From contig CAVOJZ010000002.1 of assembly GCA_963696395.1 (NCBI GenBank), forward strand, positions 720,619-784,618: a stretch of 64,000 bases of DNA. The letters are read 5' to 3'. Below are positions 1 through 64,000 of the stretch, piece after piece. The stretch is from an uncultured bacterium. GTDB taxonomy: Bacteria; Patescibacteriota; Minisyncoccia; UBA6257; 2-01-FULL-56-20. Within the stretch, counting starts at the first letter, position 1; each line of letters starts with the position of its first letter. A model generated the notes under the pieces. It had not been told where the DNA came from. It saw only the letters and a program-made list of their open reading frames with translations, and did no database searches. Both the position numbers and the translations under genes were made by a program.

Positions 1-210
1 ACGGTCGGACAGTTGGGAGGTGGCGTCACGGGCGGCGAGGTGCTTACGTTGGGAAATCCATTTAGCGGCTGGATCTCGGATTATTATGGACAGCAGGGTA
101 AGACGGTTTATGCAAGCGCCTTCAACGGCGTCGTCTGGCCGGATGGCAAGACATACACGGCAACCGCTGTGTATCCAACAATGCCCATTAGCAAGATCCA
201 GGGCGATTAA
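1..210 (+). CDS. 3' end of an upstream gene (C-terminal fragment, hypothetical protein)
   Basis: Open frame runs in from the window edge and stops at 210. A rho-independent terminator follows at 219..248. Confidence 0.4.
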   Translation, partial: TVGQLGGGVTGGEVLTLGNPFSGWISDYYGQQGKTVYASAFNGVVWPDGKTYTATAVYPTMPISKIQGD

Positions 211-218
211 TACAATAA

Positions 219-248
219 AAAGCGGCCCCGTCCGGGGCTGTTTTTTAT
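219..248 (+). terminator. rho-independent terminator
   Basis: GCCCC/GGGGC stem with a 4-nt loop, followed by TGTTTTTT. Confidence 0.6.
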
Positions 249-342
249 TGCGCAACATTGCGAACGCTATTTTCGTATTTATAGAACATCGACGTTACTG
301 CTCGGGACGTGGTACGCTTATGAAATAATTTATTAAAAATGC

Positions 343-1323
343 ATGGCCTCAATCGTTGAGACAATAGATTTACGCAAAACCTTTCCTTCGCGCGGGAAAG
401 GGAAGAGCGCGCCTGTTGAGGCGGTGCGCGGGATAAACTTCGAGGTTTCGAAGGGCGAAATTTTCGGACTTCTTGGTCCGAATGGCGCCGGGAAAACAAC
501 GACGATGCGTATGCTCTGCACTCTGCTCGCGCCGACGAGTGGGAGTGTGAAAATTGCCGGTTATGAACTTGCGAGCCATCAGGCGGAGATCAGGAATCAA
601 ATCGGCTATGTAAGCCAGGTCGGCGGCATGCAAAGGGAAGCTACGGGAAGAGAAAATATCCTCTTACAGGCAAAGCTGTATGGCATGAGCAAGGCGGAAG
701 CGGAAACAAGAGTCGCCGAGCTGTTAGATCTTCTTCAGTTGGATACGTTCGCCGACCGCAAGACCGTCACATATTCCGGCGGCCAGCGGCGCATTTTTGA
801 TCTTGCCTCGGGCATCGTTCACCGCCCGCAGCTTTTATTCCTCGACGAACCGTCAACCGGACTCGATCCGCAAAACCGGGCACATGTTTGGGAGCAGGTG
901 AAAAAACTTTACGAGCAGGGGACGACGGTTTTTCTAACAACGCATTATCTTGATGAGGCGGACGCCCTTTGTGACAGAGTCGCTATTGTTGACCACGGAA
1001 CGATCGTTGCAATGGGGAGCCCGGACGAACTCAAGCGCCAGATTGCAGGGGACATCGTGACGCTCGGGTTCGGTGGGAATGATATCGCAACCAAAACCGT
1101 GGAAATTTTGAAAGACAGCACTTTCATCCGGGAATCGCATATAAACGAAGAAACCGTGCAGCTCTATGTTGACCGTGGCGATGAAAATCTCCCAGTCGTA
1201 ATGAAGACGCTGAATCAAAATAATATTACGATCAAAACGATCCAGCTTTCCCGTCCAACGCTCGATGATGTTTTCCTTAAATTGACCGGCAGAAGCCTTC
1301 GCGAAACCGGCGGGCCGCAATAA
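343..1323 (+). CDS. ABC transporter ATP-binding protein (ABC-2/DrrA-like)
   Basis: Walker A GPNGAGKTT, ABC signature YSGGQRR and Walker B LLFLDEPSTGLD. It is directly followed by a permease gene. Confidence 0.9.
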   Translation: MASIVETIDLRKTFPSRGKGKSAPVEAVRGINFEVSKGEIFGLLGPNGAGKTTTMRMLCTLLAPTSGSVKIAGYELASHQAEIRNQIGYVSQVGGMQREATGRENILLQAKLYGMSKAEAETRVAELLDLLQLDTFADRKTVTYSGGQRRIFDLASGIVHRPQLLFLDEPSTGLDPQNRAHVWEQVKKLYEQGTTVFLTTHYLDEADALCDRVAIVDHGTIVAMGSPDELKRQIAGDIVTLGFGGNDIATKTVEILKDSTFIRESHINEETVQLYVDRGDENLPVVMKTLNQNNITIKTIQLSRPTLDDVFLKLTGRSLRETGGPQ

Positions 1324-1331
1324 TAACGACT

Positions 1332-2099
1332 ATGAATAAATTACTTCGCGACACCTATCTCATCGGTAAAAACGAATTGCTCATCCAGGTCCGTAATCCG
1401 TTATGGCTGTTCTTTGGTCTATTTCAGCCGATTGTGTATCTTGCGCTGTTTTCACCGTTTTTGAGTGGCATCGCAAGTTCACCGGGCTTCCCAACGGGTA
1501 ATGCCATCCAATTTTTCGCTCCAGGACTTCTCATCATGAACGTGCTTTTCGGTGCGGCTTTTGCCGGTTTCGGGCTGATTGATCAGCTCCGTTCGGGATT
1601 CATCGAACGGGTGCGGGTCACTCCCGTATCACGCCTTGCGATCGTACTTGGCCTCGTCCTTCGGAGCCCCGTTGTTCTCCTCGTGCAAAGCGCCATTCTT
1701 CTTTTGGTCGCCATAATTTTTTTCGGCTTGCAGGTGAGCGTGAGCGGTATTCTCATCCTTGCCGTGCTTTTGTGTATTATCGGCATTACGATGGCATCGC
1801 TTTCCTTTACCATCGCACTGCTCACCAAAGAAGAAGGAACGCTCGCCGCCGTCACCAACTTTTTCACGTTGCCGTTGCTTTTGCTCTCGGGAGTCATGCT
1901 TCCGCTCACGTTCGCGCCGAATATTATTCGGAATATTGCCCAATATGACCCCTTCACCTACGCTGTGAATGCCTCGCGCTCACTCGTGAACGGTTTGCTT
2001 CACGACTCATCAATCGTGACGTCCTATATCGTCTTTATAATCCTTTGCATCGCCGCACTTGCGTGGTTTATAAGGTCTATGCGTGAAGCGGTGGCGTAG
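1332..2099 (+). CDS. ABC-2 type transporter permease
   Basis: 255-aa polytopic hydrophobic protein with about six TM segments, 8 nt downstream of the ABC ATPase. Confidence 0.8.
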   Translation: MNKLLRDTYLIGKNELLIQVRNPLWLFFGLFQPIVYLALFSPFLSGIASSPGFPTGNAIQFFAPGLLIMNVLFGAAFAGFGLIDQLRSGFIERVRVTPVSRLAIVLGLVLRSPVVLLVQSAILLLVAIIFFGLQVSVSGILILAVLLCIIGITMASLSFTIALLTKEEGTLAAVTNFFTLPLLLLSGVMLPLTFAPNIIRNIAQYDPFTYAVNASRSLVNGLLHDSSIVTSYIVFIILCIAALAWFIRSMREAVA

Positions 2100-2135
2100 G
2101 GTTGTTAATCCTGGCAGGAAGTATACTATGACAGT

Positions 2136-2900
2136 ATGGATTTGCTCACCTATGTCGTTATTCTCATACTTATCTACCTGCTCGCGGGGATCAAGGTGAT
2201 CAACGAATACCAACGCGCTGTGGTTTTTCGGCTTGGGCGCCTTGCTGGAAATCGCGGTCCGGGACTCATCTATGTGTTGCCCATCTTTGAACGCATGGTG
2301 CGCGTCGGTCTTCGGACGGTCACCATGAATATCCCTTCGCAGAAAATCATCACGAAGGATAACGTTTCAATTGATATCGCTGCTGTTGCTTATTACCACG
2401 TCGTTGATTCACAGCGTGCCGTTGTCGCGATCGAAAATGTGCACGATGCCGTGAATCAGATCAGTCAGACAACCGTTCGCAACGTGGTCGGGCAGTTCAT
2501 GCTTGATCAATTTCTCTCGCAGACTGTTGATATCAACGAAAAAATAAAAAATGTCATTGACGTCCACACGGAACCGTGGGGGATTCAGGTGACTGCGGTT
2601 GAAATTAAAGACGTTATTCTTCCCGACAACATGCAACGAGCGATGGCGAAAGAAGCCGAAGCCGAGCGTGAGCGGCGGGCAAAGATTGTCGCCGCACAAG
2701 GCGAGTTTCAGGCAGCGGAAAAACTGGGGCAGGCGGCCGATATCATCGCAACCCATCCGGTAGCTCTCCAGCTTCGAACGCTCCAAACCATGGCGGAAAT
2801 TGCGACGGAAAAGAATTCGACCATCATTTTCCCCGCTCAGTTTATGACGACCGTTAAAGAAGCTCTTGAAACTATTCAGCAGGACAGGAAGAGTAAATAG
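2136..2900 (+). CDS. SPFH/band-7 (stomatin/prohibitin-like) membrane protein
   Basis: N-terminal TM segment, then stomatin-like core (QRAVVFRLGR...PGLIYVLP) and a C-terminal coiled coil (EAEAERERRAKIVAAQGE). Confidence 0.85.
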   Translation: MDLLTYVVILILIYLLAGIKVINEYQRAVVFRLGRLAGNRGPGLIYVLPIFERMVRVGLRTVTMNIPSQKIITKDNVSIDIAAVAYYHVVDSQRAVVAIENVHDAVNQISQTTVRNVVGQFMLDQFLSQTVDINEKIKNVIDVHTEPWGIQVTAVEIKDVILPDNMQRAMAKEAEAERERRAKIVAAQGEFQAAEKLGQAADIIATHPVALQLRTLQTMAEIATEKNSTIIFPAQFMTTVKEALETIQQDRKSK

Positions 2901-2909
2901 ACAGAGCCT

Positions 2910-5207
2910 CTATTGCAGGGAAACGACAAACAGGTCTTCTCTCTGGCAGTTCATATTTTTAAGGCCGTTAGGGGGATTTGCGCAGCCGTTTTTTCCTGAA
3001 GCAGTTATGCTATCCAAGCAAGCCGTTGACCCATTTGTGCAACCAAGCGTAAGGTTCCAATCGGATGGGAAGATGGCAAATCTTCCATTCGGACTCACGC
3101 TGCCAATTGCGTTTTGACCGTCAAAGTTCCAGTTCGTTCCGGTGTTAAAAGTGTGTGCAAAACGATATAAGCAACCGGTCGTGTCCATTCCGTTTCCATA
3201 ATTACAGTCTGTATAGGTCGGATGCGCTATTGCGTTCTCGACCCCAACGATTTCATCGTAGAGTGGTCCCGTATATTCCGAATCGCACGGGGAACTGCCC
3301 GCACCGCTAGCTTGATCGCAAACGTTGGTTGTGAAGAAAAATACAGGCTGATCATCGTCTGTGTCAACGTTGTTGTAGCTCCCATGATTGTCGCCCGGCA
3401 TGGTTATTGTGATGAGTGCACCGAGAGGGTTCCAGGGGGCTTCATAACTAAATGCTTGGCCATAGTGACCGCGGTATCGATACACGTAGCCATCTGCTCC
3501 GTGTCCCTCCGGCAGATCCGGGCGGATGTTCGTGGTAGCGACCTCCCAGGTATAACTCTCGCAGAGACCAGTTGTCGTCTTTCCCCAGCACGAAACGTTT
3601 TCAGGGGTCGTCGTTGTGTCGGGAGATCCGGAAACGCTGGAGTAGAGAGGATCGTCATCAACCGAGGAGTCATGAATATACTGGGTATCGGGCAGCTGGG
3701 CACCCCCGGAGATGCCGATCTGAGTAATTCCAGCGCCATTGGTTACTGCTCCTGTTGCACCCCAGTCGCCCCATATGGTCATAGGTCCGATAGCGGGCTG
3801 GGATCCGTTTAGGCCATAAATCTGGCCGGGTCCGGTGTCGCTTGCGTTGCCATAGGTGTCGAGGACGCGACATCCTTTCCCCACGGTATAGTTTGCGATG
3901 ATAGTTGCGCCATATGGGTGAGCCACACCCTTTTTATCTGTTCCACGGGAGCCATTCTGCCCGTTGTCACTGAGGCCGAACTGAAAGGACTGATCACCAT
4001 CCGAAACCTGGAAGGTCCCGGCCCAATTGGGGAAGAAATCGTTGGTCGGAAGGCAGTTTGAACTGTCGGTGATAAAGTTAAACAACTTTGTCCTTGTGAG
4101 TGTCCACGTGGACGGAGCTCCGCTGTCATTCAAGGTTAGTTTGTTAATCTGGATAAATGGCTGGCCGGTTGATGTGGTTATGGTTCCATAATCTAACTCA
4201 TAAAGAATATTCGGGTACACGGTTGAAAACGCCACATGACCGCTTGCAAAAGTGGTGGCGGATCCATGAGAACTGCTACCGCCAATATCAGTTACCGTTG
4301 CGGTCATATTTGAATCATTCGAAAAAGCAAAGAGATTAAGACCGCCTCCGCCAGAACTTGCTGCCAAGAATTTTGTATCATCTGCAGACCACCAATTATT
4401 TTCTCCGTTATCACTCATACTGAACGAAAGACCCACCGTGCTTGCCATCGAATAATCGGTAAGGCGACAGATTTTCGAACCGAAATCTGGGTCGTTTATG
4501 CAATCGCCAGCTCCATAGAGACCTCCCATGCTTGGAGCGGTATCGATAGGCACATAGGAACCGTCGGAAGAGCTGGTATTTCTACCCATGAAGGAGAGAG
4601 GGGAATCCGGTTGGCCTGGAGGATTTGTGCAAGGCCGACCGCCGGGATTTGTTGACGTGCTGGTTTCGCAAAGATCGGTGCGGGCGCAAGTATATTTATA
4701 TGGTTGGGATGAGCCGTTGTACGAGCACGATCCTCCGCCCCCCCCACTCAGTTCAAATTCCTGCAATCTCCAATATCCTGCGTTGCAAGTCGTACTGCTC
4801 GGTCCCGTAAAGCATTTTTGGCCCGCGTTATACGTCCAGTCCCATTCAGCAAGATAAATATTCCCCGAAGGAAGCTCTGACAACTGGCTACCCGCGATGG
4901 TATAGGTTGCGGTACTCGTTGAATATCCTTTCTTGAATACCCCCGCAAAGGTTGAGGTTGCCCAATAACTACCGTTGTAGATATAAAAGCTTTGACTGAT
5001 GTATTGGTTTGCGCCTGGGGTTGCGGTGACCGTTATAGATCCGGATGGAGTGGTTGACGTCGGCGTTACGCTGAAAACCGGGCATGGGTTGGTGAATCCT
5101 GATGGCAAAAAAGCTGGATTGGTGCAGGCATGAGCGGTCAGGCTACCGACGGAGAAACCGGCAAAAATTAGTATGGTAAAAAATAGTAGCCTTAAGCGTA
5201 TAAGCAT
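2910..5207 (-). CDS. large secreted Cys/Ser/Thr/Gly-rich protein, function unknown
   Basis: N-terminal signal peptide MLIRLRLLFFTILIFAGFSVGSLTAHA. 765 aa with many Cys and low-complexity S/T/G segments. Divergent from 5278. Confidence 0.7.
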   Translation of the reverse strand: MLIRLRLLFFTILIFAGFSVGSLTAHACTNPAFLPSGFTNPCPVFSVTPTSTTPSGSITVTATPGANQYISQSFYIYNGSYWATSTFAGVFKKGYSTSTATYTIAGSQLSELPSGNIYLAEWDWTYNAGQKCFTGPSSTTCNAGYWRLQEFELSGGGGGSCSYNGSSQPYKYTCARTDLCETSTSTNPGGRPCTNPPGQPDSPLSFMGRNTSSSDGSYVPIDTAPSMGGLYGAGDCINDPDFGSKICRLTDYSMASTVGLSFSMSDNGENNWWSADDTKFLAASSGGGGLNLFAFSNDSNMTATVTDIGGSSSHGSATTFASGHVAFSTVYPNILYELDYGTITTSTGQPFIQINKLTLNDSGAPSTWTLTRTKLFNFITDSSNCLPTNDFFPNWAGTFQVSDGDQSFQFGLSDNGQNGSRGTDKKGVAHPYGATIIANYTVGKGCRVLDTYGNASDTGPGQIYGLNGSQPAIGPMTIWGDWGATGAVTNGAGITQIGISGGAQLPDTQYIHDSSVDDDPLYSSVSGSPDTTTTPENVSCWGKTTTGLCESYTWEVATTNIRPDLPEGHGADGYVYRYRGHYGQAFSYEAPWNPLGALITITMPGDNHGSYNNVDTDDDQPVFFFTTNVCDQASGAGSSPCDSEYTGPLYDEIVGVENAIAHPTYTDCNYGNGMDTTGCLYRFAHTFNTGTNWNFDGQNAIGSVSPNGRFAIFPSDWNLTLGCTNGSTACLDSITASGKNGCANPPNGLKNMNCQREDLFVVSLQ

Positions 5208-5277
5208 GAATTAATTATAACATTTATCACTTATCAACAGGTAGCTGGGTCTATAAATATGGCCTATAATAGATATT

Positions 5278-7878
5278 ATGAAGCGCATGCCAAAGAAGAT
5301 CGGTTTCGGAATGGCTTTCGGGGCATTAGCTTTCCTTTTCTTAGTTTCTAAATCATTTGCACAGGTTCCGCCGGGCGGTCCGCCTCCTTCGCCCGATCAA
5401 ACACCCCCAACGGCAACCACGACCTATCCGGTTAATAACCAGACGGTTTCTTCGACTATTACAATTTCAGGAACGGCGGCTGACGACGTAGCCGTTGCAT
5501 CAGTGGCAGTTTCGATTGATGGCGGGGCATATGCTAATGCATCTGGGACGACGGCTTGGACTTATGTTTGGAACACGACGAGCGTCGCGAACGGTTCTCA
5601 CACCATTGAAGCTCAAGCAATTGACACTTCGGGAAATACAGGTCTTGCGCCGGTCGTAACGGTTAATGTCAGTAATTCCGGTGGAGGCGGCACTCAACCA
5701 CCGACAGCGCCTACAAACCTTGCAGTTACGGGGACGACCACGAGTACGGTTTCTCTCGGCTGGACTGCATCCAACGCGGGAACCTATCCGATCGCAGGAT
5801 ATCAGGTGTTCCGTTGTACGGGCGTATGCACACCGAGCGTGCAGGTTGCAACTTCAACCGGTACCGGTACGATGTTCACCGACGTTGGCCTTGCAGCGTC
5901 AACGACCTATTCATATTCAATAGACGCTTACGATACTCACGGCAACGTAGGCAGTAAGTCGTCGGTGGTTCAAGGAACAACAAGAGCATCATCAGATACC
6001 CAGCCTCCCACGGTTTCAATTACATATCCAACGAGCGGCGCCACGGTGTCTTCGACGATTACGGTAACGGCTACCGCTTCGGACAATGTCGGTGTGGTGA
6101 AAGTTGAGTTTTATCTCGATGGATTTTTGCAGTTTAGTACCACCACCCCACCTTATTATTGGATCTGGGATACTACGTCAACCGCAAACGGTTCTCATAC
6201 TCTTTCCGCCAAAGCCTACGATGCCGCAGGCAATGTTGGCACGAGTGCCGATGTTCCGATTACGGTAAATAACCCCGACACTCAGCCGCCGAGCGATCCA
6301 ACAAATTTGGCAGTTACGGGCGTCACAACGTCAACGATTTCACTCAGCTGGACGGCAAGCGTTGATAATGTTGGCGTAACCGGTTATAAGATCTATCGTT
6401 GCGGAGGCGTTTGTATTCCAAGCACCCAGATCGGCACAGCGACGGCGACCGCATTCACCGACGTCGGCCTTGCAGCCTCAACAACCTACAGCTACGCTGT
6501 TTCAGCTTATGATGCCGCCGGCAATAATTCCGGTAAGTCGAACGTGGTGAGCGGTTCCACAAAGTTTTTAGATCTTCAGCCTCCAACGGTCAGCATGACC
6601 GCGCCGGCAAATAACTCAACGGTGTCGAGCACGGTCACTCTGTCGGCGACTGCGTCGGATAATGTCGGTGTCGCATCCGTTCAGTTTAAGATCGACGGAA
6701 CGCTTGTTGGGTCGCCGATTACAACATCACCATATAACTATGCTTGGGATTCTCGGACGGTTGCGAACGGTAATCACGCCATCACCGCTCTTGCGATAGA
6801 CACTTCCGGTAACCAGGCAACTTCTGCGCCGGTAAACGTAACGGTAACGAACGTGTCTTCAACCGACACACAGCCTCCGACAACGCCGACCAATCTTGTC
6901 GTCACCGGCGTTACAACTTCCACAATTTCATTGAGTTGGAACCCCAGCATGGACAATGTGGGAGTCGCCGGCTACAAAGTCTTTCGGAATGGTACGCAGG
7001 TTGGAACGCCAAGCGCGACCTCCTTCACGGATATTGGCCTCGCAGCTTCAACGACTTACACGTACACGGTGAGCGCATTCGATGCTGCCGGCAATAATTC
7101 ATCGTCTTCTGCGCCGGTCTCCGGAACGACTTTGCCAATTAACGACCTTATTCCGCCGAGCGTAACCATTACGTATCCGACAAACAATCAGACGGTAGCA
7201 GGATCTTTCACGGTCTCCGGCACCGCCTCGGACAATGTCGGCGTTTCCTCGGTTCAGATTTCAATCGATGGCGGTACATATCAGGCCGCCCAAGGGACAA
7301 CTTCATGGACGTATCAACTCGATACCACGACGCTTGGCAATGGCAATCATACGATCACTGCAGAGGCAACCGATCTCGCTGGTAACACAAATTCTACGGC
7401 GGTGCTTATTACCGTGGACAACGGCAATGGCAACGGAGGAGGTTGCGAGGAGAACTGTGGTGGCGGCAACGGCAACGGAGGAGGCAATGGTTCGGGGGGC
7501 GGTGGCGGCGCGGGTTCCGGGACCGGCAGCGGGACTGGGACGGGTTCCGGAACCGGTGGCTCTCTTTCTCAGCTTCTTCAAACCCTTCTCGCAGAACTCC
7601 AGGCTCTTATTTCCCAATTAAACACGCAGATCGTCGCAACGCTCACAAGGAATCTCACGATCGGATCTCGCGGAACCGACGTCCAGAATCTCCAGGTCTT
7701 CCTGAACGACAATGGCTATCAAATCTCCACGGCTGGTGCTGGTTCGCCGGGTTACGAATCAACTTACTTCGGTGCCAAGACAGCTGCGGCGCTTGCCAAA
7801 TGGCAAAAAGCGAATGGACTTCCTGACACCGGATTCTTTGGTCCTCTAACTCGGAAGTTTATGGAGGCTAATTGGTGA
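5278..7878 (+). CDS. secreted repeat protein with four bacterial Ig-like/FN3 pairs and a C-terminal peptidoglycan-binding domain
   Basis: Signal peptide. The unit (Ig-like ...SSTITISGTAADDVAV... followed by FN3-like PTNLAVTG..TTSTVSL.WTAS...YKVFR) recurs four times. A Gly/Asn linker (GNGNGGG...GSGTGSGTG) precedes a PG_binding_1-like tail (GSRGTDVQNLQVFLNDNGY...AALAKWQKANGLPDTGFFGPLT). Confidence 0.8.
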   Translation: MKRMPKKIGFGMAFGALAFLFLVSKSFAQVPPGGPPPSPDQTPPTATTTYPVNNQTVSSTITISGTAADDVAVASVAVSIDGGAYANASGTTAWTYVWNTTSVANGSHTIEAQAIDTSGNTGLAPVVTVNVSNSGGGGTQPPTAPTNLAVTGTTTSTVSLGWTASNAGTYPIAGYQVFRCTGVCTPSVQVATSTGTGTMFTDVGLAASTTYSYSIDAYDTHGNVGSKSSVVQGTTRASSDTQPPTVSITYPTSGATVSSTITVTATASDNVGVVKVEFYLDGFLQFSTTTPPYYWIWDTTSTANGSHTLSAKAYDAAGNVGTSADVPITVNNPDTQPPSDPTNLAVTGVTTSTISLSWTASVDNVGVTGYKIYRCGGVCIPSTQIGTATATAFTDVGLAASTTYSYAVSAYDAAGNNSGKSNVVSGSTKFLDLQPPTVSMTAPANNSTVSSTVTLSATASDNVGVASVQFKIDGTLVGSPITTSPYNYAWDSRTVANGNHAITALAIDTSGNQATSAPVNVTVTNVSSTDTQPPTTPTNLVVTGVTTSTISLSWNPSMDNVGVAGYKVFRNGTQVGTPSATSFTDIGLAASTTYTYTVSAFDAAGNNSSSSAPVSGTTLPINDLIPPSVTITYPTNNQTVAGSFTVSGTASDNVGVSSVQISIDGGTYQAAQGTTSWTYQLDTTTLGNGNHTITAEATDLAGNTNSTAVLITVDNGNGNGGGCEENCGGGNGNGGGNGSGGGGGAGSGTGSGTGTGSGTGGSLSQLLQTLLAELQALISQLNTQIVATLTRNLTIGSRGTDVQNLQVFLNDNGYQISTAGAGSPGYESTYFGAKTAAALAKWQKANGLPDTGFFGPLTRKFMEANW

Positions 7879-8858
7879 CATTGATTTCGCCAATGAAAAA
7901 ATATTTAATCGGATGTTGTGCGGCAGCCGCTCTCGCGATCCCTCTCTTTGTAAATGCCGCACAGATCTATCTCGACCCCGCAACGGGAAAATTCCCTCCG
8001 GGAGTAACGTTTGCGGTTGATGTCCGCTTAGATAACCAAAACCAATGCATAAACGCGGCGGAAGTGGATCTTTCGTATCCTCCGAGTATGCTTCAGGCGG
8101 TCGGCGCAAGCGACGGTGATTCAATTTTTTCTTTATGGGTGAAGCCGCCGACGATATACTCCGACTATGGTCTTGTATCGTTTGTTGGGGGATTACCGGG
8201 TGGTTACTGCGGCCGCGTTTCCGGAGATCCAAGCTTGAGCAATAAACTTGCAACCATCTATTTCCGTTTTCCAACGTCAAGCTCGCCGGTTGCTTCGACA
8301 ACCATTCTTCAAAGCGTCCACCTTTCTTTCATTAGCAGCACGCAAGCCGTGGTTGACGATGGCCTCGGCACATTTGCCGTTTTGAAGACGGGTGGAGCAA
8401 CCTATACGCCACAAGCGTTGAAAGGCCAGTACGTTTCGCTGAATGCTCTGAATGATGCGATCGTGGACGATACGACACCACCGGAGCCATTCACGGTGGG
8501 CATCTATCGGGATCCATCACTTTTTAGCAACCAATGGTTTGCGGTGTTTTCGACCGTAGATAAGCAAACCGGTATTGACCATTATGACGTTGCCGAAGTT
8601 CCAATTCCGCAATTAAGTCAGGATCAGAGCCAATGGAATTGGGTTCGCGCCGTCAGCCCGTACCTCATCAAAAACCAAAATCTGAACGAGGTGATCGCTG
8701 TACGCGCAGTAGACGTTGCCGGGAATACCCGGGTTGAGCAATCAACGCCACCGCCGGCGCCAAAACTTAACAACTGGCAGATGGCAATACTTCCATACCT
8801 GGCAATCATTGGAGTCGCAGGCTTCACGATCTTCCAGATCATCATTCACCTCTTCTGA
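7872..8858 (+). CDS. membrane-anchored cohesin-like domain protein
   Basis: Signal peptide. The N-terminal domain (IYLDPATGKFPPGVTFAVDVRL...SIFSLWVKPP...) is homologous to the cohesin-like domain of 23408..25186. A C-terminal TM helix is present (AILPYLAIIGVAGFTIFQIIIHLF). Confidence 0.6.
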   Translation: MVTLISPMKKYLIGCCAAAALAIPLFVNAAQIYLDPATGKFPPGVTFAVDVRLDNQNQCINAAEVDLSYPPSMLQAVGASDGDSIFSLWVKPPTIYSDYGLVSFVGGLPGGYCGRVSGDPSLSNKLATIYFRFPTSSSPVASTTILQSVHLSFISSTQAVVDDGLGTFAVLKTGGATYTPQALKGQYVSLNALNDAIVDDTTPPEPFTVGIYRDPSLFSNQWFAVFSTVDKQTGIDHYDVAEVPIPQLSQDQSQWNWVRAVSPYLIKNQNLNEVIAVRAVDVAGNTRVEQSTPPPAPKLNNWQMAILPYLAIIGVAGFTIFQIIIHLF

Positions 8859-8927
8859 AAATAACGCCCATATTATTGAGAACAAGAGTGAGCAACAAAA
8901 AAACACCGGAAAAGCGGTGTTTTTTCT

Positions 8928-9398
8928 TTAATCCATTCGAACCTCCAGCTTCCTCGATTTATTTCGGTTGGTTTTTGGCATTTTCACCGAAAGGATGCCG
9001 TTCTTAAACTTAACACTGGCTAATTCGGGGTTTACCTCCTCGGGAAGGATGATAGAACGCGTAAATTTGCCCCAATAGCATTCCTGGTGGAGATACTCGG
9101 CATCGGTGCCTTCGGTTTCCCTGCGGCGAAGCCCTTTTATTGAAATAGAATCCGGGCTGACGTTAACGTCTATGTCCTCGGGTCGCGCGCCCGCAATAGC
9201 CGATTCAACGACGATATCGTTTGGGGTGTGGTAGATGTCCACTGTAAGCTGGCCAATCGGCCCTTCTTGCTCCTCGGGAGCGGTTTTCCCGGGCTCAGGG
9301 ATTACAAGCGCCGATTTGGCAAGATCAATCTTATATTCGGGGTCTTCCACATTGGATTTTCCGGAAGCAAGCCTTCTGAAAAACGAAAGATTGTCCAT
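8928..9398 (-). CDS. Hsp20/alpha-crystallin family small heat shock protein
   Basis: Alpha-crystallin domain motifs: VDIYHT.NDIVVESAIAGARPEDIDV.V..DSISIKG ... FTRSIILPEEV.PELASVKFKNGILSVKMPK. Confidence 0.85.
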   Translation of the reverse strand: MDNLSFFRRLASGKSNVEDPEYKIDLAKSALVIPEPGKTAPEEQEGPIGQLTVDIYHTPNDIVVESAIAGARPEDIDVNVSPDSISIKGLRRRETEGTDAEYLHQECYWGKFTRSIILPEEVNPELASVKFKNGILSVKMPKTNRNKSRKLEVRMD

Positions 9399-9604
9399 AT
9401 GCAGTTAATTATAGGGTAGTGCCTGCGCAGCCGCAAGAATTAAGGTGTGGATTGCTCAAGCTCAGTTATTTGAGGCAAGGCTTCATTTTTTTGTCGATAT
9501 TATTTCTAGCAGAACAATTTATCCACAGGCAGTCAAATTTTAGCCATGTATAATGAATTCAGGTAACTCGGCAGTCGAGTTTTGGCAAATATCGCCCCTC
9601 GAGA

Positions 9605-10012
9605 TTGCCGAAAAACCTATGTTTTTTGAACATTATGCCTGAAGTTCCAAAAGAAGGAGCTCATTATATAACTTTAAAAGAAGCCGCAAAAATATCCGGT
9701 TACAGCCCGGACTATTTGGGGCAGTTAATAAGAAAGGGCAAATTGGCTGGTAAGCAGGTTTATCTTAACGTCGCATGGGTCACCACGGAAAAGGCGCTTA
9801 AGTCTTACCTTGAAGAGAATAAAGGAGGGATAAGAAAATCGGATTTTGGGGTAATTTTCCGCGGAAAAATTCGACGATGGCTCGAAGCCCATAGTTCGAG
9901 CGATCAGATCGTCCATTTTGCGAGGCGGGTTATTTATATAGTCATCGCCTTACTTTTCATATTTTGCATGTTTTTGCTCTACGCGATAGCGGTAAATGCA
10001 ATCTGGCGATGA
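9605..10012 (+). CDS. small protein with an HTH-like N-terminus and a C-terminal TM helix; first gene of the long plus-strand block
   Basis: ITLKEAAKISGYSPDYLGQLIRKGKL resembles an HTH. C-terminal hydrophobic helix. Its stop overlaps the next start (ATGA at 10009..10012). The true start may be the internal Met at 9635. Confidence 0.45.
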   Translation: MPKNLCFLNIMPEVPKEGAHYITLKEAAKISGYSPDYLGQLIRKGKLAGKQVYLNVAWVTTEKALKSYLEENKGGIRKSDFGVIFRGKIRRWLEAHSSSDQIVHFARRVIYIVIALLFIFCMFLLYAIAVNAIWR

Positions 10013-12108
10013 AAAAAACCATTATGATTTTCACTGTCATCCTTATCGTCTTTGCGGGTGCGCTCGCAGAGCGGGCTTTTGCAGGCGTTGGCGTTCCCAG
10101 GATCATCAGTTATCAGGGCCGACTCCTGGATTCAAGCGGAAACCTCTTGGGCGGGAGCGGCGCGGCTTATTGTTTTCGTTTTTCGCTTTTTAACGCTTCA
10201 TCCGGGGGTTCGCAGGTCTGGCCCGCGGCCACGGCATCTATCATGACGGCGACTGTGGCAAACGGGGTCTTTAATATCGGCATCGGGGACACAAGCGCCG
10301 GAGGGGACGCATTAACCTACGACTTCCAAAGCAACGACACGATTTATCTCAACGTTCAGGTCGCAACAAAAGTTGATCCGGTGTGTACGGGCGGCAGTGA
10401 AGTCTTCGAGACCCTCTCGCCGCGTGAGCGGGTGGTTGCCGCAGGATACGCAATCAATGCGGCAGCAGTCGATGGGTTCAATGCGGGAACTAATGCTTCC
10501 GGAACTATGATCCCGGTGATTTCATCTGATACGCTGACGCTCGCAGGAGTTAATCCTCAGATCAATGTGACCTCAACGAACACGCTGACGCTCCAAGGGG
10601 GAGCCGGCACCGGCAACATTCAATTTTTTTCGGCGACCAACTTTATTAACAATGCCGGCGCGCTAACGGTGGCGAGCACGGTGACGGGCAGTATGCTTCA
10701 GGCGACGGCGACTTCAAGCCAGTTTGTTTTTCAAGGTATCGCGGCAAGCGGAACCTTGAGCTGGACGCCGACGGTGAAAGGGACGCTCACGATACCGAAT
10801 TTCGCAACTTCAACCGACACGATTGCGCTTGTAAATTTTGCGCAGACATTGAATAACAAAACGCTTGCTTCGCCGATATTAAATTCATCAACGGAAAACA
10901 ATCCGACCCTGGTTTCGGCGACGGCGATTCTTGGCATGACGGTTTTGCAGAATGCGGCTGGCACGGGGCTCACATTGATGCAAAACGCCACGGGAACTGC
11001 GCTCGCGATCACAAACGCGCCGACGTCAACCCAGGTTTCGAGCACGGTCTCGATCACGAACGGTGTGAATGTCACGGGCGCAGCGCTTCTCGTTGCCAAT
11101 TTTGGATCGGGCAACGCCTTGCAGGTAAACGATGCATCATCAACAGTGTTTACAATCGATCAAAACGGCAACCTAAGATTTAATCCTTCAATCGATACAA
11201 GTACGGCTTTTGCAATTCAGAACGCGAGTCAAACCATAACCTTGCTTGCTGCCGATACGCTGAATAATGACATTAAAATCGGTCGGAACGGCGCAGCCGG
11301 AGCAATTCCGACGCTTTTGCGCTTGGACGAAAAAGCCGACGCCGGTGACCCTACCGGTTTCCCGGGGGCGATGTACTACAACTCAAGTACGGCAGAATTC
11401 AGGTGCTATCAGGGGACAGCTTGGTATAACTGCGTCCCGACAAACATGCAGTGGCAACCGGCATATTCGACGGCGCGCATTGGCTACTGGTCGACCTCAG
11501 GTGAAGCGGTGACGACGATGTCGAGTACCAATCTTATTGCGCCGACTATTACTGGCACTGCTGCGGCAAGCGCGCAGGCGGAAGATTACTATGTTCAATG
11601 GACGAGCGCCGCAACGAACGGGTCTGTCGGAGGATTAACACAGACGTTTACGCAGACGCAACCCCGCTATTTGCCGCGGCTTGCGACGAGAATTAGAACC
11701 GACACGGCGATTACGAGCCGGCGCATCTGGATTGCATTGAGCTCCGCGGCGCTGACGGGTTCTGATGGCACAGGCACACTCGCCACCGCCTATTTCGGAC
11801 TCCGCTATTCCACGAACGCAGGCGACACGACCTGGCAATGCGCGTCTGGTGACGGTACGACGGGCAGTGTCTTGAACACGGGAGTAACCGTCACAGTGAG
11901 CACGTACTACGACATTATTCTCGACGCATCAACGCTTGGACAGCTCACGTGTTCGATTGCAACAAATGGCGGTAGCTATGTTTCAGTGACGAAATCGACA
12001 AATATTCCGACGAGTACGACGGCGCTTGGCATCACGGACGCCGTGACGACGCTTACTACGACCGCCGACATCCACAGGGTGGCATACGTCTATCTTGAAA
12101 CTCGATGA
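10009..12108 (+). CDS. large secreted Thr/Ala/Ser-rich surface protein
   Basis: Signal peptide MKKTIMIFTVILIVFAGALAERAFA. 700 aa, beta-rich, low-complexity T/S/A composition. ATGA-overlapped with the flanking genes. Confidence 0.7.
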   Translation: MKKTIMIFTVILIVFAGALAERAFAGVGVPRIISYQGRLLDSSGNLLGGSGAAYCFRFSLFNASSGGSQVWPAATASIMTATVANGVFNIGIGDTSAGGDALTYDFQSNDTIYLNVQVATKVDPVCTGGSEVFETLSPRERVVAAGYAINAAAVDGFNAGTNASGTMIPVISSDTLTLAGVNPQINVTSTNTLTLQGGAGTGNIQFFSATNFINNAGALTVASTVTGSMLQATATSSQFVFQGIAASGTLSWTPTVKGTLTIPNFATSTDTIALVNFAQTLNNKTLASPILNSSTENNPTLVSATAILGMTVLQNAAGTGLTLMQNATGTALAITNAPTSTQVSSTVSITNGVNVTGAALLVANFGSGNALQVNDASSTVFTIDQNGNLRFNPSIDTSTAFAIQNASQTITLLAADTLNNDIKIGRNGAAGAIPTLLRLDEKADAGDPTGFPGAMYYNSSTAEFRCYQGTAWYNCVPTNMQWQPAYSTARIGYWSTSGEAVTTMSSTNLIAPTITGTAAASAQAEDYYVQWTSAATNGSVGGLTQTFTQTQPRYLPRLATRIRTDTAITSRRIWIALSSAALTGSDGTGTLATAYFGLRYSTNAGDTTWQCASGDGTTGSVLNTGVTVTVSTYYDIILDASTLGQLTCSIATNGGSYVSVTKSTNIPTSTTALGITDAVTTLTTTADIHRVAYVYLETR

Positions 12109-13235
12109 AATTACCAATGACCAGCATGAGAGTTAATACATTTCTTCTTGCGGCAACACTTGCCTTCGTTTTTGCGCCTGTGACACGTGCAGCGACGAGT
12201 GCCGTGAATTTTAACGCGGACACCGGCATGCTTTCCGTAACCGGAAGTTGTTCTGGCCGCTACGTTCTCGTGGTCATCAAAAATACTTCAAGCGGAGCTA
12301 TCTGGGGGAGCAGCAACCCGCCGTGTGCGAGCAGCACCTACAACTACACCATGGCAGTTCCGGATGACATCCGCACGGGCGGTGCGTATTCCATAAGCGC
12401 GTTCGATAACGGCGTGTCGAGTTCTTTGGGCAACGGTCCGAGTCAACCCGTTATTCTCGTGCCGTCGCCAAGCATAGGCCAGACCGCACCCGCGGTCATC
12501 GGCAGCTCTTCGATCACGCTCGATACGTCATCGCTTGCGGTTGCACCCGACGATATTTCTTTTGTGGACAGCGTACTGCAAAGCGTCTTCGGCATTGCAA
12601 CGTCGGTGGTTGATACGGTTGAATCCACGGTCGTAGCCGCGGTCCAGGTGTTTGCGAAAATGTTCACCGTTCTGCCCGGGGGATCGATCCGGGTTCCGGA
12701 GGGCCAAAACCAGATTTCAGGACAGGGCATACTCGCGGCCGGTGACTCGGATGTCTTCATTGCGAACACCTCCGTGACATCGTCCTCTGAAATCATCATC
12801 ACCCCGACATCCCCGACGGCAGTTCCGCTCGCCGTCGCACAGATTGTAGATGGCAACGGTTTCCATGTTGACGCGATAAGCCCGCAGCAGATCTCCGTGT
12901 CCTTCTCGTGGCTTATCGTTGGCACGTATGCCACCGGCGCTTCGAGCTCCGTGCAAGCGCAGATGCCGCTTCCGCAGTTGTCCGGCGCGCAAACGATTTC
13001 CCCGGTTATCGGCGCTGTTTCGTCCTCAGATTCCGCTCCGAGCGGAACAGCCAACACGAGCGGAACGGATCTCTCGGGTAGCGCGGATAATTCACCCTCG
13101 GCTTCTATGGGTATCGCAAGCACGACCGATGCAAGTGACACCGTGAATGCCGCAACGACCACCGTATCGAGCGACGATACAACTACAACTACAACTGATG
13201 AAACTTCCACCGATGCAAGTGACACCCCGCAATGA
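12105..13235 (+). CDS. secreted Ser/Thr-rich surface protein
   Basis: Signal peptide ...FLLAATLAFVFAPVTRA. The C-terminus is extremely S/T/D-rich, like an O-glycosylation stalk. Confidence 0.65.
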   Translation: MKLPMTSMRVNTFLLAATLAFVFAPVTRAATSAVNFNADTGMLSVTGSCSGRYVLVVIKNTSSGAIWGSSNPPCASSTYNYTMAVPDDIRTGGAYSISAFDNGVSSSLGNGPSQPVILVPSPSIGQTAPAVIGSSSITLDTSSLAVAPDDISFVDSVLQSVFGIATSVVDTVESTVVAAVQVFAKMFTVLPGGSIRVPEGQNQISGQGILAAGDSDVFIANTSVTSSSEIIITPTSPTAVPLAVAQIVDGNGFHVDAISPQQISVSFSWLIVGTYATGASSSVQAQMPLPQLSGAQTISPVIGAVSSSDSAPSGTANTSGTDLSGSADNSPSASMGIASTTDASDTVNAATTTVSSDDTTTTTTDETSTDASDTPQ

Positions 13236-13262
13236 AAAGGTCGCGAATAATAAATTACTGAC

Positions 13263-13691
13263 ATGCGCGAAACAATTAATTTAGCGGAACAGCACGACGT
13301 ACCACGGCCCCGTCGGGGGAGAATGCTTATCACGGTGATCGTTGTCGTTGCGGTTGTTCTACTTGGATGGTGGTACGTGAATGGCGCAACGCAATGGAAA
13401 GCGGTTTTTCTTACGAACAACCAGGTATACTTTGGACATTTTTGGGATGTTCCGTTTGCCGGGACGATTACCCTCAGGAACGTGTACTATCTCCAATTTT
13501 CAACACCGGGTCAACAACTCGACACTCAGGATCAATCGCAGCTGAAGCTGGTGAAACTTGGAAGTGAGATCCACGGTCCGACCGATGAGATGGTGATCCC
13601 TATATCGCAGGTGCTTTTCTGGGAGACACTCCGCTCCGATAGTGCGATCGTAACGACCATCAAGAATGGGCAGACTCAAACCACTCCATAA
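13263..13691 (+). CDS. small membrane-anchored hypothetical protein
   Basis: N-terminal TM segment (MLITVIVVVAVVLLGWWYV) and a 142-aa frame sitting inside the operon. Confidence 0.5.
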   Translation: MRETINLAEQHDVPRPRRGRMLITVIVVVAVVLLGWWYVNGATQWKAVFLTNNQVYFGHFWDVPFAGTITLRNVYYLQFSTPGQQLDTQDQSQLKLVKLGSEIHGPTDEMVIPISQVLFWETLRSDSAIVTTIKNGQTQTTP

Positions 13692-15015
13692 ATTAATCAT
13701 CGCGGTGCTTTCGGGGGCGTTGGTTGCGGCGCTCGCAATGCCATTGGTTCGCACATTTGCCGATACGGCTTCGAGCACCGATTTTATGATTCAGGATGGG
13801 TTTGTTGGATTTTTTGGCGGCTATGCCTCATCAACCGATTTTCAGGTTGTGAGCGGCGGTGCGCCGATCATCAATTCGAATGCAACCAGCTCGGATTTTA
13901 ATTCGAATACCGGACCTGTGAATTACGGCGATTTTTCCCCGGTATCGCAAACGTGGCGGTGGTACGGCGATCCGAACGATGAAACGCCGACCAGTTCGCT
14001 TGCCGCAGAAAATACGGCGCCGTCGAATATTGCAAACGCCCAAATAATCAAACTACGGCTCAACATAAAGGAAACAAGCGGGATCATGGGAAGCGACAAT
14101 CTCAAGTTCCGGTTGGAGTACGCCGAGTCGTCAGATTTTACGGTCGCGCCCGGTTTTGTCGCCGAGGCGACGGGTTGCGGCGCTACGTCAACCTGGTGCT
14201 ATGCCACGAGCACCGGCGGCAATGATAATCAGATTATCTCGACCGCAATTCTTTCAACAAGCAACCCGTGCAGCGGAGGTGTCGGCAATGGTTGCGGCAC
14301 CCACAACACTTCGGGCATAAGTTCGGCAACGTCAACGCAGAACGCCGGCGCGACAACGGAATATGAATTTACCATCGTCGCATCGGGCGCCGGCAGCGGC
14401 AACACGTATTTCTTCCGTCCGATAAATACCGCAGACGGAAGCGTTGTTCCGCTCGGGGCCACATCGAGTTATCCAAGCCTTGTGACGCAGGGAGCAACAC
14501 TTACCTTTAGCGTGAGCGGTTTGCCACAAAGCACGAGTACGAACGGCGTCACGACAAATGTTTCAACGACGGCAACGGGGATACCATTCGGCACGCTTGC
14601 GCTTGGCACGAGCACGATCGGAGCGCAACGGTTGTACGTTTCAACCAACGCGGCGAACGGATATGAATTGTATACCGAGCAGGATCAACCGCTCATGGAC
14701 TCGCGCGGCGACCTCGTCCCCGGAGTTTTAGGGACCAACGCCAGTCCGCTTCCGTGGGCAAACGCCTGCGCCGCAACTTCGACGGGATGTTATGGCTATC
14801 ACGCCGGCAGTTCGGTGCTTTCAGGCGGTTCAACGCGGTTCGCCGCCGCCGACAGTTACGCCGCGCTCACCTCGACGATCGCCGAAGTCGGCTATAGCGG
14901 ATTTCCTATAACGAGCAGCACGATGGACATGGTCTACCGTGTCCAGGTCGCGGGAACTCAAGTGACCGGAGCGTATCAGGACAATCTCATGTATGTCGTC
15001 GCACCATCATACTGA
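13666..15015 (+). CDS. secreted surface protein carrying the shared C-terminal module (WxL-like)
   Basis: Signal peptide. C-terminal region (GIPFGTLALGT...NGYELYTEQDQ...QDNLMYVVAPSY) aligns with the C-termini of 17150, 18417, 26980 and 33629. Confidence 0.65.
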   Translation: MGRLKPLHKLIIAVLSGALVAALAMPLVRTFADTASSTDFMIQDGFVGFFGGYASSTDFQVVSGGAPIINSNATSSDFNSNTGPVNYGDFSPVSQTWRWYGDPNDETPTSSLAAENTAPSNIANAQIIKLRLNIKETSGIMGSDNLKFRLEYAESSDFTVAPGFVAEATGCGATSTWCYATSTGGNDNQIISTAILSTSNPCSGGVGNGCGTHNTSGISSATSTQNAGATTEYEFTIVASGAGSGNTYFFRPINTADGSVVPLGATSSYPSLVTQGATLTFSVSGLPQSTSTNGVTTNVSTTATGIPFGTLALGTSTIGAQRLYVSTNAANGYELYTEQDQPLMDSRGDLVPGVLGTNASPLPWANACAATSTGCYGYHAGSSVLSGGSTRFAAADSYAALTSTIAEVGYSGFPITSSTMDMVYRVQVAGTQVTGAYQDNLMYVVAPSY

Positions 15016-16007
15016 TGAATAAAAGATTTTTTCATACTATAGCGTTCGTGATGGTTGCGATCGGCCTTGTCGTCCGCGGATTTTTTATGTCCGAGGCGTT
15101 TGCCGCGGATCTCGTGGTCTCGCCGGCGGTGATAGACGGGAACGGCGTGCCCAACGACATTTTGAATTACACCGTTACGGTTGTTAACACAACAGGACAA
15201 CAGCAAAATGTATTTGCCTCGGTCTATGAACTCACGCCAAGCGGAACGCAGCCATTTACCGACCCTTCCGATTCAAATCGGCCGGCGTTGCTCTCCGATT
15301 GGATCAGCGTCACGCGCGGCGCGTTGTTGTTTGCTCCGCACGAGTCAAAGACATTGCCGGTTACCGTACAAATCAATCCATATGCGCTCGCGGGGGATTA
15401 CCACGCCGTCATTGCCTTCGTTGAGGGGGGCACCCGTGATGATGCCGAAACGCATCTTGTTGGTGCGCCGCAAGCCATCGTCAACATGTCCGTTGCATCA
15501 AATCTGGTGGCGAGCCTGAAGATCGACGCATTCGCTACAGCAAAAGGATTTTATTCCGGATTTCCGGTGGACTTTAATTACACAATCGAAAATTCCGGCG
15601 ATGTCGCCGCAACGCCATCGGGCCAGATCATGCTCTACGACCGTCTGGGGCACGAAATCGGTTCTCTTGACGCGAATCCGAACGGGATAAGCATTGCCCC
15701 GGGAGAAAAAAAATCGTTTAGCGCGACATGGTCGAGCGGCAGCGGACTTGGACAATATAAAGCGGTCCTTGATATTTCATACGGAGCGGACAATGATAGA
15801 CTTGAAAACACGGCGATCGTCTGGGTTTTGCCGTGGAAAAAACTCGCGATTATATTCGGCTCGCTCTTCGTTGTTATGATTATTACGGCCCTATGGTTGC
15901 ACCATGAATATGCGAAGCGCCATCATCGCCGCCGCCGCGCGCTCGAAGCCTTGTTAAAAAGGAAAACCATGGAGCCAATTCTCGACCTTCGCCATCCCCA
16001 TGAATAA
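15015..16007 (+). CDS. cell-surface protein with signal peptide plus C-terminal TM anchor (DUF916/CscA-like architecture)
   Basis: Signal peptide and an approximately 250-aa beta-rich ectodomain. A C-terminal TM (LAIIFGSLFVVMIITALWL) is followed by a basic tail (HHEYAKRHHRRRRA). Paralog of 16000, 19610 and 35578. Confidence 0.65.
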   Translation: MNKRFFHTIAFVMVAIGLVVRGFFMSEAFAADLVVSPAVIDGNGVPNDILNYTVTVVNTTGQQQNVFASVYELTPSGTQPFTDPSDSNRPALLSDWISVTRGALLFAPHESKTLPVTVQINPYALAGDYHAVIAFVEGGTRDDAETHLVGAPQAIVNMSVASNLVASLKIDAFATAKGFYSGFPVDFNYTIENSGDVAATPSGQIMLYDRLGHEIGSLDANPNGISIAPGEKKSFSATWSSGSGLGQYKAVLDISYGADNDRLENTAIVWVLPWKKLAIIFGSLFVVMIITALWLHHEYAKRHHRRRRALEALLKRKTMEPILDLRHPHE

Positions 16008-17073
16008 AAAAGTTGCCATCATCTCTCTTGTCTTTGTCTGCTCAGCGCTGCTTTTGCCTGCGGTGTCGTTTGCGCAATCCGCGGATTCAACTTCACTCAC
16101 CATCACGCCGCCGTTTTTCGAATTGAATGTGAGCCCCGGTGATTCGTGGTCGAGTTCGATCAGAGTGGTAAATACCAACGCAACCGATATTCAGGTTCAC
16201 GCGATCGTCATGGGCTTCGCTGCATCCGATGCCGAAGGGCACGGAAACTTTATCCCATTGTCCAATTTGTCGGGGGATAGCGATGCGCTCGCGAACTGGG
16301 TCACCGTTTCACCCTCCCCGATCACTGTGCCCCGGGGTGGTGCAACGGACGTCCCGTTTTCGATTTCGGTTCCATCGGACGCGTCACCCGGAGGCCATTA
16401 TGGCGCGATACTTATCGGAACGGGGGCGCCGACGGTTGCTTCGGGGACGTCGCAGGTCGGCGTGAGCAGCTATATTTCTGCACTGATTTTCGTGAGCGTC
16501 GCGGGCAATATAGTTAATTCGGCGCAAATCACTCAATTTTCAACAGACAAGGGTGCTTATCAGGCGCCGGATGTTCATTTCGCGGTCCGTGTACAAAATG
16601 ACGGCAATGTTCATGTGCGACCGGTTGGGTTCATTCAAATATACAACGCGTTCGGCAAGAAACGAGGTGAAATTCCTATAAATCAGTCGGGTAGTCTCGG
16701 ATATATCCTGCCGTCGAGCACCCGTGAATTCGATGTTGAATGGCAGGGAACGCCGAGTTTGCTTGATATCGGACCTTATACTGCCGTCGTGAGCCTTGCC
16801 TATGGGGAAAACGGCATCGACAGTATCTCGGAAACCGTTGGATTTTGGATTGTGCCAATTTGGCAGATTTTGGAGGTTCTTTTTGTGGCTTTGATCATCT
16901 CACTACTCTTTATATTTATCGTTCGTCGCTCCGTCCGGAAAATGCTTGCAAATGAGATGTCGCGATACGGCGAAATTCCGCCGTCGCAGCCAGAGCAAAA
17001 GAAAGCTTCCGAAAAAAAGAATAATTTATCATCCGGCGGGCACGACTCCGGAACTATCGACTTGAGAAGATAG
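16000..17073 (+). CDS. cell-surface protein, paralog of the anchor family (DUF916-like)
   Basis: Signal peptide. Conserved motif SPGGHYGAILIGTGAP. C-terminal TM (ILEVLFVALIISLLFIFIV) plus basic tail. Confidence 0.7.
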   Translation: MNKKVAIISLVFVCSALLLPAVSFAQSADSTSLTITPPFFELNVSPGDSWSSSIRVVNTNATDIQVHAIVMGFAASDAEGHGNFIPLSNLSGDSDALANWVTVSPSPITVPRGGATDVPFSISVPSDASPGGHYGAILIGTGAPTVASGTSQVGVSSYISALIFVSVAGNIVNSAQITQFSTDKGAYQAPDVHFAVRVQNDGNVHVRPVGFIQIYNAFGKKRGEIPINQSGSLGYILPSSTREFDVEWQGTPSLLDIGPYTAVVSLAYGENGIDSISETVGFWIVPIWQILEVLFVALIISLLFIFIVRRSVRKMLANEMSRYGEIPPSQPEQKKASEKKNNLSSGGHDSGTIDLRR

Positions 17074-17149
17074 GGAGCGATAGGCGATTGTGTATAACTT
17101 GCCGGCATTTTCGCGTTATAATACCTTCAAGAGCGAAATTTTTCTTTGC

Positions 17150-18286
17150 ATGCGGATTAATCGATCAACTTTAAGAAAAGACTTGTCTGTTTCGGCGGCG
17201 CTCGGTCTTTTTATCAGCATCACCTTGTGGACTGCCGGTTTTCAATATTTACCGATTGTTCATGCGGCGAGCCTTACTTCGGTGAAAGATACAATGAGCG
17301 ACTCCCGCCCCGGATATCCGGCTAACCACACGATCGTCTTCACGAATCCGTCTTCAACAGCAGCCGGACTCACCATTTCATACACCTTCGACCCCAATAC
17401 CAGCGCATTCGGCAGTGTCACTTCAACGAGTATTGCGAACGTTACTTCCACCGGTATGACCATCGTCTCCACCTGTTCGGCCGGCACCAACAACGTGAGT
17501 ATGGCAACAACCTCATATAACGTGCTCACCTTCACGGTCTGCGCGAGTAATACGGTTGCATCCGGAACGGTGACTCTGAAGATTCTCGGCAACACCATCA
17601 CGAACCCCACGAGCACCGGATCCTACATCATCCGCATCGGCGGCACCCAGCCGAGCTCGGCTGATACGCGTGTTGCCATTGTGAACGGCGTCAATGTGAC
17701 GGCCGCGGTTGCAACCACCTTCACTTTCACGGTTTCTCCGCTTGCGACATCAACCACACTCCTGAATAATGCGACGACGACGGGTAATGACACATCAACC
17801 ACTCTGCCGTTCGGAACCATCAGCCCGAATACCCACAACGAACTCGGTCAACAGCTCAACGTCACAACGAATGCTTCAAACGGGTTCGCGGTTACCATGC
17901 ATGAAGACCAGGACATGACAAGCAACAAGGGGAATGTCATCCACGTCTTCTCAAACGGAAACGCAACTTCAACGCCGAGCCCGTGGACTTCACCGCAGAA
18001 CATCATTAACCAGTCATGGACCTACGGTCATGTCGGTATCACGAGCGACGACGTGAGCAGCAGCATCGTCGGAGGACCGAATTTCGGAACCAGCACCCCG
18101 CTCTACGCAGGAAGTTTCAATCCGACATCAACGCTCACGGTATTCCTCTGGAATGGCCCGGCCGATGGCGTCACCCAGAATGTGGGAGCCGCGAAAGTTG
18201 CGGTGCGTATCGAAATCAGCCCTCTGCAGGCAGCCGCAAACGACTACACGAACAACCTAATCTACGTAGCGACGCCGGTGTTCTAA
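17150..18286 (+). CDS. secreted Thr/Ser-rich surface protein, tandem duplicate copy A (WxL-like C-terminus)
   Basis: Signal peptide. The mature region is about 99% identical to 18417..19553. Ends ...ANDYTNNLIYVATPVF. Start taken at the Met of MRINRSTLRKDL, by analogy with copy B. Confidence 0.7.
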   Translation: MRINRSTLRKDLSVSAALGLFISITLWTAGFQYLPIVHAASLTSVKDTMSDSRPGYPANHTIVFTNPSSTAAGLTISYTFDPNTSAFGSVTSTSIANVTSTGMTIVSTCSAGTNNVSMATTSYNVLTFTVCASNTVASGTVTLKILGNTITNPTSTGSYIIRIGGTQPSSADTRVAIVNGVNVTAAVATTFTFTVSPLATSTTLLNNATTTGNDTSTTLPFGTISPNTHNELGQQLNVTTNASNGFAVTMHEDQDMTSNKGNVIHVFSNGNATSTPSPWTSPQNIINQSWTYGHVGITSDDVSSSIVGGPNFGTSTPLYAGSFNPTSTLTVFLWNGPADGVTQNVGAAKVAVRIEISPLQAAANDYTNNLIYVATPVF

Positions 18287-19556
18287 GGATTAGGGGGTGT
18301 TGACAACAATGGAAATAGGTTGTGGATAACTACCCTTGAAATGTTGACAACTTGTTATGATACAATTATTACAAATGGAAATCGGGTCGATTTCCTACAT
18401 AAAATAAAATAAAAATATGTTAGCCAACTCGCGGAAACTCAGAAAAGACTTAACGGTCGCAATCACCTTCGGACTTCTCATCAGCCTTATCACGTGGTCG
18501 GTTGGTTTTCGATATCTCCAAACTGTGCATGCGGCCAGTTTGACGTCGGTTAGCGACACTTTGAGCGACTCCCGCCCCGGATATCCGGCTAACCACACGA
18601 TCGTCTTCACGAATCCGTCTTCAACAGCAGCCGGACTCACCATTTCATACACCTTCGACCCCAATACCAGCGCATTCGGCAGTGTCACTTCAACGAGCAT
18701 CGCGAACGTTACTTCCACCGGTATGACCATCGTCTCCACCTGTTCGGCCGGCACCAACAATGTGAGTATGGCAACAACCTCGTATAACACGCTCACCTTC
18801 ACGGTCTGCGCGAGTAATACGGTTGCATCCGGAACGGTGACTCTGAAGATTCTCGGCAATACCATCACAAACCCCACGAGCACCGGATCCTACATCATCC
18901 GCATCGGCGGCACCCAGCCGAGCTCGGCCGATACACGTGTTGCCATTGTGAACGGCGTCAATGTGACGGCCGCGGTCGCAACCACCTTCACTTTCACGGT
19001 TTCTCCGCTTGCGACATCAACCACGCTCCTGAATAATGCGACGACGACGGGTAATGATACCTCAACCACCCTGCCGTTCGGAACCATCAGTCCGAATACC
19101 CACAACGAACTCGGTCAACAGCTCAACGTCACAACGAATGCCTCAAACGGGTTCGCGGTTACCATGCATGAAGACCAGGATATGACGAGCAACAAGGGGA
19201 ATATCATCCACGTCTTCTCGAACGGAAACGCAACTTCAACGCCGAGCCCGTGGACTTCACCGCAAAATATTATCAACCAGCCATGGACCTACGGCCACGT
19301 CGGTATCACGAGCGATGACGTGAGCAGTACTTTGGTGGGTGGACCAAACTTCGGAACCAGCACCCCGCTCTACGCAGGAAGTTTCAATCCGACATCAACG
19401 CTCACGGTATTCCTCTGGAATGGCCCGGCCGATGGCGTCACCCAGAATGTGGGAGCCGCGAAAGTTGCGGTGCGTATCGAAATCAGCCCTCTGCAGGCAG
19501 CCGCAAACGACTACACGAACAACCTAATCTACGTAGCGACGCCGGTGTTCTAAGGA
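17270..19556 (+). repeat. direct tandem duplication of about 1.02 kb (two gene copies, about 99% nucleotide identity) separated by a unique spacer
   Basis: The coding sequence GAGCGACTCCCGCCCCGGATATCCGGCTAACCACACGATCGTCTTCACG... through ...ATCTACGTAGCGACGCCGGTGTTCTAAGG occurs twice. Only a handful of substitutions separate the copies. Confidence 0.85.
18417..19553 (+). CDS. secreted Thr/Ser-rich surface protein, tandem duplicate copy B
   Basis: The nucleotide sequence from about 18530 to 19556 is near-identical to 17270..18290. The signal peptide and upstream region diverge. Confidence 0.7.
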   Translation: MLANSRKLRKDLTVAITFGLLISLITWSVGFRYLQTVHAASLTSVSDTLSDSRPGYPANHTIVFTNPSSTAAGLTISYTFDPNTSAFGSVTSTSIANVTSTGMTIVSTCSAGTNNVSMATTSYNTLTFTVCASNTVASGTVTLKILGNTITNPTSTGSYIIRIGGTQPSSADTRVAIVNGVNVTAAVATTFTFTVSPLATSTTLLNNATTTGNDTSTTLPFGTISPNTHNELGQQLNVTTNASNGFAVTMHEDQDMTSNKGNIIHVFSNGNATSTPSPWTSPQNIINQPWTYGHVGITSDDVSSTLVGGPNFGTSTPLYAGSFNPTSTLTVFLWNGPADGVTQNVGAAKVAVRIEISPLQAAANDYTNNLIYVATPVF

Positions 19557-19609
19557 AAAGAGGGTCTTGCAGGCGGGTTCATATATGCTAGACTCAATTC
19601 ATAACCACG

Positions 19610-20716
19610 ATGGATATATTACGATCGGTGGGCGGATGGGCGGGTCGAGTGGCAGCTGGAGCAGCAATGGTTTTTGTTGCGAGCGTCGTCTTCCCCGCAG
19701 GTGTTTCGCATGCTCAGACCGCCGTTTCAATGAAAATTCAACCGGCGCTTTTCGAGCAAACGGTTAATCCCGGCGATAAATTTTCGACATCATTAACAGT
19801 CACAAACCCGGGAACCACCGCGAAGCAATTCTCGGTCGGTGTGCAGGATATCACCGGAATCGATCAGGCAGGTGAGCCGATCTTCAGCTCATCATCCGTT
19901 CCGGAATATGGCGTAAGCTCATGGGTGCAGCTTGGCGATACGGCAATAACGATTCCCGCGGGAGGGAGCGTTACCGTGCCATTCACGATAATGGTTCCGA
20001 AGAACGCCGGCCCCGGAGGGCATTACGGTGCGATTTTCATTTCCTCCGGCGCGACCCGGCCGCAATTTAACGGAACAGGACTTGGCTATGAAGTTGGTTC
20101 GCTCATTGAGCTTCGGATCGCCGGTGACGCGACCGAACAGGCGGAGATCAAAGAATTTTCAACCGACAAATCGTTGTATCAAACCCCGAATGTGACTTTT
20201 ACCGCCTCCGTCGCAGATGAGGGCAATATTCTTCTTCAGCCGCGGGGTCCGATCGATATCGTAAATATGTTTGGGCAGAAAGTGGGAACCGTTGTCATAA
20301 ACGACCAGGGTTCATCAATCTTCCCCGGCGATCAGCGCGCCTTCAATGTGACGTGGAACGGTGGCGGATTCATGTTTGGCCAATACAGCGCCGTTATGAC
20401 CTTGAATTATGGTGACACCGTAAATAAATCCATCTCGGCGTCATTGTCATTCTGGGTTGTTCCGATTATGCCGATCGTCGCTGTTCTCGCAAGCATCATA
20501 TTCTTTGTCCTGATATTCGTCTGGTCCGTTAAGGTGTATGTCCGCAAGCGCGTCCGATCCATGACCGGTGGTCGCCAGGAACGGTCATCTTCATCCGACG
20601 AAGAAACGTTGCTTTCGGGAGGCGGATTGCCACTCTCTCGCCTTGTATTCATCGTCATTGCGACCGCCATCTTCGCAGTCATTTTCTTGATCGCCCTATT
20701 CTTCTTCTTCGGATAA
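19610..20716 (+). CDS. cell-surface protein, paralog of the anchor family (DUF916-like)
   Basis: Signal peptide. Motif GPGGHYGAIFISSGATRP. C-terminal TM (IMPIVAVLASIIFFVLIFVW), a basic/Ser-rich linker, and a second hydrophobic segment at the very C-terminus. Confidence 0.7.
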   Translation: MDILRSVGGWAGRVAAGAAMVFVASVVFPAGVSHAQTAVSMKIQPALFEQTVNPGDKFSTSLTVTNPGTTAKQFSVGVQDITGIDQAGEPIFSSSSVPEYGVSSWVQLGDTAITIPAGGSVTVPFTIMVPKNAGPGGHYGAIFISSGATRPQFNGTGLGYEVGSLIELRIAGDATEQAEIKEFSTDKSLYQTPNVTFTASVADEGNILLQPRGPIDIVNMFGQKVGTVVINDQGSSIFPGDQRAFNVTWNGGGFMFGQYSAVMTLNYGDTVNKSISASLSFWVVPIMPIVAVLASIIFFVLIFVWSVKVYVRKRVRSMTGGRQERSSSSDEETLLSGGGLPLSRLVFIVIATAIFAVIFLIALFFFFG

Positions 20717-20723
20717 TAATTTC

Positions 20724-21095
20724 ATGAGAAAGCGGACGGTTTTGCTTCTCATCATGTTGGCGGGAGTCGCTTGTGTTTTCTTTTTTGTCGCTCGTGGGCG
20801 GGTTGCTTCACTTCCCAGCCTCATGGCGCAAATCGGCATAACGGTTGGCGTGGCACCGAATCCGTACAACACTTTAAACGATCAGCTTAATCAGGAACAG
20901 AATCAGCTGAATCAGCAGGCGGCCGATCTTGCGGCTCGCGAAGCGGCGCTCGCCAGTTCAACGGCCGCCGCCGATGCAGTTTCCTACACCGACTGGTATT
21001 TGAGTGCCGGGATTGCGGCCGTTGCGATTCTTGTTTCCCTGAATTTTTATCTTGATTGGCGGCGCGCCAAGCGGGAAGAAACACCTAAAGTGTAG
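20724..21095 (+). CDS. small membrane protein with a coiled-coil loop
   Basis: Two TM helices flank the loop NDQLNQEQNQLNQQAADLAAREAALAS. Confidence 0.5.
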   Translation: MRKRTVLLLIMLAGVACVFFFVARGRVASLPSLMAQIGITVGVAPNPYNTLNDQLNQEQNQLNQQAADLAAREAALASSTAAADAVSYTDWYLSAGIAAVAILVSLNFYLDWRRAKREETPKV

Positions 21096-21118
21096 TTTTC
21101 ATCATATATAATAGAAGG

Positions 21119-22804
21119 GTGAAGCATCGACTCCAAAGATTGAGTATTCTCACGGCGGCGTGCCTCGCCATTTTTTCTTTTGCGAAAGCGCTTCCGGTCG
21201 CGCATGCTTCCCAATTGTCGTTTGTGAGCGATACCATCAACGACTCCAGATTATCATGGCCCACCAACCACCAGATCGTTTTTAAGGTCCCGAGCGGCAT
21301 ACCGGCCTCCGGCCAGATTGTTGTCGCGTTTGAAGGGGCGCCGTTTTTCATCGATCCCTCGTTCAGCTATACCGACGTGGATCTTGCCGTATCCACGGTT
21401 TCGCCAACTTCCGGCTTTGTCGAAAGACCTCTCGCGGGCATCCCCGGTTTTTTAAATGACGGCGTTGCCATAACTCCAACGACGGGTCCCATCACTATCA
21501 CATTGGCATCCAGCGTGGGTATTCCAGCGGGTGCGTATGTTCGAATTATGCTTGGCACGAATGCTCCCGGCGGTGTGTACCAGATTACCAATCCGGCAAC
21601 GACGGCGTCCTATCGCATTCTTCTTAATACTTTCGATCAACTCGGAGGCAATCTTGATTATGGTGCGGCAATGGTTGCAATTCTGCCCGCGATTGGTGTT
21701 AGCGCAAACACCGATGTGGTAAATCCACCAGTACTATCTAACGGCATGCCCTCAGGAACGATCCCTTCGAACGTTTCGGGAGTGCTCGTTTCTTTCAATA
21801 CCGATACGTACGCGACGTGTCACTATGCAACGTCGTCCGGAATTTCCTATGACGATATGACAAACGTCACGGCCGACGATGAGCTCGGCACAACGCATAC
21901 TTTTAATGTCGACGGCATCACGCAAGGGACGACCTATACGTTTTATGCCCGGTGCGAAGACTTTGCAGGAAATAAAAATCCGAGTGATTATATTATTTCT
22001 TTTACCGCCGGTGATCCAACAGGCGCTCCCGGTTCGGGAGGAGGCGGAGGGGGAGGCGGCGGCGCACCATATCCACCCGGCGCGCCAGGGCCCTCGCTCA
22101 CGTTGAGTGGTTTTACCGTGCCCAACGCAACCATCGTCGTCTTGCAGGACGGATCGAAGATCGCGCCAGCCACCACTGCGGATAATGGGGGATCATTTTC
22201 AGTGAGTATCGCATCTCTCCCGCAAGGAACTTATTCCTTTACCATTCAGGCATTGGGAACCGGCTCAACCGTGATTTCTTCGTACACGGCGACCATAACG
22301 CTCATTACCGGAACGTCGAATAGTATTACCGGAATCGTGATGCCCCCGTGGATCGGATTCGCGACAAGCTCGGTAGCCCTTAATAAATTATTTGCAATGT
22401 CGGGTTTGGCCGAGCCTTCATCAACTATCGATATTGTCGTTACGAGTCAGGCGGGAGTGCGAGGCATTTTCGAGGCAACAACTTCCGCAAATCAAAGCGG
22501 CGCATGGGCGTATTCGCTTTCGACGGCCGGATTCCCGATGGACACGTACCAGGTGAAAGCGCGAGCATTCATAACCGGGCTCGCTGCAAGCAATTTTTCC
22601 ACGATATCCTTCCTTGGCGTCGGTGAAACTCCGGTGCCGAAACTGAAAATAGGGGATTTAAACGGTGATAACAAAGTGAATCTTGTGGACTTCTCAATCA
22701 TGCTCGCCCATTGGGGGACGAGCTATGCCCCGGCCGACTTAAATGACGATGGCATCGTCGACCTTCCGGATTTAAGCATTTTACTTTTCAACTGGACGGG
22801 CTGA
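21119..22804 (+). CDS. secreted surface protein with a C-terminal dockerin module
   Basis: Signal peptide. The N-terminal domain is related to 17150/18417 (SDTINDSRLSWPTNHQIVFKVP versus SDSRPGYPANHTIVFTNP). A poly-Gly linker is present. The C-terminus carries two dockerin Ca-binding loops: DLNGDNKVNLVDFSIML...DLNDDGIVDLPDLSILLFNW. Confidence 0.75.
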   Translation: MKHRLQRLSILTAACLAIFSFAKALPVAHASQLSFVSDTINDSRLSWPTNHQIVFKVPSGIPASGQIVVAFEGAPFFIDPSFSYTDVDLAVSTVSPTSGFVERPLAGIPGFLNDGVAITPTTGPITITLASSVGIPAGAYVRIMLGTNAPGGVYQITNPATTASYRILLNTFDQLGGNLDYGAAMVAILPAIGVSANTDVVNPPVLSNGMPSGTIPSNVSGVLVSFNTDTYATCHYATSSGISYDDMTNVTADDELGTTHTFNVDGITQGTTYTFYARCEDFAGNKNPSDYIISFTAGDPTGAPGSGGGGGGGGGAPYPPGAPGPSLTLSGFTVPNATIVVLQDGSKIAPATTADNGGSFSVSIASLPQGTYSFTIQALGTGSTVISSYTATITLITGTSNSITGIVMPPWIGFATSSVALNKLFAMSGLAEPSSTIDIVVTSQAGVRGIFEATTSANQSGAWAYSLSTAGFPMDTYQVKARAFITGLAASNFSTISFLGVGETPVPKLKIGDLNGDNKVNLVDFSIMLAHWGTSYAPADLNDDGIVDLPDLSILLFNWTG

Positions 22805-22844
22805 TTTGTTATACTGTCTTATATAGAGGTGTCTATGTATTGAT

Positions 22845-23411
22845 ATGAGCTCTTTCTACGAAAAATTATCGGTGAAATTTCAGGATGGCGGGATCTCGGC
22901 ACCCGGCACCGGCACCGCGCCCGCAAAAACGGTCACTTTTAATGCGACCGGAGACCGAACTTCGCCAAAAAAAGCTGACGTCCCAGCCGCAACTCCACCG
23001 ACTGACGTGACGCCGGACGGCGCCGACCCGATTGATGTCGACCTTTTTCAATCCGAAACGCGGACCGTTGTTTTTATGCAATTGAGTGGCATTCCGGCGA
23101 ATGAACTTGCGGTGACGGTAAGCGAGGAATCAAACACGATCATTGTTGAGGCAGCGCAAAAACGTCCGGGTCTGCCTCCGTTACCCGGCGCAAAAGAAGG
23201 GGAACCGCCAGAGAAAGGAATCTATGTTAAGGCGGAGGTAAAGTGGCGCTCGCTGTACCGCAAGATCTATCTCCCGGCACCGTTTGATATCAGCGAAGCG
23301 ACCGCCACGCTCGACAAGGGCGTGCTCATTATAGTGTTGCCGGCAAAACATCCGGGCGTCGGCAAAAAAATGGTGGTTCAGGAAATCCGGCACGATGAAC
23401 AGAAAAAATGA
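22845..23411 (+). CDS. Hsp20/alpha-crystallin domain protein
   Basis: Alpha-crystallin domain motifs: IDVDLFQSETRTVVFMQLSGIPANELAVTV.EESNTIIVEA ... YRKIYLPAPFDISEATATLDKGVLIIVLPAK. The stop overlaps the start of the cohesin-like gene (ATGA). Confidence 0.7.
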   Translation: MSSFYEKLSVKFQDGGISAPGTGTAPAKTVTFNATGDRTSPKKADVPAATPPTDVTPDGADPIDVDLFQSETRTVVFMQLSGIPANELAVTVSEESNTIIVEAAQKRPGLPPLPGAKEGEPPEKGIYVKAEVKWRSLYRKIYLPAPFDISEATATLDKGVLIIVLPAKHPGVGKKMVVQEIRHDEQKK

Positions 23412-25186
23412 GGAAAGGGACATATCTTATTCTCGTCGCCCTTGGGTGGCTCATCGTTAGTCCGGGCATTTTTAATATCGCGGCGGCGCAAACGGCAGGA
23501 GGAAACGCCGCGCTCTCACTTTCACCTTCGAGCGGCTCGCACGCCGTCGGAGAAACGTTTACGGTGAGTGTCATGTTGGATTCCGGCGGCGGCGTGGGCG
23601 TAAATGCCGCCAATGGCGAATTGAGTTTTGACCCGACTCTCCTTGCGGTGCAAAGCGTTTCAAAAGACAATTCTATTTTTAATCTTTGGACGAGCAACCC
23701 TTCATTCTCGAATTCGCAGGGCACCGTTGATTATAGCGGCGGCAGCAACAATGCTTACACCGGAAATTCCGGGGATGTGGTTGATGTGACGTTTAAAGCG
23801 CTCGGTGCCGGCTCTGCGAATATAAAATTTGCATCGGCAAGCGCGCTTGCAGCCGATGGCCAGGGAACAAACGTCCTCGGCGGCACGACGGGCGCCGCCT
23901 ATACCATCGGAGGGGCGGCCGCAAAGCCGGCGGTGCCGGCATCGAATCCCGGATCCTCGCAGTCGCTCGCAAGCCCGGCGCAGGCTCCGTTCACGGTGAC
24001 GATCGCGGTCACATCTCCGACGCATCCGGATCCAAGTGCGTGGTACAACAACAACAGCCCGAATTTCACATGGGTACTCACGCCTGACGTTGCAGGCGTA
24101 AGCACTGCGCTCGATCAGAACCCGGGCACATATCCGAAGCGATCTTCTGCCGGCTTACTGTCGTCCAAGCAATATTCCGCCGTGCCGGAGGGGACATCGT
24201 ATTTCCATGTGCGTTTTGAAGATGCCCTTGGCGATTGGAGCGACCCAGTCAACTATCAGGTAAACATCGACGTGACGCCGCCGTTGCCCTTTACGGTGAG
24301 CGCTCTCACGGGTGCGGGTGTGAGCGGCAGGACCGAATTGATGTTCAATGCGACCGATACCGTTTCAGGGATCGATCATTACGTTGCAACGTTCGACGGA
24401 ACCATGTCGTCAACGATTGCATTGTCGGATGTCCAGAACGGCATATATACTGCTCCGCCGCTCCTGGCCGGCAAACATATTGTTGAAATAAGTGCATTCG
24501 ACAAGGCAGGCAATTATACGAGTGAAAATACCGAATTCACGATTTCCGGAGTTACGATGCCGGAGATCACTAATTTCCCAGCGACCGTCATCGAGAAATC
24601 TCCGATTGTTTTCGAAGGCATCGCCGACAGCGGGGCAAATGTTACGGTTGATATCAACGATGGCACCGGGAAAACGGTATCCGAGGGCAAGATGGTTGCC
24701 GATGAAACGGGCCATTGGCTGTACGCCGTCGAGAGCGGACTTTCAACCGGCAAGTATGCTCTCGGCGTTTCGATGGTTACAACGCAGGGTGCGTCCGTGA
24801 GTTCGACCGACAAATTGTTCCTCAATGTCATCATGGCCCCGTTCCTGGATCGATTCGGTTGGATCCTCATCATCCTTTTGCTGTCGTGCATCGGTGGACT
24901 TCTAACGTACGGCATGTACAAGAAGAAGATCCACGAAATGCAGCTCGCGCTTGCGAAACGGGAAAACGAAGAAGCGCGCGAAAAAACCAGGGCAGTGTTT
25001 GAAGCGCTGCGTGAGGAAATGGATGACCAGATCAGCCATATGGAAGGCGGTGCGGCGCAGGCGCAAGGTGAGGCCAAGCTTGAACCAGAGCGCGTCCTTG
25101 ATGAAGTGCGCAATGCGCTGGTGATTTCTGAGACGACCATTCAGAAGGAGATCGAGGACGTCAATAAGGCTCTCAATGAAGAATAA
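23408..25186 (+). CDS. membrane-anchored cohesin-like domain protein with a cytoplasmic coiled-coil tail
   Basis: Signal peptide. Cohesin-like N-terminal domain (SLSPSSGSHAVGETFTVSVMLDSGGGVGVNAANGELSFDP.LLAVQSV...SIFNLWTSNP...VVDVTFKALGAGSANIKF), then Ig-like domains. TM helix (FGWILIILLLSCIGGLLTYGMY), then a charged coiled coil of about 90 aa. Confidence 0.7.
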   Translation: MRKGTYLILVALGWLIVSPGIFNIAAAQTAGGNAALSLSPSSGSHAVGETFTVSVMLDSGGGVGVNAANGELSFDPTLLAVQSVSKDNSIFNLWTSNPSFSNSQGTVDYSGGSNNAYTGNSGDVVDVTFKALGAGSANIKFASASALAADGQGTNVLGGTTGAAYTIGGAAAKPAVPASNPGSSQSLASPAQAPFTVTIAVTSPTHPDPSAWYNNNSPNFTWVLTPDVAGVSTALDQNPGTYPKRSSAGLLSSKQYSAVPEGTSYFHVRFEDALGDWSDPVNYQVNIDVTPPLPFTVSALTGAGVSGRTELMFNATDTVSGIDHYVATFDGTMSSTIALSDVQNGIYTAPPLLAGKHIVEISAFDKAGNYTSENTEFTISGVTMPEITNFPATVIEKSPIVFEGIADSGANVTVDINDGTGKTVSEGKMVADETGHWLYAVESGLSTGKYALGVSMVTTQGASVSSTDKLFLNVIMAPFLDRFGWILIILLLSCIGGLLTYGMYKKKIHEMQLALAKRENEEAREKTRAVFEALREEMDDQISHMEGGAAQAQGEAKLEPERVLDEVRNALVISETTIQKEIEDVNKALNEE

Positions 25187-26930
25187 AAAAATAAGCGACT
25201 TTGGGCCGAGTTCGAAACCGCAAATAGTTATGTTGCGGGAGAGAATTTGGCGATTTGAAATCAGCCAAAGCAAAGTGAGGCGGTTTTTCCGTGACCACAA
25301 GCTGGGATCTATTATCGGACTTATCATTATCCTTTCCCTGATTGTGGTGCGGTTTGCGTTTGTCGGCTTTGCGAGCACGGCCGATTTTTATCCGTCGTCA
25401 TGTCTTGGCAACTGGGAAAATGTCCAAAACGCACTCGGAAAACCAGACCTTCCCCCTGGGGCGTCACAGGAAGCTTTTACGATGCTCAACTCGGCGTATT
25501 TCGGTACGAGCACGGCACAAATGTTCTGCGGAAATTTTACGGGCGACACGGACATTGCGGCGCTCACCGGCAAATCATTTCAGGAAGCCGACCTCATTCT
25601 CTCCTGGTCGTTTGTATTTCCGCAGGAAGCGACCACAACTCTTGCAACAACGACGGACTCAAGCACTGACGCAGGAGGGGGTGACGGCGGAGCCGATGAG
25701 ATCGCTCCTGAAGCAACATCAACGACTTCGACCGATCTTTCCTCCGCCTCATCTGACGCAAGCAGCATCTCAAGTTCAACAGATGAAAGCCTTCCGGTAG
25801 TAACTAGCACCGATGCAAGCGATTCACAGCCATTGCCACAGGATGTGAGTTCCAGTGATGCAACCGCGAGTGATGCGAGCGATGCCGCTCCTGCGGTAGC
25901 ACCGCCGGCGCCAGCGCCAACGACGACACAGGATGAATCTCCTGCGCCGGCTCCGGCTCCTGAACCTGCGTCAACGACCGATTCCGACGGGTCGGCTTCC
26001 GACAGTCAACCAACTTCGTGGTTGTGGAATTTTGTTGGCGTTGCATTTGCCGACGACTCGTCGTCGCTCGCGATCGATACGAGCACAGCAAGCTCCACCG
26101 ATTCATCAACGTCAATCGAGGCGACATCTTCGGCGGAAATCGGCGTGCCGGTGGAACCTCAGCCCGCACCGATCAGCGTGAACACTTCCCAGTTTCAAAA
26201 TATCGTTTTGCCGTCGAGTACCGCGAATGCGATTCTTGGTATCGTTTATTCGACGGACGGAGTGACATGGCAACCTGTCGTGAACATCGATGCTTCGAAC
26301 TGGCAGACCGCGCGTTATGTCATCCCCATACACTCATGGGTCGAACTCGAACATCTGCAGGTGGCTTTTGTCGGACTCGGTGCTTCCAGCTCGCCTCAGA
26401 TATTTCTCGATTCTGCGGGCGTCGAAGTGAGCTATGCCGACGCTCCACCGGATCCGAATACCGATACACAAGCAACCGATACGGTTTCGGAGGCTCCGTC
26501 TTCGACTGCCGGTCAGGTTATGCCGCCAACGCCGGTGCAACTTCCGCCAGTCCAGGCATTTAGGCAGGTTTTTTATCCTTTCGCCGGTCAGCAATGTTCC
26601 GTCATGCCTTTTTCCGAATCCATTCCGCCCGGCGGTGGCGGATCGTTTATTCTAAAACTCACTCCACCGGCCGCCGCAACGTCGTCGCTCAAAAAACCTC
26701 AGCAAAATAGCCCGCCGCTATACGACGCTTCACTTGGGGCGCTCCCCACCGGTATTTCCGCAGACATTATCCAGACGGGCCCCGGCATGGACACCGTTGG
26801 GGTGACAACAGCCCCCGATGTTCCACCGGGTTCTTATAACGCGGTCGTTGTATATAAAGAGCGACAACACGACGGAACGGTTGAGCCGAATTTTTGCCAG
26901 TTCAACATCGTGATAACGAGTCCGTCATAA
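25176..26930 (+). CDS. membrane-anchored low-complexity (Ser/Thr/Asp/Ala/Pro-rich) surface protein
   Basis: N-terminal TM anchor (LGSIIGLIIILSLIVVRFAFVGFA). Long acidic S/T/D/A/P stalk. Globular C-terminal region. Confidence 0.55.
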   Translation: MKNKKISDFGPSSKPQIVMLRERIWRFEISQSKVRRFFRDHKLGSIIGLIIILSLIVVRFAFVGFASTADFYPSSCLGNWENVQNALGKPDLPPGASQEAFTMLNSAYFGTSTAQMFCGNFTGDTDIAALTGKSFQEADLILSWSFVFPQEATTTLATTTDSSTDAGGGDGGADEIAPEATSTTSTDLSSASSDASSISSSTDESLPVVTSTDASDSQPLPQDVSSSDATASDASDAAPAVAPPAPAPTTTQDESPAPAPAPEPASTTDSDGSASDSQPTSWLWNFVGVAFADDSSSLAIDTSTASSTDSSTSIEATSSAEIGVPVEPQPAPISVNTSQFQNIVLPSSTANAILGIVYSTDGVTWQPVVNIDASNWQTARYVIPIHSWVELEHLQVAFVGLGASSSPQIFLDSAGVEVSYADAPPDPNTDTQATDTVSEAPSSTAGQVMPPTPVQLPPVQAFRQVFYPFAGQQCSVMPFSESIPPGGGGSFILKLTPPAAATSSLKKPQQNSPPLYDASLGALPTGISADIIQTGPGMDTVGVTTAPDVPPGSYNAVVVYKERQHDGTVEPNFCQFNIVITSPS

Positions 26931-26979
26931 TTGGGGGCGTTGTATACGTGGTAGAATAATTGGGTAATCATCCGGTTCT

Positions 26980-29517
26980 ATGACCCGCTATTTTTTAGTA
27001 TTTCTCATACTTGGCCTGTTTTTTTTCGTTCCACACGCCGAAGCGGCAACCTGGTATAACACGGCTTGGGGTTATCGAAATTTATTGACGATCAACGCTT
27101 CGAAGGTTTCATCGTCAAGCGTCACGACCTCAACTTACGTCAATTTTCCTGCCTTGGTGAGTTTTGCCACGAGCAGCCAGCTTGCATCGGCGGCGCAAGC
27201 GAGCGGTACCGACATTCTTTTTACCGACAGTGACGGCGCAACCTTATTGAACTTCGAAATCGAGCACTATACGAGTAGCACGGGAGAACTTGAAGCGTGG
27301 GTAAAAATACCGCTGGTTTCAACTTCCACGAATACAAATTTTTATATGTATTACGGGAATCCTTCCGCGACATCCAGTTTGCAAAACGTGACCGGAACAT
27401 GGAATAGCTATTACACATCGGTTTGGCACTTTCCGAGTATCAACGGCACCACAACCTTTTCGGCAAAAGACTCATCTGGAGACGGTAATAACGGCACCAT
27501 CGTCGGCGGTGCGACGAGTACGGTTGGGCAGATTGACGGCGCGGCAAATTTTAACGGGAAAAGCCAAGATATTACAACTCCCTATGTGCAAGTTTCGTCA
27601 ACTGCTTACACCGTTGAAGCCTGGATAAAAATTCCTTCGACTGCAACGACAACTCAAGTGATAGTAAATGACCGAGGCAGCGGCGCTGGCCACTCGCTCA
27701 CCCTCGCCCTCGACGGCAACCTTGCCTGCGGCAGCACATCCTGTGGCGGCACGCTTGGCAGCGTGGGAAGTCCGACCGGTAAGCTGATGTTCGGTGACGA
27801 CTCAAATAACATCTGGATCGGCACTGAGGCAAGCAACACAGCGATCAATGACGGTAACTGGCATTTCGTCGCCGGATCATGGACAGCGACTTCCGGCGTG
27901 GCCATTGCTCCAAGCCAGTTTAAGGTTTATGTCGACGGTGCGATACCGGTGACAGCGACATCAGGCAATACGGGAACCGACAGTTCGCCGCTGACCGGTC
28001 TTGCAAGTACTACGATCGCATACCATGCGCCATGGACCGCCTACTTCACGGGTGCGATCGACGAATTGCGCATCGCAGAAAAAAATTTGTCGGCCGCATG
28101 GATTGCGACCGAGTATAACAATCAAAAATCGCCCGCAACGTTCATCACGACCGCTCCGCAGGAGACCCCGCCGGCTTTCACGCAGTCCGATTTTCGATGG
28201 TTTGCAAACATTGCTTCGAGTTCCGTTGGATCGCCGCTTGCTGCGCAAAACACAACGACAACGGCGCAGTTGGTAACCAGCTCGACTTTTCGATTACGCA
28301 TGCTCATACGGGTGACCGGCAGTCAGCTCAATTCCAGTTCGCAAGCGTTCAATCTCCAATATGTGGATGCCGGGACCGGCAGTTGCACAGCTCCATCCGG
28401 GGGAAATCCGGCGAGTTATTCAAATATTTCAACATCAACCGGATTATTCCAGTATTTCAGCAATGCAGGCGTCACGGACGGTGGCCCTCTCGTGCCGACG
28501 AGCACCGATCCGGTTGACGGAACGAGCACAGTCGTCAACGAAACCTACGACCAATCCAATCCGTATTCGGATTCCCAGGGAGCGATACCGGCGACCGCGG
28601 ATGGAAAATGGGATTTTTCGCTTACCGACAGCGGGGCAAAAGTTGGGACAACCTATTGCTTCCGCGGGGTTACGGCGAGCGGCACTGCGTTTTCTTCTTA
28701 TGCCGTTTATCCAACGGTTGTGATTGGTAACGTCGCTCCAGCGGTTAGTGCGGTCACCTTGAATGGGAATAACAGCATTACCCTCATCGTCGCAACAACC
28801 ACTTTGATCCAGGCAACGGGGACGGTGAGTGACGGCAATGGATATACTGACATCGCGACAACCACTGCGGTAATCTATCGAACGAGCCTTGGCCAAAATT
28901 GTTCGCCTGATAATAACGACTGCTATATAACACCTGCTTGTTCTTTGAGCTCGTGCTTCGGGACGACGTGCAATGCCACGTGCGGCGCCCAGATATGGTA
29001 TTTTGCCCAACCAACCGACTCGGGAACACCGTGGTCGGGCGATTCATGGTCGGCGGCGATAAACGCAACCGATTTTTCAAATGCCACGGGGACAGCGACA
29101 AGCACCGGCGTCCAGCTTTTGTCGCTTCTCGGACTTCAGGTTGCGTCGTCAATCAGTTACGGATCTTTTATCCCCGGACAAACTATGGCTTCGCTCACGG
29201 TACCGGTCGCCATAACCTCAGTCGGTAATGTTTCCTTAAATGTCACATTGTATGGCACTAATATGACGAGCGGGGCAAACAGTGTTGCAGTTGGAAATCA
29301 ACACTACGCAACATCGGTCCTGTCTTTTGCGGCGGGCACTGCGTTGCTCGCCAATCCCGGCACGACTGTGGCGCTTGCAATACCCAAAACAACCTCGACG
29401 AATCCTGGAAGTACGCTTATAGATTGGGGAATTGCCATCCCGAGCCCCCAGGCGTCAGGGAATTTTACGGGAGTAAATACGTTTATCGGCGTGGAGAATT
29501 CGCTGCCGTGGCCATAA
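26980..29517 (+). CDS. secreted protein with DUF2341-like and LamG/concanavalin-A-like lectin domains and the shared C-terminal module
   Basis: Signal peptide. DUF2341-like N-terminus (WYNTAWGYRNLLTIN...TNFYMYYGNPSA). Laminin-G-like beta-sandwich (TVEAWIKIPS...GNWHFVAGSW...FKVYVDGA). The C-terminus aligns with 33629 (…GVNTFIGVENSLPWP). Confidence 0.7.
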   Translation: MTRYFLVFLILGLFFFVPHAEAATWYNTAWGYRNLLTINASKVSSSSVTTSTYVNFPALVSFATSSQLASAAQASGTDILFTDSDGATLLNFEIEHYTSSTGELEAWVKIPLVSTSTNTNFYMYYGNPSATSSLQNVTGTWNSYYTSVWHFPSINGTTTFSAKDSSGDGNNGTIVGGATSTVGQIDGAANFNGKSQDITTPYVQVSSTAYTVEAWIKIPSTATTTQVIVNDRGSGAGHSLTLALDGNLACGSTSCGGTLGSVGSPTGKLMFGDDSNNIWIGTEASNTAINDGNWHFVAGSWTATSGVAIAPSQFKVYVDGAIPVTATSGNTGTDSSPLTGLASTTIAYHAPWTAYFTGAIDELRIAEKNLSAAWIATEYNNQKSPATFITTAPQETPPAFTQSDFRWFANIASSSVGSPLAAQNTTTTAQLVTSSTFRLRMLIRVTGSQLNSSSQAFNLQYVDAGTGSCTAPSGGNPASYSNISTSTGLFQYFSNAGVTDGGPLVPTSTDPVDGTSTVVNETYDQSNPYSDSQGAIPATADGKWDFSLTDSGAKVGTTYCFRGVTASGTAFSSYAVYPTVVIGNVAPAVSAVTLNGNNSITLIVATTTLIQATGTVSDGNGYTDIATTTAVIYRTSLGQNCSPDNNDCYITPACSLSSCFGTTCNATCGAQIWYFAQPTDSGTPWSGDSWSAAINATDFSNATGTATSTGVQLLSLLGLQVASSISYGSFIPGQTMASLTVPVAITSVGNVSLNVTLYGTNMTSGANSVAVGNQHYATSVLSFAAGTALLANPGTTVALAIPKTTSTNPGSTLIDWGIAIPSPQASGNFTGVNTFIGVENSLPWP

Positions 29518-29542
29518 TTATGCATGGTAAAATGAAAGTATT

Positions 29543-31027
29543 ATGCGTTTGCGTTATCTGATTGCCGTGGTTATCGTGGTGTCGGCGCTCGCCGCCGCTC
29601 CGTTCGTCTTTCGACGGGTGAGCGCCGACTCTTCGCCGACGATTTCAGATGTCTCCTTGGCGAACGTCGGCGCCACGTCCACCGTGCTCACGTGGACGAG
29701 TGACGTGAAGACAGACAGTTATGTTGATGTGAGTCAGGATACCAATTACTGCGGAATCCGGAATTCCGGAGGGTTGGACACATCTCACAGTGTTGCCGTT
29801 CCAAACCTTGAACCCGATACAACCTATTTCTTCAGGATCCGCTCGACCGATGCGAATGGTAATCAGAGTTTTTCGGGCGATTACACATTCACAACAACAA
29901 GTACGGGGAATACGCCGAGCCTGAGTTCGATCGCGAATCCGCAGCAACAAAGCCTTGCCGCCAAGGCAATTTCAGCCATCCAACAGATCGCGAGCCCGCA
30001 GGCATTGAGCGCCGTACAGCAATCACTTAATGCGCAGGCAAGCCAGGTGGTTGGGCCGCCAAAAATTTTAGGAAACCCTCAAATTGACATTGGAACCGAT
30101 CAAGCGACGATATCATGGAATACGGATGAGAATGCGAATGGGGTGGTTTATATCGCTTCAGACGCGGAATACAGTCCGGGTTCCTCGAACCCTTATTCGC
30201 GCGAAGAGCAGGACACGAACGACAGCACTCAATCGCACCAGGTTGTCGTGTACGGGTTGAACCCTTCAACGCTCTACCATTACCAGGTTTCCTCGCAGGG
30301 ATCGCTTGGCGATGCCGGAACAAGCGGAGATCTCACATTCACAACGAAAGCGGTTCTGCCAAACATTTTGAATCCGCACCTCGTAAAGGTGGGCGAGCAT
30401 GATGCGACAGTGAGTTGGGGCACGCCCCTGCCTTCTGCCGGGACGGTGACTTACGAAAACCTCTCAACAAGACAATCGGCCTCCGTTGGCGACCCGTCAT
30501 TCCTCGTGACCCACATCATCCAGCTCACCAATCTCATTTTCCAAACACGATATTCATTGACGATCCAGGCGACGAATCAGGCGGGGGATATTGTCACGAG
30601 CCAGCCGCTATATTTTGTAACAACAAAAAATATTATCCCGCCGATTATCTCGCAGGTTAATAACGATTCGACGCTCTATCCGGGGCAGGATACGACGGTT
30701 CAAACGGTGATTTCCTGGCAAACCGACGAACCGGCATCATGCAATCTTTCCTACGTGACGGGCGGCGCGACTGCGGAGGCGGATGTTGTCTCGTCAACGC
30801 CGGAAGCTGCATTTCTCACGAAACATGTGGATGTGGTCACTAACTTCGAGCCGGCAACCGTTTATAAGTATTGGGTTACGTGCACGGATACCGATGGAAA
30901 TACGACAAGCTCGGAGGATTTCGTCTTGCTTACGCCGGAACAGCAAAAGAGCATCGTTGACCTTATTATCGACAACTTTAAAGGTACGTTTGGCTGGTTG
31001 AATGGTGTCGGCGGCGCAAAAAAATAA
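29543..31027 (+). CDS. secreted/anchored protein with three FN3-like (purple-acid-phosphatase-N-like) domains
   Basis: N-terminal hydrophobic segment. The motif SxxxTSTVLTWTSD...TTYFFRIRSTDANGN...YTFTT is repeated three times. The stop lies 1 nt before the ABC ATPase start. Confidence 0.65.
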   Translation: MRLRYLIAVVIVVSALAAAPFVFRRVSADSSPTISDVSLANVGATSTVLTWTSDVKTDSYVDVSQDTNYCGIRNSGGLDTSHSVAVPNLEPDTTYFFRIRSTDANGNQSFSGDYTFTTTSTGNTPSLSSIANPQQQSLAAKAISAIQQIASPQALSAVQQSLNAQASQVVGPPKILGNPQIDIGTDQATISWNTDENANGVVYIASDAEYSPGSSNPYSREEQDTNDSTQSHQVVVYGLNPSTLYHYQVSSQGSLGDAGTSGDLTFTTKAVLPNILNPHLVKVGEHDATVSWGTPLPSAGTVTYENLSTRQSASVGDPSFLVTHIIQLTNLIFQTRYSLTIQATNQAGDIVTSQPLYFVTTKNIIPPIISQVNNDSTLYPGQDTTVQTVISWQTDEPASCNLSYVTGGATAEADVVSSTPEAAFLTKHVDVVTNFEPATVYKYWVTCTDTDGNTTSSEDFVLLTPEQQKSIVDLIIDNFKGTFGWLNGVGGAKK

Positions 31028-31028
31028 T

Positions 31029-32339
31029 ATGATTGAGCCGATAATCAAAGTTAACAATATCAAGGTTATTTACAATGAGGGTAAGGCAAACGAATACGAT
31101 GCATTGCGCGGGGAGAGTTTGGAAATTTATCCGAATGAATACATTATTCTTTTCGGGCCGTCTGGCTGTGGCAAATCAACGCTTCTCTACTCTCTGCTCG
31201 GCATTCTCCCGCCGACATCCGGCGAGGTGCTCGTCAAAAATGAAAATCCGTACAAGTACAACGTTAAGCAGATGGTCCGATTCCAACGGTCCACGGTCGG
31301 AATCATTTATCAATCGTTCAACCTGATTCCATCGCTCAGTGTGCTCGACAACGTTGCGTTGCCGCTCATCTTCGCCGGCATTCCGAAGGCGGAACGCGAC
31401 CGGCGGGGGATGCAACTTTTGAAACGGTTCGGCGTTGACCAGCAAGCGCATAAACTTTCAACAAATCTTTCCGGAGGACAATCTCAGCGCGTGGCTGTCG
31501 CGCGGTCGCTCGTGAACGATCCGGAAATTCTTTTCGCTGATGAGCCCGTCGGAAACCTGGACTCGTTGTCATCCGACCAGGTTATGGGCACGCTTGAGGA
31601 GATCAATATAAAAGATCGGAAAACGGTTATTCTCGTAACCCACGATGCAAAGTTATTGCCTTATGCCCATCGCGTTTATTATCTGCGCGATGGACAGGTG
31701 GAACGCGAAGTGATCAACCCCGAGAAAAAACAAATCAAACAGACCGACCCGGGGACATCGGTGCTTTCTGAAATTGAAAAACTTGCCCGTATTTATCCGT
31801 ATGCGTCGCCTCAGGAGCTCCGCGTGAAGAGCGTTGTTAATTTTTTGACCCAGGACGTCGGCTATGACCAGATTGAGCGTCTCGAAAAATGCGTGGGAAT
31901 GTATATAGACGGCAAGTTGAACGACGCCGGATTTGTCGAACATCTCACGAAAAACATCGAAATGGGCGGCCCCGAAATTAAGAAAGATCGGGCTGATTTG
32001 TTTTTGGAAAAAATTAACATTATCCTGAAGGAAGCTCGGGAAATCAGGGTTTACCGAGATAATTTCAGTGCCCGAGTCGCTTCCCCCCGGCAGGCCGACC
32101 GGATTGCCGAAGTCCGACAGGAAATTATGCGGGAATGCGGCTTCTCCCTGTCGCCGGAACAAATTGCCCGGTTCGATGAGTTGTTGAAATTCCGCATCCG
32201 CGGATTTATTCAGCAGGAGGATATGCGCAGACGGCTTGAGGGAAAGTTTGAAGATGACGGCATCGGCCTCAATCCCGACATTGCAAGAGAATCCTCGCGT
32301 TACCTTGAAAAGTTATTGGGCCAGGGCATGTACATATAA
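31029..32339 (+). CDS. ABC transporter ATP-binding protein (MacB/LolD/FtsE-type) with a C-terminal extension of about 210 aa
   Basis: Walker A GPSGCGKSTLL, Q-loop and signature LSGGQSQRVAVARSL, Walker B ILFADEPVGNLD. Residues about 230 to 445 lie beyond the ABC domain and match no family I recognise. Confidence 0.85.
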   Translation: MIEPIIKVNNIKVIYNEGKANEYDALRGESLEIYPNEYIILFGPSGCGKSTLLYSLLGILPPTSGEVLVKNENPYKYNVKQMVRFQRSTVGIIYQSFNLIPSLSVLDNVALPLIFAGIPKAERDRRGMQLLKRFGVDQQAHKLSTNLSGGQSQRVAVARSLVNDPEILFADEPVGNLDSLSSDQVMGTLEEINIKDRKTVILVTHDAKLLPYAHRVYYLRDGQVEREVINPEKKQIKQTDPGTSVLSEIEKLARIYPYASPQELRVKSVVNFLTQDVGYDQIERLEKCVGMYIDGKLNDAGFVEHLTKNIEMGGPEIKKDRADLFLEKINIILKEAREIRVYRDNFSARVASPRQADRIAEVRQEIMRECGFSLSPEQIARFDELLKFRIRGFIQQEDMRRRLEGKFEDDGIGLNPDIARESSRYLEKLLGQGMYI

Positions 32340-32349
32340 TTTTTATATC

Positions 32350-33555
32350 ATGAGAGCAATTGATGCATTAAAACTTTCGACGAGAATGTTCAAGACGAAT
32401 CCTGCGAGGACCTGGCTTACGATTCTCGGCATGGGCGTCGGCACGTCGGCCGTTGTGATGCTCGTCGGTCTTGGTTTTGGCTTGCAAAACATTCTTCTCG
32501 AGAAAATTGTTTTCGGGGACACCTTGCTCAGCCTCACGGTGACCAATCCGCCCTCGAACGCGGTCACGCTGAACGATGCGACCCTCGCCGAATTCAAAGC
32601 GATACCAAACGTGAACGATGTTTCACCGCTCGCGGATTTTTCTTCCGTTGTGACGTTCAACGGGTTGAGCGCCAACACGGATCTTCAGGGCGTCCAGGCG
32701 TCATATTTTAAATATGCCGGCATCGCGATGGCGGCAGGGAAGTCATTCACAGACAGTCCCGGTGACGGAAACGATATTATTCTTTCGAGCGCCGCACTTC
32801 AGTTATTCGGTGTCACCGACCCGAATCAGATTTTAGGGAAACCGGTATCATTCCGTGTCATCGCGTCGGCGGTTGGAACGTCGGGCTCGGCTGACCAGGT
32901 TCCGTTAAACGGCAATTTTACCGTGACCGGCGTGACGAACGATGCAGCGGCAATTTATGCCATGATTCCGCTTGCGACGCTTTCGTCGCAAGTCGGCATC
33001 ACCTCCTATGATAAGGTTCAGGTCCGCGTATCGGCTAGCGGTTTTTTGAACGACGTGCAAACGGCAATTGTCGCGGCTGGATTCGTTGTTTCTGCACTTT
33101 CAAAGACCGTCGATCAGGCAAATCAAATTTTTAGCGGTGTCCAGGCGGTGCTTGCCGGCTTCGGTGGTATCGCTCTCGTCGTCTCCGCAATCGGTATGTT
33201 TAACACCATGACCGTTACGCTGCTTGAGCGTACAAACGAAATTGGTGTTATGCGCACGCTCGGTGCGTCTCCGCGCGACATCCAGATTCTGTTTTTGTCG
33301 GAAGCGGTTGTTGTGGGATTCCTTGGGGGAATGACTGGCATGGCTATGGGCATCGCCGGAGGTCTCATCATAAATTACCTTCTCAATCTTGTTGCTGCGC
33401 ATTATGGGGGGGCAGCAGTAGCCCTTTTTGCCTTCCCGGGAACGTTTTTGGGGTTTATCACATTCTTTTCCGCAATCGTCGGCTTTATCACAGGAATTTT
33501 CCCTGCTCGCCGCGCGTCATCAATTAGCCCACTTGAGGCCATCCGCTACAAGTAA
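32350..33555 (+). CDS. ABC transporter permease, FtsX/MacB family
   Basis: N-terminal TM, a large periplasmic loop, and a C-terminal FtsX domain with three TM segments (MRTLGASPRDIQILFLSEAVVVGFLGGMTGMAMGIAGG). Start moved to the Met at 32350, after the upstream stop. Confidence 0.8.
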   Translation: MRAIDALKLSTRMFKTNPARTWLTILGMGVGTSAVVMLVGLGFGLQNILLEKIVFGDTLLSLTVTNPPSNAVTLNDATLAEFKAIPNVNDVSPLADFSSVVTFNGLSANTDLQGVQASYFKYAGIAMAAGKSFTDSPGDGNDIILSSAALQLFGVTDPNQILGKPVSFRVIASAVGTSGSADQVPLNGNFTVTGVTNDAAAIYAMIPLATLSSQVGITSYDKVQVRVSASGFLNDVQTAIVAAGFVVSALSKTVDQANQIFSGVQAVLAGFGGIALVVSAIGMFNTMTVTLLERTNEIGVMRTLGASPRDIQILFLSEAVVVGFLGGMTGMAMGIAGGLIINYLLNLVAAHYGGAAVALFAFPGTFLGFITFFSAIVGFITGIFPARRASSISPLEAIRYK

Positions 33556-33628
33556 GCTGGGCTTTGTGGCTCACTTGTGGATAACCGGTCTTTTTCTGGG
33601 GATAGCATAGGGTATAATTATAGTAATT

Positions 33629-35458
33629 ATGAATCCTTTCGGATCACGAGGGAAAGTTGCGGTTTCAATCATTGTTTTTGCGTTTATGGTGGCCGCCGCT
33701 ATTTTGGTTACCACTTTTTGGGGGAGCGATTCGATTCGGCATGCCCGGTTTGCTTTGGCGCAAAGTACGGCAACAACAACCGTAAACATTCTGAATACGC
33801 CGCCGAACTGGACAGAAAATCCGTTTGAGAATCCAGTATCCTCAACTTCGTCGCCTACGAATGCCGGCAATCCTGTCACGTGGTACGCCATCGGCACCGA
33901 TCCTAATAGTGATGCCTATTACCTGCTTCTTTGTAAAAATAGCAGTACGCCGACCGCGGCAAACGGCGCGGCTCCGAGTTGCGCTGGCGGCGCAGGAAAT
34001 CAATGGGCGGTTTCCACTTCAACGGTGAGCGGATCCACCTCAACGGTTTCATACGTCACGTCTTCAACCGATCCTCAGATCGATCCATGGTTTGCATGGA
34101 TCTGCGATGGCAATGCGGGCGGTGCGCAATGTAATGGAACCTACCAGCAAGGCTCAGGCTCTTCCGGATCTCCGTTCGTGGTAAATCATCGGCCGAACTT
34201 TTCAAGTTTTTCAAACAATTCTCCGGCGGTTCCTGGAGCGGTAGTGACATGGTCAACGACTGCGTCCGATACCGATAACTTTACGGGAGCAACCGACACC
34301 GTTCAGCTTTTCGTATGTAAAGCAAACGATTTCACGGGAACGTCCTGCGGTGGCGGAGGAACATTCTGTTCTTCGACGGCGTCGCTGGTGAATCCAAGCT
34401 GCTCGAGTACAATTGCAATTCCTACTCAGGACAAAGGATATTCATCTTACGGCTATGTTATCGACCAGCACCAGTTTGCGGCTTTAGGTGGAGCTGAAGG
34501 AACGAACGCAACCGAAACGGTAAGCGCGGTCGCGCCAACCATCGCTTCTTCGAGTATCAACCTTTTGAATGTCGGAGGTTCAAGCACTCCGCTTACGTTA
34601 ACGAATCCCGGCGGACAAACAACCGGGTTTCAGGTGACATTCACCGCGTCGGACAATAATAGTTGCTTGAATCCGCTTGGTGGCCAGGAAGTTGCAACGG
34701 CGAGCATCGACGTTTTCCGAACCGGGGTCGGTCTTGGAAGCTGTTCGTCAACGGGAAATTATAATGCGAATAATTGTTATCCGGCCGCCGTCGGTACAAC
34801 AACATGGGCTTTTAGCTGTTCGCAGAATGTAGGTTCGTGTTCGGGATCGAGCTCTATAACATCACAATGGACATGCACGTTCCCGCTCTGGTATGTCGCT
34901 GATCCAACGGATGGAACAGCCACAAGCACTCAATACTACAACCAGGCTTGGGCGGCAGCCGTGCAGGCAACGAATTATCTTGGCACCACAAGTACGATAA
35001 CGCAGGGCGCAACCACGAATACCGTCTTGAGTTTCCTTGCGTCACAGCTGAATACGCCGGCGATTAGTTTCGGAGCTTTGCCTCCGGGTTCGACGACTCC
35101 GACGCTTGCCGCCACAACTACGATGTCCGAGCTGGGTAATCTTGGCTTAAACGAGACGTTGTACGGCGTTGATATGTGCCCGACCTATCCTGGTTGCCCG
35201 TCTTCACCGACGTCAACTATTCCGGCTGGATCGATTGCTTATGCAAGCTCGGCTGTTGCATACGCTTTGGGAAACAGCCTGGCCTATAACCCGGGCAACC
35301 TCTTTGCAATCCAGATTCCGAAATCAACCTCAACCGCGACGTCATCGCTTGGCACGACATTCTGGGGACTTTCGGTTCCGGGAACGATCCAATTATCGGG
35401 AGCCTACACCGGCCAGAACACGTTCATCGCAGTCCGCAGCGCGCCGGGCGCATGGTAG
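33629..35458 (+). CDS. secreted Thr/Ser/Gly-rich surface protein with the shared C-terminal module (WxL-like)
   Basis: N-terminal anchor/signal. The C-terminal roughly 140 aa (NTVLSFLASQLNTPAISFGALPPGST...TFWGLSVPG...NTFIAVRSAPGAW) aligns with the C-terminus of 26980. Confidence 0.65.
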   Translation: MNPFGSRGKVAVSIIVFAFMVAAAILVTTFWGSDSIRHARFALAQSTATTTVNILNTPPNWTENPFENPVSSTSSPTNAGNPVTWYAIGTDPNSDAYYLLLCKNSSTPTAANGAAPSCAGGAGNQWAVSTSTVSGSTSTVSYVTSSTDPQIDPWFAWICDGNAGGAQCNGTYQQGSGSSGSPFVVNHRPNFSSFSNNSPAVPGAVVTWSTTASDTDNFTGATDTVQLFVCKANDFTGTSCGGGGTFCSSTASLVNPSCSSTIAIPTQDKGYSSYGYVIDQHQFAALGGAEGTNATETVSAVAPTIASSSINLLNVGGSSTPLTLTNPGGQTTGFQVTFTASDNNSCLNPLGGQEVATASIDVFRTGVGLGSCSSTGNYNANNCYPAAVGTTTWAFSCSQNVGSCSGSSSITSQWTCTFPLWYVADPTDGTATSTQYYNQAWAAAVQATNYLGTTSTITQGATTNTVLSFLASQLNTPAISFGALPPGSTTPTLAATTTMSELGNLGLNETLYGVDMCPTYPGCPSSPTSTIPAGSIAYASSAVAYALGNSLAYNPGNLFAIQIPKSTSTATSSLGTTFWGLSVPGTIQLSGAYTGQNTFIAVRSAPGAW

Positions 35459-35577
35459 TCTTTTATACACGGGATTTCCCCATTACAGAAAAAGCGTGTG
35501 TTTGTGTGGTATTATTACGTGAGGAGTCGGACGGGCTTGGAAGCTGACCCGGTTTTATTTTTTTCGGCGACGTCGCG

Positions 35578-36600
35578 ATGAAAAAAAGCTTTTCTATAAT
35601 TGCAGGGGTGCTCACTGTGACAGGATTTTGGGCAGTGGCGTTGATGCCAGCCTTGCGCGCGCAGGCGGACGGGTTTGGAATTACGCCGCCATACGTGACG
35701 AATGACCAGCTCACGCAAAATTCTGAATATGATCAGACGATTATTTTGGTACGGAGCAATCCGACACAAGACCTTCAAGCGAAGGTCTCTATTAATGTAC
35801 CGGGCGCAAATAACTGGATCACGATAGATCGAGGTACGCAATTCGTGCTTCCCGCAGGGACTCAGCAGGAGCCCATGATTGTGAGCGTGAAAGTTCCGGG
35901 AGATGCAAAGCTCGGAAATTATTCGGGGAATATTCAGGTGGTTGTTTCGCCGCTTGCAGGACCAAGCAAGGGAACGGTAGGCATCACGATCGGCGCTCAG
36001 ATAGATGTGAATCTCCAGGTGATCGATAGCCACAGCGCAAAGCTCGCTGTCCGGCGGGTTATCATGCAAAATACCGAGGTGGGACACACGTGGTGGTGGA
36101 TGCATTTTCCGGGAAAAATCATTTTCTCAATGGATTTGAATAATTCCGGAAATATATCCGGAGCACCTGGTAGGGTGGTGTTCCAATATCAGGTTTATCT
36201 TACGGGGAACACGCTCGAAACCGAACAAAACACGAACGGTCTCGATTCGGTTGCGCCGTTTCAGGCAAAGACCGTAATAGCCGAAATGCCGACGTATTTG
36301 CCGCAAGGCAGTTATAGGGTTTTTTATCAGATTTATGGACCAAACAACACGGATATTATCGGCCAGGGGAATTTGGATCTCGCTGTTTTGCCGGCCGGAA
36401 CGCTTGCGGGATATATAGGATATAATTTCTGGGGACTCCGGTGGAGCGAGAAGCTCATGACCTTTGGTATCATCATCCTTATTCTGCTCGTCCTCTACGG
36501 TATCTATGCGGGCATCCGCCTGTTTATTCGAAAGACTCGGCGGGGCGGGAGAAAAGGCAGGATACCAACGCCGCCCTCACCTCCGAGCCATTATCGTTAG
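35578..36600 (+). CDS. cell-surface protein, fourth paralog of the anchor family (DUF916-like)
   Basis: Signal peptide and beta-rich ectodomain. C-terminal TM (LMTFGIIILILLVLYGIYAGI) and basic tail (RLFIRKTRRGGRKGR). Confidence 0.65.
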   Translation: MKKSFSIIAGVLTVTGFWAVALMPALRAQADGFGITPPYVTNDQLTQNSEYDQTIILVRSNPTQDLQAKVSINVPGANNWITIDRGTQFVLPAGTQQEPMIVSVKVPGDAKLGNYSGNIQVVVSPLAGPSKGTVGITIGAQIDVNLQVIDSHSAKLAVRRVIMQNTEVGHTWWWMHFPGKIIFSMDLNNSGNISGAPGRVVFQYQVYLTGNTLETEQNTNGLDSVAPFQAKTVIAEMPTYLPQGSYRVFYQIYGPNNTDIIGQGNLDLAVLPAGTLAGYIGYNFWGLRWSEKLMTFGIIILILLVLYGIYAGIRLFIRKTRRGGRKGRIPTPPSPPSHYR

Positions 36601-36629
36601 GTGCCTGTTGTAAATAAAAAAGACGAATC

Positions 36630-37760
36630 ATGTTGAGCGGCTTTAAGAAGCTTTTGGTTTTATTATGCTTTGCGGTAATTTGCACACTTTTCACTGTGCC
36701 TTTTGCACGCGCCCAGTTTACAGCTTCAACAACAGTCAATATCAGCGTCTGCGGCAACGGCATCGTGGAGCCACCGCTTGAGGTTTGTGATGATGGCGTG
36801 AACAACGGGCAATACGCAACGTCTGCGGCCGGCCGAAATTGCTTGCCCGATTGCAGCGGCTGGGGACCATACTGCGGCGACGGAATTCTGCAGCCTTTGT
36901 TCGGTGAACAGTGTGATGACGGTAATAATATTTCCGGTGACGGATGTTCTGCAACATGTCAAATTGAGTCACTCCAACAAACCGGAGGCGGCGGAGGCGG
37001 CGGGGGAGGCGGGGGAATTTCCGGCGGCACATTTACGGAACCGAACCCCACCGAAGTGATCATTAAAGGGAAGGCATATCCTGGCTCGAGCGTAAGTATT
37101 CTCGACGACGGTACAACGATCGGCGTTGTCCAGGCGGATACCAGCGCCAATTTCTATTTTTCAACGACTAACATTTCTCCGGGCGTCGCAACGTTCGGAT
37201 TTTGGGCACAGGATTCGCAAGGCCTAAAATCAATCGCCCTCACGACCACGGTGACCATAACCGCCAACGCGGCGACAACGATCTCGGGAGAGTTCTTGCC
37301 GCCGACGATTGCGATTGATAAGCGCCAAATAGCGAAAGGTAATATTCTTACAATCTCCGGGCAATCGGTGCCGTCGGCAACCGTCGAGACCTATATCCAT
37401 TCCGGAAACCAAATTATGCTTGCGACGAGCACTGATGCAAGCGGCAATTGGAAGATCCTTTTCGACACAAAGCCGCTCGATAACAACCAGCTCCATACCG
37501 TGGATGCGGATTTTGTAACCACCGACAACGGCGCCGTGGCGCGCAGCGAAATAAGCCAATCGCTGTCGTTTTTTGTCGGTTCAGGCAGTGCCGGGAAAAG
37601 CTATCTCGCCGACCTGAACGGCGACGGCAAGGTGAATCTCGCCGATTTTTCCATATTGCTCTATTATTGGGGCACAAGCACCCCGCTTGCCGACCTCAAT
37701 GGCGACGGTAAGGTGGATTTGCAAGACCTGAGCATATTGCTGTATTACTGGACCGGCTGA
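36630..37760 (+). CDS. secreted protein with Myxococcus-type Cys-rich repeats, Ig-like domains and a C-terminal tandem dockerin
   Basis: Signal peptide. Cys repeats ([20 protein letters not shown]...[29 protein letters not shown]). Poly-Gly linker. Dockerin pair [22 protein letters not shown]...[20 protein letters not shown]. Confidence 0.75.
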
Positions 37761-37844
37761 TAATCCAGACTTGAAACTTTTCGGACCGCTCGTACGTATG
37801 TACTGATGCGGCAGAGCTCGTTTTATGATTAGGGTCGATGCCGT

Positions 37845-38705
37845 ATGAAAAAAAACTATATAACTCTTATGAACAAAAATATCGCTATACTTTTGACAGC
37901 AGTGGGATTTGTTGCGAGTTTTGCGGTGGTTGCCCCGGTATTCGCGCAAACGCAGGCTCAGGGACATCTTAATATACCGAACGGTATGAATTTCCGCTTC
38001 GGGATGCATGGCGGTCTCACGAACGGATTTATGCCGGGCGTGTTTGGTACGGTGAGTGCCATTAATGGTACGACGCTTACCGTGACAAGCAAGGTGAGGC
38101 CGAATGCAACAACAACGTCACCGATGGTGTATACCATTGATGCGAGCAATGCAACGGTAATGAAGAATGGCACCAGCTCCAGCATCTCAAGCGTCGCTAC
38201 GGGGGACATGGTCATGGTGCAGGGTACGGTGAGTGGATCAAACGTCACGGCGACGATGATCCGGGACGGCGTCGGTATGACGGGCAGGGGCGGTTTCAGC
38301 TTTCCGGGAAGGGCAACTTCAACGGCAACAAACGCTACGCCACCTATCCAGGGCAACGGTGAGCCCGTAATCGGAGGCAGCGTGACCGCGATTAACGGAT
38401 CGACACTGACTGTAACGAACGCAAGTAATGTCACCTATACGATTGATGTATCAAATGCAAAGATCGTAAAGAACGGCGTGACGTCAACGGTCTCGGCTGT
38501 CGCGACTGGCGACAATGTTATCGTGCAGGGCACGGTAAACGGCACGTCTGTAGTTGCGTCGTCCGTTATTGATCAAGTCAAGACGGGTGGTAATGGAAAC
38601 GGAACGCCGAACACAGCTCTTCCAGCCAACGCCTCGCCGACCCGCATCAATTTCGGATTCTTGGGATCCATCGGGAGTTTCTTCAAGCGCATTTTCGGCT
38701 TCTAG
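37845..38705 (+). CDS. secreted protein with two internal repeats of about 75 aa (DUF5666-like)
   Basis: Signal peptide. Repeat 1 (TVSAINGTTLTVTSK...YTIDASNATVMKNG..SSISSVATGDMVMVQGTVSGSNVTA) aligns with repeat 2 (SVTAINGSTLTVTNASNVTYTIDVSNAKIVKNG.TSTVSAVATGDNVIVQGTVNGTSVVA). Confidence 0.6.
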   Translation: MKKNYITLMNKNIAILLTAVGFVASFAVVAPVFAQTQAQGHLNIPNGMNFRFGMHGGLTNGFMPGVFGTVSAINGTTLTVTSKVRPNATTTSPMVYTIDASNATVMKNGTSSSISSVATGDMVMVQGTVSGSNVTATMIRDGVGMTGRGGFSFPGRATSTATNATPPIQGNGEPVIGGSVTAINGSTLTVTNASNVTYTIDVSNAKIVKNGVTSTVSAVATGDNVIVQGTVNGTSVVASSVIDQVKTGGNGNGTPNTALPANASPTRINFGFLGSIGSFFKRIFGF

Positions 38706-38719
38706 AAACAAAATAAAAA

Positions 38720-38766
38720 CCGCCGTCCCCGCGCGTGAGGCGCCGCCGGACGGCGGTTTTTTTATT
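38720..38766 (+). terminator. rho-independent terminator ending the long plus-strand block
   Basis: Perfect 9-bp stem CCGCCGTCC...GGACGGCGG followed by TTTTTTTATTTT. Confidence 0.8.
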
Positions 38767-38814
38767 TTAAGAGAAGTGTGGGCGGGGAAATGGCAATCGA
38801 TTCCGTATAGTATA

Positions 38815-39450
38815 ATGAATGAAACAATGACATATAAAACACTGATAACCAGGGAGTGGGTGAGATCATTTCTCGTTGCCCTGATTCTCTTGGGGCTCGC
38901 GATTGTGTTCCAGTTTTATGCATCCAACTATTCGAGCCGCGTTTCGAGTAATTTTGTGCACGATATCCTTCTCGACAACCTTCCAATCGTTAATTTGAAT
39001 CTTATCATCATCGAAGGAGCGCTCGCAGCCATTGTCGTGAGCATCATCCTCTTGCTCTATAAACCCGAATATATCGTATTCACTATTAAAGCGGTTGCCA
39101 TATTTATAGCGACAAGAGCTGTCTTTGTCGCTTCGACTCATCTTGGTATTTATCCCGGACAGATTAATCCCGATACGGGTTTTTTTGATCGCATCTATAC
39201 CGGACTTGGCCTTGAGGCCGGGTTTTTCTTTTCAGGGCACACAGGATTGCCATTTCTCATGGCGCTGATTTTCTGGGACGAGAAAATATGGCGTTATTGC
39301 TACCTTGCCATCTCGATTATTTTTGGCATATCGGTGCTGTTTGCCCACGTGCATTACACGATAGACGTCCTCGCCGCCCCGTATATGACCTATTCAATTT
39401 ATAAGCTATCCCAATACTTTTTTGCCGAAGATTTTAAAGCATTGCCTTAG
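38815..39450 (+). CDS. PAP2-superfamily integral membrane protein (lipid phosphatase/phosphotransferase-like)
   Basis: Multi-TM protein with PAP2 motifs SGHTG and HVHYTIDV (H...D). Start set at MNETMTYK, which is preceded by TATAAT. The upstream part of the frame overlaps the previous gene. Confidence 0.6.
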   Translation: MNETMTYKTLITREWVRSFLVALILLGLAIVFQFYASNYSSRVSSNFVHDILLDNLPIVNLNLIIIEGALAAIVVSIILLLYKPEYIVFTIKAVAIFIATRAVFVASTHLGIYPGQINPDTGFFDRIYTGLGLEAGFFFSGHTGLPFLMALIFWDEKIWRYCYLAISIIFGISVLFAHVHYTIDVLAAPYMTYSIYKLSQYFFAEDFKALP

Positions 39451-39465
39451 GGGTTTGCTCGAGCA

Positions 39466-39499
39466 TAAAAAAACAGCCTTCATCAAAGGCTGTTTTTTT
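39466..39499. terminator. bidirectional rho-independent terminator
   Basis: Stem ACAGCCTT...AAGGCTGT flanked by an A-run and a T-run. It sits between convergent genes (38815..39450 plus, 39518..40018 minus). Confidence 0.75.
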
Positions 39500-39517
39500 A
39501 TGCCGCAGGGAAGAAGC

Positions 39518-40018
39518 TTAGAGTCCAAGCTTGGCTTTCAGGATTGAAATCAACTGCTTCATCACCTGAACTTCCGTAGCCATCAAATTAATGCGGTTCT
39601 GATCAATGGGACCGGCAACCGAAGTATTTACGATGCTCGCTCCAAGGACGGAGCCCGGAACGGTGATCGCGTATGTTTGTGTATCACCTCCGCTCACTGC
39701 GACTTTCACGGCATACGATTTTCCGCCGATCATATTGAAAGTTGAATAGGGGAGGTAGGTGTACGAGCAAGTTCCCGGAGCGATAGTCGAGCCTGATTGG
39801 CTCGGAACCGAAACGCCGTTCGCCGTAACCACTACGGAAGCCGCCGTTGTCTGCGCTGCAGTTCCGTTATTGCAAACGGAGAAGCCGAAGCTCGACGCAT
39901 CATTCGCCCGCTGACCGAGGGATCCATTCACAATTACTGCGCCTGCGGCGAATGCAATCGCCGAAACGCTTACGACCGTTATGACCGCAAAACTGAAACC
40001 GACGATTAATTTGTTCAT
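39518..40018 (-). CDS. small secreted protein, function unknown
   Basis: Internal Met gives the signal peptide MNKLIVGFSFAVITVVSVSAIAFAAG. The remainder is beta-rich. The six-frame ORF was trimmed to this start. Confidence 0.5.
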   Translation of the reverse strand: MNKLIVGFSFAVITVVSVSAIAFAAGAVIVNGSLGQRANDASSFGFSVCNNGTAAQTTAASVVVTANGVSVPSQSGSTIAPGTCSYTYLPYSTFNMIGGKSYAVKVAVSGGDTQTYAITVPGSVLGASIVNTSVAGPIDQNRINLMATEVQVMKQLISILKAKLGL

Positions 40019-40090
40019 GATAACAGTATAACACAGAGACAATAATAACGCAAGTCGGTGGAACTGCCTCGTTTGGGCTATAATTGAAGC

Positions 40091-40510
40091 ATGCCTCGGA
40101 TTGACCGCGCCATGAAAGCAATTCTTGGGATAATAGCCTTTTTGTCCATTGTCATCGTGGTGCTTGTTTTCTTTTTTGTCCGGCAATCGATTATCCTCCG
40201 CCGTGAGCAGGTATTGAGCGCGCGCGAATTGTGGATTTCAAATCTTTTAAAACAGCACGGTTCGCCGACGCAAAGCGACGTAGTATTCATTCGACCCTGG
40301 ATGACATTCGATTATGTAAACCAGCTCTTTAAGCTTCCCCCTGGTTATTTGGAAGCTCACCTTTCAATCACCGATTCCGGGTACCCCCACGTGACCTTAT
40401 CAAGTTATGCCCAGCACAATAATCTGAATACGAACGCATTCCTTTCGAGCGTCGACGACGCGATCGTCCAATATCTCACGCCTGCGGCAAGTTCGACGAC
40501 ACGGGGATAA
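40091..40510 (+). CDS. hypothetical membrane-anchored protein
   Basis: N-terminal TM (ILGIIAFLSIVIVVLVFFFV). No recognisable motif. Confidence 0.4.
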   Translation: MPRIDRAMKAILGIIAFLSIVIVVLVFFFVRQSIILRREQVLSARELWISNLLKQHGSPTQSDVVFIRPWMTFDYVNQLFKLPPGYLEAHLSITDSGYPHVTLSSYAQHNNLNTNAFLSSVDDAIVQYLTPAASSTTRG

Positions 40511-40518
40511 CGAATTCG

Positions 40519-41118
40519 ATGACCGAGATTCTAGCACCTCTGCTTTCGTACGTTTTACTCTATAAGTATGTCGCGGTCGGTTTGATTGTTTATACGAGTG
40601 CGGTGATATTGCCCCTCCCGACAAATGCCATGTTGCTCGCGGTCGGCGCATTCGCAAGTCAGGGATATTTTAACTATTGGATTTTGGTGCCGCTCGCCAT
40701 CATTGCGAATACGCTCGGCGACCTCACCGACTACGGGCTCGCGCGTTATTACGGCGACGCCGCAATCAGGCTCTTGCACCTGCATAAAATAAAATTTTAC
40801 AACGAATTAAAAGAAGAGCTCCGAACGGACGCCGCGGTAACCGTTTTTATTACGCGGTTTGCAGGCTCATTAAGCCCCGTCGCGGCGTTGCTGGCGGGCC
40901 TTGTCGAGGTTCCGTTCGGAACGTTCTTTTTTTATGATCTTTTGGGCAATATTATTGAACCTGGAGCCGCCCTAACCATTGGGTTTGCCGTGGGAAATTA
41001 TTGGAGCGATTTTTCAAGCTCATTCGATTTGTTCGCCGGGATAGCCGCCGCCGGAATCGTGCTCTTTGTTTTGATGCGCATCTACCGTAGGATGATGAAG
41101 CATCGCAATCTGGAATAA
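40519..41118 (+). CDS. DedA/VTT (SNARE-associated) family membrane protein
   Basis: Polytopic protein with a DedA-like core (VAVGLIVYTSAVILPLP...ANTLGDLTDYGLARYYG). Confidence 0.55.
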   Translation: MTEILAPLLSYVLLYKYVAVGLIVYTSAVILPLPTNAMLLAVGAFASQGYFNYWILVPLAIIANTLGDLTDYGLARYYGDAAIRLLHLHKIKFYNELKEELRTDAAVTVFITRFAGSLSPVAALLAGLVEVPFGTFFFYDLLGNIIEPGAALTIGFAVGNYWSDFSSSFDLFAGIAAAGIVLFVLMRIYRRMMKHRNLE

Positions 41119-41122
41119 AAAC

Positions 41123-41908
41123 ATGGACACTTCATGGGAAAAATCGGCCGGTTGGTATGATGCCTTGCTCGCGGGCGAGGGGACATACCAAAAGGAATTG
41201 ATATTGCCAAATATTTTGCGGCTGATGGATATCCGCGACGGGGAAACCGTGCTCGATCTTGCTTGCGGGCAGGGCTTTTTCGCCCGTGAATTTGCAAAGA
41301 AAGGGGCTATGGTAGTTGGCGTGGACGCCTCCCGCTCGCTTATTGAAATTGCCCGAAAGGCGATTCCCGCGACCGTTGATCCGGAAAAATTTTCATTCCA
41401 CGTTGCAAAAGCCGAATCCCTGCCGTTTTTAAAGAATAAAAGCGTTCAGAAGGTCGCAATCATCCTTGCTCTCCAGAACATCGAGAATGCTGCCGACGTA
41501 CTCCGCGAATGTTCGCGAATTCTTACGCCCGATGGATCGCTTCATGTCGTCGTGAACCATCCGGCTTTCCGAGTTCCGCAGGAAAGCGGTTGGGGGTGGG
41601 ATGAAAAAAAGAAAGTGCAGTTCCGGAGGATTGACCGCTATCTTTCGGAATCAAAAGTAAAAATTCAAATGCATCCTGGTGACAAACCCGGGGATTTTAC
41701 ATGGTCATTTCATCGCCCCATGCAATTTTATATAAAGGCGCTCCACAAAGCGGGATTCGCAGTCTCCGCGCTCGAAGAATGGAATTCGCATAAGAAAAGC
41801 GAGGCGGGGCCGCGCGCGAAAGCCGAGGACCTGGCGCGTAAAGAAATCCCGCTCTTTCTCTATGTGGAAGCGCGTCATTTGGAAAGACTAAGGAACGGAT
41901 CCAAATAA
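41123..41908 (+). CDS. class I SAM-dependent methyltransferase
   Basis: Motif I VLDLACGQGFFAREFAKKGAMVVGVDAS. Post-I acidic residue and motif II region LTPDGSLHVVV. Confidence 0.8.
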   Translation: MDTSWEKSAGWYDALLAGEGTYQKELILPNILRLMDIRDGETVLDLACGQGFFAREFAKKGAMVVGVDASRSLIEIARKAIPATVDPEKFSFHVAKAESLPFLKNKSVQKVAIILALQNIENAADVLRECSRILTPDGSLHVVVNHPAFRVPQESGWGWDEKKKVQFRRIDRYLSESKVKIQMHPGDKPGDFTWSFHRPMQFYIKALHKAGFAVSALEEWNSHKKSEAGPRAKAEDLARKEIPLFLYVEARHLERLRNGSK

Positions 41909-43440
41909 TCTATGGCGATTCCGCCGAAAGAACCGTCTGAATTGAACGCTCCCGCGATCGCAGCGGCTTGAGTGGCGAGTTCTGTTCGGGAGGTGCCGTT
42001 AAAGGTCACGTAGCTCGGTGATACCGGCCCCGTTTCCTGCGCGACGAGAACTTTTACGTTAGTTGCGTCGGCTTCCGTCACTTCGGTTTGAGCGAGCGAA
42101 ATCGAACCACCATCGCCGCCTGCAAAGTTTCGATACGCCATCACAATCATGCGATTGCCCGCTGATTTATTTAGAAGGGCAAAGATTAGATTATCCACAT
42201 AATTGGTGGAACCATTAACCGTGATTTCCGGCGTCCACTTCACCCCATCGTCAAAAAAGTGGGGGACGACAATGGTGAGCGGGAGGCGGCTATTCGCAGT
42301 TTGCGTAGCTAAAGTTGCAATTAGCTGGACGTAGTTTGTGAGGACGATTGGTGTGTTCGTGTTATAACCGGGGAGCAGATATGGCTCGATATCGAATTGA
42401 ACGCCGCGAAATTTTTGTGTGTGCGACTGATTGTAAGAAGCTACGAAGGACACGATTTCCGGCGCTTCATACGTATCGCCGGGTTGACCCCAGACTCGTG
42501 CGCCGGCTTCGGCGTCAACCGCAATATTTTTTTGTGCAGCGAGGCCGATAAAAGTTGCAACGTTTTGTTCGTAGGCGTTGATCGCTTGTTCTCCCTGGGT
42601 CTCAATCGAAAGATATTCATCGACGGTGATATAGATGGCGTTGAAATTATTTTCAGCCGCTTCGTTCACGATCTGCTGCATCGCCGCAGGCGACATCCCG
42701 CTTATCGGCGTCCAGACCCAGACGCCGAGTTCTTTGCCAGGCGGAACTGAGAGCACGGTCGTTGCCGTTTGGGTTTGCGGTGTGGCTTCGGCAGCCTGCG
42801 GGAGCGTTTGTCCCGTCGAAGCATTACTGCATGCGTCGGATCCGTTGCCGGCGGAAAGACAGGCTTCTATGGTTGCATCGCCAGGCGCGAGCGGCGCTGT
42901 GCGCTCGGTTGCGAGCGAAATATCTAATTCCCGCCCGGGGGCAAGGCTGCCAAGATTCCAATAATAGCCATCGGCCGTCGCTTGTGGCGCCGAAGAAACA
43001 AATGCTTCGTTTGTTGCATAGTAAACCGAAATGCTTGCTGACTGGCATATGGTGTCGCCCAGGTTTTTAGCGGAAAGCGTATAGTGCATGGCGCTCGCGG
43101 TCTGAAGATTGCCACCGGTTTGATTAAAAGCGAGCGCCAAAACACAGCCGCTCGTTGCTTCCGGTGTCGGTGAGGGTTTTGCCTGGGGGACGAGGGAAAG
43201 ATTGGTGTCAACCTGCTTTTGGGTTTGAGGTTTAATCGTCGAAAGAGGAGCCGTTCCCGACGGCACGGTCATTGCTGTTGCTATTGTTGTCGAAGTCGGT
43301 TCCGTTGACGTGGCAGCCGGCTGTTGCGCCGAAGCATCGGGAGAGATCGTTTCGTTTCGTTTGTATGACGCAATCATAATAGTGGCGATGGCGCACATAC
43401 CGGCAGCAGCCGCAAGGATGAGTCTGGTTTTTTTGTTCAT
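41875..43440 (-). CDS. secreted protein with a putative glycan-hydrolase-like (TIM-barrel, DUF4015/GH-like) C-terminal domain
   Basis: Signal peptide and an Ig/DUF11-like N-terminal domain. The catalytic-like region (NFNAIYITVDEYL...AVDAEAGARVWGQPG...KFRGVQFDIEPYLLPGY) is shared with 54653..56149 and 56379..57395. The start overlaps the GT2 stop. Confidence 0.6.
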   Translation of the reverse strand: MNKKTRLILAAAAGMCAIATIMIASYKRNETISPDASAQQPAATSTEPTSTTIATAMTVPSGTAPLSTIKPQTQKQVDTNLSLVPQAKPSPTPEATSGCVLALAFNQTGGNLQTASAMHYTLSAKNLGDTICQSASISVYYATNEAFVSSAPQATADGYYWNLGSLAPGRELDISLATERTAPLAPGDATIEACLSAGNGSDACSNASTGQTLPQAAEATPQTQTATTVLSVPPGKELGVWVWTPISGMSPAAMQQIVNEAAENNFNAIYITVDEYLSIETQGEQAINAYEQNVATFIGLAAQKNIAVDAEAGARVWGQPGDTYEAPEIVSFVASYNQSHTQKFRGVQFDIEPYLLPGYNTNTPIVLTNYVQLIATLATQTANSRLPLTIVVPHFFDDGVKWTPEITVNGSTNYVDNLIFALLNKSAGNRMIVMAYRNFAGGDGGSISLAQTEVTEADATNVKVLVAQETGPVSPSYVTFNGTSRTELATQAAAIAGAFNSDGSFGGIAIDYLDPFLSLSK

Positions 43441-44786
43441 GCGTCATTTACGCCTTTCCGTTGCCAGCGTTGCCACGTGACTTCACGGCGCGTCATAACT
43501 GTCCAGAGCGACTTTAGAAGGGCGTTATGTTCGACATAGGTTGATAGATAGAAAAGGAGCCAGCCGATGGGCGCCATGATAATGAATGACAGCTTTCGAG
43601 CTTCTTCCTTTTCATTGAATATTTGTATTGCAAACATGGATCCGACAACAATAATGCCCGATATAAAAACCGAAAAATTATTTGTCCAAAACGAATAAGC
43701 ATACAGAAATATGATAAAAAATATCTCTACGGACAGTTGCATATCGCCAAACAGCGCGAGCGGTAAAATAATCCAACTAACCAGTTTGTTGATGGGTCCT
43801 TCGGTTTCGAAAAATAGGGAGCGATATTTCCAGAAAGTCTGGACGCGTCCCTGCCTCCATCTCAGGCGTTGTTTCATGAGCCCGCGGACGTCGCTTGCGC
43901 CTTCAGTGTAGACAATGGAATCCGCAGCGTAGACAATTTTCATTCCGGCAAGCTGTATGCGCATGGTCAGCTCGATGTCTTCGGTGATAACCTCCGTTGT
44001 GTAGCCGCCGAGCTGCTCAAAAACTTCACGCCGGAACGCTCCGGCTGCACCGCCGATAATATAAACAGTATTCAGGACGGAGTCGGCTTTTTTGCAATAG
44101 AATGAAAAAAGATACTCCAGATATTGAACGGTGCCGACAAGGGTCCGGGTATTGCCAATCTTTACATTGCCCACCGCTGCCATGATCTTCGGGTCGGCAA
44201 ACCAGGCGACAAAATTTTCAACGGCATTCGGCATCACACTGCAGTCGGCGTCAATCGACATGATGATGTCGCCCGTTGAAAGCTCGATGCCGGCGTTCAA
44301 AGCGCGGGCTTTGCCGCCATTCTCTTTATAGTGGTATACGATGGATTTTCCGGGATGGAGATATTGCTCGGTTTCGTAGTCTTTTAAAAATCGGCGGATA
44401 AGAGCATCGGATTCGTCCGTTGAACCGTCGTTTACAATCACAAGCTCGATGAATTCATAAGTATTCAAAAGCACCGATTGTATCGTTCCGATAATACCCA
44501 CCTCTTCATTCCAGCATGGGATAATTACCGAAACCCGCGGACGGTATGTTGCTATGACGGAGCGAAATTTTGCATCATGCCTTGCTTTGATGATGTCGTA
44601 AATCGGCGAGAGGACCATGTAGGCAAAATACTTCGTGAGGAGAACTGATGCGAATATAACGATAATAGTTCGAAGCAGCGGGAACGTCGGGCGAATGATC
44701 GGGTGGAGAAAAAAAGTCGAAACAATCATGCCGATCGTTATCGCATAGAGACCGATATAGACCGCGATTTTAATTCCGTTTCGCAT
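43437..44786 (-). CDS. processive family-2 glycosyltransferase (membrane-embedded polysaccharide synthase type)
   Basis: GT2 motifs VIIPCWNEE, DGSTD, DADC, and the processive-synthase motif QRLRWRQG (QxxRW). TM helices flank the catalytic domain. Confidence 0.85.
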   Translation of the reverse strand: MRNGIKIAVYIGLYAITIGMIVSTFFLHPIIRPTFPLLRTIIVIFASVLLTKYFAYMVLSPIYDIIKARHDAKFRSVIATYRPRVSVIIPCWNEEVGIIGTIQSVLLNTYEFIELVIVNDGSTDESDALIRRFLKDYETEQYLHPGKSIVYHYKENGGKARALNAGIELSTGDIIMSIDADCSVMPNAVENFVAWFADPKIMAAVGNVKIGNTRTLVGTVQYLEYLFSFYCKKADSVLNTVYIIGGAAGAFRREVFEQLGGYTTEVITEDIELTMRIQLAGMKIVYAADSIVYTEGASDVRGLMKQRLRWRQGRVQTFWKYRSLFFETEGPINKLVSWIILPLALFGDMQLSVEIFFIIFLYAYSFWTNNFSVFISGIIVVGSMFAIQIFNEKEEARKLSFIIMAPIGWLLFYLSTYVEHNALLKSLWTVMTRREVTWQRWQRKGVNDA

Positions 44787-45083
44787 TTAGTGATGGATGC
44801 ACCACACCACATATTTTCCTGCGACGTTTGTCGCAAGAATCAGCATAAGAAAGAAAACGACCGCCTTATAGGAAGCATTTGAGAACATGGCGGCGAAATA
44901 CCAGATCGCTACTGCGGTTCCAATGCAAAAAAGGACGAATGCGATCGTAAAAATAACGTGGAGTGCCACGAGAAGAGCATTCGAAGCGTGGGAACGGGGG
45001 ATCGGCTGTCCTTCTTGCGAAAGCTCACGCGGAGAAGCCGGAATATATACGACACGCGTTTGATTGAGGGAGTCTGTCTTCAT
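44787..45083 (-). CDS. small integral membrane protein, co-transcribed upstream of the GT2 synthase
   Basis: 98 aa with three hydrophobic helices. Its stop abuts the GT2 start. Confidence 0.45.
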   Translation of the reverse strand: MKTDSLNQTRVVYIPASPRELSQEGQPIPRSHASNALLVALHVIFTIAFVLFCIGTAVAIWYFAAMFSNASYKAVVFFLMLILATNVAGKYVVWCIHH

Positions 45084-45150
45084 GTCGGTGCATTACGCAA
45101 TAGTACATACGGTTTATGCACCACAATTTGTTACCTTGTTTGAATGAAAC

Positions 45151-45179
45151 AAAAACCCCCGCAGATGCGGGGGTTTTTA
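45151..45179. terminator. bidirectional rho-independent terminator
   Basis: AAAAACCCCCGC-AGAT-GCGGGGGTTTTT, a perfect 7-bp GC stem flanked by an A-run and a T-run. Confidence 0.8.
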
Positions 45180-45307
45180 CCTTCTGAAGTTAAAAATGTT
45201 GTGCGATTCTGTAGAGCGCGATTGCACCGGTGACGCATCCGACGAAAAATACAATAAGGTAAGCCATGAAGTTACCATTATATCGCACTCCGTTTATTTT
45301 CCAAGGC

Positions 45308-45736
45308 TTATCCTGTGCGTTCGCTCGTGCTTCCGCCGCGCCAGGTTTTTCCTTTCCAGATATCGTAGATATGAGTTGCGGAGACTTTGAAGCGTACGGC
45401 AAGCTCCCGCGCGGTCAAATTCGGATTTTCCCGCTTTAGTTTGCGTATGGTAGCGACTTCTTCCGGGGTGAGCCGGGACGCCATGCGGCGGAAGCGCCTG
45501 CGCTCTTCGGTCGGCGCCGCGGAGGGGTCGTTATGTTCAGATCGCCACGAAAGGCCGTTGAGGATGTTTCTCATATGGCTGATCGAGACGCCAAACCGCT
45601 CCGCGAGTTCATGAGGGGAGATATCCGGGTCATCAGCCTTCATTTTGCGGATTGCAGCAACCTCGTATTCGTTGAGGCGGGAGGGCAATCGGTGATATTG
45701 CCTCCGATCTTTTTCCTTTATCGGCTGGGTGTCCAT
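45308..45736 (-). CDS. small protein with two tandem HTH-like repeats
   Basis: Repeat 1 (LPSRLNEYEVAAIRKMKADDPDISPHELAERFGVSISHMRNILNGLSWR) and repeat 2 (MASRLTPEEVATIRKLKRENPNLTARELAVRFKVSATHIYDIWKGKTWR) align. Confidence 0.5.
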   Translation of the reverse strand: MDTQPIKEKDRRQYHRLPSRLNEYEVAAIRKMKADDPDISPHELAERFGVSISHMRNILNGLSWRSEHNDPSAAPTEERRRFRRMASRLTPEEVATIRKLKRENPNLTARELAVRFKVSATHIYDIWKGKTWRGGSTSERTG

Positions 45737-45765
45737 GGTATTAATAATAATACAGCTTGGGATAG

Positions 45766-47358
45766 ATGTTTGTTACATGTCTGAATATGGTTTCCGAGGC
45801 TTGGAAAAGCTACGTATTTGGGATACTATCAAGATTCATGGAAGACCAGGAACTAATCAGATATAAAAAATACCTCAAAGAGCGACTTGCGTCGTTTAAC
45901 GGAATTTTTACAAAAGCATCCACCGGTGATTATTCCGAAGACGTTGTCATGCCGCCGGCAAACGATGAATTCGTGGAGCTTTCTGCCGGCATACAAGTGA
46001 TGATCGAAGCGATCCGCGGAAGAATCAGTGCACTCGAGTCGGAGGTCGCGGAACGCAAATATCAGGCTTCGCACGATTCACTCACCGGTTTGCCGAACCG
46101 ACATTCATTTGAGGAGCGGGCAATAAAATTAGCCGCGGAAGCGCATCGCGACGACAAGAAGATGGCGTTTTTATATTTCGACATAGACCGGTTCAAGCAG
46201 GTGAACGATGTATTCGGACATCTCGTCGGAGACGTTCTTCTCCAGGAATTTGCGCGGCGGATCACTTCATGTATGCGCGAAGATGATATTATCGGACGCC
46301 TTGGCGGCGACGAATTTGTCGTGATCCTCAAGGACATCAAAGCCCGTTACGAAGTTGTGCGGATCATGAAGAAAGTTATCAAGGCGTTGGAGTCGCCCAT
46401 ACCATTCGAGTCGCGAACCATATTCCTTTCAACGAGTATCGGCATCGCCATGTTTCCGCGCGACGGAAGAGATGTGCGGTCGCTCATTGCCAATTCCGAT
46501 GTCGCTTTGCTTAATGCAAAACAGTCGGGCAGAAACCACTATCGGTTTTATCAGGCCGCCATGAATAAGGAGGCGTCGTCACGGTTGAATGTTGTCCAAG
46601 AATTGCGGCAGGCGTTGCTTGCGCGGCAGATTGAGGTTTATTATCAACCCGTCGTTGACTCAAGCACTCGGAAGGTGATAAGCGTGGAGGCGCTGCTTCG
46701 ATGGCATCACCCGGAGCGAGGCCTCGTGTCCGCCTCCGAATTTATTTCTATTGCCGAAGATCATGGAATCATGAAGATGCTGGGAGAGGAAACGCTGAGG
46801 ACTGTTTTTGCCCAGCAGGGGAGGTGGCTGCATCAGGGCCTTCCTCAAATGAGGATTGCGGTGAATCTTTCCCCGCGGGAATTTACCGACAGTCGTTTCA
46901 TCGACAAAGTCAAAAAACTGCTTTCGGAAAATAACCTCCCGCCCTCCTTTCTCGAATTTGAAATTGTGGAAACCCTGGCCATGGAAAACATTGAACTTGC
47001 AAAAGACCGCTTCAAGATGCTCCACAAGCTTGGGGTGCATATTGCCATAGACGATTTTGGCGTCGGCTACTCTTCGCTCGGCTATCTGAAAGATTTGCCG
47101 ATCGATACGTTAAAAATCGACCAGTCGTTTATCAAGCACGGCATTAAAAATCCACACAACCAGGCAATCGTGCGATCGATCATTTCTCTTGGGCACAACT
47201 TGAACGTAAAAGTCATTGCGGAGGGCGTTGAAACGGAAGAGCAATTGCAGTTTTTGCGGGAGCTCGGGTGCGACGGGGTGCAGGGGTACTACATTGCCCG
47301 ACCGATGCAATCAGAAAAATTAGCAAATTGGGCGTCCGCCTTCGAACCGATTATTTAG
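45766..47358 (+). CDS. GGDEF-EAL domain protein (diguanylate cyclase/phosphodiesterase)
   Basis: GGDEF motifs (LTGLPNRHSFEE, RLGGDEFVVIL). EAL motifs (EALLRW, YYQP, IAIDDFGVGYSSLGYLKDLPIDTLKIDQSF). The start may be the Met at MEDQELIRY. Confidence 0.9.
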   Translation: MFVTCLNMVSEAWKSYVFGILSRFMEDQELIRYKKYLKERLASFNGIFTKASTGDYSEDVVMPPANDEFVELSAGIQVMIEAIRGRISALESEVAERKYQASHDSLTGLPNRHSFEERAIKLAAEAHRDDKKMAFLYFDIDRFKQVNDVFGHLVGDVLLQEFARRITSCMREDDIIGRLGGDEFVVILKDIKARYEVVRIMKKVIKALESPIPFESRTIFLSTSIGIAMFPRDGRDVRSLIANSDVALLNAKQSGRNHYRFYQAAMNKEASSRLNVVQELRQALLARQIEVYYQPVVDSSTRKVISVEALLRWHHPERGLVSASEFISIAEDHGIMKMLGEETLRTVFAQQGRWLHQGLPQMRIAVNLSPREFTDSRFIDKVKKLLSENNLPPSFLEFEIVETLAMENIELAKDRFKMLHKLGVHIAIDDFGVGYSSLGYLKDLPIDTLKIDQSFIKHGIKNPHNQAIVRSIISLGHNLNVKVIAEGVETEEQLQFLRELGCDGVQGYYIARPMQSEKLANWASAFEPII

Positions 47359-47376
47359 GTTTGTTATCATTAGGGT

Positions 47377-47934
47377 ATGCATCCACGTGGATTTACGCTC
47401 ATCGAAATGATGATTGTTCTTGCGATCATTGTCATAATTGGCACGACCGTAACGCTCAATCTGTTCGGCAATCGATCGCATGCCGATCTCACAAACACCG
47501 CAAAGGAAATTGCGACAACCCTAAGACAGGCTCAAAGCGATTCATTGTCAAGCGAACAGGGTGGCGCTTGGGGCGTGCATTTTGATAATACAAGCTCAAC
47601 CCAGCCATATTATTCTTTAGTTTATACGTCGTCGACCAACATTGGTGGCGGCCTTACTGGCGGGAGTAGTGGTAGTGGATTCGTGATTACTACCGTGGGT
47701 CAATATAACCTGCCTGCCGATGTTTGTTATGCGTCATCGAGCATTGCGATAGGATCATCCACGAATATTTTTTTTAGCGAGGTTTCGGGTGCGCCGTCGG
47801 CAACGGCAACTATCGTTTTGGATCTGGTATTTGGCGGCGGTTGCCCATCGGTCACCGGAGGATCTTCCTCGACCATAACCAGGAGCGAAAGCGGGGAGTT
47901 ATTTTTTGATGACTTTAATCGGACAGTTTTATGA
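47377..47934 (+). CDS. type IV pilin/pseudopilin (prepilin-type N-terminal cleavage/methylation domain)
   Basis: MHPRG|FTLIEMMIVLAIIVIIG: canonical G-FTLIE class III signal and hydrophobic helix. Confidence 0.8.
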   Translation: MHPRGFTLIEMMIVLAIIVIIGTTVTLNLFGNRSHADLTNTAKEIATTLRQAQSDSLSSEQGGAWGVHFDNTSSTQPYYSLVYTSSTNIGGGLTGGSSGSGFVITTVGQYNLPADVCYASSSIAIGSSTNIFFSEVSGAPSATATIVLDLVFGGGCPSVTGGSSSTITRSESGELFFDDFNRTVL

Positions 47935-48493
47935 TGCCACCATGGGAAACGCAAAACAAATAATCATATCAGTTCTCGTGGTGATTCTGGTTGCTGTCGT
48001 TGGGACGATGGTGTTTATATTTTCGAGGAAAGGGGGTGGCGCCGTTACGACCGTTGTTTCTGCGCCATCTTCATCTCCAGCTGGCATCTCCGAAGTCACG
48101 CTCAATAAAAGCGATTATGAGATCGCTTTAGCCGCCGCCGCCGCGTGGCAATCAGATGCGGCGCTTTCAAAGATGACATTGGTTGATGAGCCGAGCGACG
48201 CCTGGGATTTCATTTTCGTTTCGCCAAAGAAAAAGAACGCTGGGTTTGAGATTGAAGTATCCGAGCAAACGGTCGTGAGCTCAACGCCCATTACGCTTGC
48301 CGGTGGCGGAAACGCCCTGCCGGCAGATCTTATCTCTCCCGACCAGGCGATTGAGCAGGCACGCGCGGTTCCCGGGTATGGCAAGGCCGTGATCACTTCC
48401 GTTGAATTATCGTACAACGCTGCGGCGAAGCAATGGTACTGGGGAGTGCGAACGAGCGCCGGTGTCACGCTTACTATTAATGCCACGCAATAA
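47906..48493 (+). CDS. membrane-anchored hypothetical protein in the pilin locus
   Basis: N-terminal TM (IIISVLVVILVAVVGTMVFIF). No motif. Confidence 0.45.
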   Translation: MMTLIGQFYDATMGNAKQIIISVLVVILVAVVGTMVFIFSRKGGGAVTTVVSAPSSSPAGISEVTLNKSDYEIALAAAAAWQSDAALSKMTLVDEPSDAWDFIFVSPKKKNAGFEIEVSEQTVVSSTPITLAGGGNALPADLISPDQAIEQARAVPGYGKAVITSVELSYNAAAKQWYWGVRTSAGVTLTINATQ

Positions 48494-48494
48494 G

Positions 48495-51400
48495 ATGACC
48501 GCTAAAAAATATTTCATTTTTCCCGCAGCTCTTGTGATGATGTTTGCTGTTTTTGTCCCCAGGGCGCATGCTGCGATCTCATTGGATGCGTCTTCAACGT
48601 TCGGATTTTCGAGCCGCGCAACAGCCACAACAACGGCAGTCGTCCACTCGGGCAGTAATGAAATCTTGCTTATGTGTGTCGCAGCCAATGCAGTTACTAT
48701 CACTCCTCCAACGGTGAATGGAACTCCGATGACGCTTCTATCATCAAGCACCCATTCCACCAAACAAGCCGCCTTGTTTTATCTCTCAAGTGCGCCTGTT
48801 GGAACCGACAACATCTCGAGCACTTTTTCAGGGGCATCTGCGGGAGGATTTGTTATTACTTCGCTATTTGGCGTTGCCTCAACGCCGGTTGATGTCACTT
48901 CCACGAACACTGGAACGAGTGCGAATCCTTCTTCTTCAATCACGACGACGGTGGCGAATGACTGGGTTGTTGATTGCAATGCCCACCCGAATACGAGCGC
49001 CACTACGGCGCATGGAGCCGGACAAAATGTTATTGGTCAAGATATCTCTTCGTCCGCAACGGAAGCAAATTCGAGCTATGTTACGTCAACGTCTCCAACA
49101 ACGATTGTGAACAGCTGGACCTATGCGGGGTCGCAGCTGTGGGTTTCAATACAGGCAGCGCTTGTGCCAAGTGGAGCTCCTGACGCCACTTCTGTTTCTA
49201 CGACGATGGGCGGCGACGGAGGGCGAAGCGGCGACAGCATAACTGTGTCTGGAGTCAATTTTGGTACCGTTGCAACGAGCAATGCAGCAACGTGCAACGG
49301 CGGGGCGGGAACCGGATGTGTTGAATTCATTACGGGCGGGACTGACATAGTGCCGAGTTCGAGCATCACCTCTTGGAGCAGTACGTCGATTGTTTTTACT
49401 ATTCCAGCGACATTAAAATCGAATGGAGGGGCGGCGGGTCTGCAGGTGTGGGCCGCGAATGCAAGCGACACGACGCCGCTCACATTCTATATTTATCCGA
49501 GGATTTCCACGGTCCTTTCAATCCAATCGAATGCCGCGCGCATTTATAACGCAGGCGATACCGACGGCGTCATCATGCTTTCCGGAGATCACTTTGGCAC
49601 CACAACAGGAACCTCAAGCATTCTTGGTTTTCTTGCCACCTTATACAACACGACCGGCGGTTCATGTTCCGTTGCGGGCTTCGCGTCAACAACGGCCTGT
49701 TTCGAAGTGCCTACCGGCATTGCGACGAATACCTATACCGGGAATATTATTTTGACCCGGGCGTCCGACAGCAAGCAGGCGTCAACAACCGCTAACTCAT
49801 TCAGTATCCTGCCAAGGATTTTAGCCGTGAATCCCGTGAGCACCTCAACGGGGAACATTGTGCAGATTATAGGCGACCATTTATGCCAATCAGGAACGTG
49901 CCCCCTGCTCCTGAATCGCTCAACGTCGACGACGAACGTTGCTTTTGGTTCGACGATCGCCCTTAATTCAGATTTTGTTTCGCAGACCGGCGGGTCGGGT
50001 GTGTGTAATGGCAGTGGTGCAGCCTGGCAAGACGGAGAGATCTGCGTTAAAGTTCCTGTCGCGGCAGCGACCGGCTCTGCGCCTATTGTGGTCACCTCAA
50101 ATATCAACACTTCCACGGCCGCATCATTTACCGTGACGCCGCCGGCGCCACCGGGGACGACGACGGCTCCAACCTACACCTCAGTGAGTTCGAATTCGCT
50201 GACAGTGAATTGGACGGCTGCTTCCGGTATGCCGACGTATTATAAAATCCAGCGGGCAACTTCAACGCAGGTGTTTGTTCAAATAGCCACAACGACTGCA
50301 ACTTCATCGCCTGACAGCGGCTTGTCGCAAGGTACCACTTATTACTATCGAATAGTGGCGACAAACGCCGGAGGCGATGGATCGCCGAGCGCGAGTTCGA
50401 GCGTCACCACATCGGCAGGAAACTCACCGCCAAATGCCCCGACGCTGGCCGCGCCCTCGAACGGTGCGCAAGGCGTGGCAACTTCGCCTGTTTTTCAGAT
50501 GACGGCCACCGATCCGGATGGTGACGCGATTCAATACGAGGTCGTTTTATATACCGACTCGGGATGCACGGCGACGTCGTCCATATACAACGAGAGTTCC
50601 ACCCAGAGTGGTTGGTCGGGGCAGAATGCCACATCGAGTTCGCAGGGGGATTCGTACCTGTCCGGTTCGCAAGGAACATACACATTACAGTCAACGCTTC
50701 CAACCGGAACCGTCTATTATTGGGCCGCAATGGCGAAAGACCCATTGGGCACGAATAGCTGGGGAGCCTCTTCTGCTTGCTACGGCTTTACGACTACTTC
50801 AGGCAAATGGACGGTAGATTCAGGGAATTGGAACATTAGCTCTGGAAGTCTGGGGGTGAGCTCAACCGCGTCAACGGTTCAACTGCATGTTACGGGAGCA
50901 AACTATGCCGATGCCGTTGTCGAATATCTCGCGGAAAGAGGGGGGATACTAACTAATGGAAAAATCGCGACAATTACCCACGCGAGTGGTACAAATAATT
51001 ACTCGTTTAATTATTTTTCTCAAGATTTTATCTCAAAAACCGACAATAATGTATCTACAACCATCGCTTCGTCATCCTATGGTTATAGCGGTGAGACCAC
51101 GTATGATTTTCGGCAGTCAGTTTCAAGCATCGGAGGATCTCAGACGTCACTTGCATCCTGGATTAATGGCGGAACGCCTCTTTCAAAGACTGATTCAAAT
51201 ACCGATCTTTCTGGTGCAGGCAGTGTCGGTTTAACGGTGAACGGGTCAAGTCTTTTTTCTTTCTCCGACTTCGCTATTTATAAAAGCACCGTTATTTCTG
51301 TGAGCGGTCTGCAGGATGGATCCTCTTGGGCGATTCTTGATTCACAAGGCAATAAAATTCTCGGATGCCAAACAGGAAGCTCTCTCGATCTTTCCACGTA

Positions 51401-51662
51401 TTCGGGCCAGATACCTATTGATTATGCCCGCGGTGGAGGAAGTATTGTTGCGTGGCTCGGCGCTTCAAATTGTCCAACAAGCGGAAGCGGTCCTAGCAGT
51501 AGTGTTAAAATTGCATATCCGTCCTCCGGTCTCGCAACTGATATCTTTGGAGGGGATTCGTATTCGATCAACGTTAACCCCGGTGGAACGGTCGTCGGGG
51601 GAGGGACGATTCTTGCAACGTCTTCGATCACGGTAAATTCCGCCGGTTCGGTGAGCTTCTGA
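48495..51662 (+). CDS. giant secreted adhesin-like protein with Ig/IPT-like and FN3 domains
   Basis: Signal peptide MTAKKYFIFPAALVMMFAVFVPRAHA. FN3 domain (PTYTSVSSNSLTVNWTAASG...YYKIQRA...TTYYYRIVATNAGG) and Ser/Thr-rich beta regions. Start trimmed to the Met directly after the upstream stop. Confidence 0.7.
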   Translation: MTAKKYFIFPAALVMMFAVFVPRAHAAISLDASSTFGFSSRATATTTAVVHSGSNEILLMCVAANAVTITPPTVNGTPMTLLSSSTHSTKQAALFYLSSAPVGTDNISSTFSGASAGGFVITSLFGVASTPVDVTSTNTGTSANPSSSITTTVANDWVVDCNAHPNTSATTAHGAGQNVIGQDISSSATEANSSYVTSTSPTTIVNSWTYAGSQLWVSIQAALVPSGAPDATSVSTTMGGDGGRSGDSITVSGVNFGTVATSNAATCNGGAGTGCVEFITGGTDIVPSSSITSWSSTSIVFTIPATLKSNGGAAGLQVWAANASDTTPLTFYIYPRISTVLSIQSNAARIYNAGDTDGVIMLSGDHFGTTTGTSSILGFLATLYNTTGGSCSVAGFASTTACFEVPTGIATNTYTGNIILTRASDSKQASTTANSFSILPRILAVNPVSTSTGNIVQIIGDHLCQSGTCPLLLNRSTSTTNVAFGSTIALNSDFVSQTGGSGVCNGSGAAWQDGEICVKVPVAAATGSAPIVVTSNINTSTAASFTVTPPAPPGTTTAPTYTSVSSNSLTVNWTAASGMPTYYKIQRATSTQVFVQIATTTATSSPDSGLSQGTTYYYRIVATNAGGDGSPSASSSVTTSAGNSPPNAPTLAAPSNGAQGVATSPVFQMTATDPDGDAIQYEVVLYTDSGCTATSSIYNESSTQSGWSGQNATSSSQGDSYLSGSQGTYTLQSTLPTGTVYYWAAMAKDPLGTNSWGASSACYGFTTTSGKWTVDSGNWNISSGSLGVSSTASTVQLHVTGANYADAVVEYLAERGGILTNGKIATITHASGTNNYSFNYFSQDFISKTDNNVSTTIASSSYGYSGETTYDFRQSVSSIGGSQTSLASWINGGTPLSKTDSNTDLSGAGSVGLTVNGSSLFSFSDFAIYKSTVISVSGLQDGSSWAILDSQGNKILGCQTGSSLDLSTYSGQIPIDYARGGGSIVAWLGASNCPTSGSGPSSSVKIAYPSSGLATDIFGGDSYSINVNPGGTVVGGGTILATSSITVNSAGSVSF

Positions 51663-51684
51663 TTCGCTGTGGTAAACTGAACAA

Positions 51685-52338
51685 ATGGAACGGTTTGCAT
51701 CAGAAAAAGCCCAATCGCTCATCGAGGTCTTAATCGGAATTGCGCTCGGCGCACTCTTTGTTATTGGGACCGCCACCATTATCGCGCCTTCCTTGCAAAC
51801 CAATACCGGCGTTATTCAGGTACAGGTTCGTGCTCAGCTTGCAAACGAGCTTGCGGGAAACGTGAGGAGCTGGGCCGCCGGGAATTGGAACAGCGTGCTG
51901 AGTCTCGCTACGGGCACATCGAGAAACTATTATCTGGGTACTGCGACGTCATCGTTTTCCGTTGCGAGCGGAACCGAGCTAATCACCATAAATTCGCAAG
52001 CTTACAATCGTTTTTTTTACGTGAATGACGTATATCGCGATTCGAATGGGAATGTCACGACAACGATAAGCGGCAATAGCTACGATCCTTCGACAAAACT
52101 AATTTCGATTTTCGTTGCCGCCTCAAGTACGCAGCTGTCGGCATCCACGAGCATAGCCATTTACGTCACACGCAATACTGACAATATTATGAATCAAACG
52201 AGCTGGGCCGGTTCGTCGAGCCAAAATAGTGCGGTGACCATGATTGGCACGGGATTTGCAACTTCAAGCAATATTTCAATAACCGCAAGCGGATCTCTCC
52301 AGCTTGCACCGCCGCCCGGTGGCGCCTGCGTACTATGA
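51685..52338 (+). CDS. pilin-like protein (minor pseudopilin candidate)
   Basis: N-terminus KAQSLIEVLIGIALGALFVIG resembles a prepilin signal: Glu at +5 if cleaved after Ala, followed by a hydrophobic helix. Confidence 0.5.
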   Translation: MERFASEKAQSLIEVLIGIALGALFVIGTATIIAPSLQTNTGVIQVQVRAQLANELAGNVRSWAAGNWNSVLSLATGTSRNYYLGTATSSFSVASGTELITINSQAYNRFFYVNDVYRDSNGNVTTTISGNSYDPSTKLISIFVAASSTQLSASTSIAIYVTRNTDNIMNQTSWAGSSSQNSAVTMIGTGFATSSNISITASGSLQLAPPPGGACVL

Positions 52339-54599
52339 CCATAAAAAAAATAACATTTGCAATAGTGTTTTTATCGGGACTCGCGTTGTCGGGCGGAATT
52401 TCTCGCGCCGCAACTATAACGTGGACCGCAGGAGGTGCAGGCACTTGGGCGAGTTCAACGAACTGGACGCCGGCTGTCGTCCCGACGTCAACCGACGTGG
52501 TTATTTTTTCTGGTTCAAGCACGCAAAATTGTACTATTAATACGCCGGCTATCGTCACCGGAATAACCATTACTTCCGCCTATTCAGGCACTATAATTCA
52601 AGGTCCCGGGCAGGCTATCACGGTCGGCAGCTCCGGATATTCGCAGGCGTCAGGTACTTTTTCCGGAGCTTCATCGCCGATCACCATAAACGGGCCATTT
52701 ACATTGGGCGCCGGTTCGACGTTCCAGAGTACGTCAAATAAACTCACCCTTGACGCATCGTCAACGTTTTCCGGGACTTTCCAAAATAATTCGAGCACTG
52801 TTGTTTTTAATGCGACATCGTCCGGTGCGACAATCACCGGATCGTTAACTTTGTACAATCTTCAGTTTGGCGACGGAACGGGTGGTAATAATATTTTGAC
52901 CATCCCCGCCGGGACGGTACTCACGGCCCAGAATTATCTTTATATGGACACAAATTCGACTGCGATTCAGTTGCTTGGGGGAGGACAAGTAAAAGTCAAC
53001 GGCAATATCGAAGCAGGATATCTGCCGACGTACGCAACCGGCACTGTCGGTATTTTCGTAAACGGTTCGTCCAGCCAGATAATCGGGGACGATTCGGTAG
53101 CCAATCACGGCGCGGGTGATTCCTTGTTTCTTCCGAGCCTCACGGTTTCAAATAGCGGGACGGTGGCGTATGTTGAGGGGACGGTAGTTATAACGGGAAG
53201 TTCGACTATTTCACAGGGAGAATTGGGTCTCGCCACCGGTACTTCTCCGACTTCATTTGAGGTTGACGGAACGCTTACAATTGGTTTTAGCGGGGTGCTT
53301 TCGGATTATCCGGTCACAACCTCAACCATAAAACTTGGATCCTCAGTGTCGAATTCCGGCCTTGTGTGGTTTGATGGGGGAGGCCAGGGATGCCCCGTGA
53401 CAACGCCGAATTACGTTGTCATAAATTCGACAACAACCGGCCAGCAGGTTCCGTGGTCTGTGGGCGGATTGGGAAACTTTGTCATGCGGTACGTGAGCGT
53501 GAAAGACCAAACCGGCACGGCGTCGATATCGGACATCAACGGATCCTTTTCGAACGTGGGAGGCGGTTGGAATCTCATAACCGGCGCGCCGGAAATTCAG
53601 CTTGTACAGACGTCAACTGCGCAGGGTATTAATTCTCCGTTGCAGGTAAATCAATCATTCAATTTTCGTCCGCGAGCCGGCGATCTCATTCTCGTTGCAA
53701 TCTCCGGTAAAGGAATTGGCCTTGTGATCTCGGCTCCAACAGACACCTATAACAATACGTACCAACTGATTGCATCTACCACTTTCGCCGATTTATACCA
53801 TAATTTATCGCTTTATTATGCGCGGGATATTATGAGCGGCGGCGGAAATTTTATTATAGGGACGGGAGGAACGGCGACGTCGGGCAATATAAGTCTTAGC
53901 ATTGCTGTGTATGATTATACCGGGGTTGCGCCATCGTCAACGTTCGATACGTCAAGCGTGAACGACGGCACTATTACAACGAGTACGCCGACATATACAT
54001 CGCTTTCCGCGAATGGATCATCTCCAAATGAGTTGTACTTCGGCATCGCGAGTAACATCAATACGACAACACCGGTAACCTCCACGCCGGGCTGGGCCCA
54101 GGAAGCCGGTTTTTATTATCCACAAGCTGGCACCCCTCTCTATGCCGAGGATTTTTCAACCTCGACTATTATTTCGACATCAGCGCAATGGACGGCCGTA
54201 ACATCGACCCAATATGCCGCTATCATCGGTATTTTCCGTGCCCCTTATCGGGAACTGTATCAACCGAGTGGCAGTTTGGATTCGCAAACATTCGATACCG
54301 GCGTCGCTTCCGGTTCGCAGATTAACTCAATTTTATGGCAGGGGACAGCGCCGGCGAATTCAAAGGTTGAGTTTCAGTTTGCCGGCAGCTCTTCGTCAAG
54401 CGGTCCGTGGACCTATTATGGTCCCGGCGGAAGCACGGCAACCTATTATGGCCCTGCGACACCCGGAGTTTTGCAAAGTGTTGATTATAATCTGTTCAGC
54501 GGCTCTCGTTTTTTCCGCTATCGAATATACCTTTTTGCAGACACAACGTATCAATATACCCCAACCGTTAACCAGGTAACGGTAAACTGGAGCCCGTAA
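52335..54599 (+). CDS. large secreted Thr/Ser/Gly-rich protein (beta-helix/adhesin-like)
   Basis: Signal peptide MTIKKITFAIVFLSGLALSGGISRA. 754 aa of repetitive G/S/T-rich beta sequence. Confidence 0.65.
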   Translation: MTIKKITFAIVFLSGLALSGGISRAATITWTAGGAGTWASSTNWTPAVVPTSTDVVIFSGSSTQNCTINTPAIVTGITITSAYSGTIIQGPGQAITVGSSGYSQASGTFSGASSPITINGPFTLGAGSTFQSTSNKLTLDASSTFSGTFQNNSSTVVFNATSSGATITGSLTLYNLQFGDGTGGNNILTIPAGTVLTAQNYLYMDTNSTAIQLLGGGQVKVNGNIEAGYLPTYATGTVGIFVNGSSSQIIGDDSVANHGAGDSLFLPSLTVSNSGTVAYVEGTVVITGSSTISQGELGLATGTSPTSFEVDGTLTIGFSGVLSDYPVTTSTIKLGSSVSNSGLVWFDGGGQGCPVTTPNYVVINSTTTGQQVPWSVGGLGNFVMRYVSVKDQTGTASISDINGSFSNVGGGWNLITGAPEIQLVQTSTAQGINSPLQVNQSFNFRPRAGDLILVAISGKGIGLVISAPTDTYNNTYQLIASTTFADLYHNLSLYYARDIMSGGGNFIIGTGGTATSGNISLSIAVYDYTGVAPSSTFDTSSVNDGTITTSTPTYTSLSANGSSPNELYFGIASNINTTTPVTSTPGWAQEAGFYYPQAGTPLYAEDFSTSTIISTSAQWTAVTSTQYAAIIGIFRAPYRELYQPSGSLDSQTFDTGVASGSQINSILWQGTAPANSKVEFQFAGSSSSSGPWTYYGPGGSTATYYGPATPGVLQSVDYNLFSGSRFFRYRIYLFADTTYQYTPTVNQVTVNWSP

Positions 54600-54600
54600 T

Positions 54601-54633
54601 AAAAAACCGCCCGGTGGGGTGGGGCGGTTTTTA
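54601..54633. terminator. bidirectional rho-independent terminator
   Basis: AAAAAACCGCCC-GGTGGGGTG-GGGCGGTTTTTATT, between convergent genes. Confidence 0.8.
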
Positions 54634-54652
54634 TTATCATTGCAGAATCAGG

Positions 54653-56149
54653 CTATTTAAGCTGAAGATACGGTTCGAGATAATCGACAGCAATGCCGCC
54701 GAACGATTTATCTGAAGCAAATGATTGCTTGACAATGGCAACCTGCGCCGCCATCTGTTCTTTTGTCATGCCATAAAAAGTGACATAACTTGGCTGAACA
54801 TTTCCGGTTTCTTGGCCGACAATTACGTCAACGTTACTTGATCCTGCCGCCTGAATTTCAGGCGCGGCAATTTCAATCGTCCCGTCGGAGCCGCTCGCAA
54901 AGTTGCGGTAAGCCATAACGAGCAGGCGTCCATACGGAAGTTCGTTCAAAAGCCTCACGAGATGATTCAATGGATACGTTGTAATGCCGTCAACGGTAAC
55001 TTGCGGAGCATGGGCATATGCAGAATAGAAGAATGGGATATCAAAGCCGAGCGGCATACCATAATTCTTATCCTGGTTCACGAGCGATTCCGCCATCTGT
55101 ACGTAATCTGTGAGGACTCCGGCAGGATCTTGTGTGTATTGCGGCAAGCTGTAAGGTTCGATGTCAAACTGTACGCCGCGGAATTTTATCGTGTGCGTCT
55201 GATTGTAGTTCGCGACAAATGTAATGATATTCTGGGGGTTCGACCAATTACCGGGAAGAGCCCAGCTGCTGGCTCCTGCCTCGGCGTCAACCGCAATATT
55301 TTCAATCGCGGCGTCTGTGAGGAAGGTGTTCAGTGAGGCTTCGTAGTTTGAGAGTTGCGCACCGCTCAAATTAAGAGACGAATCAACCGTCAGGTAAATG
55401 ACATTGAATCCATTTGCGGCCGCATTGTTTACGATTTGTTGCGCCGTAGCCTGCGACATGCCGTATGCGGAGGTCCATTCCCATACGCCATTTTCTGCAG
55501 GAATCGAGACCGGAGGCTGTTTTACGGATTGAGACTGTTGGGGCGCTTGAGCCTGGGTTTGCGTTTGAGCGGGTGCAGCTTGGACCGCCGCCGCCTGCGT
55601 TACGATGACCGGTGCTGTTTGCGATGTTACGCCTGATGCGTCACTGCAGGCATCAGCGCCATTATCTGCGGCAAGGCATGCTTCGTCGGGTGTCTGCCCG
55701 GTGAGGAGCGGTGCGTTGCGTGAGGTTGCAAGAGAGATATCTTCAATTCCTTTCGGCGGAAGGCTGCCCAGCCGCCAATAGTAGCCATCGGCAGCTGCCG
55801 CCGGAGATGCCGAACCAAAATGTTCATTGGCTGCGTAGTAGACGGAGATGCTTGCATTGGTGCACATCTCCGTCCCCAGATTTTTGGCCGTGAGGAGATA
55901 AGTTATGGTGCCTCCTTGCGAAGTATCACCGCTTGTTTTTAGAAACTGCAGATTGAGGGAACATGATCCCGATGCGGCCGAAGCACTTGCGATCGGGGGA
56001 ATTTGCGATAGGGGAACGTGAGCGAAGAAAGAAGCTGATATACCGACGACTCCGATAAGGAGCACGGCTCCAGCCACTTTGCTGAATTTCATGAGGTTCT
56101 GGTGGATTTTGTGAGTTCGTAAGCCGGGCGCTGCGTCCTCACTCGACAA
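54653..56149 (-). CDS. secreted putative glycan-hydrolase-like protein, paralog of 41875..43440
   Basis: Same two-domain architecture. Conserved blocks NGFNVIYLTVD, AVDAEAGASSWALPG, KFRGVQFDIEPYSLPQY. Confidence 0.6.
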   Translation of the reverse strand: MSSEDAAPGLRTHKIHQNLMKFSKVAGAVLLIGVVGISASFFAHVPLSQIPPIASASAASGSCSLNLQFLKTSGDTSQGGTITYLLTAKNLGTEMCTNASISVYYAANEHFGSASPAAAADGYYWRLGSLPPKGIEDISLATSRNAPLLTGQTPDEACLAADNGADACSDASGVTSQTAPVIVTQAAAVQAAPAQTQTQAQAPQQSQSVKQPPVSIPAENGVWEWTSAYGMSQATAQQIVNNAAANGFNVIYLTVDSSLNLSGAQLSNYEASLNTFLTDAAIENIAVDAEAGASSWALPGNWSNPQNIITFVANYNQTHTIKFRGVQFDIEPYSLPQYTQDPAGVLTDYVQMAESLVNQDKNYGMPLGFDIPFFYSAYAHAPQVTVDGITTYPLNHLVRLLNELPYGRLLVMAYRNFASGSDGTIEIAAPEIQAAGSSNVDVIVGQETGNVQPSYVTFYGMTKEQMAAQVAIVKQSFASDKSFGGIAVDYLEPYLQLK

Positions 56150-56378
56150 GAGAGGCGGTTCTCTTTAAAGATCTTAAAGAGATCCAAGCGCGGGGCTGGC
56201 CAGACCGATCTTACATGGTATGTAAATTTAATTTTATATTGCGCAGGCGGTTATCACGCAAAGCAAATAACTCGACGAAAGTTAAGAAAGCGAGTTTTCA
56301 CCTGACGTTCCTTACTACAGCAGGCGACCTGTGGATATTTCAGATCTGAATTCGGCATCGCCGCAGAATGCTCTATAA

Positions 56379-57395
56379 TTGATTAAAATGCATAAAGACC
56401 GGTTTTATCTGATAGGTGCCGTCGCTTTTTTCGCGATAATGATTTTAGTTCTTATCAAGCCAGGCGCTTCTTCGCCGAAAGCTTTCACGGTTTCTCCGAA
56501 TAAGGAAATTGGCGCATGGATATGGGATCCGGTGGATCAAATGTCCACATCAACCATGGCTCAGCTCGTGGACGCGGCTGCTGCGAATCATTTTAATGCC
56601 CTATATCTTTCGATTGATGATTATTTGTCATTCGAAACCATGGCGCCCGGCGTGGAACGGCAAGCCGCTCTGCAAAACCTCTCCACCTCCATTTATAATT
56701 TTATTTCGCTCGCGCACCAAAAAAATATTTCCGTTGACGCCGAGGCGGGGGAAACGGATTGGGGCGAACCCCAAAATTACAAATACGCCGAGGATATTTT
56801 CAATTTTGTTTCATCGTTTAATGTGGCGCATGATGGCAAGTTCCGCGGGGTCCAATACGATGTTGAATCATACAGTTTGCCGCAATATGGAAGTGACCCG
56901 GTGACGGTGCTAACGCAATACGTCGGGCTTGTTTCTGACCTCGTCGCCCGCGACAATGCACTTGCTTCGCCAGCGCCAATTCCGCTCACGATGATCGTTC
57001 CGTACTTTTATACCGCCGAGAATGGCTCAACGTCACCAATCACCGTGAACGGCGTGAGCGATTACGCGTATGGACAGATCGTTCGCGCGCTGAATGCCTT
57101 GCCGCGCGGCGACGGCCGCGTGATGGTGCTCGCATACCGAAATACAGCCACCGGTTCCGATGGATCGGTCGCGCTCGCCCGTCCGGAAGTGCAAGTCGCG
57201 GGCGGAACCAATGTTTCCGTGGTGATTGCCCAGGAAACCGGCAATGTTCAGCCTGGTTCAATTACCTTCTATGGAATGCCAAAGACAAGTCTCTTTTCTT
57301 CAATTCAACAGATTGATAGCGCGTTTTCTTCCGAAACGGCCTATGGTGGCGTTGCCGTTGACTACCTGAATTCGTTTCTCGCTATGGGTGGATAA
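56379..57395 (+). CDS. membrane-anchored putative glycan-hydrolase-like protein, short paralog
   Basis: N-terminal TM anchor and the catalytic-like domain only (NHFNALYLSIDDYLS, SVDAEAGETDWGEPQ, KFRGVQYDVESYSLPQYG). Confidence 0.6.
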   Translation: MIKMHKDRFYLIGAVAFFAIMILVLIKPGASSPKAFTVSPNKEIGAWIWDPVDQMSTSTMAQLVDAAAANHFNALYLSIDDYLSFETMAPGVERQAALQNLSTSIYNFISLAHQKNISVDAEAGETDWGEPQNYKYAEDIFNFVSSFNVAHDGKFRGVQYDVESYSLPQYGSDPVTVLTQYVGLVSDLVARDNALASPAPIPLTMIVPYFYTAENGSTSPITVNGVSDYAYGQIVRALNALPRGDGRVMVLAYRNTATGSDGSVALARPEVQVAGGTNVSVVIAQETGNVQPGSITFYGMPKTSLFSSIQQIDSAFSSETAYGGVAVDYLNSFLAMGG

Positions 57396-58164
57396 TAGCG
57401 ACGAGTTTTGAAAAGCCGAGATCCGGCATGGCGGGCTTTTTGATGCCAACTTCTTTTTCCCAGAATGTTTCGTTCCGCAAAAGCTCTATGATCCAAGGGA
57501 AGTGTGCGTCCTGTGAAAAGATGATGCCGCCGGAAGAAGTGATCGGGTAAAGATAATGAAGGCAATCCCGTGTTGACTGAACGAGGTCAACATTGATGCA
57601 TGCCGCCGCGACGGGCTCGTGGAATTTTGGCATGGTATCGCTGAAGAAACCTTTGTGAAATTCTACACCCTTCAACGAGCCGAATTTTTCAACGTTGCCT
57701 CGCACTTCGTCAAGGCCAACGGCGTGGCTGCCTTTCGGGAAGTGATGTTCACGCCCGTAGATGCTCTTGCCGTGCTCTTCGGTGTTCTCCGGCATGCCTT
57801 CAAAAGAGTCGAAAACATGAAAATCCCGCTTTGCGAGTTGCGCAACCAGGCTAAGCTTTGCCGTGCTGCCTCCATGGAATGAGCCGGCCTCGGCTATTGC
57901 TCCCGGAACATGAGGGCCAAGGTCAAGAATTTTTCGGGCAATCGTGATCAGCTCGTTTTCGGTATGGGGACAATCAACATAATATGAGATGGCGTAAAAC
58001 TTTTTAACGAGGCGAAACCGTTCGCCGAATGTGGTCGTTGATTTTGTTGCGTGGAATAAAAATCCCATCGCCGCCGGAAAATCCTGCGGGAAATAATAAA
58101 TTTTCCGATACAAATAATGAAGCGGCCACGGCGTGAGTCTTTTGATGCGGCTGCGGAGGGTCAT
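57382..58164 (-). CDS. TylF/MycF-family (macrocin-O-methyltransferase-like) SAM-dependent O-methyltransferase
   Basis: Family-typical blocks: AIAEAGSFHGGST, FHVFDSFEGMPE, INVDLVQSTRDCLHYLYP. Confidence 0.6.
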   Translation of the reverse strand: MTLRSRIKRLTPWPLHYLYRKIYYFPQDFPAAMGFLFHATKSTTTFGERFRLVKKFYAISYYVDCPHTENELITIARKILDLGPHVPGAIAEAGSFHGGSTAKLSLVAQLAKRDFHVFDSFEGMPENTEEHGKSIYGREHHFPKGSHAVGLDEVRGNVEKFGSLKGVEFHKGFFSDTMPKFHEPVAAACINVDLVQSTRDCLHYLYPITSSGGIIFSQDAHFPWIIELLRNETFWEKEVGIKKPAMPDLGFSKLVAIIHP

Positions 58165-58991
58165 ATTTTTGTCCGTTTCACCTCCGTATTTCTTGGAGTC
58201 CCTTCGGGCGCGGTGCCGATTCTGCGGACAATGACAAATGGAGTCATTTTGTTTCCTTGGCCGAGCGGGTTATCGAGTAAAATTCTCCGTATGATTGCTT
58301 TATCAAGGCCGACGCCTCGACTCACGCCTAGAATCTTCACGTCAATAAAATTGGCGTCGGCAGTTACCGAAGGGATGCCGATCGTGGTCTCCACGTCGTC
58401 GCAATCGCGCTGCGGATTTGCCGGAGGAAGGACAGCCCATTCGGTGTAGGGGTACATGTCTTCCGGAATGAAACCGTCAATTTCTGAAACACGATGTCCG
58501 GCTACAACCCAAAACCATCCTCGCTGGCCGATCAATTTTCCGAATGCGCCGATCGCCATCGCGGGAATGATGCGCCACCAGCCTGCTTCTTCTATGGCAA
58601 CCTGGATCTTTTCCGGATTATTCCATGCGGTCATGGTCTTATGTTTTGTGACGCCTTTTTGGACGAGGCGGGCGAGCCACGTCACTTTCACGGTTGAAAT
58701 ATGTCGCACGCGGTTTTGGCTGATGGAAATTAATTTTTCCGACAGTGCCACCCAGTCGCCGGGCTGCCAGTGAGGCTTCACGAACTCTTTTAAGATGTTT
58801 TCAAGATTCTCGCCGAATTCAAGGAGCCGAGGAACCTTGATGGGGAAGCGTTCATAGATAATGCCGTCCACTGTGATGAGACGTCCAGGTTGGATGCCTG
58901 GCGGCGTTGAGGTATCGGGAAGATTCGAGGGAAGCATATGCGCTTTATTATAGAGGAAGACGCGCCCAATTTCCACGGCAAAATTTGACAC
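58161..58991 (-). CDS. hypothetical protein co-transcribed with the TylF-like methyltransferase
   Basis: 276-aa soluble protein whose start overlaps the methyltransferase stop. No motif I can name with confidence. Confidence 0.4.
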   Translation of the reverse strand: MSNFAVEIGRVFLYNKAHMLPSNLPDTSTPPGIQPGRLITVDGIIYERFPIKVPRLLEFGENLENILKEFVKPHWQPGDWVALSEKLISISQNRVRHISTVKVTWLARLVQKGVTKHKTMTAWNNPEKIQVAIEEAGWWRIIPAMAIGAFGKLIGQRGWFWVVAGHRVSEIDGFIPEDMYPYTEWAVLPPANPQRDCDDVETTIGIPSVTADANFIDVKILGVSRGVGLDKAIIRRILLDNPLGQGNKMTPFVIVRRIGTAPEGTPRNTEVKRTKI

Positions 58992-59058
58992 AGGCCTCCA
59001 TTTTGAGGCAGAATAGGGGCAGCAACAAGGGAATTAAATTAAAGAAAAGAGGCGAGAG

Positions 59059-60123
59059 ATGCTGATCAAATCAGTTTACAAGAACGAAGGGCTCGAACGA
59101 GTTATCAATTTTTTCGAGTGTGGTCTCCCGCCGCTGACCATGGCGAGAGCTCCATTCGACGTTCGAACGTCTGAGTGGTATAAGGATTATCATCTTGAGG
59201 GAATTGTCGAGGCAACACTGCTTGAGTTCGGCCGGATTCCTACGGGAAACGGTAAGGCGCTTTCTGCAATGCGGATATTTCTTGATAAGCAAGAACAAGG
59301 AATGTTCGATGATTATCCCGAAGTCGATCTCAGTTCCTCCGGTAACTTTGCCGCCGCTGCCGGTTTTTTACGAAAATTCTTTCCGATTCGGCGAGTCAAC
59401 GCCATTATCGACAAGAAAGTTCTTCGCGGAAAACGAAGGCAGTTGGAATTTGCGAACGTTAACATCGTTGATGCACCGGAAGGTGTTTCCCCGATACAGT
59501 ATGCCCATGAGTTGGCTCAACAACCTGGACATCTGGAAATCAACCAGTACGTCGAGAAGGGAAGTATCAACGCCCAAAAGTGGACAGCAAACCATATAAC
59601 TCGATGCTGCAGGCGGCTCGGCATAGAGCCGAGACTCTTCGGTGCAGTGACCGGTACGCGTGCCACGGTAATCGGCGGAAAGAAATTTCTGCTGAATGAT
59701 TGGCCCGACATCAAAACCTTCGGTGTTGCGTCGATGTGGACCGAAGGAGACAAAGAAGACCGGGAAAAAGTTGACGGTAGCCGTTCGCGAAAGGGGCTGA
59801 AGGAGCTCGAAGGGATCGAAGGTTTTGAATTAGAAAAAGCCCTCGATTTTGAACTCGTGACATCCGTCACTAAGAAGCGTGCTCTTCGGACGAACGTCGA
59901 GCTTGTGAGAGACTGGATTCCGGTTGGCGGAACCGGAGCTCTACTCCTTGCAGGATCTTACGACCTTATCCGCGACATTTGTTTGGGCAAATTCCCGGGT
60001 GTAACCATTGACTCAATGAAAAACGAGAAGGGAAAGATTCCTATGGTGATGCCCGTGATTGATGCCTATCAGATGTATAGTCAGGATCCCGCCTACGACG
60101 AAGCTTTGAAAGAAGCTGAGTGA
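59059..60123 (+). CDS. putative fold-type-II PLP-dependent enzyme (Trp-synthase-beta superfamily-like)
   Basis: IPTGNGKALSA resembles the PTGSxK PLP-lysine motif. SSSGNFAAAAG resembles the SGN(T)G loop. VGGTGALLLAG is Gly-rich. The assignment is tentative. Confidence 0.4.
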   Translation: MLIKSVYKNEGLERVINFFECGLPPLTMARAPFDVRTSEWYKDYHLEGIVEATLLEFGRIPTGNGKALSAMRIFLDKQEQGMFDDYPEVDLSSSGNFAAAAGFLRKFFPIRRVNAIIDKKVLRGKRRQLEFANVNIVDAPEGVSPIQYAHELAQQPGHLEINQYVEKGSINAQKWTANHITRCCRRLGIEPRLFGAVTGTRATVIGGKKFLLNDWPDIKTFGVASMWTEGDKEDREKVDGSRSRKGLKELEGIEGFELEKALDFELVTSVTKKRALRTNVELVRDWIPVGGTGALLLAGSYDLIRDICLGKFPGVTIDSMKNEKGKIPMVMPVIDAYQMYSQDPAYDEALKEAE

Positions 60124-60130
60124 TAGCAAC

Positions 60131-60172
60131 AGGCCGAATGCGCAAATAACCGCGCGTTCGGCCTCTTTTTAT
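60131..60172 (+). terminator. rho-independent terminator
   Basis: AGGCCGAA...TTCGGCCT stem followed by CTTTTTATTT. Confidence 0.65.
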
Positions 60173-60726
60173 TTCCGCACTTTTAGCTCCACAAGCAGTT
60201 CGTCTAAGTTTTTAAAAAATGCTTCTGCCGTCCCATTGTTTTCGATAACCATATCAGCCGCGGCAAGAACCTTATCCATTTCATGCGCACCGACGTCATC
60301 GCGGCGCTCCCGATCTTCTTCTTTTTTGAATTGCTCGAAGCTCGTGACATCTCCTGGCCGCTTGCGTGCAAGCGCTCGCGCGTAGCGCAATTCAACCGGG
60401 GCATCGATTGCGAGAAGCAAAAAATTACGCCCAAAATGTTTATTTAAAAAATCAACGGCCGATAAGTTGCGCAATCCGGAGACAACCGCGTTGCCAGTGA
60501 TGCGTCGTACGATTTCCTCGGCGGGGAAGCGGTTGCCGTGCAGAGCGCGCATCTCGCGGACAAACGCATGAGTTTGAGTTCGATCGGTTGGAATATTCCG
60601 CTCATGCATCAGTTCGCGGATGATGTTTCCACTGGAGACATGCTGGAACCCTTTTGCGGCAAGATAATTTGCGGCAACATCCTTTCCCGCGGAAGGATGC
60701 CCGACGATTGCAATGACCATTAACAT
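60169..60726 (-). CDS. P-loop nucleotide/nucleoside-monophosphate kinase-like protein
   Basis: Walker A IVGHPSAGKDV, then an NMP-binding-like SSGNIIRE. The six-frame ORF starts with GTG at 60729; the ATG at 60726 is used here. Confidence 0.55.
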   Translation of the reverse strand: MLMVIAIVGHPSAGKDVAANYLAAKGFQHVSSGNIIRELMHERNIPTDRTQTHAFVREMRALHGNRFPAEEIVRRITGNAVVSGLRNLSAVDFLNKHFGRNFLLLAIDAPVELRYARALARKRPGDVTSFEQFKKEEDRERRDDVGAHEMDKVLAAADMVIENNGTAEAFFKNLDELLVELKVRK

Positions 60727-60741
60727 CACTATAACGTGAAT

Positions 60742-60769
60742 TTGACAAACTGTAAAATATTGTTATAAT
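60742..60769 (+). promoter_or_regulatory. near-consensus sigma70 promoter (TTGACA, 16-nt spacer, TGTTATAAT)
   Basis: TTGACA at 60742..60747, a 16-nt spacer, then the extended -10 TGnTATAAT at 60761..60769. Confidence 0.6.
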
Positions 60770-61071
60770 TACATCAGCACCTAAAAACTTTCTCCTGCGA
60801 CAAGCGTCGCTTGCGATCTTTGTCGCAGGAGGAAGGCTCGCATAGGGCCAGCGGCTGGTCGGGCTGCCAAAACAACCCTTCCTGCCACATGCCCATGAGA
60901 CAAGCGATCGCATTTGTACTGATAATGATCGCCTTCGGCATCTTCATGCCGGAAGTTCTCCATGCGTTGAGCGTCTTCCTGCTGACGCTCTTTACCAAGA
61001 GCACTGCGTTCCTAAACGCATTGCCCGTTAGCCCTGCTATGGTGAGTCCGGCCGCGGGCCACTAGCAGAAA

Positions 61072-61108
61072 GGGCATCTACCATTTTGGTAGGTGCCCGT
61101 TTCTTTTT
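61072..61108. terminator. rho-independent terminator (bidirectional candidate)
   Basis: GGGCATCTACC-ATTTT-GGTAGGTGCCC (one G-U pair), followed by GTTTCTTTTT. Confidence 0.65.
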
Positions 61109-61121
61109 AATTGATTTTTAA

Positions 61122-61607
61122 TCACTCGCGGTTTTTCTTTCTCAGTGAAAAATGAAAGAAAGCGTCAAACCCAAGGTATTGGCCGGCCTTCGCTGCAATT
61201 AATAGCAAAAGGCAGATGATGATGACAAGCTCGTCATTAATGAATTGTGCGATGCTCGAAAGAGAGTAGTTAAGATTGAGGCCAGGCAGATAACTTGCGA
61301 GCAACAATATGATTGCGGCAAACGAAGATAAGCGCGTCAGGAAGCCGAGTATAAGAAGAGCGCCAATCACGAGGAATGCCCATTCGGCGAATGGATGCAG
61401 CCATGTCATGGAGGCCGCCGCGCTCAGATTTCCCAGCCAGTTGTAGAGACCCGGTACGGATCGTCCCTGAAGTACGAGGCCGAGTTGGGGATTAAAAAGG
61501 CTGGTAAACCCAAGATAGAAAAAACTCAGGCCGAGCGATATGCGCAGCAAGAAGATTATCATGCGCAAGGAATGGGGAATCTTGGAGTGCGGTTGGGCAC
61601 CAAACAT
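61122..61607 (-). CDS. DoxX-like polytopic membrane protein
   Basis: 161 aa with four hydrophobic helices. The N-terminal region FLLRISLGLSFFYLGFTSL is DoxX-like. Confidence 0.45.
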   Translation of the reverse strand: MFGAQPHSKIPHSLRMIIFLLRISLGLSFFYLGFTSLFNPQLGLVLQGRSVPGLYNWLGNLSAAASMTWLHPFAEWAFLVIGALLILGFLTRLSSFAAIILLLASYLPGLNLNYSLSSIAQFINDELVIIICLLLLIAAKAGQYLGFDAFFHFSLRKKNRE

Positions 61608-61621
61608 ACTATAATAATAGC

Positions 61622-62161
61622 ATGAAGGCCGAGTTCACCGGATTTGAAAACAATAAGAAGCATCGTCTTGGGCATCGGGCATTCACTCTTTTTTTGTTTC
61701 GACGGGTGAAACTCTTTTTATTTCTCGTCGCGTTGAGTTTCGCTGCGTGGTACGCCGAGCGTTGGATGCCACCCGTTTACGCCCCGTGGGGAGATTATGC
61801 CGTGAAAATGCTTGGCGTGCTGTGCGTCGCTTATTTTGTACTCATCTTTATTGAAACCTACCTGGAGTACCGCTATTACACCTATCTTTTTACGGACGAA
61901 GCATTCATGATGACGTCGGGGTATATGGTTCGGACCGAGATGGCGGCCCTCTACCATCAGATACAAAATGTGAATATTATGCGGTCGCCGCTCGACCGCC
62001 TTATTGGCGTGAGCCGGATTGTGGTTTATATGACAGGCGATAAAGCTTCTCCTCACAATCAGCTCGTTTTGCCCGGTGTCGGGAAAACAAAAGCGAAACA
62101 CGTGCAGCAGGAGCTGCTAACCCGGGCGCGAAAGCATTTTAACATGGAGGAAAGGGGCTAG
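61622..62161 (+). CDS. membrane protein with a bacterial PH (bPH_2/YdbS-like) domain
   Basis: Two N-terminal TM helices, then FTDEAFMMTSGYMVRTEMAALYHQIQNVNIMRSPLDRLIGVSRIVVYMTG, typical of DUF304/bPH_2. Confidence 0.5.
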   Translation: MKAEFTGFENNKKHRLGHRAFTLFLFRRVKLFLFLVALSFAAWYAERWMPPVYAPWGDYAVKMLGVLCVAYFVLIFIETYLEYRYYTYLFTDEAFMMTSGYMVRTEMAALYHQIQNVNIMRSPLDRLIGVSRIVVYMTGDKASPHNQLVLPGVGKTKAKHVQQELLTRARKHFNMEERG

Positions 62162-63480
62162 TTCGGGAAGTCGAAGCGGTTGATGGAGCCCTGGTTTAAC
62201 AGGTAAAGAGCATTCGATTGCGGGTCGTAGGAAGATATCGTCCCCGCCGAGATGGTTGTGACGTTGATGAGACTTGTGTCGGCGAGATCGAAGAACGCAA
62301 CGCTCGATGGATAATTCACAAAAAGATGAGTTTCATCTTTGTACCACGTGAGACTTTTTACGTCGGCCATATCCGGAAGGTTGAAACGGTAATAGTCGTT
62401 GCCTGCGAAGTCAAAAATTTCAACGCTCTCATTTTCCAATGCCGCGATCAGGTTTCCGTCAACCGTCGGATAAAATGCCTTCACATCACTCGCAAGCTGG
62501 CGAAGATTGTTTGATGAAACAGTATAAATATAGAGGGATCCGTCGCTCTGCACGATGCCAAGCTCGTCGTTCGTGATCCATGCGAGCCCCTGGGTGGCTC
62601 CCGCGACATTAATGGGGCTAACCGCGATTCTTCCCGCAAACTTGTCATAAACCGAAATTTTGGAGCTGTCGGCCGTGGTTGAAAAAGCGCTCCACGCAAG
62701 GAATGGCTGCGAGGCGGCCATGAATGGGGCAATGGTGCTCCCCGAAGACGCCGTTCCGATCGTCGACGCAATTCCCGTGCCAAGATCGATGCTCCAGACA
62801 CGTCCCGGCAGGACCGCAAGCGCTGTGGTGTCGTTGTATGGGTCAATTGTGATCAGGCTGATGGTCCTCGGGACGATATGCTGTTTCTGAAAAATGGCTC
62901 CAAGGCCAAGCGTTTTCTGTGTCGTGAAATCATACACCAAATAATTTCCTTTTGGATCCTGATAGATCATATTTTTTAAATCGGTGCTGTGGCTCATAAT
63001 GGTGCCTGTTGCAATCGCAAGATTTCGCCAGGTGATTGTTCCGTTTGCATGCTGATCGACGTGATCGTCGCCGATTTCAAAGAAGTTTACGATATTGCTT
63101 GTCGTTGCAACAGCGGTGCTGATTTGCGGTACAAGCACGGCATATTTCATTTCAACGACGAGCGACGGTTCCACGTCCGCATTTTCACGCCATACGTCGT
63201 AACCGGGCATCGATAGGCCAAGAATATAATTTTTCGGGAAGAGATTCGAGAGGAGCGTCCCGTGACTCAGGAAATTGGACTGGTTTTGCAGGGACTTTCC
63301 ATCAAGCGTTATGGACGCGCTTTGCGGGAATGCGCGGACATAGATACCGCCTACTTTTTCGGTCTGGAAATTGGAAAGATTAATGCGCCACCCTTCGGCA
63401 TAAAGGACGACGGCGCTTCCGACAAGAACAAAGAGAACAACAAGAACATAGAAGATCGTTTTTCGGGTCCGCCTTGTCAT
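62158..63480 (-). CDS. membrane-anchored protein with PEGA-like and beta-propeller-like regions
   Basis: N-terminal TM (IFYVLVVLFVLVGSAVVLYA) and a PEGA-like segment (ASITLDGKSL). The rest is beta-rich. Confidence 0.5.
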   Translation of the reverse strand: MTRRTRKTIFYVLVVLFVLVGSAVVLYAEGWRINLSNFQTEKVGGIYVRAFPQSASITLDGKSLQNQSNFLSHGTLLSNLFPKNYILGLSMPGYDVWRENADVEPSLVVEMKYAVLVPQISTAVATTSNIVNFFEIGDDHVDQHANGTITWRNLAIATGTIMSHSTDLKNMIYQDPKGNYLVYDFTTQKTLGLGAIFQKQHIVPRTISLITIDPYNDTTALAVLPGRVWSIDLGTGIASTIGTASSGSTIAPFMAASQPFLAWSAFSTTADSSKISVYDKFAGRIAVSPINVAGATQGLAWITNDELGIVQSDGSLYIYTVSSNNLRQLASDVKAFYPTVDGNLIAALENESVEIFDFAGNDYYRFNLPDMADVKSLTWYKDETHLFVNYPSSVAFFDLADTSLINVTTISAGTISSYDPQSNALYLLNQGSINRFDFPN

Positions 63481-63713
63481 TATGCTAGTTTATCATATTC
63501 GCGATGGTTGTTCGTGAAACAAAAAATCCGACGATTCGTCGGGTTCTTTGATGATCCGGCTGGAGATCTCTGGCGGTTAGCCAGGTGGGTGGGCTCAACT
63601 GCGGTCCACGGACTGCAGGGATATCGCCCTCCCTGATAAGATTGTTTGATCCGAGATCTACAGCGGGATCCAATTCATTATACCATGCGACCGGACAAAA
63701 ACTTACACACACC

Positions 63714-63941
63714 CTAAAACGTCCGATCGCCGGTATGGAAGACTTTGCCGACAACGGTGCCGAGCGTGTAGGTTGCAAGGGCTGTTCCAAGCATGAGGGC
63801 CACCGACTCGCTGATTTCACGCCAGAATTTGCGGTCAAATACTACGGCTCCAAAAAAAGTGAATGCGCCGAGCAGAATGATACCGATCGTTGTTGAAACT
63901 GCAAATGCCGTTATCATCGTTGTGATAAAAAAGTATGGCAT
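63714..63941 (-). CDS. small two-helix membrane protein
   Basis: 75-aa ORF with two hydrophobic helices, lying at the window edge. Confidence 0.35.
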   Translation of the reverse strand: MPYFFITTMITAFAVSTTIGIILLGAFTFFGAVVFDRKFWREISESVALMLGTALATYTLGTVVGKVFHTGDRTF

Positions 63942-64000
63942 TGCAAGGAAAATGACCGAAAGGAAATAGGAAGCCCATGTGGTGAGTCCGGAGATGATTG

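Follow-up and report, generated by a model that had tools for sequence, protein, structure and literature searches.

A tandem gene pair in a Patescibacteria genome: near-identity that probably owes more to gene conversion than to recent duplication

Two neighbouring genes that are nearly identical over most of their length, yet differ at their 5' ends, raise the question of whether they arose by a recent duplication or have been kept alike by recombination since an old one. Such a pair lies within the window, the 64,000-nucleotide stretch of DNA from an uncultured member of the Patescibacteriota that was analysed here. A first-pass annotation had described it as either a very recent duplication or the product of ongoing gene conversion between surface-protein paralogues. 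The surface-protein label is a reasonable inference from the signal peptides, the beta-sandwich domains and the surface gene cluster in which the genes lie. With regard to origin, our best explanation, to which we give a probability of about 0.78, is that the genes (copies A and B) arose by an old tandem duplication and have since been subject to repeated gene conversion and to purifying selection, conversion being inferred from comparative patterns. The conversion process itself is textbook knowledge; the protein family is uncharacterised.

Layout of the pair and divergence within it

Copies A and B (Table 1) form a head-to-tail repeat, as the first-pass annotation had seen; it covers the whole gene at an offset of exactly 1267 nt with no indels and is far beyond chance. 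Both are intact ORFs of equal length, each equipped with an ATG, a signal peptide and an upstream region of its own. The ORF list places the start of copy A at a GTG (17090); the ATG at 17150 was preferred, being colinear with the ATG of copy B and in agreement with the public gene call (database protein P0001), which matches copy A exactly.

Table 1. Features of the gene pair, its spacer and the neighbouring cluster (window coordinates)
Feature	Coordinates	Strand	Basis or remark
C-domain-only paralogue	13666..15015	+	BLASTP 30% identity to residues 190-378 of B, E 3e-13
W1, membrane-anchored Ig-like protein	15015..16007	+	DUF11 24.8 bits, weak CARDB; syntenic in 51 loci
W2, WxLIP-like membrane-anchored protein	16000..17073	+	PF06030 (WxLIP_PGBD) 24.2 bits, cut-off of 27.3 not reached
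Copy A	17150..18286	+	ORF and translation, 378 codons; signal peptide, Ig-like N-domain, beta-sandwich C-domain
Diverged 5' part, copy A	17150..17294	+	Signal peptide and first mature residues; orthologous to L080 A copy
Homogenised (converted) tract, copy A, putative	17295..18289	+	Partner 18562..19556
A-B spacer	18287..18416	+	92-124 nt alignable at 75-87% identity with spacers of L080, L001, L086
TGTGGATAA, DnaA-box-like 9-mer, possible operator	18321..18329	+	5 in window against 0.34 expected
Candidate extended -10 box (TGaTACAAT)	18358..18366	+	Read from sequence
Small conserved hairpin, putative 5' UTR of copy B	18377..18395	+	Four-genome alignment: 6 pairs, one compensatory change; weak
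Copy B	18417..19553	+	ORF, 378 codons; same 90% cluster as copy A
Diverged 5' part, copy B	18417..18561	+	Orthologous to B copies of L080, L081, L085
Homogenised tract, copy B, putative	18562..19556	+	Same comparison, offset 1267
W3, WxLIP-like membrane-anchored protein	19610..20716	+	PF06030 19.6 bits, cut-off of 27.3 not reached
Small membrane protein	20724..21095	+	ORF; syntenic in 40 loci; no family (Pfam, NCBIfam)
N-terminal motif/domain paralogue, then Big domain and dockerin	21119..22804	+	BLASTP 44% to residues 32-81 of B, E 5e-9
Cohesin-domain protein	23408..25186	+	Cohesin E 6.7e-10; syntenic in L080, L081, L083

The extent and degree of similarity had been put at about 1.02 kb and roughly 99%; direct comparison reduces this to a block of 995 nt with 38 mismatches (96.2% identity), 32 of which fall at third codon positions. 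Two runs within the block are identical, namely its first 136 nt (17295..17430) and its terminal 207 nt (18083..18289), the latter with a permutation P of 0.003-0.005. The mature proteins indeed differ at few residues, as had been noted, but the number is seven rather than about six (K46S, M49L, V125T, V263I, S289P, S305T and I306L), five of them inside the high-identity block. The ratio of non-synonymous to synonymous change between the copies, a comparison suggested in the first-pass annotation, was computed for this block: dN/dS is about 0.07 at a dS of 0.14.

Upstream of the block identity is lower and climbs in steps, its values per 30 nt across 17150-17300 running 0.43, 0.57, 0.63, 0.73 and 0.67 before reaching 1.0. 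The signal regions are nevertheless not unrelated, as had been supposed, but homologous: over codons 1-40 they are of the same length and colinear, with 59% nucleotide identity and 21/40 residues identical, and both signal peptides carry the cleavage motif VHA↓AS. It is the flanks 5' of the two genes that are unrelated, in keeping with the earlier description, their local alignment score being 10 against 42-90 for orthologous spacers and 6-14 for unrelated flanks. Between copies A and B, dS is 1.63 for codons 1-57, 0.08 for codons 58-154 and 0.17 for codons 155-378 (1.6-2.6 for the diverged 5' part of A against that of B), a 10- to 20-fold step inside one gene. Between genomes, dS for this gene is 1-3.

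Several relatives' contigs break at this gene: those of L081 and L082 begin 94 nt ahead of it, that of L099 ends inside it and that of L100 starts inside it. These breaks lend indirect support to the suggestion that the locus is an assembly hotspot, and they also speak for an artefact in which a single gene, or two strain variants, would have been wrongly placed in tandem. For the window itself such an artefact is hardly credible: the copies can be told apart by their differing 5' ends, by a spacer that is unique and by 38 differences scattered between them, both lie on one 913,682-bp contig, and the same layout appears in four independent assemblies, including a record labelled 'chromosome: 1' (OY970358.1). 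In short-read assemblies, both annotation and copy-number calls should be regarded as unreliable at this locus.

Conversion between surface-protein paralogues is also the raw mechanism of programmed antigenic or phase variation, in which one gene is expressed and the other serves as a silent donor. That A and B constitute such a cassette is highly improbable. Both copies are complete, neither lacking a start codon, a signal peptide or an upstream region of its own, the pair is not flanked by any meaningful inverted repeats, and seven mature residues differ at a dN/dS of 0.07; the same two figures leave the antigenic variation proposed in the first-pass annotation unsupported in the window genome.

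Ancestry of the copies and conversion tracts among relatives

The tandem arrangement, together with an orthologous spacer, is found in three other Paceibacteria assemblies (L001, L080 and L086), the genes of which are ~24% divergent in nucleotide sequence from those of the window. Identity between the two window copies is 96%, against about 76-80% between either of them and the copies of L001 or L080. Regional neighbour-joining trees place the copies differently according to the part of the gene from which they are built. For codons 1-57, window A groups with L080 A (92.5% bootstrap) and window B with L080 B (62.5%, from 171 nt), and for codons 155-378 the two window copies group together, as do the two L080 copies, each with 100% bootstrap. 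The grouping of the 5' ends is also apparent from the residues that they share: SAALGL..WTAGF..SVKDTMSDS is common to window A and L080 A, and MLAN..LTVAI.FGLL..GFRYLQTVHA..SVSDTLSDS to window B and the B copies of L080, L081 and L085. In L001 and L086 the 5' regions cluster within each genome, so that there the spacer is the sole evidence of ancestry. Because A is orthologous to A and B to B at the 5' ends, and because the spacers are orthologous, the duplication appears to be older than the similarity between the copies suggests; we propose that it took place before the divergence of at least four of the sampled lineages. At this locus, the identity of paralogues is therefore a misleading guide to the age of the duplication.

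A very recent tandem duplication, after which one 5' end was replaced or diverged rapidly, would offer a simple account of high identity over 995 nt and of an exact offset free of indels. We nevertheless consider it barely credible, given that identity is 96.2% with a dS of 0.14, that each 5' end has its own orthologue in L080, and that the spacer has orthologues in three assemblies in which the genes have diverged by about 24%. Moreover, dS has reached saturation over codons 1-57, a divergence that relaxed selection on the signal peptide does not explain. Of the two origins offered in the first-pass annotation, it is thus recent duplication that fails, on spacer and 5' orthology, and gene conversion that is supported, by the incongruent regional trees, the step in dS and tract boundaries that appear to be specific to each lineage.

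Under the preferred reading of an old pair subject to conversion, homologous recombination between the neighbours (intrachromosomal gene conversion) would have overwritten codons ~50-378 of one copy, after which A and B would have drifted at synonymous sites under strong purifying selection to reach the values given above. The identical 207-nt 3' end is likely to stem from a later, shorter event. The conversion tracts would end before the 5' end, so that each copy would retain its own signal peptide and upstream region. Across the family, conversion would recur with differing tract boundaries, often taking in the C-terminal domain only.

The patterns in relatives are those of mosaics. In L080, A and B are 100% identical over codons 155-378 and 57-78% identical over codons 20-154; in L001 they are 100% identical in codons 20-77 and 195-294 and 56% identical in codons 98-116; and in L086 they are about 78% identical throughout, with no conversion tract. 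The copies of the more distant L062 share a 601-nt identical 3' run and have 5' halves of 40-58% identity, a pattern that L077 resembles. The same result might be thought to follow if each lineage had duplicated the gene independently, in some cases only in part, as copies cluster within genomes over most of the gene, lineages carry one, two or three copies, and the spacers of the distant lineages L062, L077 and L040 are non-alignable, so that duplication may have occurred more than once across the class. For the pair described here we regard parallel duplication as very unlikely: the spacers of the window, L080, L001 and L086 are homologous, the window and L080 have A- and B-specific 5' ends in common, and a partial duplication cannot yield, as in L080, two full genes with different orthologous 5' halves and identical 3' halves.

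The range of one to three copies among related species, and the grouping of the single-copy L083 with the two-copy L001 in regional trees, also give indirect support to the suggestion that homologous recombination alters copy number. In a metagenome scan for variants of the same species, all hits were to relatives whose nucleotide identity over the gene did not exceed 77%.

The spacer, the gene cluster and possible functions

The promoter and 5' UTR of copy B itself are probably located in the spacer, which is conserved across genomes. The two TTGACA motifs reported there are present, each within GTTGACAAC (18299-18307 and 18343-18351). As -35 boxes they are unconvincing, since the first is not conserved in relatives and the second is separated from the conserved candidate -10 by just 11 nt. 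The candidate extended -10 box has counterparts in L080, L001 and L086 (TGATATAAT, TGGTACAAT and TGGTATGAT, respectively). A consensus scan for sigma-70 promoters and terminators called neither this box nor the TTGACA motifs, and its counts were no better than those from shuffled sequence. The 9-mer TGTGGATAA occupies the same position in the spacers of L080, L001 and L086 and is enriched about 16-fold across 100 fetched loci. No RNA family was matched by Rfam over 16900-19800.

The protein family to which A and B belong comprises 923 hits, all unnamed or 'hypothetical' and confined to Patescibacteria records. Searches of A and B against Pfam and NCBIfam found no family, Pfam searches of 73 family members, with E allowed up to 5, yielded scattered noise only, a search of PDB sequences with the family profile gave 0 hits, and our literature searches turned up neither a paper on this family nor one on DUF916/WxLIP in Patescibacteria. 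The protein is rich in Thr, Ser and Asn. In the family alignment C109 and C131 are invariant, an AHA↓A motif is conserved, and the mature N-terminus, ASLTSVSDTLSDS, is nearly invariant and recurs in the dockerin protein encoded at 21119. AlphaFold2 modelled copy B with a pLDDT of 91 (C-domain 91.6, pTM 0.87). Foldseek comparison of the whole model with the PDB matched only adhesins and integrins of a generic two-Ig-domain type (TM about 0.2) and, for the N-domain, BslA; comparison with viral structures was uninformative. For the C-domain model the best PDB match was the TasA fibre (8aur_A; E 5.3e-4, probability 0.99, TM 0.37/0.32, rmsd 11 Å); chaperone-usher pilins such as CfaB, FimG, FimA, the PapG pilin domain and CsuA/B were also among the best, TM-scores ranging from 0.27 to 0.5.

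The pair lies in a seven-gene cassette conserved in more than 50 loci. Orthologues of the C-domain-only paralogue in other lineages range from 435 to 1192 aa and always carry the A/B-type C-domain at their C-terminus; Pfam searches of these large paralogues found only a weak BNR match. The products of W1, W2 and W3 each have a hydrophobic stretch (helix) and a basic tail near the C-terminus. W2 and W3 appear to be remote members of the WxLIP (DUF916) family, as 21/39 orthologues of W2 (best E 9.6e-10) and 36/42 of W3 (best E 8.2e-9) match PF06030 at E <= 0.01, and the first PDB sequence match of a W2 profile is EfmWxLIP1 (E 0.079). In phmmer searches of the PDB, the W2 and W3 sequences taken singly gave nothing useful, and the HBD domain (DUF3324, WxLIP_HBD) was not matched by any orthologue of either. 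The dockerin in the product of 21119 scores 23.6 bits for Dockerin_1, above the cut-off of 22.9, and the cohesin-domain protein is its likely partner; elsewhere the match of 21119-type proteins to the A/B protein is longer (e.g. query residues 6-219 in L003).

This setting suggests a function for the C-domain, which we put forward tentatively and by analogy. The C-domain could be a docking module through which a protein with no anchor of its own is held at the envelope by W1-W3, as WxL proteins are in Firmicutes, with the Ig-like N-domain exposed and conversion keeping the module identical. Set against this, the C-domain has no sequence match to WxL, WxLIP_HBD was not detected in the neighbours, and the window W2 and W3 are below the Pfam cut-off. 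Searched at E up to 5, the sequences of A, B and all 73 family members gave no hit to the WxL domain (PF13731), the mature protein has no W-x-L motif (its Trp contexts being WTS, WTY and WNG), and no WxL chain is among the best 50 PDB matches of the C-domain model. A bolder version, which we hold to be rather doubtful, is that a WxL/WxLIP-like display system extends across the Patescibacteria, with a new and unrelated C-terminal beta-sandwich docking domain that would be captured by the membrane-anchored WxLIP-like proteins, possibly by beta-strand complementation, and kept identical in tandem paralogues by recurrent conversion. The nearest folds to the C-domain are strand-complemented pilins and TasA. 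If this were true, divergence would be left to the signal peptides, the promoters and the N-domains exposed at the surface, and host-dependent bacteria could vary what they display and keep its attachment to the envelope.

The weak structural matches of the C-domain to TasA and pilins (TM 0.3-0.5) fit a fibre subunit as well as they fit a docked protein. The A/B protein might be a building block of a fibre or layer on the cell surface, assembled by donor-strand exchange in which the mature N-terminus is donated and the W proteins act as assembly or anchoring factors. The best PDB matches, the near-invariant mature N-terminus common to the 21119 protein and the Thr/Ser/Asn-rich composition are all in its favour. 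We think it unlikely, however: TM-scores are only 0.27-0.5, hhalign of the family profile with Bacillus subtilis TasA gave a probability of 0.13, Peptidase_M73 was found by Pfam in 0/73 family members, and the monomer model places the N-terminal strand within the N-domain. Whichever of these roles applies, the genes form a conserved uncharacterised cluster, with more than 900 family members, synteny in more than 50 sampled species and remote WxLIP homologues, and it could plausibly serve in the display of proteins on the cell envelope or in attachment to a host.

Comparison with known systems

The WxL/Csc clusters of Firmicutes encode small and large WxL proteins and a membrane-anchored WxLIP of the arrangement DUF916-DUF3324-TM (PMC10599100; PDB 9i25). 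As in those clusters, secreted proteins with no anchor of their own are grouped in the window, one C-terminal domain is carried by short and long proteins, and the neighbours are membrane-anchored two-Ig-domain proteins that match PF06030. In contrast, the window cluster has no WxL domain at the sequence level, no W-x-L motif and no DUF3324 match, contains three WxLIP-like genes rather than one, and includes a cohesin-dockerin pair. It falls outside the published definition of a WxL cluster, under which one or more WxLIP must be accompanied by two or more WxL proteins.

The TasA/camelysin fibres and chaperone-usher pilins come closest to the C-domain in structure, although the resemblance is weak, and like the A/B protein they are secreted and have a conserved mature N-terminal strand. 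They differ in that no sequence relationship was found, TM-scores do not exceed 0.5, the A/B protein has two domains, and searches of the window cluster identified neither a SipW-type peptidase nor an usher.

The closest parallels to the proposed history of the pair come from elsewhere. The tufA and tufB genes of Salmonella evolve in concert by RecA-dependent gene conversion, and in Helicobacter pylori the babA/babB genes and those of other Hop adhesins have 3' membrane-anchor segments that are homogenised within strains and 5' adhesin segments that diverge. Our data suggest that homologous recombination likewise actively shapes surface-protein genes in the very small, reduced genomes of Patescibacteria. 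Unlike the tuf and Hop paralogues, A and B are adjacent and in direct orientation, they belong to an uncharacterised family of ultra-small Patescibacteria, and the evidence for conversion between them is comparative. The likenesses are these: paralogues within a genome are more similar than orthologues between genomes, tracts are mosaic, the 5' and regulatory parts escape, and in L080, L062 and L077 it is the C-terminal module that is homogenised.

The gene pair

A repeat search of the window returned a direct repeat with 1267 nt start-to-start spacing. In an ungapped comparison at this offset, identity climbed between 17150 and 17300 from a background of 0.13-0.27 to 0.43-0.73, lay at 0.73-1.0 from there to 18289, and beyond fell back to 0.2-0.37. 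The repeat unit is the entire gene: copies A and B are colinear, with no indels, which bears out at an exact offset the head-to-tail duplication described in the first-pass annotation. In a mechanical ORF list A begins at GTG 17090; the ATG at 17150 agrees with the position of the ATG of B, and from there onward A is 100% identical to a public gene call (P0001). The proposed identity of about 99% was too high, as the 995-nt high-identity block (17295..18289 against 18562..19556) is 96.2% identical, and 32 of its 38 mismatches fall at third codon positions; seven residues distinguish the mature proteins, close to the six or so originally counted. The upstream flanks are indeed unrelated. The signal regions, also called unrelated, are diverged but clearly homologous, having the same length and a common MxxNxxxLRKDL... 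and VHA|AS cleavage motif. Long antisense ORFs (118-162 aa) within A and B, duplicated with the genes, were not counted as genes; shadow ORFs are the simplest reading of them.

Features of the window around the tandem copies
Feature	Position	Remark
Big_7/fn3/Big_13 protein with PG_binding_1 domain	5278..7878	surface island
Cohesin protein, one of two	7872..8858	surface island
C-domain paralogue	13666..15015	cassette position 1
W1	15015..16007	cassette position 2
W2	16000..17073	cassette position 3
Copy A	17150..18286	378 codons
Copy B	18417..19553	378 codons
Antisense ORFs (examples)	17260..17616(-), 18395..18883(-)	within A and B
Candidate extended -10, TGaTACAAT	18358-18366	conserved spacer block
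Small hairpin	18377-18395	one compensatory change among four genomes
W3	19610..20716	cassette position 5
N-module plus dockerin protein	21119..22804	cassette position 7
HSP20 gene	22845..23411	inside cluster
Cohesin protein	23408..25186	downstream of dockerin protein
DUF2341/Laminin_G_3 protein	26980..29517	surface island
fn3/Pur_ac_phosph_N protein	29543..31027	surface island
MacB-type ABC transporter	31002..33555	after island
9-mer copies	9519-9527(-), 18321-18329(+), 33576-33584(+), 42191-42199(-), 54116-54124(-)	TGTGGATAA at 18321-18329

Age of the duplication and gene conversion

Nei-Gojobori estimates for A against B gave dS 2.56 (dN/dS 0.154) over codons 1-39, 0.93 (0.113) over codons 40-57 and 0.14 (0.07) over codons 58-378; codons 1-57 pooled gave dS 1.63. 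This synonymous step within the gene indicates two parts with different histories, and relaxed selection on a signal peptide is ruled out as its cause. Two tandem copies at the same syntenic locus are also found in L001 (OY970358.1, titled 'chromosome: 1'), at 81% protein identity the nearest genome of the GTDB set, and on two metagenome contigs, L080 and L086; a single copy is present in L083/L084 (82%) and L002-L006 (about 70%), and three in L040. The spacers separating A from B in the window, L080, L001 and L086 are 75-87% identical over 92-124 nt, with local alignment scores of 42-90 against 6-14 for unrelated flank pairs, and the window's coding sequences are about 24% diverged from those of the other three (between-genome dS 1-3). 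Because the spacers are homologous, the tandem arrangement is ancestral to these lineages. Judged by shared residues, the 5' ends retain A-A and B-B orthology across genomes: A of the window and of L080 have SAALGL..WTAGF..SVKDTMSDS in common, and B of both, with L081 and L085, MLAN..LTVAI.FGLL..GFRYLQTVHA..SVSDTLSDS. Regional neighbour-joining trees of these sequences conflict, codons 1-57 joining the A copies of window and L080 (92.5%) and likewise their B copies (62.5%), and codons 155-378 joining A to B within the window (100%) and within L080 (100%), in an enclosing four-gene clade (96%).

Identity per 20 codons between the tandem copies of each genome gave tracts peculiar to that genome. 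In the window it is 83-100% over codons 58-378; in L080, 100% over codons 155-378 (dS 0.00) and 57-78% over codons 20-154, with dS 2.5-3.3 over codons 1-154; in L001, 100% over codons 20-77 and 195-294 and 56% over codons 98-116; in L086, about 78% throughout (dS about 1). The distant lineage L062 has a 3' identical run of 601 nt and a 5' half at 40-58%, and L077, also distant, a similar pattern. Identical stretches of the window block are its first 136 nt and terminal 207 nt, the latter (permutation P 0.003-0.005) suggesting a later, shorter conversion event.

The first-pass annotation had left a choice between a very recent duplication and ongoing gene conversion. The former is contradicted by the orthologous spacers, the 5'-end orthology and the dS step; at least one of the age and mosaic results also contradicts each of two further readings, independent duplications in each lineage and purifying selection alone. 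The conflicting trees, the dS step and the genome-specific tracts are standard signatures of conversion, and on these sequence patterns A and B are old tandem paralogues under recurrent gene conversion. The pair is under purifying selection and retains distinct 5' and regulatory parts. Single-copy L083 groups with two-copy L001 (100% support, codons 58-154), which is consistent with copy loss in L083 by unequal recombination.

As had been anticipated, the locus seems to break assemblies, at least those of relatives. Contigs L081 and L082 begin 94 nt ahead of a B-type copy, and in one metagenome sample (Ga0182030) a 78.5-kb contig (L099) ends and a 144-kb contig (L100) starts inside the gene, their ends carrying its 5' and 3' parts, as expected if identical tandem tracts split short-read assemblies. 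The syntenic locus of L085 (ENA contig_29522) is split into many ORFs of 60-250 aa, against 330-600 aa for relatives' genes, which suggests an assembly rich in frameshifts (long-read, unpolished) and not true decay of the genes. An artefact in the window is nevertheless unlikely, as the copies are distinguishable and the tandem layout recurs in independent assemblies; both proteins lie on a single 913,682-bp contig (NCBI/ENA).

The spacer and a recurrent 9-mer

A conserved block of the spacer (18287..18416) comprises TGTGGATAA, TTGAAA, TTGACA, the candidate extended -10 and the small hairpin. The TTGACA-type motif GTTGACAAC does occur twice in the spacer, as first reported; the first is not conserved and the second is 11 nt away from the -10, which makes neither a convincing -35 box. 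Rfam gave no family match in the spacer region. The DnaA-box 9-mer (TTATCCACA / TGTGGATAA) is strongly enriched: it occurs five times in the window, where 0.34 occurrences are expected, and three of these sites are intergenic and promoter-proximal. The fetched Paceibacteria loci (1.21 Mb) contain 97 copies, and 9-mers of matched composition have a median of 6 and a maximum of 50. Present also in the spacers of L040, L045, L062, L077, L080, L001 and L086, and in several distant lineages lying ahead of tandem copy two or three, it appears to be a widespread operator for DnaA as transcription factor or for another regulator.

In distant lineages, a GC-rich hairpin with a T-run that looks like an intrinsic terminator follows the first copy (L062 7706-7943, L077 7673-7922, L040 10317-10738), and the next copy has a TATAAT-type promoter region of its own. 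No terminator-like site was found after A on the + strand of the window, and A and B may therefore be co-transcribed, besides B's own putative promoter.

Protein family, surface cassette and proposed function

A and B had no match in Pfam, NCBIfam or by PDB sequence search. All 923 family hits at E <= 1e-3 are unnamed or 'hypothetical', their named sources being only Paceibacterota, Parcubacteria, Minisyncoccia and other Patescibacteria MAGs. The AlphaFold2 model (pLDDT 91) has three parts: an N-terminal helix, the signal peptide (residues 6-32), an Ig-like N-domain (about 40-180) and a beta-sandwich C-domain (about 185-378; modelled alone, pLDDT 91.6, pTM 0.87). C109 and C131 are invariant and the mature N-terminus nearly so. 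The N-domain matches BslA structurally (TM 0.69 on target). The top matches of the C-domain are weak, namely the TasA fibre (E 5e-4, TM 0.32-0.37), a relationship for which hhalign was negative, and chaperone-usher pilins (TM 0.27-0.5); a WxL chain is absent among the 50 structural matches listed.

The C-domain recurs at the C-terminus of its upstream paralogue (30% identity, E 3e-13), orthologues of which measure 435 to 1192 aa, and the N-terminal module recurs on a protein ending in a dockerin. Both belong to a cassette whose synteny holds in more than 50 of the loci fetched, with identities as low as 38%; its order is C-domain paralogue, W1, W2, A/B-family gene (1 to 3 copies), W3, small membrane protein, and N-module plus dockerin. 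A and B lie within an island of about 25 kb of secreted or surface proteins (5278-31027). Each of the membrane-anchored neighbours W2 and W3 carries a signal peptide, Ig-like domains and, at the C-terminal end, a transmembrane helix. Profile comparison makes them remote homologues of the peptidoglycan-binding domain of WxLIP (DUF916): at 24.2 bits (W2) and 19.6 bits (W3) the window's own proteins do not reach the Pfam cut-off of 27.3, DUF916 is matched by 36 of 42 W3 and 21 of 39 W2 orthologues (best E about 1e-9), and EfmWxLIP1 ranks first (E 0.079) among PDB matches to the W2 profile. For Firmicutes, it has been proposed that WxLIP retains secreted WxL proteins at the surface through a beta-hairpin that inserts into their WxL domain (PMC10599100).

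Our tentative model, to which we assign a probability of about 0.35, is that the WxLIP-like anchors would capture the C-domain as a docking module, with the N-domain as the exposed part. It fits the alternative attachment of the same N-module via dockerin, and a homogenised part that is essentially the C-domain in L062, L077 and L080. The main functional rival, a fibre subunit assembled by donor-strand exchange, we consider unlikely. The A/B cluster resembles WxL/Csc clusters in its logic, but by the sequence tests of WxL membership it falls outside them. Since the mature proteins are nearly identical in the window, the pair would provide dosage or differential regulation and secretion, not the antigenic diversity first suggested for it.

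Interest in the locus comes chiefly from its being part of an uncharacterised, widely conserved Patescibacteria surface cluster. The process at A and B is classic concerted evolution, and its closest analogues are tufA/tufB of Salmonella and the bab/Hop adhesin paralogues of H. pylori, in which 3' anchor segments are homogenised.

Follow-up and report, generated by a model that had tools for sequence, protein, structure and literature searches.

Small heat-shock proteins (sHSPs) are generally viewed as promiscuous, stress-induced holdases. Precedents at membranes or the cell envelope, rather than as bulk cytosolic stress chaperones, are the alpha-crystallin-domain (ACD) proteins Lo18 of Oenococcus, Hsp17 of Synechocystis, Acr/HspX of M. 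tuberculosis, and the spore-coat protein CotM of B. subtilis, none of which, to our knowledge, is operon-coupled to a cohesin-dockerin system. We also know of no published cellulosome operon that includes an sHSP gene. A literature search found none, nor did it return anything relevant on PrsW with Hsp20, on Hsp20 in CPR bacteria, or on cohesin or dockerin in Patescibacteria or Parcubacteria. A host-attached way of life is assumed for CPR bacteria, whose surface machinery is still almost wholly uncharacterised.

The window in the present study (the whole stretch of 64,000 nucleotides analysed) comes from a Paceibacteria (CPR/Patescibacteria) genome and contains a cell-surface gene cluster of approximately 30 kb, which holds two Hsp20/cohesin gene pairs. 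The cluster encodes a MacB-type ABC transporter as well as two dockerin proteins and two membrane anchors with one cohesin each. Its co-oriented genes for exported and membrane proteins (9605..37760, plus strand), delineated by Pfam matches, hydropathy, and synteny in related contigs, begin with a membrane-anchored HTH_17 protein and continue through p714 to p123, DOC561, Hsp20-A, cohA, and p584. A DUF2341/LamG protein of 845 aa, an fn3/PAP_N protein of 494 aa, and an ABC ATPase with a MacB/FtsX permease follow, and then p609, p340, and DOC376. The 609-aa reading frame at 33629..35458 was considered as a third cohesin gene and rejected, showing no similarity to cohA or cohB; the C-terminus of its product resembles that of the LamG protein. 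NCBIfam assigned no specific family to any cluster protein, with sub-threshold matches only for the sHSPs.

DOC561 (21119..22804, plus strand) is predicted to be secreted and combines Ig-like domains with a type-I dockerin at its C-terminus (Dockerin_1, 23.6 bits against a cutoff of 22.9), and the second dockerin protein, DOC376 (36630..37760, plus strand), also scored above the Dockerin_1 cutoff. Both end in a classical duplicated dockerin with two copies of DxNxDGxxxxxDF, and the only other domains found in them by Pfam are Ig-like and DUF4215. Linked dockerin genes, by which a cohesin-dockerin system is recognised, are present as DOC561 and DOC376. Where the contig extends far enough upstream, most loci have a dockerin gene ahead of the cohesin gene(s), and the window dockerin proteins match 42-48 of 67 distant loci. 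The cluster is built around a predicted cohesin-dockerin docking pair, in which dockerin-tagged secreted proteins are encoded beside cohesin anchors.

The reading frames of the four Hsp20 and cohesin genes are exactly as given in the original prediction, and its statement that an Hsp20 gene lies beside both cohesin-like genes was borne out by Pfam HSP20 and Cohesin matches and by the gene geometry. The cohA gene (23408..25186, plus strand) is predicted to encode a type-I membrane protein that comprises a signal peptide, a cohesin domain (PF00963, E=6.7e-10, 39.8 bits against a gathering cutoff of 24.1), a disordered S/T-rich linker, three Ig-like domains, the last of which matches Big_13, a transmembrane (TM) helix at approximately residues 483-501, and a helical-hairpin cytoplasmic tail at residues 504-592 (approximately 89 aa). 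This order, derived from Pfam and hydropathy, is supported by the AF2 model (mean pLDDT 85.9). The cohB gene (7872..8858, plus strand) encodes a short paralogue of 328 aa with a signal peptide, the cohesin domain, one Ig-like domain, and a C-terminal TM helix. Its Cohesin match is borderline, exactly at the gathering score (24.1 bits, E=4.4e-5), and its paralogy to cohA is clear (phmmer 3e-15), with the cohesin domain and the TPPxPF...GIDHY...AGN domains common to both in the alignment. Since cohA and cohB are single-cohesin membrane anchors and not multi-cohesin scaffolds, the label "scaffold" previously attached to them does not apply.

Hsp20-A (22845..23411, plus strand) is a diverged sHSP paralogue of 188 aa. 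It matches PF00011 with an E-value of 3.7e-8 (33.8 bits against a cutoff of 20.8) and the profiles of Hsp16.5 and Hsp20.1, and its top 50 PDB matches in Foldseek are all sHSPs (E down to 9e-8). In the AF2 model, the ACD has a pLDDT of approximately 90, while residues 11-50 of the N-terminus are disordered; a conserved N-terminal amphipathic helix and a Pro/Thr/Ala-rich linker of approximately 50 aa were also recognised. An alignment of 30 full-length homologues of the lineage (46-68% identity) contains 34 invariant and 22 nearly invariant columns, which cluster in the ACD and its loop. Two insertions are specific to the lineage, one of 2 aa before beta5 and a Pro-rich one of approximately 11-13 residues in the beta5-beta6 loop, the latter carrying the invariant QxRP...P...EKG. 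The C-terminal anchoring-type motif, recognised in the sequence only, reads KK(L/M)x(V/I)xE in 30 of the 30 lineage members and KLEVRMD in Hsp20-B. The evolutionary rate of Hsp20-A matches that of the neighbouring surface proteins. In fold, Hsp20-A is a true sHSP; it has insertions particular to its lineage and lacks an export signal.

Hydropathy detected an N-terminal hydrophobic segment in every product tested, a set that left out the ABC ATPase and the FtsX permease, except Hsp20-A, Hsp20-B, and the HTH protein, in which the segment is C-terminal only. A cytosolic role for both Hsp20s beside exported proteins fits this result because they have no hydrophobic segment, unlike every other non-ATPase product. 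The original prediction had offered, as one option, a moonlighting ACD protein associated with the surface. On such a reading, Hsp20-A would leave the cell by a non-classical route and join the cohesin-dockerin assembly outside. Association with the cell wall or spore coat has been reported for some sHSPs of other bacteria, and in the window only the position of the gene among those for exported proteins points this way. Hsp20-A has no signal peptide, TM segment, or lipobox (maximum hydropathy of 1.24, below the TM threshold), Pfam found no dockerin or cohesin module in it, and its disordered N-terminal region is hydrophilic. We regard surface moonlighting as extremely unlikely, and as the least probable of the explanations considered.

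A cohA superclade that is monophyletic in the NJ tree (bootstrap, 95.5%) comprises 21 distinct loci, and each of them has Hsp20 immediately before cohA, in the gene order dockerin gene, Hsp20, and cohA. The identity of cohA in this superclade ranges from 100% down to 35%, and that of Hsp20 across the loci falls to approximately 25-36%. Because the 21 loci are phylogenetically linked, they count as a single gain, with no loss observed, rather than as 21 separate events. In a first NJ tree, only 41% of replicates joined locus L104 to the window clade as its sister, and the placement of L104 was resolved when L170, L171, L173, L174, and P0201 were added. Hsp20-A and its counterparts in L104, L170, L171, L173, and L174 have derived indels in common, namely the 2-aa insertion, the longer beta5-beta6 loop, and a C-terminal PGxGKK extension. 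The deep-group Hsp20s score between the A-lineage and canonical HMM profiles, and because of these intermediate scores, their assignment to the A lineage rests on the shared indels and the cohA tree. Orthologues of DOC561 lie upstream of Hsp20 in L001-L006, L104, L170, L171, L173, and L174, and in the last five a dockerin gene is likewise upstream of the cohesin gene(s). The genes downstream of cohA vary by locus (p584, a histidine kinase, Fic, a giant protein, or PIG-L/GT4) and L171 has an additional gene inserted upstream of Hsp20; despite these changed flanks, the Hsp20-cohA junction is intact in every superclade locus. The gene-neighbourhood check proposed with the original prediction thus found the linkage retained in relatives for this pair (pair A), over the whole range of cohA divergence.

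The linkage did not hold as a general trait of the cohesin family, with 66 of 67 more distant modules having no Hsp20. None of the 66 loci outside the superclade (sister clades) contains Hsp20; where the neighbours are on the contig, the arrangement is mostly DOC376, cohB, and cohA, in some cases with extra cohA-like copies, and cohB holds the position that Hsp20 has in the superclade. Since these 66 related modules work without an adjacent Hsp20, the cohesin family does not intrinsically require one. The ancestor of the superclade acquired an Hsp20 gene between the dockerin gene and cohA, and pair A is an old operon that has become fixed. A single gain retained in a clade is also compatible with hitch-hiking in a tight operon.

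The predicted overlap of Hsp20-A with the start of cohA by ATGA is present at 23408..23411 (plus strand), and this stop/start coupling is conserved in relatives. Among 17 listed Hsp20-cohA junctions, 13 overlap by 4 (11 junctions) or 11 nt (2 junctions), two have a gap of +1 or +2, L104 has an 80-nt gap, and the called genes of L005 overlap by 32 nt; L174, which was looked up separately, also has a 4-nt overlap. An extended -10 promoter-like box, TGTTATACT (22807..22815, plus strand), was read in the 40-bp spacer between the dockerin gene and Hsp20-A, 29 nt upstream of the Hsp20-A start. The pattern TGnTA[TC]A[AC]T occurs within 70 nt upstream of this start in 13 of 16 distinct loci, against a background of 0.8% of 70-nt windows, and no extended -10 box was found before cohA in the loci compared. 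Hsp20-A has since remained the leading gene of a predicted transcription unit consisting of the extended -10 box, Hsp20-A, cohA joined by ATGA, and the downstream genes.

Such a junction, with no SD-like sequence before cohA, would also be expected if translation of the upstream reading frame drove cohA by termination-reinitiation and the ACD protein itself were secondary. A precedent for this mechanism has been reported for comEB-comEC of Bacillus subtilis (bioRxiv 10.1101/2020.12.30.424838). Overlaps of 4 nt are also found elsewhere in the cluster (p714/p376) and SD-like sequences are rare throughout it; therefore, the ATGA overlap shows operon coupling that is not unique to this pair, the missing SD was rejected as evidence for obligatory coupling, and no special device is needed. 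The constraint on the Hsp20-A protein, with its many invariant columns, and the service of cohB as the upstream reading frame in sister clades also argue against an expression device, which we consider very improbable.

Hsp20-B (8928..9398, minus strand; 156 aa; PF00011, E=2.1e-16, 60.3 bits against a cutoff of 20.8) is convergent with and immediately downstream of cohB, as originally described, the two genes lying tail to tail 69 bp apart. A bidirectional intrinsic terminator hairpin at 8897..8926, with a 12-bp stem and a U-run on both strands, separates them (-18.2 and -16.7 kcal/mol; z = -3.3 and -3.2). A predicted sigma-70-like promoter (TTGCGG, 17 nt, TATAAT; 9408..9436, minus strand), read in the sequence, precedes Hsp20-B, and its -10 box is 9 nt from the ATG, which would make the transcript near-leaderless; the arrangement TTGC(G/A)N-17-TA(T/C)A(A/C)T is also present in L007, L009, and L172. 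The only promoter elements found near the two Hsp20 genes are sigma-70-like or extended -10 boxes. No CIRCE element was found in the window at up to 3 mismatches, and an Rfam scan of the whole window detected no RNA thermometer (including ROSE) or any other family.

The ordinary Hsp20 of Patescibacteria belongs to an operon in which a PrsW protease gene lies immediately upstream on the same strand (74 of 77 loci), and the closest genome also keeps this canonical pair (L012). The two window Hsp20s belong to the same family with the same N-terminal FFxxL-type motif; unlike in the canonical operon, neither has an upstream PrsW gene, and no PrsW homologue was found in the window, L001-L010, L104, or L170-L172. 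The N-terminal MxxFxxxL region that the two paralogues were said to share was roughly right, with the real element, S-F-[FY]-x-x-L, offset by two residues (M-S-S-F-Y-E-K-L in Hsp20-A; M-D-N-L-S-F-F-R-R-L in Hsp20-B) and occurring family-wide in Patescibacterial Hsp20s rather than being special to the cohesin-linked ones. The canonical proteins are 53-57% identical to Hsp20-B, and the canonical profile gives Hsp20-A only 36 bits versus 186-233 for Hsp20-B and the canonical proteins. Judged from distances only, Hsp20-B is 0.58-0.63 from the canonical Hsp20s and Hsp20-A is at least 1.75. The two pairings are not equivalent, Hsp20-B being a recent duplicate of the ordinary PrsW-linked Hsp20 with predicted separate transcription.

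Orthologues of Hsp20-B convergent with cohB were found in L007-L010 and L172. Outside the close clade, the adjacency was observed in L172 alone. With convergent genes, a strong bidirectional terminator, separate predicted promoters, and an Hsp20-B so close to the general Hsp20, the adjacency might be a functionless historical accident. Against this, pair B survived one rearrangement: cohB is at one end of the cluster in the window and at the other end in L172, where Hsp20-B is flanked on its far side by an HhH-GPD gene instead of the HTH gene. In addition, the genome keeps a separate canonical Hsp20. An accident seems very unlikely, and for pair A it is essentially excluded. Pair B is weaker than pair A, the link of Hsp20-B to cohB is loose at best, and Hsp20-B most likely stays a general stress sHSP.

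A broader question is whether both Hsp20s are ordinary stress sHSPs with no specific client, one of which, leading a heavily expressed secretion operon, would add to holdase or membrane-protective capacity while exported protein is being produced in bulk. All sHSP hallmarks are kept in both proteins, Hsp20-B can hardly be told apart from the canonical family and is predicted to have its own transcript, most cohesin modules have no Hsp20, and the wiring of the canonical Hsp20 to the membrane protease PrsW suggests general envelope or membrane quality control. Against this generic role, Hsp20-A has diverged strongly from the PrsW-linked Hsp20 since joining cohA, its lineage-specific insertions, including the loop, are conserved, its rate is that of the surface proteins, a separate general Hsp20 is kept in the genome, and there were 0 losses in 21 loci though the context changed. 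We consider generic proteostasis to be unlikely, although its probability is far from negligible.

The explanation that we tentatively prefer, at slightly less than an even chance, is that Hsp20-A is a cytosolic holdase co-produced with the cohesin anchor and dedicated to the building of the docking system. Made in a fixed temporal and stoichiometric relation to cohA, this ATP-independent protein would keep the beta-rich anchor competent for export or insertion, or stabilise its conserved cytoplasmic coiled-coil tail, and may do likewise for the co-expressed exported proteins; Hsp20-B would be a younger duplicate of the general Hsp20 parked beside cohB. The original prediction had likewise named a dedicated chaperone as one option. 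A bolder version, in which Hsp20-A is the founding sHSP to have turned into a dedicated biogenesis or assembly factor of the docking system, made only with its client and holding the anchor or its dockerin partner export-competent or organising the anchor tail, is in our view doubtful.

The tail also bears on a non-chaperone role, in which oligomeric Hsp20-A would bind it and cluster or anchor the cohesin receptors from the inside, a structural role like that of other ACD proteins recruited as building blocks. The tail is the most conserved region of cohA in the Hsp20-linked clade (identity of 0.77 versus 0.69 for the cohesin domain), the Pro-rich loop insertion and N-terminal amphipathic helix of Hsp20-A could serve as interaction surfaces, and the two genes are translationally coupled. 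Its motif, F-x-A-L-R-E-E ... A-L-x-I-S-E-x-x-I-x-K-E-I-x-D-V, is conserved family-wide, including in clades without a nearby Hsp20, and the tail/cohesin identity ratio is 1.11 in the linked clade versus 0.62-0.98 in the unlinked clades. A tail-specific partnership is not demonstrated by this conservation, because the tail is kept in Hsp20-less clades and the ratio is only slightly higher in the linked clade, with one unlinked clade near it (0.98). An adaptor of this type is improbable.

An sHSP paralogue hard-wired to one membrane-anchored client would represent a clear case of client specialisation in the family. The linkage of Hsp20-A to cohA is as old as the divergence of the cohesins to 35% identity, and Hsp20-A with cohA or DOC561 is a candidate pair for testing. 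From the comparison, a widespread cohesin-dockerin surface module also emerges (p340, dockerin protein, cohB, and cohA), together with a lineage-specific variant of that module, and the conserved PrsW-Hsp20 operon comes to light as a second candidate. A dedicated role, if true, could matter in CPR bacteria with their minimal chaperone and secretion machinery, and in that case the near-universal PrsW-Hsp20 operon would indicate that Patescibacterial Hsp20s as a family act primarily in envelope or membrane-protein quality control and not as bulk heat-shock chaperones.

Regarding known cohesin-dockerin systems, the locus resembles cellulosomal anchoring scaffoldins and non-cellulosomal pairs in having a cohesin above the Pfam threshold with adjoining genes for dockerin proteins. 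The cohesin-FN3 module of Clostridium perfringens GH84C (PDB 2w1n), an example of a non-cellulosomal pair, is among the fold matches. A cellulosome scaffoldin is characterised by multiple cohesins, a CBM, and dockerin-borne carbohydrate-active enzymes; in contrast, the window proteins have one cohesin each and no CBM, the dockerin proteins have no glycoside-hydrolase domains, and the anchor of cohA is a C-terminal TM helix, followed by a cytoplasmic coiled-coil tail, in place of SLH or sortase attachment. SecB-type holdases and type III secretion chaperones provide a works-like analogy only, that of a small cytosolic protein encoded upstream of and co-translated with an exported client, and have no sequence or fold relation to Hsp20-A, which is an ACD protein. 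The best fold matches are bacterial and archaeal sHSPs (IbpA/IbpB, MjHsp16.5, Xanthomonas HspA, and M. marinum sHSP) together with wheat Hsp16.9, with which Hsp20-A shares the alpha-crystallin beta-sandwich, the beta6 dimerisation loop, the C-terminal L/I/V-x-I/V motif, and a disordered N-terminal region with a short hydrophobic helix. It differs from known sHSPs in the 2-aa insertion before beta5, the Pro-rich beta5-beta6 insertion, and the Pro/Thr/Ala-rich linker, and its gene is the leader of a surface-protein operon rather than a stand-alone or ibpAB-type stress locus.

The gene Hsp20-A (22845..23411, plus strand) encodes a 188-aa protein with an alpha-crystallin domain (ACD; PF00011, E = 3.7e-8), and cohA (23408..25186, plus strand) encodes a 592-aa protein in which a cohesin domain (PF00963, E = 6.7e-10) is accompanied by a Big_13 Ig-like domain; all ORFs were as described in the original prediction, and the ATGA tetranucleotide at the overlap is common to both genes. 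Comparisons of gene neighborhoods showed this pair (pair A) to be an anciently fixed, lineage-specific variant of a putative operon, in which a paralogue of the small heat-shock proteins (sHSPs) lies between dockerin and cohesin-anchor genes. A conserved linkage of Hsp20 and cohesin genes had been proposed, and related genomes bore this out for pair A, the adjacency being kept in 21 of 21 distinct loci. Full-length homologues of Hsp20-A numbered 33 (47-100% identity) among 5.8 billion proteins, and a profile search covering 1.84 billion representatives of protein clusters returned only 6 matches below 1e-30 and 89 below 1e-10, which makes the lineage a rare one. Relatives carrying names were labelled Candidatus Paceibacterota or Minisyncoccia. 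Within the close clade, a triad of dockerin protein, Hsp20, and cohesin protein was present in every context examined, and the rest of the cluster was syntenic.

An alignment scan of metagenomes with cohA and cohB, the cohesin gene of the second pair, yielded 80 loci. Hsp20 was located directly upstream of cohA in all 13 close relatives (62-77% cohA identity) and, among the 67 distant relatives (28-39%), in L104 alone. The remaining 66 loci, where enough flank was available, mostly carried p340, a DOC376-like dockerin protein, and cohB-like and cohA-like genes, sometimes with LamG and p609 genes ahead and in several loci with extra cohA-like copies; cohB holds the slot taken by Hsp20 in the window. 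We infer that Hsp20-A would be a holdase in the cytosol, dedicated to biogenesis of either cohA or its co-expressed exported partners; the main counter-argument to a strict requirement for such a dedicated partner is provided by these 66 related cohesin modules, which are without any adjacent Hsp20. The triad was also found in L170 (cohA 41% identity, 4-nt overlap), in L171 (43%), and in the P0201 contig, L173, and L174 (35-36%), again with a 4-nt overlap in L174. In a neighbor-joining tree of 73 cohA-like proteins, the Hsp20-linked members formed one clade (95.5% bootstrap), the Hsp20s of which share a derived 2-aa insertion (EESN, EEHD, ENEND, and others), a lengthened beta5-beta6 loop, and an added PGxGKK stretch at the C-terminus, all absent from the ordinary family; deep-group Hsp20s scored between the profiles of the A lineage and of the canonical proteins, namely, the ordinary Patescibacterial Hsp20s paired with PrsW. 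Based on this clade and the shared derived features, we conclude that there was a single insertion event, followed by retention in all 21 distinct loci and progressive divergence. The genes downstream of cohA varied by group (p584, a histidine kinase, Fic, a giant protein, or PIG-L with a glycosyltransferase), and an extra gene was gained upstream of Hsp20 in L171; the Hsp20-cohA junction was intact in every case despite these changed neighbors.

The stop/start geometry was conserved across 17 junctions, the overlap being 4 nt in 11 of them and 11 nt in two, with a +1/+2 gap in a further two; the called genes overlap by 32 nt in L005, which was not resolved in the junction count, and are separated by 80 nt in L104. 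In 13 of 16 distinct loci, an extended -10 box (TGnTA[TC]A[AC]T; 22807..22815 in the window) was detected 9-56 nt ahead of the start codon of Hsp20-A; the same motif occurs in only 0.8% of background 70-nt windows, and no such box precedes cohA. Based on the overlaps and the position of this box, a transcription unit appears to begin with Hsp20-A, to take in cohA, and probably to reach the ABC transporter genes. From the gene arrangement, Hsp20-A is predicted to be co-transcribed and translationally coupled with the cohesin anchor. An alternative explanation is that Hsp20-A may serve as a translational-coupling device, like the one reported for comEB-comEC. Few Shine-Dalgarno (SD)-like sequences occur anywhere in the cluster, and 4-nt overlaps are also seen between other genes; the junction features indicate operon coupling that is not unique to Hsp20-A and cohA. 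Neither a CIRCE element nor an Rfam RNA thermometer was found in the window. TATAAT was also observed 6-10 nt upstream of the starts of BigFn3, Hsp20-B, DOC561, and p609 (5265..5277, 9408..9413, 21104..21118, and 33610..33628), which, together with the near absence of SD-like sequences, suggests that this organism often uses leaderless or near-leaderless mRNAs.

Hsp20-A is a genuine sHSP; its ACD was predicted confidently and the best PDB matches were all sHSPs (SpHsp16.0, the Mycobacterium marinum sHSP, wheat Hsp16.9, MjHsp16.5, and Xanthomonas HspA). A KKLxVxE motif is conserved at the C-terminus, and 34 columns are invariant over 30 homologues, including, in the enlarged loop, Q105, R107, P108, P111, and E123-K124-G125. 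As a rival to the dedicated holdase, Hsp20-A may be an sHSP with a generic role in proteostasis or membrane protection that just happens to be co-expressed. Its rate of evolution is similar to that of the neighboring surface proteins, with 32% identity to the L170 protein versus 26-47% for the exported neighbors. Regarding the N-terminal MxxFxxxL region reported for the two Hsp20 paralogues, a common element exists (S-F-[FY]-x-x-L), but it is offset by two residues between them, and variants (FFExL, FLDKL) begin Patescibacterial Hsp20s in general.

The AF2 model of cohA (mean pLDDT 85.9) consists of a signal helix, the cohesin domain (34-168), a disordered linker, three Ig-like domains, a transmembrane (TM) helix, and a second helix (560-591), and the TM helix runs on into a long cytoplasmic helix. 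Therefore, cohA and cohB are predicted to be single-cohesin membrane anchors, and not multi-cohesin scaffolds. Another alternative to the dedicated holdase is that Hsp20-A may work as an adaptor at the conserved tail of cohA in the cytoplasm. This tail (504-592; window 24917..25183) forms a helical hairpin that is conserved, its motif (K-E-T-x-E ... F-x-A-L-R-E-E-V ... A-L-D-I-S-E-x-x-I-x-K-E-I-x-D-V-E-K) running through the whole family, clades with no neighboring Hsp20 included; within the window clade, no other region of the protein is as strongly conserved (0.77 identity). In hydropathy profiles of the cluster products other than the ABC ATPase and FtsX permease, the two Hsp20s alone were without any hydrophobic segment; the segment was C-terminal only in the HTH protein and N-terminal in all others. 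The suggestion of a moonlighting, surface-exposed ACD protein found no support.

The co-oriented cluster spans 9605..37760. It starts with a membrane-anchored HTH_17 protein, followed by approximately ten products of unknown function that are secreted or membrane-bound and have weak matches to DUF11/CARDB, WxLIP_PGBD, and fn3_5; DOC561, which combines Ig-like domains with a dockerin at its C-terminus; Hsp20-A, cohA, and a 584-aa protein rich in S/T; one DUF2341/LamG and one fn3/PAP_N protein; an ABC ATPase plus a MacB/FtsX permease; and p609, p340, and the second dockerin protein, DOC376. In the first product (9605..10012), the HTH_17 DNA-binding domain is fused to a C-terminal TM helix, and it is therefore a putative membrane-tethered regulator; the intergenic block ahead of it is conserved and contains an extended -10 box (TGTATAAT, plus strand, 9547..9554) and a short palindrome (ACTCG-N5-CGAGT), and its homologues also lead operons of large proteins beside cohA in the distant loci L120, L139, and L142. 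The LamG/DUF2341 protein (26980..29517, 845 aa) and p609 (33629..35458) have a similar C-terminal region (...IPKxTSTxxxSxxxxxWGxxxPxxxxxSGxxTGxNTFIxV...), which may serve both proteins as a module for sorting or anchoring. Approximately 8 kb downstream of the surface cluster, at 45766..47358, is the gene for a GGDEF-EAL (c-di-GMP turnover) protein, which may be relevant to the regulation of surface structures.

In the second pair, cohB (7872..8858, plus strand; 328 aa) is a clear paralogue of cohA with a cohesin match exactly at the Pfam threshold (24.1 bits), and Hsp20-B (8928..9398, minus strand) encodes a 156-aa protein (PF00011, E = 2e-16). The two genes are convergent, as originally noted, 69 bp apart, with a bidirectional terminator hairpin (12-bp stem, 8897..8926) between them. 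Hsp20-B has a conserved sigma-70-like promoter of its own (TTGCGG, 17 nt, TATAAT, 9 nt to ATG) and its own terminator, and from these signals is judged not to be co-transcribed with cohB. Its family is Patescibacterial and large (more than 770 matches). Among 79 GTDB species loci with Hsp20-B relatives (L011-L089), the gene just ahead of Hsp20, in the same orientation, encoded a PrsW-family intramembrane protease in 74 of the 77 that could be judged (e.g., L012, 7260..7952 and 7974..8498; L060, 7161..7844 and 7863..8330), PF13367 matched in 4 of 4 tested (E = 1e-21 to 1e-30), a patatin-like phospholipase gene often followed, and no relative of cohA or cohB was found near these 79 loci. In OY970358.1, the closest genome available, a canonical PrsW-Hsp20 pair (L012) coexists with a cluster-linked Hsp20-B orthologue beside cohB (L010); a general Hsp20 is kept elsewhere in the genome. 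Hsp20-B lies near the canonical proteins (distance 0.58-0.63), and Hsp20-A has a distance of at least 1.75 from everything outside its own lineage. The convergent arrangement was found in L007-L010 and in L172, where cohB is at the other cluster end, directly after ABC, FtsX, p609, p340, and DOC376, and an HhH-GPD gene is on the other flank of Hsp20-B; therefore, this pair survived one rearrangement. Its adjacency is possibly meaningful, albeit unproven. The start of cohB is overlapped by 7 nt by a gene (5278..7878) for an 866-aa secreted protein with four Big_7, three fn3, three Big_13, and a C-terminal PG_binding_1 domain, which has no counterpart at that position in L007-L010 and so is a genome-specific addition beside cohB.

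The cohesin and dockerin genes also form a widespread and apparently undescribed surface-protein module in the metagenomic relatives L102-L169 (e.g., L112, 3966..8582; L152; L154), in the order (LamG)(p609) p340, dockerin protein, short cohB-like anchor, and long cohA-like anchor, with as many as five cohA-like genes in tandem in L130 and L135. In the window, the module falls into two parts, DOC561-Hsp20-cohA and p609-p340-DOC376, and cohB has been relocated to 7872. In the literature searched, we found no description of a cohesin-dockerin module in Patescibacteria, of an sHSP gene inside one, or of a PrsW-Hsp20 operon or bacterial PrsW-Hsp20 link. The proteins themselves belong to known families, namely, sHSPs, cohesins, and dockerins. 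The present system, which carries no CBM and no enzymes and is built on single cohesins with TM anchoring, is not a cellulosome.

Follow-up and report, generated by a model that had tools for sequence, protein, structure and literature searches.

What are the C-terminal modules carried by five secreted proteins encoded within a 64,000-nucleotide stretch of a CPR bacterial genome (hereafter the window), and what might they do at the cell surface? CPR bacteria, or Patescibacteria, are ultra-small, mostly uncultured organisms that are presumed to live in attachment to other cells. A sequence-only reading of the window had joined the five C-termini (of 13666, 17150, 18417, 26980 and 33629) into one module, which it took to be possibly a divergent WxL-type wall-association domain fused to diverse ectodomains.

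Two families of C-terminal modules

All five genes were found to be real open reading frames (ORFs) with an N-terminal signal peptide or signal anchor (Table 1). Gene 17150 begins at an ATG inside ORF 17090-18286, which matches the start of its paralogue 18417; the two are tandem copies (17090 vs 18417, 93% identical by BLASTP). The stretch 29092-29517, to which the sequence-only reading had assigned the module in 26980, indeed forms the last ~140 aa of the 845-aa ORF 26980-29517, and the type-B HMM described below places the module at 29098-29514.

Table 1. Module-bearing proteins and adjacent LIP genes in the window
Feature	Coordinates	Strand	Module	Description
13666	13666..15015	+	type A, ~14494-15012	Secreted protein, 449 aa; signal peptide
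LIP-A1	15015..16007	+		WxLIP-like: signal peptide, two Ig-like domains, C-terminal TM helix, basic tail
LIP-A2	16000..17073	+		WxLIP-like, membrane-anchored; PF06030 E 3.6e-5, Firmicute WxLIP HMM E 3.8e-4
17150	17150..18286	+	type A, ~17675-18283 (+), A-HMM E 1.9e-104	Small type-A protein, ~378 aa from ATG 17150 (listed ORF start GTG 17090)
18417	18417..19553	+	type A, aa ~176-378 (18942-19550)	Small type-A protein, 378 aa, tandem paralogue of 17150; N-terminal helix aa 5-36, beta domain 1 aa 43-177
LIP-A3	19610..20716	+		WxLIP-like, membrane-anchored; directly downstream of two small type-A genes
26980	26980..29517	+	type B, B-HMM E 7.7e-42, ali 711-848	Large type-B protein, 845 aa; in order signal peptide, DUF2341, Laminin_G_3, middle domain, Cys-rich Ig-like domain, type-B module
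33629	33629..35458	+	type B, 35003-35455, B-HMM E 2.8e-57	Type-B protein, 609 aa
LIP-B	35578..36600	+		Divergent WxLIP-like, membrane-anchored; directly downstream of type-B 33629

By sequence comparison, the C-termini fall into two families, type A (13666, 17150 and 18417) and type B (26980 and 33629). The proposed alignment holds within each group: aa 306-449 of 13666 matched aa 219-378 of 17090/18417 with 27% identity (BLASTP E 9e-9), and aa 579-841 of 26980 matched aa 295-605 of 33629 with 32% identity (BLASTP E 8.5e-22). Across the groups it is weak, with no BLASTP match and neither HMM matching the other group among the five window proteins. A profile comparison of A with B by hhalign gave P 0.0014, which improved to 2.6e-4 (probability 42%) once the A profile was made more diverse; adding AF2 secondary structure brought the probability to 52-57%. 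As controls, 30 column shuffles scored at most 17.1, compared to the 26.9 observed, and other domain pairs reached at most 1.7% probability. The low-stringency alignment is collinear end to end, and the order of strands agrees between the two AF2 models. These comparisons weakly suggest a relationship between A and B; a single five-way family was rejected, since BLASTP and HMMER do not join the two groups and hhalign alone does so, weakly.

The assignment of 13666 to type A was made by the A-HMM (E 1.5e-19, ali 281-452 of ORF 13654-15012) and by phmmer comparison of its C-terminus with representatives of the family (4.5e-20). Relatives of type A number at least 1535 when clustered at 90%, clustering at 50% identity yields at least 1290 clusters, and 61 relatives were found for 33629. 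Scans of the five proteins and the isolated modules retrieved no Pfam or NCBIfam model that names either module, and neither did Pfam scans of 60 B relatives; type A and type B are unannotated.

The motifs noted earlier are divided between the families in part. The FG motif was borne out for both families, with F221/G222 invariant in A and I185/G188 almost so in B, as was the terminal aromatic-to-proline motif, a Y/F-x-x-x-P strand in A and B alike. The NGY stretch proved specific to A, where it reads NGY/NGF...DQ, and is not found in B, while W-G-[LI] proved specific to B and is not found in A. Type A further shows N-G-F-x-V, with G245 and V248 invariant and F246 nearly so, and ends in Y372-x-A374-x-P376; type B shows G-N-x-G-L and G-x-Y/F-T-G-x-N-T-F. 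Both modules are predicted to be beta-sandwiches of ~140-200 aa, based on AF2 models of 18417 (mean pLDDT 89.4) and of aa 295-609 of 33629 (pLDDT 94.7, two beta-sandwich domains).

The modules end 0-4 residues from the C-terminus in nearly all relatives. Type A lies at the extreme C-terminus in 149/150 of the A representatives listed, the exception being a partial match, and type B in ~52/59 B matches, the exceptions again being partial. No sortase (LPxTG) or exosortase-type sorting signal was found on the five proteins, nor a hydrophobic tail; they stop right after the last beta strand (...YVATPVF, ...YVVAPSY, ...ENSLPWP, ...RSAPGAW). Proteins with a module are either small (310-385 aa) or large (450-2042 aa), and the differing cargo first seen in the window was confirmed, with 26980 carrying DUF2341 and Laminin_G_3 (Pfam matches PF10102 and PF13385). 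The middle domain of 13666 (aa 98-273) is weakly shared with 26980. Across the module proteins the cargo includes LamG, LVIVD, Flg_new, BNR and Kelch, and in three genomes a Kelch propeller is nested within the B module, whose last strands are still C-terminal. The idea of a modular design, in which a C-terminal attachment domain is joined to diverse ectodomains, thus gains support from position, from cargo and from the pairing with WxLIP homologues described below.

Comparison with the WxL domain

WxL domains carry two hallmark motifs, a proximal D-x-R-G-T-x-A-G-W-x-L and a distal Y-x-x-x-L-T-W-x-L-x-x-x-P (PMC9772566). Further hallmarks are a fold in which the two motif strands lie side by side as a buried platform, and non-covalent attachment to peptidoglycan or the cell wall. 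Profile searches did not bear out the suggestion that the modules are divergent members of this family. The Pfam model PF13731, for which membership requires a gathering score of 25 bits, gave no match at E<=1 in the five full-length proteins and none at E<=10 in four isolated modules, four A relatives or 60 B-family members. HMMs built from 89 WxL references gave a best window match of E 0.26, and no canonical WxL domain was found in the window by this search.

A comparison of the HHsearch type pointed the same way. We aligned the modules by hhalign with Firmicute, divergent, SGP-type and TLTL-type WxL profiles and with the WxL-like Saccharibacteria sequence of locus L039. Type A scored P 0.04-0.5 and type B P 0.003-0.03, the latter over just 19-25 columns of the last strand; both are level with the negative controls (P 0.024-0.056, including 0.05 for lip4 vs WxL and 0.024 for B domain 1 vs L039). 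The Firmicute, actinobacterial and Saccharibacteria WxL subfamilies, used as positive controls, matched one another at 95-99% (E 3e-8 to 5e-20). In sequences and alignments, Trp stands at neither position of the Trp-x-Leu motifs in A or B, and the D-x-R-G-T-x-A-G-W turn is absent; some proteins that pass PF13731 are also without the distal Trp, yet they keep the proximal motif.

It is possible, though rather unlikely in our view, that the modules are nevertheless extremely divergent PF13731 members that bind peptidoglycan and WxLIP, with Phe or Tyr replacing the two Trp. They occupy the genomic position of WxL genes, beside WxLIP homologues, and relatives in Actinomycetota and Saccharibacteria that pass PF13731 end in ...GxYTxTLTLTLS and ...GDYTGTISFDFL, without the distal Trp and close to the window endings GAYTGQNTFIAV and DYTNNLIYVATP. 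At low stringency, the alignment of A with Firmicute WxL is collinear, with FG paired with FG, 'VTTNAsNGFaV' with 'VtDnRGTxAGWxL', and 'DYtnnLiYVaTP' with 'YtttLtWtLsdaP'. The missing Pfam matches, the missing turn and the control-level hhalign scores speak against such descent, and the last-strand motif is common to unrelated beta-sandwich families, as weak DUF4402 matches illustrate.

Two other candidate links were rejected: the mature N-terminus 'AASLTSVS' of 18417, which resembles an actinobacterial WxL-like protein in L062, gave BLASTP E 5.5, and a motif-scan match in L071 (Parcubacteria) was an out-of-frame chance match. What the modules do share with WxL is their place at the C-terminus of signal-peptide proteins that come in small and large forms. 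The parallel with WxL therefore rests on context and architecture, since profile scores between the modules and WxL are at noise level.

Membrane-anchored neighbours and gene order

WxLIP is a DUF916-DUF3324-TM protein (PF06030 + PF11797 + TM helix) with a signal peptide, two Ig-like domains and a basic tail (PMC10599100). Profile comparison identifies four products of the window, 15015, 16000, 19610 and 35578 (the LIPs of Table 1), as remote homologues of it. The LIP paralogues of the window matched a profile of 22 Firmicute WxLIPs at 96.8-97.5% (hhalign, E 2e-10 to 7e-12, 215-225 columns); 15015 is a member of the lip profile that scored in this range, and 16000 gave E 7e-12 over 225 columns. 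The alignment spans both Ig domains, the counterparts of PGBD and HBD (query 36-271, template 46-279), and the TM helix and Arg/Lys tail could be read from the sequences. The Pfam domain PF06030 (WxLIP_PGBD) scored 24.2 (16000) and 19.6 bits, below its gathering cut-off of 27.3, and matched 19610 with E 1e-3. Of the conserved WxLIP strand NQIDKxxxYFDLK, the LIPs keep no more than P-P-F-F-E-L and A-L-F-E-Q, placed opposite YFDL by hhalign.

The start of 15015 overlaps the stop of 13666. This LIP is paralogous to 16000 (BLASTP E 2e-25) and 19610 (5e-25), the latter being 38% identical to 16000 (E 2e-63), and is more distantly related to 35578 (BLASTP E 2.8e-5), a member of the lip4 HMM. Orthologues of 15015 and 19610 occur in L128 and L130, those of 19610 in the same position. 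In Actinomycetota and Saccharibacteria, too, members of the LIP family adjoin WxL-like proteins that pass PF13731 (lip4 HMM E 8e-24 for L013 and 6e-17 for L003 in the former, 7e-12 and 3e-11 for L039 in the latter), and 16000 is similar by BLASTP to LIPs that adjoin WxL proteins in Actinomycetota.

We compared gene order across 11 loci, namely the window, L121, L123 and L125-L132. In 11/11 of these loci, very distant genomes included, a LIP gene comes directly after module genes. In five (L123, L125, L126, L131 and L132), large and small B proteins are followed by one LIP, which fits the published definition of a WxL cluster as at least two WxL proteins and one WxLIP (PMC10599100); a WxLIP-type gene with at least two module proteins is thus what we find, the LIP matching at 97% by hhalign. 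The small type-A gene is tandemly duplicated in the window and in L130. In L121, L127 and L129, however, the small A gene is followed directly by one for a cohesin-like TM protein instead of a LIP, and the LIP comes after the B gene ~3 kb upstream, which counts against the display model proposed below.

The LIP sequences split cleanly by the type of module encoded upstream. All best BLASTP matches of 35578 are LIPs from other genomes where a type-B gene comes before them; among the ten LIPs that follow B genes, all top-4 matches are other B-LIPs, and the LIPs after A genes form three orthologous groups.

Between 10 and 38 kb, the window codes for secreted Ig-like, FN3, cohesin and dockerin proteins. 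Dockerin_1 was recognised in 21119 and 36630, and a cohesin with a TM helix in 23408; this dockerin/cohesin-TM pair follows the same design logic as module and LIP. The dockerin protein 21119 and the type-A protein have a common mature N-terminus.

One could argue from this gene content, and from the generic nature of the fold matches, that the modules play no part in anchoring but are ordinary structural domains of the Ig-like type, and that they adjoin LIPs because both lie in a big island of surface-protein genes. We regard this as highly improbable, given the strict position at the extreme C-terminus, which the last strands retain even where a Kelch propeller is inserted, the adjacency to LIPs in distant genomes, and the clean split of A-LIPs from B-LIPs.

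Just before the B gene, the window, L121, L127 and L129 have genes for an ABC ATPase and a MacB_PCD/FtsX permease, and the type-B module might be a recognition or export tag for this MacB-type system. We give this almost no credence: ABC genes adjoin neither the B arrays of L123, L125, L126, L131 and L132 nor the A-type genes, and the proteins carry ordinary Sec-type signal sequences.

A candidate display system and its known counterparts

We consider it reasonably probable that these genes encode a surface-display system of CPR bacteria (Paceibacterota/Minisyncoccia) that has a WxL (Csc)-like build and different C-terminal modules. As each of the five proteins is encoded beside a membrane-anchored relative of WxLIP, this is probably a display system that had not been recognised before; among the papers searched, none links WxL or WxLIP with CPR bacteria. 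The proteins would be exported via their N-terminal signal sequences, and the last domain, of type A or B, would then dock non-covalently on a cognate membrane-anchored receptor encoded just downstream. This receptor would be the LIP, with its two Ig-like domains, C-terminal TM helix and basic cytoplasmic tail, and the module may also touch the cell wall. The variable part (LamG/DUF2341, beta-propellers, Ig-like domains), whether N-terminal or nested inside the module, would project outward and bind host cells or polymers. Small proteins, made of a short ectodomain and the module, would act like small WxL proteins.

We infer the physical binding of module to LIP, any contact with peptidoglycan and the display function; for Firmicutes, too, the model of how WxL binds WxLIP is in part computational (PMC10599100). 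In WxL systems a WxLIP hairpin is predicted to extend the sheet of the WxL domain; SPR or pull-down assays have been applied to SwpA/LwpA-DufA, and sedimentation with peptidoglycan or cell wall to ElrA. A more far-reaching version, which we put forward tentatively, is that neither module descends from WxL, and that A and B represent two new families of docking domains that have each co-evolved with a separate lineage of WxLIP-type receptors. They and the cohesin-dockerin pair may then constitute the main surface display of Paceibacterota, with the near-universal 380-aa type-A protein as a major surface component and the large forms as adhesins for attachment to the host. The result is a concrete design, in which two unannotated C-terminal families are each paired with a recognisable membrane receptor, and models of the modules would make surface proteomes and candidate host-binding proteins readable in thousands of Paceibacterota genomes.

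Set against the display model is the observation that the PDB fold matches of the modules are generic Ig-like adhesins and pilins. Like the MSCRAMM N2-N3 domains of FnBPA/ClfA/ClfB, CfaB, TasA and BslA (Foldseek E 7e-7 to 3e-4), the modules appear as tandem Ig-like beta-sandwiches; B matches a CfaB pilin fusion (3f84, E 7e-5), and A matches the TasA fibre (8aur) and BslA. The modules might accordingly be subunits of a fibre, pilus or S-layer joined by beta-strand exchange; the 380-aa type-A protein would then be the major subunit, and the LIPs would provide a chaperone or basal anchor. Type A is indeed very widespread and well conserved, occurs in tandem copies, and has a nearly invariant mature N-terminus in the family alignment. 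We nonetheless find polymerisation improbable, since the AF2 monomers are complete sandwiches (pLDDT 89-95) with no strand missing, and the TM-scores are low (0.2-0.37), save for BslA vs one domain (TMt 0.69). No usher, sortase or SipW-type gene was recognised among the scanned cluster genes, and no sequence similarity links the modules to these adhesins and pilins, the likeness being confined to the general fold. Large proteins with bulky cargo bear the same module, and display therefore fits better than polymerisation.

For display, cohesin-dockerin systems offer one comparison: there, secreted proteins of various kinds carry at the C-terminus a small docking module whose receptor domain is part of a membrane- or wall-anchored partner, the arrangement predicted here. 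The dockerin itself, a Ca-binding EF-hand-like repeat, is unrelated in fold and sequence to the predicted beta-sandwiches of A and B.

The closer parallel is with Firmicute WxL/Csc clusters, made up of small WxL, large WxL and WxLIP according to PMC9772566 and PMC10599100 (citing Brinster 2007 and Galloway-Pena 2015). In both, secreted proteins carry a C-terminal beta-rich module of ~140-200 aa and occur as small, module-dominated and large, adhesin-like forms. In both they adjoin a protein with signal peptide, two Ig domains and TM helix, homologous to WxLIP, and the order of large form, small form and LIP recurs. Unlike WxL, the window modules have no PF13731 match, no Trp-x-Leu motifs and no DxRGTxAG turn; modules here come in two types with separate LIP lineages, an LPxTG protein is not evident, cargo can be nested inside the module, and the system belongs to a CPR bacterium and not to a Firmicute.

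The WxL-like proteins of Actinomycetota and Saccharibacteria (L003, L013, L039 and L062) adjoin the same LIP family (lip4 HMM E 8e-24 to 7e-12), and their last strand, G-x-Y-T-x-T-h-T-h without the distal Trp, resembles the window endings. Unlike the window modules, these proteins retain the proximal DxRGTxAGWxL motif, and with 21-51 bits they reach the Pfam threshold or fall just short of it. WxLIP is better conserved than the domain predicted to dock on it, and with WxLIP-type clusters in Actinomycetota, Saccharibacteria and Paceibacterota, WxLIP-based display would reach well past the Firmicutes.

Two families of C-terminal modules

The sequence-only reading held that five secreted proteins share one C-terminal module of about 140 aa, possibly a divergent WxL-type domain. 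The segment at the end of ORF 26980 is indeed its C-terminus, the four other named ORFs are present, and each of the five proteins has a signal peptide or a signal anchor at its N-terminus (one start, 17150, is an ATG inside the listed ORF 17090 that equals the start of its paralogue 18417). The five C-termini form two families, within each of which the proposed sharing holds. In type A, 13666 (aa 306-449) matches 17090 and 18417 (aa 219-378; 27% identity, E = 9e-9, BLASTP), the latter two being 93% identical to each other. In type B, 26980 (aa 579-841) matches 33629 (aa 295-605; 32% identity, E = 8.5e-22, BLASTP) over a stretch comprising a Cys-rich Ig-like domain and the terminal module. BLASTP found no link from A to B, and in the six-frame translation of the window each HMM found its own members only. 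Among the motifs considered common, FG and the terminal aromatic strand occur in both types; NGY/NGF...DQ is confined to A and W-G-[LI] to B. The small type-A gene is duplicated in tandem, as also in one syntenic locus, L130; the other, L128, lacks the duplication.

Profile-profile alignment gave a weakly positive signal between the types (hhalign score 26.9, P = 0.0014), as compared to at most 17.1 for 30 column shuffles and 10-16 for five unrelated domain pairs. A more diverse A profile yielded P = 2.6e-4 and a probability of 42%, which rose to 52-57% once AF2 secondary structure was supplied (controls at most 1.7%). The low-stringency alignment is collinear across the whole module, with the same strand order in both AF2 models. 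Types A and B are thus probably distantly related.

Type A is very large: its relatives number at least 1535 when clustered at 90%, and a full HMMER scan yielded 1290 representatives at 50% identity (E ≤ 1e-3), 673 of them at E ≤ 1e-10. Its match reaches the last residue in 149 of the 150 representatives listed, in proteins of 144 to 1022 aa (mostly 340-400 aa). For type B, a word-indexed search found 61 relatives; about 52 of 59 matches place the module's end within 0-4 residues of the C-terminus, the rest being partial. Those relatives that are named belong to Minisyncoccia, Paceibacterota and Parcubacteria, which places the window in a CPR/Patescibacteria genome. No Pfam domain covers the module in any A or B member.

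The N-terminal cargo differs, as had been noted: 26980 carries DUF2341 and Laminin_G_3, long A proteins carry Laminin_G_3, LVIVD repeats, Listeria-Bacteroides repeats, Y_Y_Y/FN3-like domains or BNR, and B proteins include Kelch. Three genomes encode a B module with a Kelch propeller nested in it, splitting B-HMM positions ~2-103 and ~113-146 by about 300 aa, so that the last two module strands stay C-terminal; this architecture also occurs in proteins of more than 2000 aa in L126 and L131. Since a Thr-rich middle domain is common to 13666 and 26980 (26% identity across 186 aa; BLASTP E = 5e-4 with a database of 23 proteins), these sequences suggest that cargo is shuffled between A and B proteins.

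Locations of module genes, their neighbours and related features (in the window unless a comparison locus, L126 to L132, is named)
Feature	Location	Strand	Detail
Terminal module of 26980	29092-29517	+	C-terminal ~140 aa of 845-aa ORF 26980-29517
Tandem small type-A genes	17090-18286; 18417-19553		
Tandem small type-A genes, L130	6694-7857; 8001-9164		
Thr-rich middle domain	13666-15015 (aa 98-273); 26980-29517 (aa 406-581)		
Nested-Kelch B proteins	L126 3773-5647; L131 4792-6663; L132 9028-10857		
WxLIP-like (LIP) genes	15015-16007; 16000-17073; 19610-20716; 35578-36600		paralogues adjoining module genes
ABC ATPase	31002-32339		~220-aa C-terminal extension
MacB_PCD/FtsX permease	32236-33555		
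Dockerin_1 proteins	21119-22804; 36630-37760		secreted; dockerin terminal; both pass Pfam threshold
Cohesin protein	23408-25186		N-terminal Cohesin, C-terminal TM helix, cytoplasmic coiled-coil tail
HSP20/alpha-crystallin	22845-23411		
Common mature N-terminus	18417-19553 (aa 39-81); 17150-18286; 21119-22804 (aa 23-72)		
Surface protein, 866 aa	5278-7878		Big_7 x4, fn3 x3, Big_13 x2, terminal PG_binding_1
GGDEF-EAL protein	45766-47358		
Type IV pilin-like protein	47377-48493		N_methyl motif
Large unannotated proteins	48402-51662; 52335-54599		first with fn3

Comparison with the WxL domain

A genome scan for the proximal motif DxRGTxAGWxL supplied WxL references: 58 domains from Firmicutes and 31 divergent domains, the latter from Actinomycetota, Clostridia-like MAGs and one Saccharibacteria genome. 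Divergent proteins without the distal Trp (L003, L011, L013, L019, L025, L039, L062, L105 and other loci) end in ...GxYTxTLTLTLS, ...TVTLxxVSGP or ...GDYTGTISFDFL; the divergent proteins pass or nearly pass PF13731 (21-51 bits), and several of the genes lacking the distal Trp directly adjoin WxLIP-like genes.

The proposed WxL identity was not supported. WxL subfamilies recognise each other with 95-99% hhalign probability, and the modules recognise none of them: type A gave P = 0.04-0.5 and type B, over the last strand only, P = 0.003-0.03, both at the level of negative controls. PF13731 had no match at E ≤ 10 in the modules taken alone or in 60 B relatives, and none at E ≤ 1 in the full-length proteins. 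Because of these noise-level scores and missing matches, membership of A or B in the WxL family is not supported at the sequence level. At low stringency, three motifs of A and Firmicute WxL pair collinearly (FG; NGF-x-V with GW-x-L; Y-x-A-x-P with W-x-L-x-x-P) with a score not above noise, and we consider it possible, if doubtful, that the modules are true but very divergent WxL domains.

AF2 models from family alignments were confident for 18417 (mean pLDDT 89.4; an N-terminal helix, then two beta domains) and for 33629 aa 295-609 (mean pLDDT 94.7; two beta-sandwich domains). A sequence search of the PDB retrieved no WxL structure, and Foldseek returned general Ig-like adhesin or pilin folds only (MSCRAMM N2-N3, integrin calf/thigh, TasA and BslA for A; a CfaB pilin fusion and Fabs for B), with low TM-scores, BslA against one domain excepted. 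Such matches could point to subunits of a strand-exchange fibre or S-layer, an unlikely reading in our view; a generic Ig-like domain that plays no part in anchoring would fit the same folds and seems to us less likely still.

WxLIP-like neighbours and gene order

The module genes adjoin four paralogous genes whose products (LIPs) start with a signal peptide, continue with two Ig-like domains and close with a C-terminal TM helix bearing an Arg/Lys tail. Two of the four match PF06030, the peptidoglycan-binding domain of WxL-interacting proteins (WxLIPs), just under threshold. The LIP profile matched that of 22 Firmicute WxLIPs, taken from loci fetched in the WxL motif scan, at 96.8-97.5% over both domains (E = 2e-10 to 7e-12). 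The window-derived HMM also found the genes that adjoin those of WxL-like proteins passing PF13731, both in Actinomycetota (L013, 8e-24; L003, 6e-17) and in Saccharibacteria (L039, 7e-12 and 3e-11). Judged by these profiles, the four genes are WxLIP homologues.

In ten further loci (L121, L123, L125-L132), from distinct Paceibacterota/Parcubacteria assemblies, module genes lie immediately upstream of a LIP gene in every case. L128 and L130 show synteny with the window, the order being large A, LIP, LIP, small A (twice in L130), LIP, small ORF, dockerin protein, HSP20, cohesin protein; the HSP20 gene, amid secreted-protein genes, keeps its place between dockerin and cohesin genes in all three. 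L123, L125, L126, L131 and L132 hold arrays in which large and small B proteins are followed by one LIP at the end, and L121, L127 and L129 run ABC, FtsX, B protein, LIP, dockerin protein, with a small A gene ~2 kb on. LIP sequences sort by the upstream module type: all top-4 BLASTP matches of the ten B-associated LIPs are other B-associated LIPs, and A-associated LIPs form three orthologous groups, the pattern expected from cognate module-receptor pairs.

The ABC ATPase and MacB_PCD/FtsX genes lie directly upstream of 33629, an arrangement kept in L121, L127 and L129 and missing from the other B arrays. That the type-B module is a tag for this MacB-type system appears very improbable to us.

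Proposed docking devices and surface display

A bona fide dockerin/cohesin-TM pair lies inside the module cluster, and the dockerin/dockerin/cohesin trio is kept in L121, L123 and L126-L130. Dockerin protein 21119 and the type-A proteins have a common mature N-terminus of ~50 aa, 'AASLTSVSDTLSDSRPGYPANHTIVF' (44% identity, E = 1e-8, BLASTP), in which S46, D47, T48, L49, S52, P54 and H60 are nearly invariant among 108 homologues; one kind of ectodomain would therefore bear alternative docking devices. By its domain content, the PG_binding_1 end of the 866-aa surface protein is another, conventional C-terminal wall-binding device of the same organism, and implies a peptidoglycan wall. Elsewhere in the window, a GGDEF-EAL gene precedes a type IV pilin-like gene, followed by large unannotated proteins.

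As the most likely mechanism, we propose that the module proteins would be exported via the Sec pathway and that the C-terminal module would dock non-covalently on its cognate membrane-anchored LIP, possibly also touching the cell wall, with the variable cargo displayed outward. Experimental support for DufA-SwpA/LwpA binding and for WxL-mediated wall binding is cited in PMC9772566.

The published view treats WxL clusters as essentially a Firmicute feature (PMC9772566), and our literature search found no publication linking WxL or WxLIP with CPR bacteria. WxL-like proteins occur in Actinomycetota, Clostridia-like MAGs and a Saccharibacteria genome, several of them encoded directly beside WxLIP-like genes, and WxL/WxLIP clusters are therefore not confined to Firmicutes. 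In Firmicutes, WxLIPs are nearly always found together with WxL proteins, a cluster being defined by a minimum of one WxLIP together with two WxL proteins (PMC10599100). The window contains no canonical WxL domain, and its WxLIP-based display cluster appears to use two large unannotated families as putative docking modules, a useful and somewhat surprising addition to CPR surface biology.
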